In this document: in pieces, positions 1 to 64,000 of the stretch
How the letters are laid out: each line of letters starts with the position of its first letter
Numbering within the stretch: the stretch's first letter is position 1
Assembly: GCF_035084215.1 (NCBI RefSeq)
Contig: NW_027138407.1
Coordinates: forward strand, 1,612,001-1,676,000
Direction: 5' to 3'
Length of the DNA: 64,000 bases
Origin: Heptranchias perlo
Taxonomy: Eukaryota
The notes under the pieces: generated by a model
The model's database searches: none
Seen by the model: only the letters and a program-made list of their open reading frames with translations
What the model was told of the DNA's origin: nothing
Made by a program: the position numbers and the translations under genes

Positions 1-289
1 TCCTGAGACTCCAACCCACCATTGGAGCTTCCCATGCAGTTGGCAGAGGGAACATCTCATATGAGACTCAATTATTTACAGATGTTACACCAGAAGACCC
101 TAAATTTAGAGCATTAGGGTGGATGGGGGGTGCAGAAGGAAGACTGAAGTCTTGTGGGGAGTGGGATGGTTGGGATGTGGCGTGGGGACTTGATTTTTGC
201 TAAGTTTCCTCCCGTTTTCCTAAATTGTGAAATTTTGACTGGGTGGAGCGGGTACTTGTGTTCACTCCCTTGCATCATGCTGTGGCAGC

Positions 290-730
290 AGGATTAGTTT
301 GGGGATTGATACAGGGCTATGGGGAGATAGAGGGACAGTGGGATTAGTTTGGGATTGAGACAGGGCTATGGGGAGAGAGCGGGGCAGTGGGATTAGTTTG
401 GGATTGATACAGGACTATGGGGAGAGAGTGGGGCAGTGGGATTAGTTTGGGATTGATACAGGGCTATGGGGAGAGAGTGAGGTAGTGGGATTAGTTTGGG
501 ATTGATACAGGGCTATGGGGAGAGAGCGGGGCAGTGGGATTAGTTTGGGATTGATACAGGGCTATGGGGAGAGAGCGGGGCAGTGGGATTAGTTTGGGAT
601 TGATACAGGGCTATGGGGAGAGAGCAGGGCAGTGGGATTAGTTTGGGGATTGGTACAGGGCTATGGGGAGAGAGTGGGGCAGTGGGATTAGTTTGGGGAT
701 TGATCCAGTCTATGGGGAGAGAATGGGGCA
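290..730 (+). repeat. 49-50 bp minisatellite (~9 units)
   Basis: Tandem gggattagtttgggattgatacagggctatggggagagagcggggcagt. Confidence 0.95.
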
Positions 731-1116
731 GGTTCACACTAGCGACACCACAGCAACCAGCAGTTCGGAGGTTTATGCTTTGGTTTGTGTCAGTTAACTT
801 CTACATGCTGCAGATTCTCTTTCTTTACACTCAGCTATGTTCAGAATTAACAATTAATGAATTAATTGCTTCTTCAAGGAGAAACTCAAAAAAATACCTG
901 TCACTGTACCCCCACTTATTCGTGACAAGTTAGAATTGGCCAATTTCTTTCTTAATGGCCGCAGGAGAAATCCAATCCCCATTGTTACAATACTCATCAT
1001 TTCTGGGATCCAATCACCAACTTGTCCTTTTGGGTTTTGGGTGGGGGAATGGAATGGGGAGAACTATGGAAAGATAGATCAGCATATTATTGATGGGCAT
1101 GACAGGTGGAAAGGGT

Positions 1117-1485
1117 ACATAAGAACATCAGGACATAAGAAATGATAGCAGGAGTAGGCCATACGGCCCCTCGGGCCTGCTCCACCAGTCAATCAGATCA
1201 TGGCTGATCTTCCACCTCAACTCCACTTTCCCACCCGGTCCCCATATCCCTTGATTCCCCTCGAGTCTAAAAATCCTAATTGCTTGCTGTACCAGCATGC
1301 TAACCTTTTCTGTCTCTTATGCGCGGTCACCCAAATCTCTCTGAACACCAACAATTAATCATTTCTCACCATTTAAAAATATTCTGTTTTTCTGTTCTTC
1401 CTACCAAAGTAAATAACCTCACATTTCCCCACATTATACTCCATCTGCCACCTTCTTGCCCTCTGACTTAACATGTCTAGTGGGA
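1117..1485 (-). mobile_element. Degenerate CR1-type LINE 3' fragment, internally deleted (also in copies 2 and 3)
   Basis: cataagaacat...aggagtaggcca...ggcccctcg matches the 3' end of the minus-strand CR1 copy at 50284. Confidence 0.7.
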
Positions 1486-1491
1486 GAGTAA

Positions 1492-2162
1492 TGGGGGTCA
1501 CCATTGACCAGAAACTTAACTGGACCAGCCACATAAATATCGTGGCTACAAGAGCAGGTCAGAGGCTGGGTATTCTGCAGCGAGTGACTCACCTCTTGAA
1601 TCCCCAAAGCCTTTCCACCATCTACAAGGCACAAGTCAGGAGTGTGATGGAATACTCTTCACTTGCCTGGATGAGTGCAGCTCCAACAACACTCAAGAAG
1701 CTCAACACCATCCAGGACAAAGCAGCCCGCTTGATTGGCACCCCATCCACCACCTTAAACATTCACTCCCTTCACCATCGGCGCACCGTGGCTGCAGTGT
1801 GTACCATCCATAGGATGCACTGCAGCAACTCGCCAAGGCTTCTTCGACAGCACCTCTCAAACCTGCAACCTCTACCACCTAGAAGGACAAGGGCAGCAGG
1901 AACATGGGAACAACACCACCTGCACGTTCCCCTCCAAGTCACACACCATCCCGACTTGGAAATATATCGGCCGTTCCTTCATCGTCGCTGGGTCAAAATC
2001 CTGGAACTCCCTTCCGAACAGCACTGTGGGAGAACCTTCACCACATGGACTGCAGCGGTTCAAGAAGGCGGCTCACCACCACCTTCTCAAGGGCAATGAG
2101 GGATGAGCAATAAATGCCGGCCTCGCCAGCGACACCCACATCCCATGAACTAATAAAAAAAA
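1492..2162 (+). mobile_element. 5'-truncated LINE (family A, CR1/L2 group): RT C-terminus, 3' hairpin tail and A-tail
   Basis: ORF 1473-2099 GVTIDQKLNWTSHIN...YKAQVRSVMEYS matches the 3' part of the 8042 element; ends in aataaaaaa. Confidence 0.93.
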
Positions 2163-3219
2163 CAAGGCTCGAGTGAACAGACGTGGTAAAAACTGGAAGA
2201 ACTGAAATGTAGGACTTCAAAGAACGTACAAGTGCCTCACGGCAGCAGTCCAACATTGTCGAGTTTGATGACTATATAATATGCCACTTGCTTCATTTCT
2301 GGCTTAGCCTTTACAAATTCAATGTTAATTCTGATGACCAAAACGACAATTAATGTAAAATCAAAAGAAATGGTGGAGGGTCAGAATAAATGTAACTTAC
2401 GATGATTGTAACATATCATATACAGGGTAAGGGACAACTGCGGTGTATTGTGAGATTGGGTGATGGGGAAACATTGAGATGAGGTCAAAAACCAGCTGAG
2501 TTTTTCAACCGGGACCACCCGGGTTTTCTACCTTGGAATGTACTCACAGTGCGTCGTCCGGTATAATACATGAAACAGAGCTTGTTGGGGCCACGTGGCT
2601 CTGTCGACATGAATAGACTACTAGTGGTCACTGGGATACATGTTACTGTTGGGTGTGTGGGCTATTATTGCTTTGATATATCACCAGCCAACTTATCCTG
2701 GTGTTGCACATAGGGAGCCAAGACCATGTGTGGTCTGCAGGTGGAGTGGGATTGGGGGGAATGGGATGGAGAGGGGTTGGAGAATTGGAACAGGGGCATG
2801 CAGAAATAATTGAGTGGCCATATTAACGACATTCAAACCTTTGGTTTCATATTATTATTTATTTCCAAATCGCAAATGTTGGACTATTTTGGGAAGCAGA
2901 GAGGTTGAGTTGTTTGGAACAGAGGAAATTCTCTGCAGTGCATGCGGAGTTGCCAAGAGATGCAAAATTGAGGCGCTGCAGCGCCACCACTGGTGAGAGG
3001 GTGTAATTACAGCGTGACACGTTTACATAGGCACTCACAATAATATATGTAGAGATAGGAATTTATAATGGGAGAAGTTGACACAAAGTGCGCAAGGATG
3101 TCAGATTTTTAAGATATTATAGATAGACATTTTGTGGATTTGCTGCTTTTTATTGGGGAAACCTCGCTGAGGGTCAAAGGGGAAACATGCAATACACCAC
3201 TGGAGTAATGTGACCACTT

Positions 3220-3775
3220 CTCACAACTGGAGTATTGTGTCCAATTCTGGGCACCGCACTTTAGGAAAGATGAGAAGGCCTTAGAGAGGGTGCAGGAAAG
3301 TTTTACTAGAATGATTCCAGGGATGAGGGTCTTTAGTTACGTGGATAGACTGGTGAAGCTGGGATTGTCCTCCTTGGAATAGAGAAGGTTGAGAGGAGAT
3401 TTGATCGAGTTATTTAAAATCATGAAGGGTCTAGACAGAATAGATAGAGAGAAACTGTTCCCATTGGCGGAAGGGTCCAGAACCAGAGGACATGGATTTA
3501 AGGTGATTGGCAAAAAACCAAAGGCGTCATGAGGAAAAACTTTTTTACGCAGCGAGTGGTTAGGATCTGGAATGCGATCCCTGAGGTGGTGATGGAGTCA
3601 GATTCAATCATGGCTTTCAAAAGGGAACTGGATAAGCACTTGAAAGGGGAAAATGCTGGGCTATGGGGATAGTGCGGGGTAGTGGGACTAGCTGGATTGT
3701 CTTTGCATAGAGCCAGCACGGATTCGATGGGCCAAACGGCCTCCTTCCGTGCTGAAACTTTTCTATGATTCTACC
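3220..3775 (+). mobile_element. CR1-type LINE 3' fragment (repeated at ~17561-18115 and ~31613-32167)
   Basis: Encodes a degenerate LEYCVQFWAPHFRKD...LERVQ CR1 ORF2 C-terminus; tail gatgggccaaacggcctccttcc...ctatgattcta. Confidence 0.85.
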
Positions 3776-4489
3776 AATTAGGTTGAAAAAGGATGAGGAC
3801 CAGGTAACTCAACAATAGCTAGTTAAATGCTATCAAGTTGACTTTTAAAACACCAAAACTAAGACAGACTGACAATAGACAACAGATGAAAAAGTGCCAA
3901 GAAAGCAAGAGGCATAAAAATGAACTTTGGAGCCTAGAATTGAGAGAATTACATATTAAACAATCTTTCTCGTGTATCCCGTGCCTGGCTGTGAGGGAGG
4001 AGCTGGGAGACCGTCCCCAGATATGGGTGAAGTATTCGGCTCTTGAAGGGGTGCGGACTTTAGAGAGAGTTAACAATTGCAATGCTCCCTCGAGTCTGGC
4101 AACATGTTAGGAGACATCATAGCGTGGCCCTTCCGAATACTGGGCTAGAGTGGTTAGTGGATCAAATAACTTATTGTCAAAGACAGAATGACTCGAGACT
4201 GTTATCAGGGTTTCACCTCAAGGAAATATTGTTCAGATTGAAATGGGACATCTCGTTACCTTCTCTGTATTTTTCACTGTTCCTTTGAAGATCCAGCGAC
4301 AAGAAGTTCAAAGTTTAGCATTGTGAGTGAATAAAGGTTGTGTCATTTCACCAAACCAATGGCGTCTTTCTTTTTCACATCAAGACTCATTCCAGATAAC
4401 AATAGAGTACTGGGTGGTGGAGTGAGTTTTACTCTGGTCTTTCTCCTCTCAGTCCTGTATAAGGATGAATGGATACCGAGATAGCTACA

Positions 4490-4925
4490 ACGGTAGAGAG
4501 AGAGAGAGAGGGATCGACAGGTAAAATAAATAGAGAAACTCAGATGCGGAGATGTAAAGCTGGAGAGATAGATATATATAAATGGATGTATAGATAGGTA
4601 GAGAAATGTATGCGTCAGTATTGATAGAAAGATAAATAGATAATAAGATATGTAGGTAAATGGAAAGATAGATAGAGATAGACAGATAGGTGTACAAAAA
4701 TAGATAGAGAGATCGGGAGTTACATCGCTTTGAGATAGATAGATAGATAGATAGATGGTTGGATGGATAGATAGATGGATGAATAGGCAGATAGATAGAT
4801 CAATCGATAGATATATAGATAGATTGATAGAGATAAGGACATAAATAGGCAGACAGAAAAAGCTATGTATAAATAGTTGGACAGAGGTTGATACAATAAA
4901 CATATAGATAGATAGATAGTTAGAC
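4490..4925 (+). repeat. Degenerate (GATA)n microsatellite
   Basis: gatagataga tracts; repeated at ~18830-19262 and ~32885-33325. Confidence 0.9.
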
Positions 4926-5248
4926 AGGCAAATCTAATGTTCAATCCCAAAAGGCAATAACAAGAAAGGAGACAGAAGGACAATGAGTGACTTTGGATAG
5001 AAACCTATCTCTGTTTGCAGTTCGTGCTGAGAATGTGGAAAAGGCTCAGTGTCACATTCAGGGTATGGAAATCTCAGTGTGTACTGACACCTGATCTACT
5101 GCAGGGTGGGACTGGGGACCAGGGTCTGTAATAGTATAATGGCGGTGGGGGGGGGGGGGGGACAGGGGATGGAAATCTCAGTGATTACTGATCGATGGAA
5201 AGTTGTCAGGCTGTGATGACGTAGTGGGACGCACTGCCCACCCAATCC

Positions 5249-6552
5249 CCCATCAGAGAGGGGAGAACTTAACCCCGCCTTCTGGGGCTGGATCTGACCC
5301 CAGGTCCCAGAACAGGAGAGGCCAGTGTCTGACCCGCATCCGCACCCAGACCCCCATCAGAGAGGGGAGACCTTCACCCCTCTGCCTGGAGCTGGATTTG
5401 ACCCCAGGTCCCAGAGGGTGAAAGGCCAGTGTCTGACCCACATCTCCACCCAGACCCCATCAGAGAGGGGAGACCTTCACCCCTCTGTCTGGGGCTGGAT
5501 TTGACCCCAGGTCCCAGAGGGTGAAAGGCCAGTGTCTGACCCACATCTCCACCCAGTCCTCCATCAGAGAGGGGAGACCTTCACCCCTCTGTCTGGGGCT
5601 GGATTTGACCCCAGGTCCCAGAGGGAGAAAGGCCAGTATCTGACCCACATCTCCACCCAGTCCTCCATCAGAGAGGGGAGACCTTCACCCCTCTGTCTGG
5701 GGCTGGATTTGACCCCAGGTCCCAGAGGGAGAAAGGCCAGTGTCTGACCCACATCTCCACCCAGTCCTCCATCAGAGAGGGGAGACCTTCACCCCTCTGT
5801 CTGGGGCTGGATTTGACCCCAGGTCCCAGAGGGTGAAAGGCCAGTGTCTGACCCACATCTCCACCCAGTCCTCCATCAGAGAGGGGAGACCTTCACCCCT
5901 CTGTCTGGGGCTGGATTTGACCCCAGGTCCCAGAGGGAGAAAGGCCAGTGTCTGACCCACATCTCCACCCAGTCCTCCATCAGAGAGGGGAGACCTTCAC
6001 CCCTCTGTCTGGGGCTGGATTTGACCCCAGGTCCCAGAGGGAGAAAGGCCAGTGTCTGACCCACATCTCCACCCAGTCCTCCATCAGAGAGGGGAGACCT
6101 TCACCCCTCTGTCTGGGGCTGGATTTGACCCCAGGTCCCAGAGGGAGAAAGGCCAGTGTCTGACCCACATCTCCACCCAGTCCTCCATCAGAGAGGGGAG
6201 ACCTTCACCCCTCTGTCTGGGGCTGGATTTGACCCCAGGTCCCAGAGGGAGAAAGGCCAGTGTCTGACCCACATCTCCACCCAGTCCTCCATCAGAGAGG
6301 GGAGACCTTCACCCCTCTGTCTGGGGCTGGATTTGACCCCAGGTCCCAGAGGGAGAAAGGCCAGTGTCTGACCCACATCTCCACCCAGTCCTCCATCAGA
6401 GAGGGGAGACCTTCACCCCTCTGTCTGGGGCTGGATTTGACCCCAGGTCCCAGAGGGAGAAAGGCCAGTGTCTGACCCACATCTCCACCCAGTCCTCCAT
6501 CAGAGAGGGGAGACCTTCACCCCTCTGTCTGGGGCTGGATTTGACCCCAGGT
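5249..6552 (-). repeat. 104-bp tandem repeat (~12.5 units), resembling a tRNA-derived SINE head on the minus strand
   Basis: 104-bp period seen in the ORF track (5564, 5668, 5772...); minus strand reads cactggcctttctccctctgggacctggggtcaaatccagcccc with a B-box-like GGGTCAAATCC. Confidence 0.9.
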
Positions 6553-6649
6553 CTCCAGAGGTGAATGGACAATATACCACCCATCCCAACAATGCTGGAA
6601 TTACATTGAGATTCCCATCAGGAGTCCCATCGAATCGGGGTGGAGGGAG

Positions 6650-6939
6650 GAGCCTGAGCAGCCCATGTCACGGAGGAGCAGAGCAATTACACCAACTGCA
6701 GCTCAGCATCTATGAAAGGTCGTTGATCCGAGCAGCTGCTTCTACCAGTTGGAAGGTGGGTGAAGGACTCCCTGAAACTTCTCCCTTCTCGCTTCTTCTT
6801 CTACTCGAGCCGACTCTCCACAATTAAACCGGGCTCTTCCCGAGAGTCCACACCGACAGTCCCAGACTCCGGCACGGTCTACGGGAAAAGATCCAATCGC
6901 TTGATTCCAAAACACCGAGACTGAGAGGGAGAGAGACAG
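6650..6939 (+). other. Putative non-coding 5' UTR exon of the GPCR gene (start approximate)
   Basis: Perfect donor CAG|GTGAGT at 6939/6940 (20857/8 and 34919/20 in the other copies) after non-repetitive sequence; matching acceptor tccatttacag| at 11215 upstream of the GPCR ATG. Confidence 0.5.
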
Positions 6940-7158
6940 GTGAGTGGATCTTTGAGAAGTTGAAGAGGCAGGGCCGGTTTGGATGGAGGTAATGTCACTG
7001 TTAGTGATAGAGAACGGGGATGGGTGAGTAGAGAGTGGGGAGAGAGGAATAGAGAGTGGGGAGAGGTGCGTAGAGAGTGGGGATGGGTGCAGAGAGTGGG
7101 GTTAGATGAGTAGAGATTGAGGATGGTGAGCTGCTTTGGAACTGAGGGCCGTTGAGGG

Positions 7159-8036
7159 GGGACTGAGAGACATCAGTCAGTGTCCAGATATCTTCCTGAG
7201 AGACAGGGACTGAGAGACAACAGTCAGTGTACAGGTATCTCCCTGAGGGAGAGGGACTGAGATGCACCAGTCAGTGTACAGATATCACCCTGAGAGAGAG
7301 GGACTGAGATACACCAGTCAGTGTACAGGTATCTCCCTGAGGGAGAGGGACTGAGAGACACCAGTCAGTGTACAGATATCTCCCTGAGAGAGAGGGACTG
7401 AGGGACACCAGTCATTGTACAGATATCTCACTGAGAGAGAGGGACTGAGAGACACCAGTCAGGGTACAGATATCACCCTGAGGGAGAGGGACTGAGAGAC
7501 ACCAGTCAGTGTACAGATATCTCCCTGAGGGAGAGGGACTGAGAGACACCAGTCAGTGTACAGATATCAACCTGAGAGAGAGGGACTGAGAGACACCAGT
7601 CAGTGTACAGATATCAACCTGAGAGAGAGGGACTGAGAGACACCAGTCAGTGTACAGATATCACCCTGAGAGAGAGGGACTGAGAGACACCAGTCAGTGT
7701 ACAGATATCTCCCTGAGAGAGAGAGACTGAGAGACACCAGTCAGTGTACAGATATCACCCTGAGGGAGAGGGAAATGAGAAACACCAGTCATTGTACAGA
7801 TATCACCCTGAGAGAGAGGGACTGAGAGTCACCAGTCAGTGTACAGATATCACCCTGAGGGAGAGGGACTGAGAGTCACCAGTCAGTGTACAGATATCAC
7901 CCTGAGAGAGAGGGACTGAGAGACACCAGTCAGTGTACAGATATCACCCTGAGAGAGAGGGACTGAGAGTCACCAGTCAGTGTACAGATATCACCCTGAG
8001 AGAGACGGACTGTGAGATACCAGTCATTGAACAGAT
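7159..8036 (+). repeat. 47-bp minisatellite (~18-19 units)
   Basis: Tandem gggactgagagacaccagtcagtgtacagatatcaccctgagagaga. Confidence 0.95.
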
Positions 8037-8041
8037 AGTTC

Positions 8042-11000
8042 TTTAGGGAAGGAAACCTGCCGTCCTTACCCGGTCTGGCCTTTTTGTGACTCCAGACCCA
8101 CAGCAATGTGGTTGATTCTTATTTGCCCTCTGAAATGGCCTAGCAAGCCAATCAGTTGTAAAATCTCGCTACGAAAAGTCATAATAAGAATAAAACCGGG
8201 CGGACCACCCGGCATCGGACCACTAGGCACAAGACATGACAACGGCAAACCACGCCCAGTCGACCCTGCAAGGTCCTCCTTACTAACATCTGGGGACTTG
8301 TGCCAAAATTGGGAGAGCTGTCCCACAGACTAGTCAAGCAACAGCCTGACATAGCCATACTCACAGAATCATATCTTTCAGCCAACATCCCAGACTCTTT
8401 CATTACCATCCCTGGGTATGTCCTGTCCCACTGGCAGGACAGACCCACCAGAGGTGGCGGTACAGTGATATACAGTCAGGAGGGAGTGGCCCTGGGAGTC
8501 CTCAACATTGGCTCTGGACCCCATGAAATCTCATGGCATCAGGTAAAACATGGGCAAGGAAACCTCCTGCTGATTACCACCGACCGTCCTCCCTCAGCTG
8601 ATGAATCAGTCCTCCTCCATGTTGAGCACCACTTGGAGGAAGAACTGAGGGTAGCAAGGGCACAAAATGTACTCTGGGTGGGGGACTTCAATGTCCATCA
8701 CCAAGAGTGGCTCGGTAGCACCACTACTGACCGAGCTGGCCGAGTCCTGAAGGACATAGCTGCTAGACTGGGCCTGCGGCAGGTGGTGAGCGAACCAACA
8801 CGAGGGAAAAACTTACTTGATCTCGTCCTCACCAATCTACCTGTCGCAAATGCATCTGTCCATGACAGTATTGGTAGGAGTGACCACCACACAGTCCTCA
8901 TGGAGATGAAGTCCGTCTTCGCACTGAGGACACCATCCAACGTGTTGTGTGGCACTACCACCATGCTAAATGGGATAGATTCAGAACAGATCTAGCAGCT
9001 CAAAATTGGGCATCCATGAGGCGCTGTGTGCCATCAGCAGCAGCAGAATTGTATTCCACCACAATCTGTAACCTCATGGCCCGGCATATTCCTCACTCTA
9101 CCATGACCAACAAGCCAGGAGATCAACCCTGGTTCAATGAGGAGTGTAGAAGAGCATGCCAGGAGCAGCACCAGGTGTACTTAAAAATGAGGTACCAACC
9201 TGGTGAAGCTACAACTCAGGACTACATGCATGCTAAACAGCAGAAGCAACATGCTATAGACAGAGCTAAGCGATTCCACAACCAACGGATCAGATCAAAG
9301 CTCTGCAGCCATGCCACATCCAGTCGTGAATGGTGGTGGACAATTAAACAACTAACAGGAGGAGGAGGCTCTGCAAACATCCCCATCCTCAATGATGGTG
9401 GAGTCCAGCACGTGAGTGCAAAAGACAAGGCTGAAGCGTTTGCAACGATCTTCAGCCAGAAATGCCGAGTGGATGATCCATCTCGGCCTCCTCCCGATAT
9501 CCCCACCGTCACGGAAGCCAGTCTTCGGCCAATTCGATTCCCTCTACGTGATATCAACAAACGGCTGAGTGCACTGGATACTGCAAAGGCGATGGGCCCC
9601 GACAACATCCCAGCTGTAGTGCTGAAGACTTGTGCTCCAGAACTAGCTGCGCCTCTAGCCAAGCTGTTCCAGTACAGCTACAACACTGGCATCTACCCGA
9701 CAATGTGGAAAATTGCCCAGGTATGTCCTGTCCACAAAAAGCAGGACAAATCCAATCCGGCCAATTACCGCCCCATCAGTCTACTCTCAATCATGAGCAA
9801 AGTGATGGAAGGTGTCATCAACAGTGCTATCAAGCGGCACTTACTCACCAATAACCTGCTCACCGATGCTCAGTTTGGGTTCCGCCAGGACCACTCGGCT
9901 CCAGATCTCATTACAGCCTTGGTCCAAACATGGACAAAAGAGCTGAATTCCAGAGGTGAGGTGAGAGTGACTGCCCTTGACATCAAGGCAGCATTTGACC
10001 GAGTGTGGCACCAAGGAGCCCTTGTAAAATTGAAGTCAACGGGAATCAGGGGGAAAACTCTCCAGTGGCTGGAGTCATACCTAGCACAAAGGAAGATGGT
10101 AGTGGTTGTTGGAGGCCAATCATCTCAGCCCCAGGACATTGCTGCAGGAGTTCCTCAAGGCAGTGTCCTAGGCCCAACCATCTTCAGCTGCTTCATCAAT
10201 GACCTTCCCTCCAACATCAGGTCAGAAATGGCGATGTTCGCTGATGATTGCACAGTGTTCAGTTCCATTCGCAACCCCTCAAATAATGAAGCAGTCCGAG
10301 CCCACATGCAGCAAGACCTGGACAACATCCAGGCTTGGGCTCATAAGTGGCAATTAACATTCGCGCCAGATAAGTGCCAGGCAATGACCATCTCCAACAA
10401 GAGAGAGTCTAACCACCTCCCCTTGACATTCAACGGCATTACCATCGCCGAATCCCTCAGCATCAACATCCTGGGGGTTACCATTGACCAGAAACTTAAC
10501 TGGACCAGCCATATAAATACTGTGGCGACAAGGGCAGGTCGGAGGCTGGGTATTCTGTGGCGAGTGACTCACCTCCTGACTCCCCAAAGCCTTTCCACCA
10601 TCTACAAGGCACAAGTCAGGAGTGTGATGGAATACTCTCCACTTGCTTGGATGAGTGCAGCTCCAACAACACTCAAGAAGCTCGATACCATCCAAGATAA
10701 AGCAGCCCGCTTGATTGGCACCCAATCCACCACCCTAAACATTCACTCCCTTCACCACCGGCGCACTGTGACTGCAGTGTGTACCATCCACAGGATGCAC
10801 TGCAGCAACTCGCCAAGGCTTCTTCAACAGCACCTCCCAAACCCGCGACCTCTACCACCTAGAAGGACAAGAGCATCAGGCACATGGGAACAACACCACC
10901 TGCACGTTCCCCTCCAAGTCACAAACCATCCCGACTTGGAAATATATCGGCCGTTCCTTCATTGTCGCTGGGTCAAAATCCTGGAACTCCCTTCCTAACA

Positions 11001-11141
11001 GCACTGTGGGAAAACCTTCACCACACGGACTGCAGCGGCTCAAGAAGGCGGCTCACCACCACCTTCTCAAGGGGCGACTAGGGATGGGCAATAAATGCTG
11101 GCCTCGCCAGCGACGCCCACATCCCGTGAACGAATAAAGAA
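8042..11141 (+). mobile_element. Near full-length LINE family A (APE endonuclease + RT), frameshifted, lacking the tRNA-like head
   Basis: EN motifs NIWGL, LTES, GDFN, SDH (ORF 8300-8995); RT motifs ALDIKAAFDRVWH, GVPQGSVLGP, FADD (ORF 8947-10998); 1-nt deletion near 8912; possible 5-bp TSD agttc at 8037/11142. Confidence 0.95.
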
Positions 11142-11475
11142 AGTTCACTTTCTAATATTTTGGATCACATTGTTTTGAATATTTAATAACTGTATTGATA
11201 TCTGTCCATTTACAGGCTTCAGAGTCCTACGTGATCTCTGCAATTCTGCATCCTGGCACCGCAGCAATCTCTTGGGCCCATTGGTTTCCACAGGTTTCAG
11301 AGAAGAAGCTCACCCTGTCTGAACCCATGAGATAGGATTAACGTGTTGGAGAGCCAACTGAGACCTTCAAAAACCAATAATCTGACAGGGCGGTCTCAAC
11401 TGTTGTTGAACAATATCGGATCTCATTCCCCGACATTGTTCATCCGTTGCTCTGTATTGTTTGGCATAACACCAA

Positions 11476-25536: not shown

Positions 25537-26526
25537 ATGGCCACTTTTGTGGGCTGGAATGCAACAGTCACCGAATCCTGGTTGGAGATCAATTCAACCA
25601 TTCAGGCTGGAAATGTAACTCTTGGGCCCTCGATGGAAAGCACTTTTGAAGCCAGTTTCATGAGGCAATTGTTCTTCCTTCCCATTATCAATAGCCCGAT
25701 CCTTCTGTCCGGCATTATTGGGAACTCAATTGCACTGTGGCACATCGTACGATTGAAGAAGGTCTCATCACCAACTGATGTCCTCCTGCTTGACTTGATC
25801 ATCATTGACCTCTTCGTCATCCTGTCTTCTACAATTGAAATTGTGCAATACACCCTACAATATCGCTCAGTGAAGTTTCTCGGTGATCTCTGTTTTATCC
25901 TGAGTATAATCAACCTTTACGGCATCCCACCCTTCATGACCTGCATTGCCATTGACCAATACATCGCGGTTGTCCACCCCATCAGGTCTCATTCCTGGAG
26001 AAGGCCTCGATACTATGTTGGCCTTTCCATCGCAACTTGGCTCATCGTGTTTTCCCTGAGTCTGGGGCATTTTTTCTTCACAAAAGGCACGTTAAAGGGC
26101 CCACTTTCATGCAAGGCTTTGGTTTCACTCTGGTCAGGTAGCCCAGTGCTTCACCTCTGCTCCGAAGTGGTCACATTTTTCGTCCCAATCGTGATCCTGT
26201 TGGCCTGCTATGCCCTGACAGCGAAGAAGATGATCGAAGTGGGAGCTGGGAAGGAATCCATGGAGCTGATGAAGAAGAAAGTGCTGAAGACCATTTGGGC
26301 AATCTTGGCTCTCCTCCTTTTCTGCTTTGCCCCATTTCACATCATTGAACTTTCTTTCGTGCTGAAGAACCTGTTGAGTCCCGAGTACAAAATCTCAATG
26401 TGGTATGTTTGTAATATTCGGCTGTATACCTGGACCCTCACTTTCCTCAGCATTATCCTCAACCCCCTGCTCTACATCTTCAGGTCCCAGAACTTTCAGT
26501 GGAGGCCATGTAGCTGCTGTGTGTAA
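25537..26526 (+). CDS. Class A orphan GPCR, copy 2, 329 aa
   Basis: Intact ORF; differs from copy 1 at D8N, C105Y, S110R, V177G, D188G, R202S. Confidence 0.95.
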   Translation: MATFVGWNATVTESWLEINSTIQAGNVTLGPSMESTFEASFMRQLFFLPIINSPILLSGIIGNSIALWHIVRLKKVSSPTDVLLLDLIIIDLFVILSSTIEIVQYTLQYRSVKFLGDLCFILSIINLYGIPPFMTCIAIDQYIAVVHPIRSHSWRRPRYYVGLSIATWLIVFSLSLGHFFFTKGTLKGPLSCKALVSLWSGSPVLHLCSEVVTFFVPIVILLACYALTAKKMIEVGAGKESMELMKKKVLKTIWAILALLLFCFAPFHIIELSFVLKNLLSPEYKISMWYVCNIRLYTWTLTFLSIILNPLLYIFRSQNFQWRPCSCCV

Positions 26527-26764
26527 CACGCCACTGGCCCAGTGACCACCCCACTCCCCCCATCTCAATCCCACATTGACAAGAATCTCAATTAGAAAGC
26601 AGAGTCTCACTTACCATTTCCCACCACTGAATTGCAAAGTGGGTATGATGAAGAAAAGTCCACCAGCGGCACAAGTGATTGGAAATGGAGGTCACATAAT
26701 GGAAGACTCTGTAAATCAAACATGGTGAACTCAGGTTGGCTACATCAACTCTCAACCATCATGT

Positions 26765-27918
26765 GTATCTGTCTATCTATCTATCTATCTGTCGATCTAT
26801 CTGTCTATCCATCGCTTCATCCATCTTTCGCTCTCTCTATCTGTCTATCTATCTATCTATCTATCTAACAATCTATCTAACTATTTATCTCACTATCCAT
26901 CCCTCTATCGAGCTATCTCTCTATCTATCACTCCATCTATCTTTCTCTCTATTTATCCCTCTATCTAGCTATCTCTCTATCTATCACTCTACCTTGCTAT
27001 CTCTCTATCGATCACTCTTTCTATCTCTCTCTATCTATCCCTCTATCTAGATAGCTCTCTATCTATCACTCTACCTAGCTATCTCTCTATCCATCACTCT
27101 TTCTATCTCTCTCTTTCTATCCCTCTATCTAGCTATCTCTCTGTCTATCCCTCTATCTATCTATCTATCTATCTATCCCTCTATCTAGCAATCTCGCTAT
27201 CTGTCTCTCTGTCTTTCTATCTATTTCNNNNNNNNNNNNNNNNNNNNNNNNNNNNNNNNNNNNNNNNNNNNNNNNNNNNNNNNNNNNNNNNNNNNNNNNN
27301 NNNNNNNNNNNNNNNNNNNNNNNNNNNNNNNNNNNNNNNNNNNNNNNNNNNNNNNNNNNNNNNNNNNNNNNNNNNNNNNNNNNNNNNNNNNNNNNNNNNN
27401 NNNNNNNNNNNNNNNNNNNNNNNNNNNNNNNNNNNNNNNNNNNNNNGTCTAACAATATATCTCTTTATCTATCTATCTATTTCTCTATCTCTCTATCTAT
27501 CTATCTATCTCTCTAACTGTCGATCTGTCTATCTCTTTAGCTATCTATCTTTTCTCTCTAGCTATCTATCTATCTATAAGTCTAATTATCTATCTATCTA
27601 TATCTTTCATCCATCATTCTCTGTCTTTCTATCTATCTACCTCTATCTATCTATCTATGTATCTATTTGTCTCTCTCTATCTATCTACCTTTCTTCCCAT
27701 CTATTTCTATCTATCTCTCTTTCTATCTATTATCGATCTATCTATCTATTATCTATCTGTCTATCTTTCTACCCGTCTATCTATCTTTCGATCATTCTCT
27801 CTATCATCTATCTCTCTATCTATCTATCTATCCATCTATCCATCTTGCTATCTATCATCTATCTCTCTCCATCTATCCATCTATCTATCTTCCTATCTAT
27901 CGTCTATCTATTTATTTC

Positions 27919-27970
<52 letters not shown>

Positions 27971-28240
27971 ACTATCTTTCTATGTCATGTATCTATCTCT
28001 CTTGCTCTCTATCAGTTCACCGATCAGTCTCTCTATCTATCTGTCATTCCATCTATCTATCTGTCTAACTCTATATCTATCTCTCTATTGATCTCTATCT
28101 ATCTGTCTATCTGTCTGTCTCCCTGTCTATCTGTCTGTCCATCTCTTTTTCTCTATCTCTTTCTTGTCTCTCGATGTAGCTCTCTATTTATCTCTCTAGC
28201 TCTCCACCTATCTCTCCATCTATCTCTCTCTCACTATCGA
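26765..28240 (+). repeat. Degenerate (TCTA)n tract with an N gap
   Basis: tctatcta repeats; Ns at 27228-27446. Confidence 0.92.
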
Positions 28241-28798
28241 TCATGCCTTTCCTGTTTTACAAACCTCACCTCCTGCTGTCACCAATTTTGTTCACACTTT
28301 TCTCTTTGCATTTCCCAGTCTAAATTGAAAGGGCAATACTTCCCATTCAATGAACCCAACTCTGTCGCCATCTTGTGTATATATGTCAAAAACTTAGATT
28401 CGTCAACTGACCGTGGGTGACACGCAGAACAATTTACCAATTAATATAAAAAGGCAGGAGGAACCCTCGGAGCACATTGACTACATGGCTGGTGACATGG
28501 GTTAAATTTCCTGAGACTCCAACCCACCATTGGAGCTTCCCATGCAGTTGGCAGAGGGAACATCTAATATGAGACTCAATTATTTACAGATGTTACACGA
28601 GAAGACCCTAAAATTTAGAGCATTAGGGTGGATGGGGGGTGCAGAAGGAAGACTGAAGTCTTGCAGGGAGGGGAATGGTTGGGATTTGGCGTGGGGACTT
28701 GATTTTTGCAAAGTTTCCTCCCGTTTTCCTAAATTGTGAAATTTTGACTGGGTGGAGCGGGTACTTGTGTTCACTCCCTTGCATCATGCTGTGGCAGC

Positions 28799-29140
28799 GG
28801 GATTAGTTTGGGATTGATACAGGGCTATGGGGAGAGAGCGGGGCAGTGGGATTAGTTTGGCATTGATACAGGGCTATGGGGAGAGAGCGGGGCAGTGGGA
28901 TTAGTTTGGCATTGATACAGGGCTATGGGGAGGGAGTGGGGCAGTGGGATTAGTTTGGGATTGATACAGGGCTATGGGGAGAGAGTGGGGCAGTGGGATT
29001 AGTTTGGGATTGATACAGGGCTATGGGGAGAGAGCGGGGCAGTGGGATTAGTTTGGGATTGATACAGGGCTATGGGGAGAGAATGGGGCAGTGGGATTAG
29101 TTTGGGGATTCATCCAGTGCTATGGGGAGAGAATGGGGCA
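28799..29140 (+). repeat. 49-50 bp minisatellite (~7 units)
   Basis: Same unit as 290-730. Confidence 0.95.
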
Positions 29141-29884
29141 GGTTCACACTAGCGACAACACAGCAACCAGCAGTTCGGAGGTTTATGCTTTGGTTTGTGT
29201 CAGTTAACTTCTACTTGCTGCAGATTCTCTTTCTTTACACTCAGCTATGTTCAGAATTAACAATTAATGAATTAATTGCTTCTTCAAGGAGAAACTCAAA
29301 AAAATACCTGTCACTGTACCCCCACTTATTCGTGACAAGTTAGTAATTGGCCAATTTCTTTCTTAATGGCCGCAGGAGAAATCCAATTCCCATTGTTACA
29401 ATACTCATAATTTCTGGGATCCAATCACCAACTTGTCCTTTTGGGTTTTGGGTGGGGGAATGGAATGGGGAGAACTATGGAAAGATAGATCAGCATATTA
29501 TTGATGGGCATGACAGGTGGAAAGGGTACATAAGAACATCAGGACATAAGAAATGATAGCAGGAGTAGGCCATACGGCCCCTCGGGCCTGCTCCACCATT
29601 CAATCAGATCATGGCTGATCTTCCACCTCAACTCCACTTTCCCACCCGGTCCCCATATCCCTTGATTCCCCTCGAGTCTAAAAATCCTAATTGCTTGCTG
29701 TACCAGCATGCTAACCTTTTCTGTCTCTTATGCGCGGTCACCCAAATCTCTCTGAACACCAACAATTAATCATATTCTGTTTTTCTGTTCTTCCTACCAA
29801 AGTAAATAACCTCACATTTCCCCACATTATACTCCATCTGCCACCTTCTTGCCCTCTGACTTAACATGTCTAGTGGGAGAGTAA

Positions 29885-30555
29885 TGGGGGTCACCATTGA
29901 CCAGAAACTTAACTGGACCAGCCACATAAATATCGTGGCTACAAGAGCAGGTCAGAGGCTGGGTATTCTGCAGCGAGTGACTCACCTCTTGAATCCCCAA
30001 AGCCTTTCCACCATCTACAAGGCACAAGTCAGGAGTGTGATGGAATACTCTCCACTTGCCTGGATGAGTGCAGCTCCAACAACACTCAAGAAGCTCGACA
30101 CCATCCAGGACAAAGCAGCCCGCTTGATTGGCACCCCATCCACCACCTTAAACATTCACTCCCTTCACCATCGGCGCACCGTGGCTGCAGTGTGTACCAT
30201 CCACAGGATGCACTGCAGCAACTCGCCAAGGCTTCTTCGACAGCACCTCTCAAACCTGCAACCTCTACCACCTAGAAGGACAAGGGCAGCAGGAACATGG
30301 GAACAACACCACCTGCACGTTCCCCTCCAAGTCACACACCATCCCGACTTGGAAATATATCGGCCGTTCCTTCATCGTCGCTGGGTCAAAATCCTGGAAC
30401 TCCCTACCGAACAGCACTGTGGGAGAACCTTCACCACATGGACTGCAGCGGTTCAAGAAGGCGGCTCACCACCACCTTCTCAAGGGCAATGAGGGATGAG
30501 CAATAAATGCTGGCCTCGCCAGCGACACCCACATCCCATGAACTAATAAAAAAAA
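29885..30555 (+). mobile_element. 5'-truncated LINE family A (duplicate of 1492-2162)
   Basis: ORF 29866-30492, RT C-terminus. Confidence 0.93.
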
Positions 30556-33125
30556 CAAGGCTCGAGTGAACAGACGTGGTAAAAACTGGAAGAACTGAAA
30601 TGTAGGACTTCAAAGAACGTACAAGTGCCTCACGGCAGCAGTCCAACATTGTCGAGTTTGATGACTATATAATATGCCACTTGCTTCATTTCTGGCTTAG
30701 CCTTTACAAATTCAATGTTAATTCTGATGACCAAAACGACAATTAATGTAAAATCAAAAGAAATGGTGGAGGGTCAGAATAAATGTAACTTACGATGATT
30801 GTAACATATCATATACAGGGTAAGGGACAACTGCGGTGTATTGTGAGATTGGGTGATGGGGAAACATTGAGATGAGGTCAAAAACCAGCTGAGTTTTTCA
30901 ACCGGGACCACCCGGGTTTTCTACCTTGGAATGTACTCACAGTGCGTCGTCCGGTATAATACATGAAACAGAGCTTGTTGGGGCCACGTGGCTCTGTCGA
31001 CATGAATAGACTACTAGTGGTCACTGGGATACATGTTACTGTTGGGTGTGTGGGCTATTATTGCTTTGATATATCACCAGCCAACTTATCCTGGTGTTGC
31101 ACATAGAGAGCCAAGACCATGTGTGGTCTGCAGGTGGAGTGGGATTGGGGGGAATGGGATGGAGAGGGGTTGGAGAATTGGAACAGGGGCATGCAGAAAT
31201 AATTGAGTGGCCATATTAACGACATTCAAACCTTTGGTTTCATATTATTATTTATTTCCAAATCGCAAATGTTGGACTATTTTGGGAAGCAGAGAGGTTG
31301 AGTTGTTTGGAACAGAGGAAATTCTCTGCAGTACATGCGGAGTTGCCAAGAGATGCAAAATTGAGGCGCTGCAGCGCCACCACTGGTGAGAGGGTGTAAT
31401 TACAGCGTGACACGTTTACATAGGCACTCACAATAATATATGTAGAGATAGGAATTTATAATGGGAGAAGTTGACACAAAGTGCGCAAGGATGTCAGATT
31501 TTTAAGATATTATGGATAGACATTTTGTGGATTTGCTGCTTTTTATTGGGGAAACCTCGCTGAGGGTCAAAGGGGAAACATGCAATACACCACTGGAGTA
31601 ATGTGACCACTTCTCACAACTGGAGTATTGTGTCCAATTCTGGGCACCGCACTTTAGGAAAGATGAGAAGGCCTTAGAGAGGGTGCAGGAAAGTTTTACT
31701 AGAATGATTCCAGGGATGAGGGTCTTTAGTTACGTGGATAGACTGGTGAAGCTGGGATTGTCCTCCTTGGAATAGAGAAGGTTGAGAGGAGATTTGATCG
31801 AGTTATTTAAAATCATGAAGGGTCTAGACAGAATAGATAGAGAGAAACTGTTCCCATTGGCGGAAGGGTCCAGAACCAGAGGACATGGATTTAAGGTGAT
31901 TGGCAAAAAACCAAAGGCGTCATGAGGAAAAACTTTTTTACGCAGCGAGTGGTTAGGATCTGGAATGCGATCCCTGAGGTGGTGATGGAGTCAGACTCAA
32001 TCATGGCTTTCAAAAGGGAACTGGATAAGCACTTTAAATGGGAAAATGCTGGGCTATGGGGATAGTGCGGGGTAGTGGGACTAGCTGGATTGTCTTTGCA
32101 TAGAGCCAGCACGGATTCGATGGGCCAAACGGCCTCCTTCCGTGCTGAAACTTTTCTATGATTCTACCAATTAGGTTGAAAAAGGATGAGGACCAGGTAA
32201 CTCAACAATAGTTAGTTAAATGCTATCAAGTTGACTTTTAAAACACCAAAACTAAGACAGACTGACAATAGACAACAGATGAAAAAGTGCCAAGAAAGCA
32301 AGAGGCATAAAAATGAACTTTGGAGCCTAGAATTGAGAGAATTACATATTAAACAATCTTTCTCGTGTATCCCGTGCCTGGCTGTGAGGGAGGAGCTGGG
32401 AGACCGTCCCCAGATATGGGTGAAGTATTCGGCTCTTGAAGGGGTGCGGACTTTAGAGAGAGTTAACAATTGCAATGCTCCCTCGAGTCTGGCAACATGT
32501 TAGGAGACATCATAGCGTGGCCCTTCCGAATACTGGGCTAGAGTGGTTAGTGGATCAAATAACTTATTGTCAAAGACAGAATGACTCGAGACTGTTATCA
32601 GGGTTTCACCTCAAGGAAATATTGTTCAGATTGAAATGGGACATCTCGTTACCTTCTCTGTATTTTTCACTGTTCCTTTGAAGATCCAGCGACAAGAAGT
32701 TCAAAGTTTAGCATTGTGAGTGAATAAAGGTTGTGTCATTTCACCAAACCAATGGCGTCTTTCTTTTTCACATCAAGACTCATTCCAGATAACAATAGAG
32801 TACTGGGTGGTGGAGTGAGTTTTACTCTGGTCTTTCTCCTCTCAGTCCTGTATAAGGATGAATGGATACCGAGATAGCTACAACGGTAGAGAGAGAGAGA
32901 GAGGGATCGACAGGTAAAATAAATAGAGAAACTCAGATGCGGAGATGTAAAGCTGGAGAGATAGATATATATAAATGGATGTATAGATAGGTAGAGAAAT
33001 GTATGCGTCAGTATTGATAGAAAGATAAATAGATAATAAGATATGTAGGTAAATGGAAAGATAGATAGAGATAGACAGATAGGTGTACAAAAATAGATAG
33101 AGAGATCGGGAGTTACATCGCTTTG

Positions 33126-33157
<32 letters not shown>

Positions 33158-33647
33158 GGTTGGATGGACAGATAGATGGATGAATAGGCAGATAGATAGA
33201 TCAATCGATAGATATATAGATAGATTGATAGAGATAAGGACATAAATAGGCAGACAGAAAAAGCTATGTATAAATAGTTGGACAGAGGTTGATACAATAA
33301 ACATATAGATAGATAGATAGTTAGACAGGCAAATCTAATGTTCAATCCCAAAAGGCAATAACAAGAAAGGAGACAGAAGGACAATGAGTGACTTTGGATA
33401 GAAACCTATCTCTGTTTGCAGTTCGTGCTGAGAATGTGGAAAAGGCTCAGTGTCACATTCAGGGTATGGAAATCTCAGTGTGTACTGACACCTGATCTAC
33501 TGCAGGGTGGGACTGGGGACCAGGGTCTGTAATAGTATAATGGCGGTGGGGGGGGGGGAACAGGGGATGGAAATCTCAGTGATTACTGATCGATGGAAAG
33601 TTGTCAGGCTGTGATGACGTAGTGGGACGCACTGCCCACCCAATCCG

Positions 33648-34532
33648 CCATCAGAGAGGGGAGACCTTAACCCCGCCTTCTGGGGCTGGATCTGACCCCA
33701 GGTCCCAGAACAGGAGAGGCCAGTGTCTGACCCGCATCCGCACCCAGACCCCTATCAGAGAGGGGAGACCTTCACCCCTCTGCCTGGAGCTGGATTTGAC
33801 CCCAGGTCCCAGAGGGTGAAAGGCCAGTGTCTGACCCACATATCCACCCAGACCCCCATCAGAGAGGGGAGACCTTCACCCCTCTGCCTGGAGCTGGATT
33901 TGACCCCAGGTCCCAGAGGGTGAAAGGCCAGTGTCTGACCCACATCTCCACCCAGACCCCATCAGAGAGGGGAGACCTTCACCCCTCTGTCTGGGGCTGG
34001 ATTTGACCCCAGGTCCCAGAGGGTGAAAGGCCAGTGTCTGACCCACATCTCCACCCAGACCCCATCAGAGAGGGGAGACCTTCACCCCTCTGTCTGGGGC
34101 TGGATTTGACCCCAGGTCCCAGAGGGAGAAAGGCCAGTGTCTGACCCACATCTCCACCCAGACCCCATCAGAGAGGGGAGACCTTCACCCCTCTGTCTGG
34201 GGCTGGATTTGACCCCAGGTCCCAGAGGGTGAAAGGCCAGTGTCTGACCCACATCTCCACCCAGTCCTCCATCAGAGAGGGGAGACCTTCACCCCTCTGT
34301 CTGGGGCTGGATTTGACCCCAGGTCCCAGAGGGAGAAAGGCCAGTGTCTGACCCACATCTCCACCCAGTCCTCCATCAGAGAGGGGAGACCTTCACCCCT
34401 CTGTCTGGGGCTGGATTTGACCCCAGGTCCCAGAGGGAGAAAGGCCAGTGTCTGACCCACATCTCCACCCAGTCCTCCATCAGAGAGGGGAGACCTTCAC
34501 CCCTCTGTCTGGGGCTGGATTTGACCCCAGGT
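33648..34532 (-). repeat. 104-bp tandem repeat (~8.5 units)
   Basis: Same unit as 5249-6552. Confidence 0.9.
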
Positions 34533-35138
34533 CTCCAGAGGTGAATGGACAATATACCACCCATCCCAACAATGCTGGAATTACATTGAGATTCCCATCA
34601 GGAGTCCCATCGAATCGGGGTGGAGGGAGGAGCCTGAGCAGCCCATGTCACGGAGGAGCAGAGCAATTACACCAACTGCAGCTCAGCATCTATGAAAGGT
34701 CGCTGATCCGAGCAGCTGCTTCTACCAGTTGGAAGGTGGGTGAAGGACTCCCTGAAACTTCTCCCTTCTCGCTTCTTCTTCTACTCGAGCCGACTCTCCA
34801 CAATTAAACCGGGCTCTTCCCGAGAGTCCACACCGACAGTCCCAGACTCCGGCACGGTCTACGGGAAAAGATCCAATCGCTTGATTCCAAAACACCGAGA
34901 CTGAGAGGGAGAGAGACAGGTGAGTGGATCTTTGAGAAGTTGAAGAGGCAGGGCCGGTTTGGATGGAGGTAATGTCACTGTTAGTGATAGAGAACGGGGA
35001 TGGGTGAGTAGAGAGTGGGGAGAGAGGAATAGAGAGTGGGGAGAGGTGCGTAGAGAGTGGGGATGGGTGCAGAGAGTGGGGTTAGATGAGTAGAGATTGA
35101 GGATGGTGAGCTGCTTTGGAACTGAGGGCCGTTGAGGG

Positions 35139-36110
35139 GGGACTGAGAGACATCAGTCAGTGTCCAGATATCTTCCTGAGAGACAGGGACTGAGAGACAA
35201 CAGTCAGTGTACAGGTATCTCCCTGAGGGAGAGGGACTGAGATGCACCAGTCAGTGTACAGATATCACCCTGAGAGAGAGGGACTGAGAGACACCAGTCA
35301 GTGTACAGGTATCTCCCTGAGGGAGAGGGACTGAGAGACACCAGTCAGTGTACAGATATCTCCCTGAGAGAGAGGGACTGAGGGACACCAGTCATTGTAC
35401 AGATATCTCACTGAGAGAGAGGGACTGAGAGACACCAGTCAGGGTACAGATATCACCCTGAGGGAGAGGGACTGAGAGACACCAGTCAGTGTACAGATAT
35501 CTCCCTGAGGGAGAGGGACTGAGAGACACCAGTCAGTGTACAGATATCAACCTGAGAGAGAGGGACTGAGAGACACCAGTCAGTGTACAGATATCAACCT
35601 GAGAGAGAGGGACTGAGAGACACCAGTCAGTGTACAGATATCACCCTGAGAGAGAGGGACTGAGAGACACCAGTCAATGTACAGATATCACCCTGAGAGA
35701 GAGGGACTGAGAGACACCAGTCAGTGTACAGATATCACCCTGAGGGAGAGGGAAATGAGAAACACCAGTCATTGTACAGATATCACCCTGAGAGAGAGGG
35801 ACTGAGAGTCACCAGTCATTGTACAGATATCACCCTGAGAGAGAGGGACTGAGAGTCACCAGTCAGTGTACAGATATCACCCTGAGGGAGAGGGACTGAG
35901 AGTCACCAGTCAGTGTACAGATATCTCCCTGAGAGAGAGGGACTGAGAGTCACCAGTCAGTGTACAGATATCACCCTGAGAGAGAGGGACTGAGAGACAC
36001 CAGTCAGTGTACAGATATCACCCTGAGAGAGAGGGACTGAGAGTCACCAGTCAGTGTACAGATATCACCCTGAGAGAGACGGACTGTGAGATACCAGTCA
36101 TTGAACAGAT
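35139..36110 (+). repeat. 47-bp minisatellite (~20-21 units)
   Basis: Same unit as 7159-8036. Confidence 0.95.
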
Positions 36111-36115
36111 AGTTC

Positions 36116-39100
36116 TTTAGGGAAGGAAACCTGCCGTCCTTACCCGGTCTGGCCTTTTTGTGACTCCAGACCCACAGCAATGTGGTTGATTCTTATTTGC
36201 CCTCTGAAATGGCCTAGCAAGCCAATCAGTTGTAAAATCTCGCTACGAAAAGTCATAATAAGAATAAAACCGGGCGGACCACCCGGCATCGGACCACTAG
36301 GCACAAGACATGACAACGGCAAACCACGCCCAGTCGACCCTGCAAGGTCCTCCTTACTAACATCTGGGGACTTGTGCCAAAATTGGGAGAGCTGTCCCAC
36401 AGACTAGTCAAGCAACAGCCTGACATAGCCATACTCACAGAATCATATCTTTCAGCCAACATCCCAGACTCTTTCATCACCATCCCTGGGTATGTCCTGT
36501 CCCACTGGCAGGACAGACCCACCAGAGGTGGCGGTACAGTGATATACAGTCAGGAGGGAGTAGTCCTGGGAGTCCTCAACATTGACGCTGGACCCCATGA
36601 AATCTCATGGCATCAGGTAAAACATGGGCAAGGAAACCTCCTGCTGATTACCACCTACCGTCCTCCCTCAGCTGATGAATCAGTCCTCCTCAATGTTGAG
36701 CACCACTTGGAGGAAGAACTGAGGGTAGCAAGGGCACAAAATGTACTCTGGGTGGGGGACTTCAATGTCCATCACCAAGAGTGGCTCAGTAGCACCACTA
36801 CTGACCGAGCTGGCCGAGTCCTGAAGGACATAGCTGCTAGACTGGGCCTGCGGCAGGTGGTGAGCGAACCAACACGAGGGAAAAACCTACTTGACCTCGT
36901 CATCACCAATCTACCTGTCGCAAATGCATCTGTCCATGACAGTATTGGTAGGAGTGACCACCACACAGTCCTCATGGAGATGAAGTCCGTCTTCGCACTG
37001 AGGACACCATCCAACGTGTTGTGTGGCACTACCACCATGCTAAATGGGATAGATTCAGAACAGATCTAGCAGCTCAAAATTGGGCATCCATGAGGCGCTG
37101 TGTGCCATCAGCAGCAGCAGAATTGTATTCCACCACAATCTGTAACCTCATGGCCCGGCATATTCCTCACTCTACCATGACCAACAAGCTAGGAGATCAA
37201 CCCTGGTTCAATGAGGAGTGTAGAAGAGCATGCCAGGAGCAGCACCAGGTGTACCTAAAAATGAGGTACCAACCTGGTGAAGCTACAACTCAGGACTACA
37301 TGCATGCTAAACAGCAGAAGCAACATGCTATAGACAGAGCTAAGCGATTCCACAACCAACGGATCAGATCAAAGCTCTGCAGCCATGCCACATCCAGTCG
37401 TGAATGGTGGTGGACAATTAAACAACTAACAGGAGGAGGAGGCTCTGCAAACATCCCCATCCTCAATGATGGTGGAGTCCAGCACGTGAGTGCAAAAGAC
37501 AAGGCTGAAGCGTTTGCAACGATCTTCAGCCAGAAATGCCGAGTGGATGATCCATCTCGGCCTCCTCCCGATATCCCCACCGTCACGGAAGCCAGTCTTC
37601 GGCCAATTCGATTCCCTCTACGTGATATCAACAAACGGCTGAGTGCACTGGATACTGCAAAGGCTATGGGCCCCGACAACATCCCAGCTGTAGTGCTGAA
37701 GACTTGTGCTCCAGAACTAGCTGCGCCTCTAGCCAAGCTGTTCCAGTACAGCTACAACACTGGCATCTACCCGACAATGTGGAAAATTGCCCAGGTATGT
37801 CCTGTCCACAAAAAGCAGGACAAATCCAATCCGGCCAATTACCGCCCCATCAGTCTACTCTCAATCATGAGCAAAGTGATGGAAGGTGTCATCAACAGTG
37901 CTATCAAGCGGCACTTACTCACCAATAACCTGCTCACCGATGCTCAGTTTGGGTTCCGCGAGGACCACTCGGCTCCAGATCTCATTACAGCCTTGGTCCA
38001 AACATGGACAAAAGAGCTGAATTCCAGAGGTGAGGTGAGAGTGACTGCCCTTGACATCAAGGCAGCATTTGACCGAGTGTGGCACCAAGGAGCCCTTGTA
38101 AAATTGAAGTCAACGGGAATCAGGGGGAAAACTCTCCAGTGGCTGGAGTCATACCTAGCACAAAGGAAGATGGTAGTGGTTGTTGGAGGCCAATCATCTC
38201 AGCCCCAGGACATTGCTGCAGGAGTTCCTCAAGGCAGTGTCCTAGGCCCAACCATCTTCAGCTGCTTCATCAATGACCTTCCCTCCAACATCAGGTCAGA
38301 AATGGCGATGTTCGCTGATGATTGCACAGTGTTCAGTTCCATTCGCAACCCCTCAAATAATGAAGCAGTCCGAGCCCACATGCAGCAAGACCTGGACAAC
38401 ATCCAGGCTTGGGCTCATAAGTGGCAATTAACATTCGCGCCAGATAAGTGCCAGGCAATGACCATCTCCAACAAGAGAGAGTCTAACCACCTCCCCTTGA
38501 CATTCAACGGCATTACCATCGCCGAATCCCTCAGCATCAACATCCTGGGGGTTACCATTGACCAGAAACTTAACTGGACCAGCCATATAAATACTGTGGC
38601 GACAAGGGCAGGTCGGAGGCTGGGTATTCTGTGGCGAGTGACTCACCTCCTGACTCCCCAAAGCCTTTCCACCATCTACAAGGCACAAGTCAGGAGTGTG
38701 ATGGAATACTCTCCACTTGCTTGGATGAGTGCAGCTCCAACAACACTCAAGAAGCTCGATACCATCCAAGATAAAGCAGCCCGCTTGATTGGCACCCAAT
38801 CCACCACCCTAAACATTCACTCCCTTCACCACCGGCGCACTGTGACTGCAGTGTGTACCATCCACAGGATGCACTGCAGCAACTCGCCAAGGCTTCTTCG
38901 ACAGCACCTCCCAAACCCGCGACCTCTACCACCTAGAAGGACAAGAGCAGCAGGCACATGGGAACAACACCACCTGCACGTTCCCCTCCAAGTCACAAAC
39001 CATCCCGACTTGGAAATATATCGGCCGTTCCTTCATTGTCGCTGGGTCAAAATCCTGGAACTCCCTTCCTAACAGCACTGTGGGAAAACCTTCACCACAC

Positions 39101-39215
39101 GGACTGCAGCGGCTCAAGAAGGCGGCTCACCACCACCTTCTCAAGGGGCGACTAGGGATGGGCAATAAATGCTGGCCTCGCCAGCGACGCCCACATCCCG
39201 TGAACGAATAAAGAA
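36116..39215 (+). mobile_element. LINE family A, copy 3 (EN + RT, frameshifted)
   Basis: ORFs 36374-37069 (EN) and 37021-39072 (RT). Confidence 0.95.
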
Positions 39216-39549
39216 AGTTCACTTTCTAATATTTTGGATCACATTGTTTTGAATATTTAATAACTGTATTGATATCTGTCCATTTACAGGCTTCAGAGTC
39301 CTACGTGATCTCTGCAATTCTGCATCCTGGCACCGCAGCAATCTCTTGGGCCCATTGGTTTCCACAGGTTTCAGAGAAGAAGCTCACCCTGTCTGAACCC
39401 ATGAGATAGGATTAACGTGTTGGAGAGCCAACTGAGACCTTCAAAAACCAATAATCTGACAGGGCGGTCTCAACTGTTGTTGAACAATATCGGATCTCAT
39501 TCCCCGACATTGTTCATCCGTTGCTCTGTATTGTTTGGCATAACACCAA

Positions 39550-51808: not shown

Positions 51809-52477
51809 CCGGGTTAAATTTCTTGCACTAGGGCCCCCAGGAATCAGTACTGGGGCCTTAGCTTTTCATTAGATTTACAGTGGACTAAATTTGCTGACGA
51901 CACTAAGTTAGGAGGCACAGTAAATAGTGCAGATGGGAGCAGAAAGTTACAAAGGGACATTGAGAGATTAAGTGGGGCAGATGGAGTTCAGTGTGGGAAA
52001 GTGTGAGGTCGTCCACTTTGGACCTAAGAAAGATCGATCAGGGTATATCCTAAATGGCGAGAAGCTCAGAACTGTGGAGGAGCAGAGAGATTCAGGGGTC
52101 CAAGTACAGAAATCAGTAAAAGCCAGTGGACAGAGACAAAAAATAATTCAAAAAGCGAATGGAATGTTGGCCTTTATCTCAGAGGGCTGGAATACAAAGG
52201 GTGGAAATTATGGACAGAGCTCTGGTTAGACCCCATCTGGAGCACGGTGTTCAGTTCTGGGCACCGCACCTCAGGAAGGAGATATTGGCCTTGGAGGGGG
52301 TGCAGGACAGATTCACCAGAATAACACCAGGGCTAAAAGGGTTAAATTATGAGGACAGGTTGCACAGACTCGGCTTGTAATCCCTTGACTATAGAAGATT
52401 AATGAATGATCCAATTGAGATGTTTAAGATGATTAAAGGAGCTGATTGGGTAGATGGAGAGAAACTATTTCCCCTGT

Positions 52478-55400
52478 TTTTTTTTATTCGTTCATGGGAT
52501 GTGGGCGTCGCTGGCGAGGCCGGCATTTATTGCCCATCCCTAATTGCCCCTTGAGAAGGTGGTGGTGAGCCGCCTTCTTGAACCGCTGCAGTCCGTGTGG
52601 TGAAGGTTCTCCCACAGTGCTGTTAGGAAGGGAGTTCCAGGATTTTGACCCAGTGACGATGAAGGAATGGCTGATATATTTCCAAGTCGGGATGGTGTGT
52701 GACTTGGAGGGTAACGTGCAGGTGGTGTTGTTCCCATGTGCCTGCTGCCCTCGTCCTTCTAGGTGGTAGAGGTCGTGGGTTTGGGAGGTGCCGTCAAAGA
52801 AGCCTTGACGAGTTGCTGCAGTGCATCCTGTGGATGGTACACACTGCAGCCACAGTGCGCCAGTGGTGAAGGGAGTGAATGTTTAGGGTGGTGGATGGGG
52901 TGCCAATCAAGCGGGCTGCTTTGTCCTGGATGGTGTCGAGCTTCTTGAGTGTTGTTGGAGCTGCACTCATCCTGGCAAGTGGAGTGTATTCCATTACATT
53001 CCTGACTTGTGCCTTGTAGATGGTGGAAAGGCTTTGGGGAGTCAGGAGGTGAGTCACTCGCTGCAGAATACCCAGCCTCTGACCTGCTCTTGTAGCCACA
53101 GTATTTATATGGCTGGTCCAGTTAAGGTTCTGGTCAATGGTAACCCCCAGGATATTGATGGTGGGGGATTCGACGATGGTAATGCCGTTGAATGTCAAGG
53201 GGAGGTGGTTAGACTCTCTCCTGTTCGAGATGGTCATTGCCTGGCACTTGTCTGGCGCGAATGTTACTTGCCACTTATCAGTCCAAGCCTGGATGTTGTC
53301 CAGGTCTTGCTGCATGCGGGCTCGGACTGCTTCATTACCTGAGGGGTTGTGAATGGAACTGAACACTGTGCAATCGTCAGTGAACGTCCTCATTTCTGAC
53401 CTTATGATAGAGGGAAGGTCATTGATGAAGCAGCTGAAAATGTTTGGGCCTAGGACACTGCCCTGAGGAACTCCTGCAGCAATGTCCTGGGGCTGAGATG
53501 ATTGGCCTCCAACAACCACTACCATCTTCCTTTGTGCTAGGTATGACTCCAGCCACTGGAGAGTTTTCCCCCTGATTCCCATTGACTTCAATTTTACTCG
53601 GGCTCCTTGGTGCCACACTCGGTCAAATGCTGCCTTGATGTCAAGGGCAGTCACTCTCACCTCACCTCTGGAATTCAGCTCTTTTGTCCATGTTTGGACC
53701 AGGGCTGTAATGAGGTCTGGGGCCGAGTGGTCCTGGCGGAACCCAAACTGAACACCGGTGAGCAGGTTATTGGTGAGTAAGTGCTGCTTGATAGCACTGT
53801 CGACGACACCTTCCATCACTTTGCTGATGATTGAGAGTAGACTGATGGGGCGGTAATTGGCCGGATTGGATTTGTCCTGCTTTTTGTGGACAGGATATAC
53901 CTGGGCAATTTTCCACATTGTCGGGTAGATGCCAGTGTTGTAGCTGTACTGGAACAGTTTGGCGAGAGGCACAGCTAGTTCTGGAGCACAAGTCTTCAGC
54001 ACTACAGCTGGGATGTTGTTAGGGCCCATAGCCTTTGCTGTATCCAGTGCACTCAGCCGTTTCTTGATATCACGTGGAGTGAATCGAATTGGCTGAAGAC
54101 TGGCTTCTGTGATGGTGGGGATATCGGGAGGAGGCCGAGATGGATCATCCACTCGGCATTTCTGGCTGAAGATGGTTGCAAACACTTCAGCCTTGTCTTT
54201 TGCACTCACGTGCTGGACTCCGCCATCATTGAGGATGGGGATGTTTACAGAGCCTCCTCCTCCCATTAGTTGTTTAACTGTCCACCACCATTCACGACTG
54301 GATGTGGCAGAAGTGCAGAGCTTTGTTTGTGGAATCGCTTAGCTCTGTCTATAGCATGTTGCTTCCGCTGTTTAGCATGCATGTAGTCCTGAGTTGTAGC
54401 TTCACCAGGTTGGCACCTCATTTTTAGGTACGCCTGGTGCTGCTCCTGGCATGCTCTTCTACATTCCTTATTGAACCAGGGTTGATCCCCCTGGCTTGTT
54501 GGTAATGGTTGAGTGAGGAATATGCCGGGCCATGAGGTTACAGATTGTGCTGGAATACAATTCTGCTGCTGCTGATGGCCCACAGCACCTCCTGATGGCC
54601 CACAGCACCTCCTGGAGGCCCAGTTTTGAGCTGCTAGATCTGTTCTGAATCTATCCCATTTAGCACGGTGGTAGTGCCACACAACACGTTGGATGGTGTC
54701 CTCAGTGTCGAAGACAGGATTTCATCTCCATGAGGACTGTGCGGTGGTCACTCCTACCAATACTGTCATGGACAGATGCATTTGCGACAGGTAGATTGGT
54801 GAGGACGAGGTCAAGTCAGTTTTTCCCTCACCACCTGCCGCAGGCCCAGTCTGGCAGCTATGTCCTTCAGGACTCGGCCAGTAGTGGTGCTACTGAGCCA
54901 CTCTTGGTGATGGACATTGAAGTCCCCCACCCAGAGTACATTTTGTGCCCTTGCTACCCTCAGTGCTTCCTCCAAGTGGTGCTCAACATGGAGGAGGACT
55001 GATTCATCAGCTGAGGGAGGGCGGTAGGTGGGAATCAGCAGGAGGTTTCCTTGCCCATGTTTGAGCTGATGCCTTGAGATCTGGAGTCAATGTGTCGGAC
55101 TCCCAGGGCCACTCCCTCCTGACTGTATATCACTGTACCGCCACCTCTGGTGGGTCTGTCCCGCCAGTGGGACAGGACGGTAATGGAAGAGTCTGGGACG
55201 TTGGCTGAAAGGTACGATTCTGTGAGTGTGGCTGTGTCAGGCTGTTGCTTGACTAGTCTGTGGGACAGCTCTCCCAATTTTGGCACAGGTCCCCAGATGT
55301 TCGCGAGGAGGACTTTGCAGGGTCGACTGGGCTTGGCTTGCCTTTGTTGTGTCCGGTGCCTAGTGGTCTGTCTGGTTTTATTCTTATCATGACTTTTTTT

Positions 55401-55706
55401 AAGTGAGATTTTACAACTGGAGTGGCTTGCTGGACCATTTCAGAATCAACCACATTGCTGTGGGTCTGGAGTCACATCTCGGACTCCTTCCACGAAAGGG
55501 ACATTAATGAACCAGATGGGTTTTTACGACAATCCGGTCGTTTCATGGCTACCATTACTGATACTCGTATTTTAATTCCAGATTTTATTTAATTAATTAA
55601 ATTTAAATTCCCTAGCTGCCATGGTGGAATTAGAACTCATAATTCTGGATTATTGGTTCAGGCCTCTGGATTACTAGTTCAGTAACATAACCACTATGCT
55701 ACCGTA
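52478..55706 (-). mobile_element. Full-length LINE family A with tRNA-like Pol III head and one degraded EN-RT ORF
   Basis: Poly(A) at 52478; RT ORF 52794-54266; EN remnants 54730-55300; A-box 55691-55701 and B-box 55626-55638; TSD ccctgt at 52472-52477 and 55707-55712. Confidence 0.92.
55626..55701 (-). promoter_or_regulatory. Internal Pol III type-2 promoter (A box TAGCATAGTGG, B-box-like GAGTTCTAATTCC)
   Basis: A box fits TRGCNNAGYGG a few nt from the element's 5' end; B box resembles GGTTCRANNCC, 52 nt downstream. Confidence 0.7.
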
Positions 55707-56074
55707 CCCTGTGGGGGGAATCCAGAACAAGGGGGCAGAACCTTAAACTTAGAGCCAGGCCGTTCAGGGGTGAAGTCAGGAATCACTTCTTCACACAAAG
55801 GGGAGTGGAAATCTGGAACTCTCTCCCCACAAAAAGCTGTTGAGGCTGGGGGTCAATTGAAAATTTCAGTACTGAGATTGATCGATATTTGTCAGGCGAG
55901 GGTATTGAGGGTTACGGAACCGAGGCGGGTAGATGGAGTTAAGATACAGATCAGCCATGATCTAATTGAATGACGGAACAGACTCGAGGGGCTGAATGGC
56001 CTACTCTTGTTCCTATGTTTTTCTGTTTCTATCTATCTATCGATCTGTCTAATTATCTATTTATACCTGCATTT

Positions 56075-56474
56075 CTCCTCCCTCCGTTCGTTGTGGATGC
56101 GATTTCTGATGCAAATCTCAATGTAACTCCAGCATTGTTGGGATGGGTGATACATTGTCCACTCACCTCTGGGACCTTGGATCAAATCCAGCCCCAGACA
56201 GAGGGGGGTGAAGGTCTCCTCTCACTGATGGCGGACTGGGTGGGGCATTCGTTCACCCTCTGTAATTACAGAGTGGCTGATTTACATAGACCAGGTGTCA
56301 GGACACACTGGGATTTCCAACTCCTGACCCACTCCCCCCCAGACCCTGGTCCCCAGTCCCACCCTGCAGTAGACCAGGTATCAGTACACACTGAGATTTC
56401 CATCTCTTGACCCACTCCCCCCCCTCCCCCCCAGACCCTGGTCCCCAGTCCCACCCTGCAGTAGATCAGGTGTC
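56075..56474 (-). repeat. Diverged inverted paralog of the 5085-6650 region with a single 104-bp monomer
   Basis: ctcaatgtaactccagcattgttgggatgggtg matches the reverse complement of 6577-6610; then one monomer, then ccctggtccccagtcccaccctgcagtagatcagg (reverse complement of ~5090-5124). Confidence 0.8.
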
Positions 56475-56478
56475 AGAA

Positions 56479-57137
56479 TGACGATACCGGATTCTTTACT
56501 CTTAGTCTGGTTCAGCAAAAACTGAAAGCGAATACACTTGAAAGTTTTAACACAATTTATTAGCTGCAGCTGACCCTATCTATAGAATTGATTTCAACTC
56601 TTGACAGAGTCTGGTCAATCTCATAGAACAGGCAAATTACACAGTCAAAGTTCACACAATTATACATTTTCAGAGTGGGGAGGGACATGAGTAGCAAGGG
56701 GTTAAAACCAATCATAAACTGAGTCTGGGCAAGCCATACTAACTGACATAATGACCGACCACTCACAGGTGATACATGTTCATACGTAGGTCACAGGAAA
56801 GGGAGTCTCACTTATCTCAGGCCTGGGATGTTTTTCGACCTTGTCCGAAATAAGGATCCATTCATTAGGTAGCTGCAAAACAACACTCCCTACACCTGCT
56901 TACCTCAGAATTCAGCTTATCATATCGCTTTGCTTGATTCATAATAAAGCATACATTTTCATACAGGAAATTAATAACATAAACGAATGATCAAGGATAA
57001 ACTCATTTGAAAAGCTCATTGTTCTAATTCTAGCTAGCAAAATGGGCCACTTATATTAACCCTTGGTTTACCATACTGCCATTTTGTTATGGAGGCATCT
57101 TATTGAGCTACTGAAAGCTTACTACATATGCATTTCA
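56479..57137 (-). mobile_element. Putative solo LTR (659 bp)
   Basis: TG...CA termini; 4-bp TSD agaa/agta interrupting gtgtcagtacacactgag; minus-strand AATAAA at 56556-56561 with a TATA-like tataga upstream. Confidence 0.65.
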
Positions 57138-57286
57138 AGTACACACTGAGATTTCCATACCCTGAAAGTGACACTGAGCTTTTTCCACATTCTCAGCACG
57201 AACTGCAAACAGAGATAGGTTTCTATCCAAAGTCACTCATTGTCCTTCTGTCTCCTTTCTTGTTATTGCCTTTTGGGATTGAACAT
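57138..57286 (-). repeat. Inverted copy of 4937-5085 (same local repeat also at 47339-47495 and 48635-49070)
   Basis: cactgagatttccataccctgaa...ctatccaaagtcactcattgtcc...gggattgaacat is the reverse complement of the unit sequence. Confidence 0.85.
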
Positions 57287-57521
57287 NNNNNNNNNNNNNN
57301 NNNNNNNNNNNNNNNNNNNNNNNNNNNNNNNNNNNNNNNNNNNNNNNNNNNNNNNNNNNNNNNNNNNNNNNNNNNNNNNNNNNNNNNNNNNNNNNNNNNN
57401 NNNNNNNNNNNNNNNNNNNNNNNNNNNNNNNNNNNNNNNNNNNNNNNNNNNNNNNNNNNNNNNNNNNNNNNNNNNNNNNNNNNNNNNNNNNNNNNNNNNN
57501 NNNNNNNNNNNNNNNNNNNNN

Positions 57522-58715
57522 ATAAGGGTAACGCAGTAGATGTGATATATTTGGATTTTCAAAATGCCTTCGATAAGGTACCACATTGTAGACTCATGAC
57601 TAAGGTCAGAGCACGTGGAGCCAGGGGGACAGGTAGCAGAATGGATAGCAAGCTGGCTACAAAACAGAAAACAGAGAATAGGGGTTAAGGGTAGTCGCTC
57701 AGTTTGGCAAAAGGTGGGAAGTGGTGTTCCACAGGGATTGGTGCTGGGACCACTGTTGTTCACAATTTACAACAACGGATTTGGGAATCAGAAGTACAAT
57801 TTCAAAATTTGCGGACAACACCAAATTGGGGGGTGTAGTTAATACAGAGGAAGAGTGTATCAAAATGCAAGAGGGCATTAATAAACTTGCAGAATGGGAG
57901 TGTAATTGATAAATGAATTTCAATATAGATAAATGTGAGGAGGGGCATTTTGGTAGGAAGAATAAGGAAGTCACAAACTGCTTGGATAATAAGAGTCTAA
58001 ACAGGATAGGGGAGCAAACAGGTTTAGGGGGTACAGATACACAAATCACTAAAAGTAGCGACGCAGGTTAATAAGGCCATAAAAAAGGCAAACAAAACAC
58101 TGGGGTTCATTTCTGGAGGGATAGAATTGAAAAGCAGAGATGTTATGTTAAACTTGTACAGAACCTTGGTTAGACCACACTTGGAGCACTGTGAACAGTT
58201 CTGGTGTCCATTATTATAAAAAGGATATAGAGGCACTGGAGAAGGTGCAAAAAAGATTCACAAGGATGATACCAGAACTGAGAGGATATCCTTATCAGGA
58301 AAGGCTGAACAGGCTGGGGCTCTTTTCTCCAGAAAAGAGAAGGCTGAGGGAGTGACCTGATCGAGGTCTTTAAGATTATGAAAGGGTTCGATAGGGTAGA
58401 CGTAGAGGAGATGTTTCCACTTGTGGGGGAGTCCAAAACTAGAGGTCATGAGCATAAAATAGTCAGTAATAAATCCAATCGGGAATTCAGGAGACACTTC
58501 TTTCCCCAGAGAGCGGTGAGAATGTGGAACTCGCTCCCACAAGGAGTAGTCGAGGTGAATAGTGGAGATGGATTTAAGGGGAAGCTCGATAAACACAGGA
58601 GGGAGAAAGGAATAGAAGGAGATGCTGAGATGAAGTAGGGAGGGAGGAGGCTCGTGTGGAGCATAAACACCGGCACGGACTAGATGGGCCGAATGGCCTG
58701 TTTCTGTGCTGTAGT
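57522..58715 (+). mobile_element. CR1-type LINE, RT half to 3' end, degenerate
   Basis: VDVIYLDFQNAFDKVPH, GVPQGLVLGP, KFADNTKLGG, WNSLPQ; tail gatgggccgaatggcctgtttctgtgctgt. Confidence 0.9.
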
Positions 58716-59118
58716 TTCGATTAACTTGATGCATCGAACTATCGATCGATCTCTATGTGTCTGTAACCCTGCAGTGCTGCCTCAGTAACACCAGGTGGCA
58801 ATGGTGTACCTAGGTCTGATGCAGCAAGTTGACAAACTGAAGGAAAAAGTTAAGCCTGGTAATCAGGGTGCCCCACATTTAACCCTTTCATTGTTACTCC
58901 CAACTCAAGTCCCATCGTCCCCCGAAGGCGCTGACTCGTGCAGGGGTGTGGTATCGTCAGGACTCCCTGTCACCCTCTTGCCTCTGCTATCCCAAGTGGC
59001 CCCGTTCTTTATGTGTGAACCCAGACAGTGTGTCAGAGGGACATTCGAGCATGAGGGGCATCACAGACGAGCCTCGATCCTGTCCTCCCATGACCTCGAC
59101 GCCTTTGCCAGCAGGAGA

Positions 59119-62050
59119 CCACACCTGTCAATCACTCTCCCACACCTGTCAATCACTCTCCCACACCTGTCAATCACTCTCCCACACCTGTCAATCACTC
59201 CCCCACACCTGTCAATCCCTCCCACACCTGTCAATCACACACCCCCACATCTGTCAATCACTCCCCCACACCTGTCAATCACTCTCCCACACCTGTCAAT
59301 CCCTCCCCCCCACCTGTCAATCACTCCCCCACACCTGTCAATCACTCCCCACACCTGTCAATCACTCCCCCACACCTGTCAATCCCTCCCACACCTGTCA
59401 ATCCCTCCCCCACACCTGTCAATCACTCCCCCACACCTGTCAATCACTCCCCACACCTGTCAATCACTTCCCACACCTGTCAATCCCTCCCCCACACCTG
59501 TCAATCACGACCCCACACCTGTCAATCCCTCCCACACCTGTCAATCACTCGCCACACCTGTCAATCACTCCCCCACACCTGTCAATCACGCCCCCACGCC
59601 TGTCAATCACTCCCCACACCTGTCAATCACTCCCCACACCTGTCAATCACTCCCCACACCTGTCAATCACTACCCCACACCTGTCAATCACTCTCCCACA
59701 CCTGTCAATCACTTCCCACACCTGTCAATCACTCCCCCACAACTGTCAATCACTCCTCCACACCTGTCAATCACTCTCCCACACCTGTCAATCACTTCCC
59801 ACAACTGTCAATCACTCCCCCACACCTGTCAATCACTCCCCCACCTGCCAATCACTCCCCCACACCTGTCAATCACTCCCTCACCTGTCTATCACTCCCT
59901 CACCTGTCAATCACTTCCCACACCTGTCAATCACTTCCCACACCTGTCAATCACTCCCACACACCTGTCAATCACTCCGCCACACATGTCAATCACTCCC
60001 TCACCTGTCAATCACTCCCTCACCTGTCAATCACTCCCCCACCTGTCAATCACTTCCCACACCTGTCAATCACTCCCTCACCTGTCAATCACTCCCTCAC
60101 CTGTCAATCACTCCCCCACACCTGTCAATCACTCCCCCACCTGTCAATCACTCCCTCACCTGTCAATCACTTCCCACACCTGTCAATCACTCCCTCACCT
60201 GTTAATCACTCCCACACACCTGTCAATCACTCCCCCACACCTGTCAATCACTCCCACACACCTGTCAATCACTCCCTCACCTGTCAATCACTCCCCCACC
60301 TGTCAATCACTCCCCCACCTGTCAATCACTCCCTCACCTGTCAATCACTCCCACACCTGTCAATCACTCCCCCACACCTGTCAATCATTCCCCACCTGTC
60401 AATCACTCCCACACCTGTCAATCACTCCCTCACCTGTCAATCACTCCCACACACCTGTCAATCACTTCCCACACCTGTCAATCACTCCCCCACCTGTCAA
60501 TCACTTCCCACACCTGGCAATCACTCCCTCACCTGTCAATCAATCCCCCACACCTGTCAATCACTTCCCACACCTGTCAATCACTTCCCACACATGTCAA
60601 TCACTTCCCACACCTGGCAATCATTCCCTCACCTGTCAATCACTTCCCACACCTGTCAATCACTCCCCCACACCTGTCAATCACTCCCTCACCTGTCAAT
60701 CACTCCCCCACACCTGTCAATCACTTCCCACACCTGTCAATCACTTCCCACACCTGTCAATCACTCCCTCACCTGTCAATCACTCCCTCAACTGTCAATC
60801 ACTTCCCACACCTGTCAATCACTCCCCCACCTGTCAATCACTCCCTCACCTGTCAATCACTTCCCACACCTGTCAATCACTCCCACACCTGTCAATCACT
60901 CCCCCACCTGTCAATCACTCCCACACCTGTCAATCACTTCCCACACCTGTCAATCACTCCCTCACCTGTCAATCACTTCCCACACCTGTCAATCACTGCC
61001 CCACACCTGTCAATCACTCCCCCACCTGTCAATCACTCCCTCACCTGTCAATCACTTCCCACACCTGTCAATCACTTCCCACACCTGTCAATCACTCCCT
61101 CACCTGTCAATCACTCCATCACCTGTCAATCACTCCCACACCTGTCAATCACTCCCACACACCTGTCAATCACTTCCCACACCTGTCAATCACTCCCCCA
61201 CCTGTCAATCACTTCCCACACCTGGCAATCACTCCCTCACCTGTCAATCACTCCCCCACACCTGTCAATCACTTCCCACACCTGTCAATCACTTCCCACA
61301 CCTGTCAAATCACTTCCCACACCTGGCAATCACTCCCTCACCTGTCAATCACTTCCCACACCTGTCAATCACTCCCCCACACCTGTCAATCACTCCCTCA
61401 CCTGTCTATCACTCCCTCACCTGTCAATCACTCCCCACACCTGTCAATCACTTCCCACACCTGTCAATCACTTCCCACACCTGTCAATCACTCCCTCACC
61501 TGTCAATCCCTCCCTCAACTGTCAATCACTTCCACACCTGTCAATCACTCCCCCACCTGTCAATCACTCCCTCACCTGTCAATCACTTCCACACCTGTCA
61601 ATCACTCCCACACCTGTCAATCACTCCCCCACCTGTCAATCACTCCCACACCTGTCAATCACTTCCCACACCTGTCAATCACTCCCTCACCTGTCAATCA
61701 CTTCCCACACCTGTCAATCACTTCCCACACCTGTCAATCACTGCCCCACACCTGTCAATCACTCCCCCACCTGTCAATCACTCCCCCACCTGTCAATCAC
61801 TTCCCACACCTGTCAATCACTCCCTCACCTGTCAATCACTCCCCCACCTGTCAATCACTCCCTCACCTGTCAATCACTTCCCACACCTGTCAATCACTCC
61901 CTCACCTGTCAATCACTCCCACACCTGTCAATCACTTCCCTCACCTGTCAATCACTCCCTCACCTGTCAATCACTTCCCACACCTGTCAATCACTCCCCC
62001 ACCTGTCAATCACTCCCTCACCTGTCAATCACTCCCTCACCTGTCAATCA
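59119..62050. repeat. ~20-22 bp minisatellite (cacacctgtcaatcactccc), roughly 140 units
   Basis: Near-invariant core cacctgtcaatcac with a variable C-rich spacer. Confidence 0.97.
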
Positions 62051-62227
62051 CAGCTGGTTGCCATGACTTGCAATTCTCGCTCAATCCCCGCCCCCTCCAG
62101 CGGTCACCACGCCCCCAGGAGCACGTGCTCCTAGTCCCCGTTTCCCATTGGCCCGGGCCCGGCCTATCAGTGGGCGCGCTCGTTCGGGCCGCGTCATCAA
62201 GGCGGAAGCGGCAGGTGAGAAAAGGGG
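62051..62227 (+). promoter_or_regulatory. CpG-rich promoter and probable non-coding first exon ending in a splice donor
   Basis: RFX-like GTTGCCATGAC 62057, GC box CCCCGCCCCC 62086, CCACGCCCC 62107, palindromic E-box aggagCACGTGctcct 62117-62132, ATTGG 62147, ETS CGGAAG 62203, donor CAG|GTGAGA 62214/62215. Confidence 0.7.
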
Positions 62228-62357
62228 NNNNNNNNNNNNNNNNNNNNNNNNNNNNNNNNNNNNNNNNNNNNNNNNNNNNNNNNNNNNNNNNNNNNNNNNN
62301 NNNNNNNNNNNNNNNNNNNNNNNNNNNNNNNNNNNNNNNNNNNNNNNNNNNNNNNNN

Positions 62358-64000
62358 GAGATAGGGGGATAGAGAGAGAGAGAGAGAGATAGGGGGATAG
62401 AGAGAGAGAGAGAGAGAGATAGGGGGATAGAGAGNNNNNNNNNNNNNNNNNNNNNNNNNNNNNNNNNNNNNNNNNNNNNNNNNNNNNNNNNNNNNNNNNN
62501 NNNNNNNNNNNNNNNNNNNNNNNNNNNNNNNNNNNNNNNNNNNNNNNNNNNNNNNNNNNNNNNNNNNNNNNNNNNNNNNNNNNNNNNNNNNNNNNNNNNN
62601 NNNNNNNNNNNNNNNNNNNNNNNNNNNNNNNNNNNNNNNNNNNNNNNNNNNNNNNNNNNNNNNNNNNNNNNGAGAGATAGGGGGATAGAGAGAGAGAGAG
62701 AGATAGGGGGATAGAGAGAGAGAGAGAGATAGGGGGATAGAGAGAGAGAGAGAGATAGGGGGATAGAGAGAGAGAGAGAGATAGGGGGATAGAGAGAGAG
62801 AGAGAGATAGGGGGATAGAGAGAGAGAGAGAGATAGGGGGATAGAGAGAGAGAGAGAGATAGGGGGATAGAGAGAGAGAGAGAGATAGGGGGATAGAGAG
62901 AGAGAGAGAGATAGGGGGATAGAGAGAGAGAGAGATAGGGGGATAGAGAGAGAGAGAGAGATAGGGGGATAGAGAGAGAGAGAGAGATAGGGGGATAGAG
63001 AGAGAGAGAGAGAGATAGGGGGATAGAGAGAGAGAGAGAGAGATAGGGGGATAGAGAGAGAGGAGAGAGATAGGGGGATAGAGAGAGAGAGAGAGATAGG
63101 GGGATAGAGAGAGAGAGAGAGATAGGGGGGATAGAGAGAGAGAGAGAGATAGGGGGATAGAGAGAGAGAGAGAGATAGGGGGATAGAGAGAGAGAGAGAG
63201 ATAGGGGGATAGAGAGAGAGAGAGAGATAGGGGGATAGAGAGAGAGAGAGAGATAGGGGGATAGAGAGAGAGAGAGAGATAGGGGGATAGAGAGAGAGAG
63301 AGAGATAGGGGGATAGAGAGAGAGAGAGAGATAGGGGGATAGAGAGAGAGAGAGAGATAGGGGGATAGAGAGAGAGAGAGAGATAGGGGGAATAGAGAGA
63401 GAGAGAGAGATAGGGGGATAGAGAGAGAGAGAGAGATAGGGGGATAGAGAGAGAGAGAGAGATAGGGGGATAGAGAGAGAGAGAGAGATAGGGGGATAGA
63501 GAGAGAGAGAGAGATAGGGGGATAGAGAGAGAGAGAGAGATAGGGGGATAGAGAGAGAGAGAGAGATAGGGGGATAGAGAGAGAGAGAGAGATAGGGGGA
63601 TAGAGAGAGAGAGAGAGATAGGGGGATAGAGAGAGAGAGAGAGATAGGGGGATAGAGAGAGAGAGAGAGATAGGGGGATAGAGAGAGAGAGAGAGATAGG
63701 GGGATAGAGAGAGAGAGAGAGATAGGGGGATAGAGAGAGAGAGAGAGATAGGGGGATAGAGAGAGAGAGAGAGATAGGGGGATAGAGAGAGAGAGAGAGA
63801 TAGGGGGATAGAGAGAGAGAGAGAGATAGGGGGATAGAGAGAGAGAGAGAGATAGGGGGATAGAGAGAGAGAGAGAGATAGGGGGATAGAGAGAGAGAGA
63901 GAGATAGGGGGGATAGAGAGAGAGAGAGAGATAGGGGGATAGAGAGAGAGAGAGAGATAGGGGGATAGAGAGAGAGAGAGAGATAGGGGGATAGAGAGAG
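62358..64000 (+). repeat. Purine-rich 22-26 bp repeat (GA)n-TAGGGGGATA with N gaps
   Basis: gagagagagagatagggggata in tandem to the end of the window. Confidence 0.95.

Follow-up and report, generated by a model that had tools for sequence, protein, structure and literature searches.

The window analysed here is a 64,000-nt stretch of the Heptranchias perlo genome (contig NW_027138407.1, positions 1,612,001 to 1,676,000, forward strand), and its relevant features are collected in Table 1. The copy at 8.0 kb is a dead, 5'-shortened member of the Zenon LINEs of elasmobranchs, which belong to the CR1 group, and represents an abundant shark element of about 3.3 kb. In the sections of Stuart et al. 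(2026) cited here, Zenon is defined by the absence of ORF1 and by a poly-A tail, and the elasmobranch elements CarCar, HypSab, RhiTyp, ScyCan and SquAca_Zenon are described (PMC13343379). Our family-level assignment is based on an AP endonuclease domain and one of reverse transcriptase (RT) within a single EN-RT ORF, on the absence of ORF1 (about 355 nt precede the lone ORF in full-length copies) and on the poly-A tail present in the family. In addition, a 23-nt leader motif recurs in seven supplementary consensus rows of that paper, and the published elasmobranch consensuses agree with our family across the first 400 nt, which are those displayed and were compared by eye. As far as the published material extends, these elements resemble the window family in leader, length of about 3.3 kb, lack of ORF1, EN-RT, A tail and head.

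Table 1. Features of the window discussed in the text. T4, T4+ and A4+ denote runs of four T, of four or more T and of four or more A, and likewise for other lengths.
Feature	Position	Strand	Remarks
Zenon LINE copy, 5'-truncated	8038..11142	+	Starts at about 225-229 of the 3332-nt family majority; head absent; EN/RT frameshift
TTTTT variant (majority TATAT)	8081..8085	+	In 3 of 56 covering copies (window copy, L037, L056), all headless
T4-free sense strand	8086..11141	+	0 T4, 7 T3, 17 A4+
Predicted hairpin and complementary GCUA	8130..8171	+	Hairpin 8130-8155 with 7-nt loop; candidate AUG-free start signal
Arg-rich leader and AP-endonuclease domain	8168..8995	+	TGA at 8237-8239 inside
RT-containing frame	8884..10998	+	PF00078 at about 9739-10485
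3' stem-loop and short A-rich tail	11078..11142	+	Common to derived SINEs; z -3.6
Tandem duplicate of the 8.0-kb insertion with flanks	21960..25261	+	99.0%
Tandem duplicate of the 8.0-kb insertion with flanks	35975..39274	+	99.5%
Older full-length Zenon copy	52479..55709	-	91% to first copy; keeps tRNA-like head; one T4 at 53437-53440
tRNA-like head, A-box and B-box-like motifs	55620..55709	-	5' end at 55709
3' fragment of Zenon family	45381..46578	+	96%
3' fragment of Zenon family	1492..2161	+	93%; duplicates at 15833-16502 and 29885-30554

The plus-strand copies at 8.0, 22.1 and 36.1 kb are 99% identical including their flanks, and therefore count as one duplicated insertion and not as three observations. 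The TGA within the leader of the first copy is a CpG-decay variant, the position being CGA in 34 of 58 copies. An intronless rhodopsin-family GPCR ORF of 331 aa (PF00001; 11470-12465, 25531-26526 and 39544-40539, all three frames open) travels with the LINE in each copy of a tandem duplication of about 14 kb; it holds 7 T4+ runs against 5.6 expected, in agreement with the several TTTT ascribed to it by the first-pass annotation. A satellite with a unit of about 47 nt adjoins the truncated 5' end of the 8.0-kb copy (about 7150-8030, plus duplicates), and the same satellite lies beside L056 on another contig. Canonical CR1 fragments occupy the minus strand within 45029-51827, and their intact relatives elsewhere, used below as control LINEs, have ORF2 frames of 980 aa and 13 T4.

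A search of the host genome (3.25 Gb) returned 37 further near-identical copies, a set picked with a near-5' query and thus biased toward long copies. A majority sequence of 3332 nt was derived from 33 copies (30 of the 37 fetched and three from the window), leaving out six rearranged copies and one duplicate. The full element measures 3.33 kb and has one frame of 973 aa. Among the 37 copies, 19 begin at nucleotides 1-4 of a tRNA-like head, with flanks unrelated to one another, two begin inside the A box and 16 are truncated. The tRNA-like head is therefore the true 5' end of the Zenon family, and the tRNA-head model proposed in the first-pass annotation is upheld. No convincing target-site duplication was found in the 15 copies checked. 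The same head opens seven Zenon consensuses published for five elasmobranch species, which keep the A and B boxes with a different spacer, and no T4 was seen in the 400 nt displayed of each (all by eye; PMC13343379). Between the five species, identity is at least 84%. For the Zenons of hagfish and coelacanth, the 400 nt on display contain T4+ and no visible head, and their orientation may differ.

As a tRNA, the head receives weak scores: ARAGORN called no functional tRNA at it in five loci, and the Rfam tRNA model gave 18.7 bits against a cut-off of 29 (E 0.36). Since the head is not a functional tRNA, use as a promoter fits better than use as a structure. It could still act as an RNase P/Z-type processing signal by which the element is cut out of host transcripts, a role that ribozymes play in other LINEs; the scarcity of T-runs would then have some other cause. 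Exact 5' ends at the first base of the head and the lack of an AUG agree with such a role; however, the head fails tRNA scoring, its acceptor and T-stems are mispaired by eye, its minimum-free-energy fold is no cloverleaf, and a processing signal predicts no T-specific deficit, so that we regard this explanation as very improbable. Of the traits of tRNA-related (SINE2, Pol III type-2) elements, the 5' head with A and B boxes is found in the Zenon LINE, and the lack of internal T4+ on the sense strand is found in its majority sequence, with exceptions among single copies. A non-coding, non-autonomous form below about 700 nt is not that of the 3.3-kb LINE and is found only in its deletion derivative.

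The first-pass annotation had reported that the sense strand from 8086 to 11141 holds no TTTT, about seven TTT and more than a dozen AAAA. Counting gave exactly this (T2 81, T3 7, T4+ 0; A4 14, A5 3; T = 20.0%), and the T4-free gap extends to 11157, the next T4 starting at 11158. The TTTTT described near the truncated 5' end lies where it was placed, and the T4 reported in the minus-strand copy at about 53427-53430 is indeed single and a C>T change from the family majority, but it is situated about 10 nt away. The expected number of 4-5 T4 runs stands under a base-composition null (3.9 by base shuffling of the window segment, P(0)=0.027) and falls to about 2 once codons or dinucleotides are kept (1.9 by dinucleotide shuffling, P=0.12); T3+ runs number 7 against 12.5 expected (P=0.024). 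The family majority, in which internal T4+ runs had been proposed as a check, has 0 T4 and 7 T3, and 25 of 33 aligned copies have no T4. Simple-repeat arrays at 58789-62364 and 62.7-64 kb also run for several kb free of T4 on either strand, so such gaps are not unique to the LINE within the window.

When the synonymous codons that the element itself uses are permuted within the ORF, 2.1 T4 are expected against none observed (P(0)=0.085) and 12.6 T3+ against 5 (P=0.001); a pooled third-base null gives 2.0 T4 and 16.1 T3+. The codon-shuffling check suggested earlier thus had a split outcome: the absence of T4 alone is non-significant (P 0.085-0.11), whereas TTT is depleted. Missing TTTT is by itself weak evidence, and the signal is in TTT, in phenylalanine and in a gradient with run length. 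Where a synonymous T would yield a run of one, two, three, or four or more, T is used at 144/464 (31%), 46/225 (20%), 6/56 (11%) and 0/8 sites, dropping with run length (runs of at least three against runs of two, P=0.043). As to Phe/Leu codon pairs, another of the proposed checks, Phe makes up 2.1% of residues, half the median of 4.2% in 135 protein relatives, its residual after GC correction is lower in just 1.5% of relatives, and the dipeptides FF, FL, FY and FC are all absent. The T-run deficit is a family trait that is T-specific and strand-specific, A4+ runs being normal or high. General homopolymer avoidance was rejected as its cause, as A-runs are normal or enriched, and so was avoidance of splice or poly(A) signals, as splice donors, pyrimidine tracts and AATAAA are undepleted. 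The non-canonical terminators T3VT2 and T2VT3 number 0 against 0.8 expected, an expectation that gives the comparison no power.

From the tRNA-like head together with the T-run-poor coding strand, we infer a protein-coding RNA that is likely the product of RNA polymerase III (Pol III). The main competing explanation is an ordinary LINE transcribed by Pol II whose SINE-like 5' end was acquired by capture, either to serve as promoter or as a mere passenger. T-run scarcity would then be a by-product of C-rich, T-poor and Phe-poor coding in which codon junctions of the types T|T and T|A are disfavoured. When junction dinucleotides are held fixed, the deficit vanishes (T3+ 6 against 7.8, P=0.26; T4 0 against 0.9, P=0.39), which counts against selection on T-runs, although this null may itself absorb the T-run effect. 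Depletion of TA (93 against 112) and low TTA point the same way, as do the single T4 in the low-T relative L268 and the T4 and T5 variants common to several copies. Internal Pol II promoters, moreover, also yield precise 5' ends, as is established for L1, which is a point against the Pol III reading. In the literature, Pol II is taken to transcribe autonomous non-LTR elements (PMC10886601; also the cited sections of PMC5786205), and the poor processivity attributed to Pol III lies partly behind the rule that LINEs are Pol II and SINEs Pol III elements (PMC10886601). Against the by-product explanation, control LINEs at an equal T content (about 20%) hold 2-10 T4 and use more T in long runs, A-runs are undepleted, the boxes of the head are kept across five species, and a capped RNA leaves the absence of a usable AUG unexplained. 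We consider the Pol II explanation rather unlikely, yet it is the strongest of the alternatives.

Comparison with other LINEs of the same genome, also proposed in the first-pass annotation, revealed no T-run deficit in three families: CR1 has 13 T4 against 10.7 expected, Tx1-a 6-10 against 7-8, and Tx1-b 2-3 against about 4.5. In CR1 and the two Tx1-like families the synonymous use of T does not fall along run length, nor does that of A in any of the four families, Zenon included. For a wider comparison, 160 related loci were fetched, of which 137 with an RT frame of at least 400 aa were used and 23 were dropped. None of the 76 relatives of 800 aa or more has a zero-T4 ORF, and the lowest observed/expected ratio for T3 among the 137 is 0.74, against about 0.4 in the Zenon element. 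No A/B-box pattern or similarity to the head was found in the 137 loci, many of which are 5'-truncated; ARAGORN predicted no tRNA in any of the 60 loci scanned out of the 160, Rfam gave nothing relevant on eight, and no relatives were found among viral contigs. Four of the 137 (L329, L341, L284 and L322) are T4-poor at P<0.005 with no detected head. They could be Pol III-type LINEs or reflect another cause of T4 avoidance.

These four are ORFs of invertebrate type (T4 against expected: L341 1 and 8.6, L329 0 and 4.9, L322 4 and 11.8, L284 6 and 13.9), and for three of them the match is confined to the protein's 3' part. A close protein relative from Branchiostoma lanceolatum (P0026, 40% identity) has only 1.5% Phe. 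Prokaryotic reference MAGs also contain 397 stretches that encode CR1-group LINE proteins (L268-L347); the most likely source is DNA of a eukaryotic host that was binned with bacterial and archaeal genomes. In H. perlo, a DNA search with an old copy as query returned mainly young copies. Eleven fragments of the older family (7273 nt) contain 8 T4 and 38 T3+, against 7.3 and 47.7 simulated under neutral decay from a T4-free ancestor; these counts are compatible with such an ancestor and do not discriminate.

Single copies that do carry T4 or T5 bear directly on the Pol III reading. The T5 variant is located in the 5' UTR, and its three carriers have different variant backgrounds. On three contigs, L036, L037 and L174 have in common a synonymous change that creates a T4, together with other rare variants, so the T4 was passed on either through transposition of a source that carried it or through gene conversion; in L036 it occurs together with a complete head. 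For human Pol III, the cited part of PMC5725217 gives a termination efficiency of about 75% at T4 and one of 95% at T5, with T3 being read through. The leak of about 25% at T4 makes the three-copy cluster tolerable under the Pol III reading, the T5 is not accounted for, and the read-through of T3 means that the T3 deficit needs the added assumption of cumulative weak termination. A dual route, in which mostly Pol III transcripts are joined by transposing Pol II read-through RNAs from host promoters that give rise to T4 and T5 copies, would fit the T5 in headless copies of differing backgrounds and the T4 cluster. However, leakage or gene conversion accounts for the cluster with no second route, and L036 bears its T4 with the head complete; we judge a dual route improbable. 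A variant test covered 97 aligned stretches and 43 sites at which a single change would create a T4. The rate of C>T per site-copy was 0.0045 at these sites and 0.0114 elsewhere, but A>T and G>T showed no deficit, in a comparison that is underpowered and confounded by context.

The leader of the Zenon element appears to be translated from a start that is not AUG. The first in-frame Met of the intact copy L033 is residue 250, beyond the start of the endonuclease. From the GCT at 8168 to the endonuclease, the frame is kept in 43 of 45 copies despite lengths of 79-100 nt, and shared leader indels (-15, -3 and +3 nt) come in multiples of three, which UTR indels do not. A conserved frame that lacks AUG indicates that the leader is translated, with initiation inside the AUG-free stretch. 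An AUG start at majority position 424 was rejected, since this ATG, a CpG-decay allele, lies outside the frame, as was one within the hairpin, where an in-frame ATG is followed by TAG two codons later. The predicted hairpin carries a loop UAGC complementary to the GCUA at 8168-8171, the GCU of which is in the ORF frame, and an in-frame TAA is present at 8159-8161. All 45 of the 45 copies compared have a 9-nt linker between hairpin and GCUA. The published Zenon consensuses retain both the loop and GCTA, with GCT in frame in the first consensus of four of five species (by eye, in the displayed sequence). The predicted folding energy of the hairpin is not significant (z about -0.7). In dicistrovirus intergenic IRESs, the anticodon-like loop of pseudoknot I is likewise predicted to pair with an in-frame codon ahead of an AUG-less ORF, as set out in the cited part of PMC3517527; by comparison, Zenon shows a single small predicted hairpin/pseudoknot, and the ribosome-binding domains PKII and PKIII were not identified.

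Pol III is generally regarded as an enzyme of short, non-coding repeats alone. The reading we lean toward, by a modest margin of belief and from sequence evidence, is that Pol III transcribes Zenon from its head, that T-runs have been purged by selection, and that translation begins without AUG near the hairpin. TFIIIC and Pol III would start at the first base of the head, and source elements with T4+, or cumulatively with T3, would lose full-length RNA. Selection would thereby favour lineages in which T-runs and Phe codons are few and synonymous sites beside T carry C, and transcription would run on until the flank supplies its first T4+. The resulting RNA would be uncapped and translated from near the small hairpin/pseudoknot, and the protein would bind the 3' stem-loop, the RNA being inserted by target-primed reverse transcription; internal deletions retaining head and tail would then yield SINEs. 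The selection for Pol III read-through advanced in the first-pass annotation is accordingly retained in part. In its favour, the deficit is a T- and strand-specific family trait absent from three control LINEs and from long related ORFs; against it, the absence of T4 alone falls short of significance, the deficit is gone under the junction null, and three copies share a T4.

The Zenon LINE of H. perlo is accompanied by SINEs. A leader-to-tail junction pattern had 536 matches genome-wide and 0 in the control. The commonest junction belongs to a young SINE of about 410 nt, which is made up of the first ~355 nt and the last ~55 nt of the LINE, fused at a CTA microhomology; judged by its sequence, the young SINE is an exact internal deletion of the Zenon LINE. 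Many further head-tail junctions occur in the genome, as does an older LINE family that shares the leader (L129, L132, L136 and L139); one search pattern for an older leader gave zero matches. The body of the derived SINE may correspond to the Deu domain. The linker from hairpin to GCTA contains an A-run that is invariably 4 long in LINE copies and varies between 4 and 11 in the derived SINE, a difference to be expected were this geometry required by the LINE alone.

The Deu-SINEs SacSINE1 and LmeSINE1 of cartilaginous fish and coelacanth are similar to the SINE found here in their layout of tRNA head, body and LINE-type tail, in Pol III boxes and in size, and in the cited sections they are treated as chimeras that share only the tail with a partner LINE, L2-2_CM or CR1-4_DR-like (PMC5499810, PMC4824008, PMC3747384). 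In contrast to that account, head, body and tail are here all contained in an autonomous Zenon LINE. Repeated internal deletions at microhomologies also characterise the Persaeus SIDEs derived from insect Zenon (PMC6740152) and the bipartite derivatives of RTE and Vingi (PMC5786205), as described in the cited parts. Persaeus, however, is described there without tRNA homology or a Pol III promoter, whereas the Zenon deletion product in this study is a bona fide tRNA-headed SINE (PMC6740152). The origin of conserved SINE bodies is given as unknown in the cited section of PMC5786205. Taken as one compound proposal, Zenon would be an autonomous coding retrotransposon transcribed over 3.3 kb by Pol III, purged of T-runs even at a cost in Phe, translated free of cap and AUG by way of a tRNA-mimic pseudoknot, and the direct parent of shark tRNA SINEs whose conserved body is the translation leader of the LINE; in this full form we hold it tentatively, as somewhat short of an even prospect.

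The Zenon family is already known; its architecture and the reading given to it were not found in the literature searched. The main text of PMC13343379 mentions neither tRNA, nor polymerase III, nor promoter, and contains no discussion of the head, the T-run deficit, the AUG-free start or the derivation of SINEs. In the open-access literature, with Repbase reports outside its scope, no paper was found that gives this architecture or a Pol III reading of it. If the Pol III reading is true, a 3.3-kb coding element on a tRNA-type promoter breaks the association of LINEs with Pol II, a natural uncapped Pol III mRNA carries its own translation signal, and at least one conserved SINE body gains a testable origin. 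If Pol II is responsible instead, Zenon is still a LINE that has a complete SINE head and gives rise to SINEs through deletion.

A further observation concerns the A tails of L083, L084, L095, L101, L134 and others, which often consist of a T-run followed by an A-run. This is a palindromic change that creates T4+ after insertion, and in older SINEs the same change is seen just behind the head.

Follow-up and report, generated by a model that had tools for sequence, protein, structure and literature searches.

A tRNA-like head with A and B boxes opens the elasmobranch Zenon LINE, a candidate protein-coding retrotransposon for Pol III

In textbook and specialist statements, retrotransposon classes are divided by the polymerase that transcribes them, LINEs being assigned to Pol II and SINEs to Pol III. 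Passages of one specialist paper likewise have LINEs use Pol II, and element length limited by the processivity of Pol III (PMC10886601). Pol III promoters derived from small RNAs are nevertheless a trait shared by several retroelements that are not SINEs, such as Cassandra, Helenus and Ajax (TRIMp3), which are short, non-coding and non-autonomous LTR elements, unlike a coding Zenon LINE (PMC10886601). A LINE, RTE-1_DAn, and elements related to it are said to contain a tRNA-like sequence (PMC5786205), although they belong to the RTE clade, unlike Zenon, and sections of that paper state neither where this sequence lies nor what it does and hold no claim about Pol III. Zenon elements themselves are described, in passages of PMC13343379, as generally lacking ORF1 and ending in poly(A), and the elasmobranch members listed there (SquAca_Zenon-1, -2 and -3, CarCar_Zenon-1, RhiTyp_Zenon-1, ScyCan_Zenon-1 and HypSab_Zenon-1) are, like our element, 2.9-3.3 kb long, without ORF1 and poly(A)-tailed. 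In parts of a whale-shark preprint, CR1-Zenon-like LINEs are merely mentioned (10.1101/443036).

The element at 52478-55709 of the window, that is, of the whole 64-kb stretch of shark DNA that was analysed, is a decayed full-length copy of such an elasmobranch Zenon LINE on the minus strand, with a single APE and RT frame, poly(A) and no ORF1. An earlier note on this DNA had allowed that the family might already be known under another name, and this proved correct: it equals the elasmobranch Zenon of PMC13343379, a 19-nt body motif being located in seven rows of the supplement. What is new is therefore not the family, which is already described, but its apparently unremarked head and the consequences of that head. 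In the first 400 nt of the published elasmobranch consensuses, compared by eye, head, body and linker match our element (the spiny dogfish consensuses are closest, their arm being doubled), the same A/B-box head opens all seven shark and ray sequences (7/7), and the stretch from the arm to the B box varies between species. Over the same 400 nt, and again by eye, two hagfish and one coelacanth Zenon consensuses have no head and do contain T-runs. The words tRNA, promoter and polymerase III occur nowhere in the main text of PMC13343379, and main-text passages make no mention of the head, of oligo-T avoidance or of short derivatives; nor was a published description of a tRNA-like head in Zenon found in the literature covered (largely open-access papers, with the Repbase and Dfam collections and Repbase Reports outside it). 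A rapid tree of RT sequences, built on 73 of the 125 rows and holding no named Zenon reference, places the family outside the clade of other shark LINEs (support 100) and within a 59-row clade (support 99) that also includes proteins of lancelet, crab, beetle and moth. The nearest named proteins to the element come from a shark, and three shark gene models (P0044, P0055 and P0072, one of which is named aldo-keto reductase-like) include LINE-protein pieces of 69-85% identity, which are either annotation artefacts or exonised fragments.

On the minus strand, between 55709 and 52478, the element runs from an A box and a B box through about 200 nt of body into a broken APE-RT frame (about 55400 to 52540), and ends in a 3' hairpin and eight A (Table 1). 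This is the layout that the earlier note had described, and the sequence bears it out, together with the remark that there is no space for an ORF1, since the body runs directly into the APE-RT frame. Pfam PF03372 and PF14529 score above cut-off in the endonuclease region of two sibling copies (L035 and L242), a single-unit version of the anticodon-arm-like region is found in three others (L191, L203 and L206) and a 20-nt tandem duplication lies within the frame of the present copy, at 54574-54613. The tail contains AATAAA, which fits Pol II-type processing.

Table 1. Features of the Zenon element and of a sibling copy, in window coordinates.
Feature	Position	Strand	Remark
Sibling copy, truncated within body	8041..11142	+	segmental duplication gives two more, near 22100-25203 and 36115-39216
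3' TSD copy	52472..52477	-	part of host CR1-type repeat
Poly(A) tail, 8 nt	52478..52485	-	from sequence
3' hairpin tail	52496..52540	-	z -2.55; 3/200 shuffles equally good
C-terminal coding region	52540..52793	-	stop codon 52542-52540
Longest open stretch, 514 codons, reverse transcriptase domain	52794..54338	-	RVT_1 E 3.2e-36
Basic N-terminal stretch and APE endonuclease region	54744..55400	-	broken in this copy; NIWG motif at 55301
Non-coding body	55413..55614	-	common to short SINE-like derivatives; includes upstream AUG at 55455-55453
tRNA-derived head	55615..55709	-	family 5' end = 55709
B box	55626..55638	-	decayed in this copy; consensus-like across family
Anticodon-arm-like unit, two copies	55645..55682	-	units 55682-55666 and 55661-55645
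A box	55691..55701	-	motif common to 7/7 published elasmobranch Zenon consensuses, by eye
5' TSD copy	55707..55712	-	ACA + GGG; GGG doubles as element's first three bases

Elsewhere in the window, positions 1-41177 are made of a ~14-kb unit in three tandem copies with 97-98% identity, each unit holding a body-truncated copy, a 670-nt 3' fragment of the LINE and minisatellites. The three plus-strand copies previously placed at 8042, 22101 and 36116 are indeed siblings truncated within the body, and represent one insertion present three times, with identical 5' junctions, in this segmental repeat. A further 5'-truncated family copy of 1.2 kb lies on the plus strand at 45381-46580, and self-BLAST reveals long tandem arrays at 5238-6561, 7153-8037, 42527-43969, 59119-62051 and 62358-64000, with periods near 100, 47, 50, 20 and 26 nt.

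The family 5' end, GGGTACGG, places the start of the element at 55709. Because the family begins with GGGTACGG, the GGG of the single 6-bp target-site duplication claimed earlier is at the same time the element's own start, so that 3 bp of this duplication are certain while the full 6 bp is only an upper limit. The host repeat, on the other hand, was rightly taken to be uninterrupted across the insert (18 distinct alignments span the joined flanks). The duplication by itself would not demonstrate that head and ORF moved together, since a match scoring at least 6 is also present in 20 of 150 mismatched flank pairs; the family data do demonstrate it. Target-site duplications were discarded as a line of evidence on the family, since 13 of 32 loci lack one, the short ones are at control level and the sole clear long one measures 14 bp (L036). 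As for the proposed check that head and ORF be joined within such duplications, the joining is consistent family-wide but the duplications are weak.

Head, body, frame and tail are mobile as a single unit, in two lineages in this genome and in the published consensuses from five further shark and ray species, and the same junction recurs at dozens of independent loci, as expected from the earlier note's claim that head and ORF form one mobile unit. Copies with an ordinary 5' UTR or an ORF1, which would make the head a peculiarity of one copy, were looked for and did not turn up in the family searches. When head plus ORF start was the query, every further match (39/39) joined head to ORF, and 31 of the 38 examined extended to poly(A) (L046, a twin inverted locus, was left out of this set). 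Since such a query selects for the junction, two independent queries, the head alone and the endonuclease alone, were also run. From the head, 25 of 29 matches run on into the ORF, the others being three short head-plus-tail elements and one rearranged copy. From the endonuclease, 24 of 29 extend to the head (20 of these at base 1-3), five are 5'-truncated with mutually unrelated flanks, and an alternative 5' end was seen in none of the 29. The exact body-end motif has 10,626 occurrences, with the LINE type accounting for 93 of the first 100 matches listed, and the family makes up 3.6% of a 370-kb random sample (37 arbitrarily placed stretches). Its majority sequence, from which 28 aligned full-length copies diverge by a median of 3.6% (a figure biased toward young copies since these were the best-scoring matches), holds one 967-codon frame with APE and RT domains. 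At three single loci (L046, L081 and L084), the LINE occurs in a head-to-head or inverted twin arrangement.

A second, older lineage, which has its own linker, also bears a tRNA-like head. Among its 39 fetched loci, 20 continue into the ORF, 16 jump to the tail and three do neither; in an unselected set of 30, six run on into the frame and a further 20 skip to the tail, at junctions scattered between consensus positions 3129 and 3216 (the old-copy query brought back mostly young copies). The Zenon frame evolves under purifying selection, with a pN/pS of 0.21-0.24 between old and young frames, the old sequence being reference-guided. In the younger lineage there is a ~400-nt form, found at 28 loci, whose junction, mostly fixed in position, fuses bases 1-320 with the final ~105 nt. 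These final ~105 nt are a structured 3' tail common to the LINE and the short elements, as in a stringent-type LINE/SINE pair. In both lineages, the ~400-nt SINE-like elements have the appearance of headed LINEs that lost their interior, a loss that would have happened repeatedly, because junctions are scattered, pieces of linker and coding end are retained, and heads and tails are lineage-matched. The description of the element as a SINE/LINE hybrid, in the sense of a captured SINE, is consequently not established, since in this genome the SINE-like elements look like deletion products rather than the donor. In the tails of this family, T creeps into the start of the poly(A) after insertion, as a mutational pattern of T/A boundaries (TTTT or longer in 13 of 41 old and 4 of 61 young tails, e.g. 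L033, L197 and L341).

The Rfam tRNA score of the head of the 52478-55709 copy being weak (18.6 bits, E 0.35), its tRNA origin is argued from the family and from alignment to genomic tRNAs. With one arm unit taken out, the head agrees with a genomic tRNA-Gln(CTG) gene in 50 of 75 positions, with a score of 68 against a shuffle maximum of 35; the alignment covered Gln, Cys and Thr genes, Gln being best and a Thr gene a close second. Family heads score 18.6-24.7 bits in Rfam, under the 29-bit cut-off, and ARAGORN detects the family head solely at relaxed threshold, as Thr(AGT), while it calls no tRNA gene over the 64-kb window. The A and B boxes are retained in the head whereas the cloverleaf is not: no acceptor-stem or T-stem pairing was found in the family head, and that of the present copy shows no special fold relative to shuffles (z -0.24). 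A pair of A and B boxes is what a DNA-level type 2 promoter requires. The 5' ends of copies fall sharply at the tRNA +1 position. Against Rfam, with hits accepted up to E 10, the interval 55300-55800 matches only tRNA and SNORD66, both weakly, and no ribozyme of that database. Among invertebrate relatives, sampled as metagenome loci of which most lack their own 5' end, so that the negative is a weak one, A-box plus B-box motifs within 700 nt before the matched frame were seen in 0 of 80, and an Rfam tRNA in none of the 17 of these that were scanned. Two large arrays concern tRNA sequences elsewhere in the genome: a tRNA-Gln(TTG)-type motif recurs in tandem with a period of about 3.1 kb (G000:C38, about 2.5-8.9 Mb), and tRNA genes, with Cys and Thr among those checked, recur with a period of about 2.36 kb (G000:C23, about 1.8-18.4 Mb).

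Sense-strand T-runs must be absent from a Pol III template. The family majority sequence has, on its sense strand, 0 TTTT versus 18 AAAA in 3288 nt. This zero is weak taken alone, since 2.0 are expected and none is seen in 404 of 4000 and 497 of 5000 composition-aware simulations (about 10-12%, P about 0.10). Within the frame, runs of TTT or longer number 5 against 15.8 expected (ratio 0.31), a value as low being reached in 1 of 4000 simulations, and the same ratio is 0.68-1.40 (median 1.05) in 44 relatives, namely those among the 80 from metagenomes with a long intact frame. The A-run ratio in the family is 0.82, so that the TTT depletion is not mirrored on A. In this genome, family stretches contain 2 TTTT versus 35 expected by composition (a count including non-independent tandem copies from the window), and other shark LINE stretches 124 versus 88. 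Because relatives, A-runs and other LINEs of the same genome do not match it, oligo-T avoidance is specific to the family and to the strand. The older lineage has TTTT or longer ~113 nt from the start, after the B box, in 17 of 50 motif matches (spurious ones included), and its reference-guided consensus has one TTTT near base 113, which could be drift of a T/A boundary after insertion, of the kind seen in the poly(A) tails, or may be a real terminator. Transcript contigs from seven runs cover head and ORF in pieces, with no listed piece spanning the two, and contigs carry no information on start, strand or polymerase.

The first in-frame Met of the family frame is codon 281, and several upstream AUGs precede the frame. 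The AUG in the body was tried as a family-wide in-frame start and rejected, being in frame in merely 15 of 49 copies. Between this AUG and the endonuclease, deletions of 12 nt recur at many loci and a length variant of 15 nt occurs, each a multiple of three, and there are three frame classes determined by one A-run. A -1 frameshift could be concealed by an upstream frame that overlaps. No explanation is at hand for the translation of an uncapped RNA that lacks an in-frame AUG, which counts against transcription by Pol III.

Our preferred reading, to which we assign a probability of roughly 0.55, is that Zenon may be a protein-coding retrotransposon transcribed by Pol III, translation in cis included. 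As far as sequence can tell, Pol III drive gains indirect support from the A and B boxes kept across sharks and rays, combined with the strand-specific avoidance of oligo-T. In such a cycle, (i) TFIIIC would bind the A and B boxes in the head, (ii) Pol III would initiate at GGG and read 3.3 kb owing to a sense strand without T-run terminators, (iii) the uncapped RNA would be translated via a non-AUG start or a frameshift from an upstream AUG, and (iv) the encoded protein would bind the 3' hairpin, insertion proceeding by target-primed reverse transcription, which is established for APE-type LINEs. Internal deletions retaining the first ~320 and last ~105 nt would then provide ready-made SINE-like passengers. 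More tentatively, at a little under even odds, elasmobranch Zenon would be autonomous, transcribed by Pol III end to end, translated without cap or in-frame AUG, kept since the shark-ray ancestor and a one-step source of tRNA-headed SINEs by internal deletion.

Pol II might instead do all the work, the head being a tRNA relic within a Pol II promoter, or the RNA coming from host-gene read-through, with boxes that might bring in TFIIIC to activate or insulate, and a scarcity of oligo-T that stems from C-rich composition or selection on RNA stability. Pol II is given as the polymerase of every characterised LINE (in sections of PMC10886601 and PMC5786205), part of the translation problem would disappear, and the P of about 0.10 for absent TTTT alone, the T-run near base 113 in old copies and the plentiful passive transcription to be expected of a family at 3.6% of the random sample all suit this explanation. 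We nevertheless find it rather unlikely, since TTT depletion goes far beyond that in the 44 relatives and in other shark LINEs, with A-runs at 0.82, since capped scanning would still find no in-frame AUG and would encounter several upstream ones, and since the 5' ends are sharp at tRNA +1. Labour might also be split, Pol III making the template RNA from the head and Pol II transcripts of copies within genes supplying the protein, which accounts for box conservation and oligo-T avoidance without cap-independent translation. This is improbable, because a protein supplied in trans ought to benefit deletion derivatives, but the LINE type prevails among the first 100 body-end matches listed (93), and because purifying selection on the frame suggests that one RNA is both translated and copied.

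Copies that start sharply at the +1 position of a mature tRNA would also be seen if the head were an RNA-level tRNA mimic, cleaved by RNase P to trim longer Pol II co-transcripts to a precise 5' end, and 5' processing has a precedent in other LINE clades, in the ribozymes of R2, RTE and Ingi (parts of PMC5786205). There is very little to be expected from this idea, however, as acceptor and T stems are unpaired in the family head, the head at 52478-55709 folds no better than shuffles, no Rfam ribozyme matches at 55300-55800, and oligo-T avoidance is not predicted by it. As for a chance event, be it a one-off template switch or a SINE landing before a LINE, the weak target-site duplications of the family would be in keeping with it, but it is refuted because an identical junction recurs in dozens of independent loci and some ten thousand motif matches, across two lineages and in five further species.

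A 3.3-kb LINE that codes for protein, keeps its A and B boxes and has been cleared of T-runs on the coding strand offers a direct test of the rule that LINEs belong to Pol II, and the same element tests both the processivity of Pol III and the translation of Pol III RNA in an animal. Deletion of a headed LINE would be a one-step route to a SINE, opposite to the usual model of head capture, and shark SINE annotations may be mixing in LINE 5' ends. Among known systems, the ribozyme-headed LINEs (R2, RTE and Ingi) have, at the 5' end, a ribozyme that cleaves itself, none being matched by Rfam at 55300-55800 in this element, and the body is, by eye, unlike the Deu, Meta and UCON3 central domains in alignments from the supplement of PMC7245038. 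Persaeus, from lepidopteran Zenon, is likewise a bipartite (5' plus 3') non-autonomous derivative produced by internal deletion, but it has, according to passages of PMC6740152, neither tRNA homology nor a Pol III promoter, whereas the shark deletion product starts with the tRNA head. With SINE2 elements, our element shares a tRNA-like A/B-box head, a body and a LINE-type hairpin tail. SINE2 elements are short and non-coding, however, whereas the shark element is 3.3 kb long and codes for APE and RT under the constraint given above (pN/pS 0.21-0.24), so that it is only the ~400-nt derivatives that fit, and these have exactly the SINE2 anatomy.

What the first reader, a model, noticed from the sequence alone, without database searches (positions are those of the whole stretch)
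59119..62227. About 140 tandem PBX/PREP-MEIS decamers (TGATTGACAG) directly upstream of a CpG promoter
Seen: the near-invariant core cacctgtcaatca reads TGATTGACAGGTG on the minus strand, while the spacer varies. The last unit abuts a compact promoter-like segment (X-box-like, GC boxes, CACGTG, CCAAT, ETS, splice donor). Known: TGATTGACAG is the consensus PBX-PREP1/MEIS site found in vertebrate promoters, often near CCAAT, and CAGGTG is an E2A/ZEB/Snail E-box. Inference: one proximal promoter element was amplified into a 2.9-kb array that could act as a length-variable enhancer or a TALE-factor sink.
Basis: partly seen in the sequence, partly recalled or inferred. Interest (0 to 1): 0.7.

Follow-up and report, generated by a model that had tools for sequence, protein, structure and literature searches.

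The report
TALE-motif minisatellite beside shark promoter
A 2.9-kb tandem repeat in a shark genome packs 130 perfect copies of a textbook PBX-PREP binding site against a likely promoter; it is most likely a slippage-grown repeat with at most a local effect on the neighbouring gene, and nothing yet shows that it is bound or selected.

Summary
The array is real: 148 head-to-tail units of 18-23 bp (59119-62051), 130 with an exact TGATTGACAG, none elsewhere in the window. It abuts a 176-bp CpG-rich segment with promoter motifs and a consensus splice donor. The genome is most likely the shark Heptranchias perlo. The regulatory reading is only partly supported. The 10-bp motif is no more conserved than other stable unit positions (17/1470 vs 16/1176 changes, p=0.73); 'spacer' variation is mostly C-run slippage. 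The nearest promoter CCAAT lies 96 bp away, not at the canonical 11 bp. About 26% of the window is long tandem repeat. DNA contigs show the same repeat with two other flanks, and the same core seeds minisatellites at five unrelated loci in eukaryotic metagenome contigs, three beside splice junctions. A sink is implausible (130 sites against about 10,000 occupied in zebrafish). No RNA contig covered the segment, so start site, gene and direction remain unknown. Best reading: in-situ slippage expansion of one promoter-edge TALE site, with little or only local effect. The closest tested analogue, human homotypic-motif tandem repeats, is repressed by default. The recurring core across animals is the most novel lead, and it lacks a control.

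The parts
59119..62051 (-). Minisatellite, 148 units of 18-23 bp; 130 exact TGATTGACAG (PBX-PREP DECA) and 140 CAGGTG E-boxes on the minus strand; only 5 CpG; variant units interspersed, with internal block duplications up to 134 bp
62041..62050 (-). Last intact DECA site, the inferred seed of the array; 96 bp from the promoter CCAAT
   Evidence: seed status is inference
62052..62227 (.). CpG-rich promoter-like segment (16 CpG, GC 0.665), cut off by an N run; direction and gene unknown
62057..62065 (+). RFX X-box-like half site (label recalled)
   Evidence: single copy in the window
62086..62094 (+). GC box (Sp/KLF; label recalled)
   Evidence: single copy in the window
62107..62114 (+). KLF-like GC/GT box (label recalled)
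62122..62127 (.). CACGTG E-box inside a 16-bp palindrome (62117-62132)
62147..62151 (-). CCAAT box (NF-Y consensus context; label recalled)
62203..62208 (+). ETS-like CGGAAG (label recalled)
62212..62219 (+). Consensus 5' splice donor, intron starting at 62215; one of only 4 MAG|GTRAG matches on the plus strand, the other 3 lying at one homologous place upstream of each GPCR copy; suggests a short non-coding first exon
   Evidence: inference, no RNA
62358..64000 (+). GA-rich 26-30-bp tandem array with N runs, running off the window; putative intron 1, so the promoter-like segment is flanked by long arrays on both sides
57523..59118 (.). Distal flank: interspersed-repeat debris (matches to other repeat copies in the window); no gene found
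   Evidence: LINE/SINE labels for this stretch are recalled

Best explanation
A minisatellite that grew in place, by replication slippage and unequal exchange, from a single PBX-PREP (DECA) site at the edge of a CpG promoter, in a genome region that turns many local sequences into tandem arrays. Shown: the array, its motif content, its contact with a promoter-like segment, the pattern of variation. Inferred: PBX-PREP dimers can bind the units (exact consensus, 19-21-bp spacing); binding is most likely where the array meets open promoter chromatin; the bulk is compact and adds little. Any effect is local, on the neighbouring start site, and the array is kept by repeat turnover, not by selection for the motif.
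For: Array and motif counts. Substitutions are as rare outside the decamer as inside (17/1470 vs 16/1176, p=0.73), and length variation sits in the C-run. In all 6 arrays profiled, 78-100% of deviation falls in the top 20% of columns, so 'constant core, variable part' is generic here. 17 arrays of 250 bp or more fill 25.8% of the window, and three of them differ in copy number among 98-99% identical segmental copies; the 104-bp unit has single-copy relatives nearby. No abutting target-site duplication. Canonical DECA-CCAAT spacing absent. In zebrafish work only 1 of 7 DECA plus NF-Y elements drove a reporter in HEK293 cells (PMC6023610 section 12). [quoted passage not shown]
Against: The amplified unit is almost nothing but an exact TALE site plus an E-box, and sits flush against the promoter. 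The promoter end has 28 consecutive intact units against 4 at the far end, which fits selection near the promoter as well as recent growth there. Only 1 insertion falls in the decamer against more than 100 in or beside the C-run. Homogenised arrays give little power to detect selection. Other flanks in the same organism mean the unit could have come from elsewhere. Human minisatellite VNTRs are enriched at promoters and some track expression (PMC8096271 passages; 10.1101/2020.12.16.423078 abstract).
Confidence: 0.55

Rival explanations
1. A functional homotypic TALE cluster: the array loads many PBX-PREP dimers and sets the activity of the adjacent promoter in a length-dependent way, either as an enhancer or, by analogy with human PU.1 clusters, as an element repressed by default (MORC3/DAXX/H3.3, or ZEB/Snail on the overlapping E-boxes) that becomes strongly active when repression lifts.
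For: 130 exact sites flush with the promoter; intact run at the promoter end. TALE factors occupy DECA sites before active marks appear and at less accessible chromatin (PMC6023610 passages). More than 15 SPI motifs trigger repression and 35 suffice for a repressed enhancer (PMC13373173 section 11). The array has only 5 CpG, so DNA methylation cannot easily silence it (inference). ZEB/Snail binding to CAGGTG is recalled.
Against: No motif-specific conservation; no DECA-CCAAT composite; DECA elements often not sufficient as enhancers; TALE motifs are not named in the main text of the MORC3 paper (0 hits for PBX, MEIS, TALE, PKNOX; its supplements were not read); most such human repeats had no effect on genes.
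Confidence: 0.25
2. A member of a small dispersed minisatellite family whose core is a frequent seed for tandem repeats in animal genomes; this copy lies beside the promoter by chance or by transfer from another locus, and the promoter never depended on it.
For: DNA contigs of the best-matching run carry the unit with a different 255-letter flank on one side and a different flank on the other; neither flank is in the window at up to 3 mismatches. 7 metagenome contigs, 5 distinct loci, have repeats with the same core but other unit lengths and spacers; 3 lie beside splice junctions of glutamate synthase, bromodomain and C2H2 zinc-finger exons.
Against: Only two foreign junctions were seen among 17 contigs laid. 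No target-site duplication. The last unit runs without a scar into the promoter motifs, and DECA, RFX, Sp and E-box factors co-occur at NF-Y promoters (PMC4889920 passages).
Confidence: 0.12
3. The promoter also fires on the minus strand, into the array, and what was amplified is an exon 1/intron 1 junction: each unit ends in CAG|GT, giving a run of U1-type donor sites on a divergent transcript that could extend or splice it.
For: 140 units give CAG|GT on the minus strand and 33 match MAG|GTRAG, the only such matches on that strand in the window. CCAAT and GC boxes read forward on the minus strand. In L004 the related repeat begins exactly at the donor of a bromodomain exon.
Against: No host exon on the minus strand: of 120 minus-strand ORFs scanned (of 128 listed), only 3 hit Pfam, all LINE domains. 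The donor match follows automatically from the DECA plus E-box overlap. A good donor also exists on the plus strand.
Confidence: 0.05
4. A trans-acting sink that titrates PBX-PREP away from other targets.
For: Very high local density of exact sites. Drosophila Homothorax, a TALE factor, binds 1.688 satellites (PMC4368669 section 19).
Against: 130 sites are 1.3% of the roughly 10,000 DECA-containing Prep peaks in zebrafish blastulae; base composition alone predicts about 2,060 exact decamers per Gb. In the fly case the factor promotes satellite transcription and is not described as titrated (abstract).
Confidence: 0.03

Closest known systems
MORC3-restricted tandem repeats with homotypic motif clusters, e.g. 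the IFNB1-MRE (PMC13373173; abstract and sections 11, 13, 15 read)
   Same: Tandem repeat whose unit carries one transcription-factor motif, amplified to dozens of copies; slippage proposed as the origin.
   Different: Motifs there are SPI/ETS, AP-1 and SP/KLF, up to 61 per cluster; the IFN element is intronic and conserved across mammals, with function shown. Here 130 TALE sites, flush with a promoter, no conservation or function shown.
Promoter-proximal minisatellite VNTRs that carry factor sites (PMC8096271 passages; 10.1101/2020.12.16.423078 abstract; INS, HRAS1 and CSTB examples partly recalled)
   Same: Unit of 10-60 bp, kilobase array, variant units interspersed, next to a CpG promoter.
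   Different: Length polymorphism and expression effect are shown for those and untested here; I saw no TALE-site example in the listings.
DECA and DECA-CCAAT elements bound by PBX-PREP with NF-Y and Sp2 (PMC6023610, 10.1101/720102, 10.64898/2026.02.16.706105, PMC12065363; passages read)
   Same: Exact 10-bp DECA motif near a promoter with CCAAT and GC boxes.
   Different: Known elements are single sites 10-12 bp from CCAAT; here 130 tandem sites, the nearest 96 bp from the promoter CCAAT and in reverse order.
Homothorax binding to Drosophila 1.688 satellites (PMC4368669; abstract and section 19 read)
   Same: A TALE homeodomain factor on tandem DNA.
   Different: Pericentromeric 260-361-bp units with 3-12 predicted sites each and a role in heterochromatin; here a short euchromatic-looking array with one exact site per 20 bp.

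Membership tests
Minisatellite / VNTR | Head-to-tail units of about 10-60 bp over 0.1-20 kb with variant units | tested here: met
   148 units of 18-23 bp over 2.9 kb, 39 unit variants
Minisatellite / VNTR | Copy number differs between alleles or individuals | not testable with these tools
   Only one sample holds the stretch and no contig spans it; neighbouring arrays do differ among segmental copies
DECA (PBX-PREP) site | Exact TGATTGACAG | tested here: met
   130 of 148 units; motif as given in PMC6023610
DECA (PBX-PREP) site | Occupancy by PBX and PREP/MEIS | not testable with these tools
   No binding data for this species at hand
DECA-CCAAT composite element | DECA followed by CCAAT at 10-12 bp | tested here: not met
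   0 of 130 decamers have a same-strand CCAAT within 40 bp; promoter CCAAT is 96 bp from the last decamer; rule
MORC3-repressed element (MRE) | Tandem repeat with more than 15 homotypic motifs | tested here: met
   130 motifs; threshold
MORC3-repressed element (MRE) | Motif of a class reported there (SPI/ETS, AP-1, SP/KLF) | tested here: not met
   Unit motif is TALE; 0 matches to the SP/KLF pattern tested; TALE terms absent from the paper's main text
MORC3-repressed element (MRE) | MORC3 binding, and gene activation on MORC3 loss | not testable with these tools
   Needs chromatin and perturbation data
CpG / NF-Y-type promoter (62052-62227) | CpG-rich, clustered core-promoter motifs, downstream donor | tested here: met
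   (176 bp visible, shorter than the usual 200-bp island definition, recalled)
CpG / NF-Y-type promoter (62052-62227) | A mapped transcription start | tested here: inconclusive
   0 contigs laid from 3 of 3 putative RNA runs, and the DNA run also left the segment uncovered, so the blank says nothing
G-quadruplex minisatellite (INS-VNTR type, recalled) | Four G-runs with loops of 1-7 nt | tested here: not met
   0 canonical motifs; one G-run per unit with about 15-nt loops

The most novel reading that the evidence does not exclude
The TALE decamer is a recurrent nucleus for minisatellite birth across animals: protein-bound or junction-like DECA sites at promoter edges and splice junctions repeatedly seed tandem expansion, and the longest arrays become TALE-loaded, default-repressed switches on neighbouring genes, for instance at zygotic genome activation. 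This shark array, with about twice as many motifs as the largest human cluster reported in the MORC3 study, would be the extreme case.
Probability: 0.13. Interest if true: 0.65.

Novelty: new variant of a known kind. Interest (0 to 1): 0.32.

Why it matters
If only a neutral repeat, it is one more minisatellite in a repeat-rich shark region. If bound and active, it would extend homotypic motif-cluster repeats from ETS, AP-1 and SP/KLF motifs to TALE factors, which act at the start of zygotic transcription, and give a natural 1-to-130 dose series for how site number turns into activation or repression. If the same core really seeds repeats independently in distant animals more often than control words do, it would tie where minisatellites arise to transcription-factor sites, a testable rule for repeat birth.

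Tried and rejected
No whole genome is held, so no genome-wide count. Rfam and ARAGORN: 0 hits in the window. The array's stop-free plus-strand frames are not a gene: no Pfam family above cutoff in 2 of 2 frames scanned, 0 homologues at E<=1e-10 among 8000 candidates, atlas hits all under 0.9. The tandem-core pattern found 0 matches in viral contigs and 0 in prokaryote genomes. No RNA holder listed and no RNA contig laid: no evidence on expression either way; the DNA run's lack of cover over 62054-62227 is likewise no finding. Summed contig depth was not used as a copy number. Hairpin or G-quadruplex mechanism rejected: 0 kcal/mol for 302 nt of the minus strand, less folded than all 100 shuffles; 0 canonical G4 motifs. 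Insertion with target-site duplication: only a non-abutting shared 7-mer in 40-bp flanks. A minus-strand host gene around the GPCR cluster: not found (ORFs of 52 aa or more in 731-14524 and 43970-59118 only; 8 of 128, all from the 104-bp array, left out). No control motif could be scanned in the metagenome collection, so the recurrence of the core has only a uniform-base estimate (3.7e-8 per 20-bp unit), which ignores that the motif is enriched in animal DNA. Literature: I saw no report of a DECA minisatellite in the listings (40 of 118; 25 of 76; 40 of 146; 2 of 2; 20 of 27; 7 of 7; 20 of 1468; 20 of 45; 15 of 18) and 68 (3 of 3); titles and abstract starts only, open-access library only. Earlier scan notes: nothing for this genome or these words; one unrelated phage note.

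Full report
Observation. The array is real. Tandem Repeats Finder reports 59119-62051, period 19, 147.9 copies; anchoring on the core gives 148 units, 64 of 19 bp, 43 of 20, 39 of 21, one of 18 and one of 23. 130 of 148 units hold an exact TGATTGACAG on the minus strand, 124 the 13-mer with GTG, and 140 a CAGGTG; the decamer occurs nowhere else in the window. That this decamer is the PBX-PREP 'DECA' site is stated in PMC6023610 (passages) and 10.1101/720102 (passages). The last unit runs straight into 62052-62227, the most CpG-rich of 6210 tiles of that length, with X-box-like, GC-box, KLF-like, CACGTG, CCAAT, ETS and donor motifs (motif names recalled). All 7 classes match, against at most 5 in 5000 shuffles and 3 in 1341 other tiles, a test biased by choosing the classes after the fact. 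The donor at 62212 is one of four MAG|GTRAG matches on the plus strand; the other three sit upstream of the three GPCR copies. I put the odds that this is a true promoter at about 0.85 (judgement). An N run follows, then a GA-rich array to the end of the window, so the gene cannot be named.

Setting. A GPCR in the window is 100% identical over 87% of its length to a protein that NCBI names for Heptranchias perlo, and all 13 hits are from sharks and rays, so the window most likely comes from that shark. The first 44 kb are three 98-99% identical copies of a 14-kb unit. Seventeen arrays of 250 bp or more fill 25.8% of the window, three array families differ in copy number among the segmental copies, and the 104-bp unit has single-copy relatives nearby. 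Local DNA here often turns into tandem arrays. Higher tandem-repeat content on short chromosomes and chromosome ends of sharks is reported (10.1101/2022.10.17.512540, passages).

Is the motif selected? Against a 19-bp consensus, 18 of 19 columns are at least 94% constant (147 units, the last one left out). Substitutions are no rarer in the ten decamer columns than in eight other stable columns (17/1470 against 16/1176, Fisher p=0.73; the one variable column excluded). Length variation lies in and beside a C-run, where slippage is expected. In all six arrays profiled, 78-100% of deviation falls in the top fifth of columns, so a constant core with a variable part is generic. Against my reading: only one insertion falls inside the decamer; the promoter end has 28 consecutive intact units and the far end 4; and units in a homogenised array are not independent, so the test has little power. 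The geometry of the cooperative TALE/NF-Y/Sp2 element, DECA then CCAAT at about 11 bp (10.64898/2026.02.16.706105, abstract and passages; PMC12065363, passages), is absent: the gap is 96 bp and the order reversed. PBX3, RFX5, Sp and E-box factors do co-occur at NF-Y promoters (PMC4889920, passages), so one ancestral DECA at this promoter's edge is plausible, though inferred. I found no abutting target-site duplication.

Is the repeat unique to this promoter? No whole genome is held. Four DNA runs of one sample hold 0.34 of the sampled words, and no other organism was listed. Laying one DNA run and three putative RNA runs on 62014-62227 placed 17 DNA contigs, all on the repeat units, and 0 RNA contigs. 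Two loose ends join the unit to other DNA, one with 255 foreign letters; neither flank is in the window. So at least one more locus probably exists in that organism. A scan of the metagenome collection for two tandem cores found 7 contigs, 5 distinct loci. Their units are 13-71 bp with unrelated spacers. Three lie beside splice junctions of glutamate synthase (L006/L007), bromodomain (L004) and C2H2 zinc-finger (L001/L002; Pfam hits below cutoff) exons; L005 has no gene assigned; L003 sits among CCAAT boxes upstream of long ORFs. These are eukaryotic, and glutamate synthase points away from vertebrates (recalled), so the arrays arose independently of the shark one. The pattern fixed 29 bases, and a uniform model gives 3.7e-8 per 20-bp unit, but I could run no control word, and the motif is probably enriched in animal DNA. 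Viral contigs and prokaryote genomes gave 0 matches.

How it most likely works. Slippage and unequal exchange copied one promoter-edge DECA/E-box unit into 148 copies; internal block duplications up to 134 bp record this. PBX-PREP can probably bind the units, most likely at the promoter end (inferred). A large effect is uncertain. [quoted passage not shown] The closest tested analogue is the class of human tandem repeats with up to 61 homotypic motifs that MORC3 keeps closed: repression appears above 15 SPI motifs, and genes were activated next to only two such repeats (PMC13373173, abstract and sections 11, 13, 15). TALE factors are not named in its main text; its supplementary motif table, which I did not read, could list them. 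By that analogy a 130-site cluster is as likely to be silenced as to be an open enhancer. I give 0.55 to a near-neutral in-situ expansion, 0.25 to a functional length-dependent element, 0.12 to a dispersed family copy, 0.05 to a donor array on a divergent transcript (33 consensus donors on the minus strand; no minus-strand host exon among 120 ORFs) and 0.03 to a sink. The sink fails on numbers: 130 sites are 1.3% of about 10,000 DECA-containing Prep peaks in zebrafish, and chance alone gives about 2,060 exact decamers per Gb. Homothorax on fly satellites (PMC4368669, abstract and section 19) shows that TALE factors can sit on tandem DNA, in a different role. Coding, RNA-family, hairpin and G-quadruplex readings found no support.

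Novelty. Promoter minisatellites that carry factor sites are a known kind (PMC8096271, passages; 10.1101/2020.12.16.423078, abstract), and two unchecked notes of this scan describe similar cases with other motifs. I saw no TALE-site example in ten literature searches (listings only; counts under Tried and rejected). It is a new variant by motif class and size, with no function shown: interest 0.32. The boldest reading left open is that the TALE decamer repeatedly nucleates minisatellites across animals and that the longest become default-repressed TALE switches (probability 0.13, interest 0.65).

Noticed in passing
window 731-43969: Three tandem copies of a unit of about 14 kb, 98-99% identical, each with a single-coding-exon rhodopsin-type GPCR (11470-12465, 25531-26526, 39544-40539), a near full-length LINE and four tandem arrays; relatives of this GPCR in the search are all from sharks and rays (13 hits, 46-59% identity apart from the own-species record). 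A young, lineage-specific receptor cluster.
   Followed up: partly
window 284-731, 14525-15071, 28793-29141, 42530-43969 and the 104-bp and 47-bp arrays: Minisatellite copy numbers differ among the near-identical segmental copies (49-50-bp unit: 9.1, 11.1, 7.1, 29.0; 104-bp: 12.7, 8.8, 8.8; 47-bp: 18.7, 21.7, 20.7), so arrays here change faster than their flanks.
   Followed up: partly
window 22943-25057: The LINE reverse-transcriptase frame is one 704-aa ORF in copies 1 and 3 but is split by a stop in copy 2 (129 + 574 aa).
   Followed up: no
L004:1-190 and 2928-2960; L006:1-110; L007:1670-2042; L001:300-650; L002:1189-1222; L005:1-190: Repeats with the same core lie in introns right at splice junctions, with TGATTGACAG on the gene's sense strand in 3 of 3 gene-assigned loci; L004 holds two copies of one composite unit 2.9 kb apart.
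   Followed up: partly
L003:1330-1420: Two 20-bp units with the core sit among CCAAT boxes about 450 bp upstream of long ORFs with no Pfam hit, in what looks like a DNA transposon (label is my impression).
   Followed up: no
window 47400-47500, 48680-49050, 56075-57286: Inverted remnants of the DNA that lies upstream of the GPCR gene, including single copies of the 104-bp unit that is a tandem array inside the segmental repeat.
   Followed up: no
window 58885-59118: The stretch next to the far end of the array resembles a shark Deu-domain SINE cut off at the array boundary; this is recalled and comes from no call.
   Followed up: no
Read laying, run X1, loose end at 62019: The foreign 255-letter flank joined to the repeat ends in GC-rich DNA with two CpG in 30 letters; it may be a second promoter-adjacent copy.
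   Followed up: no
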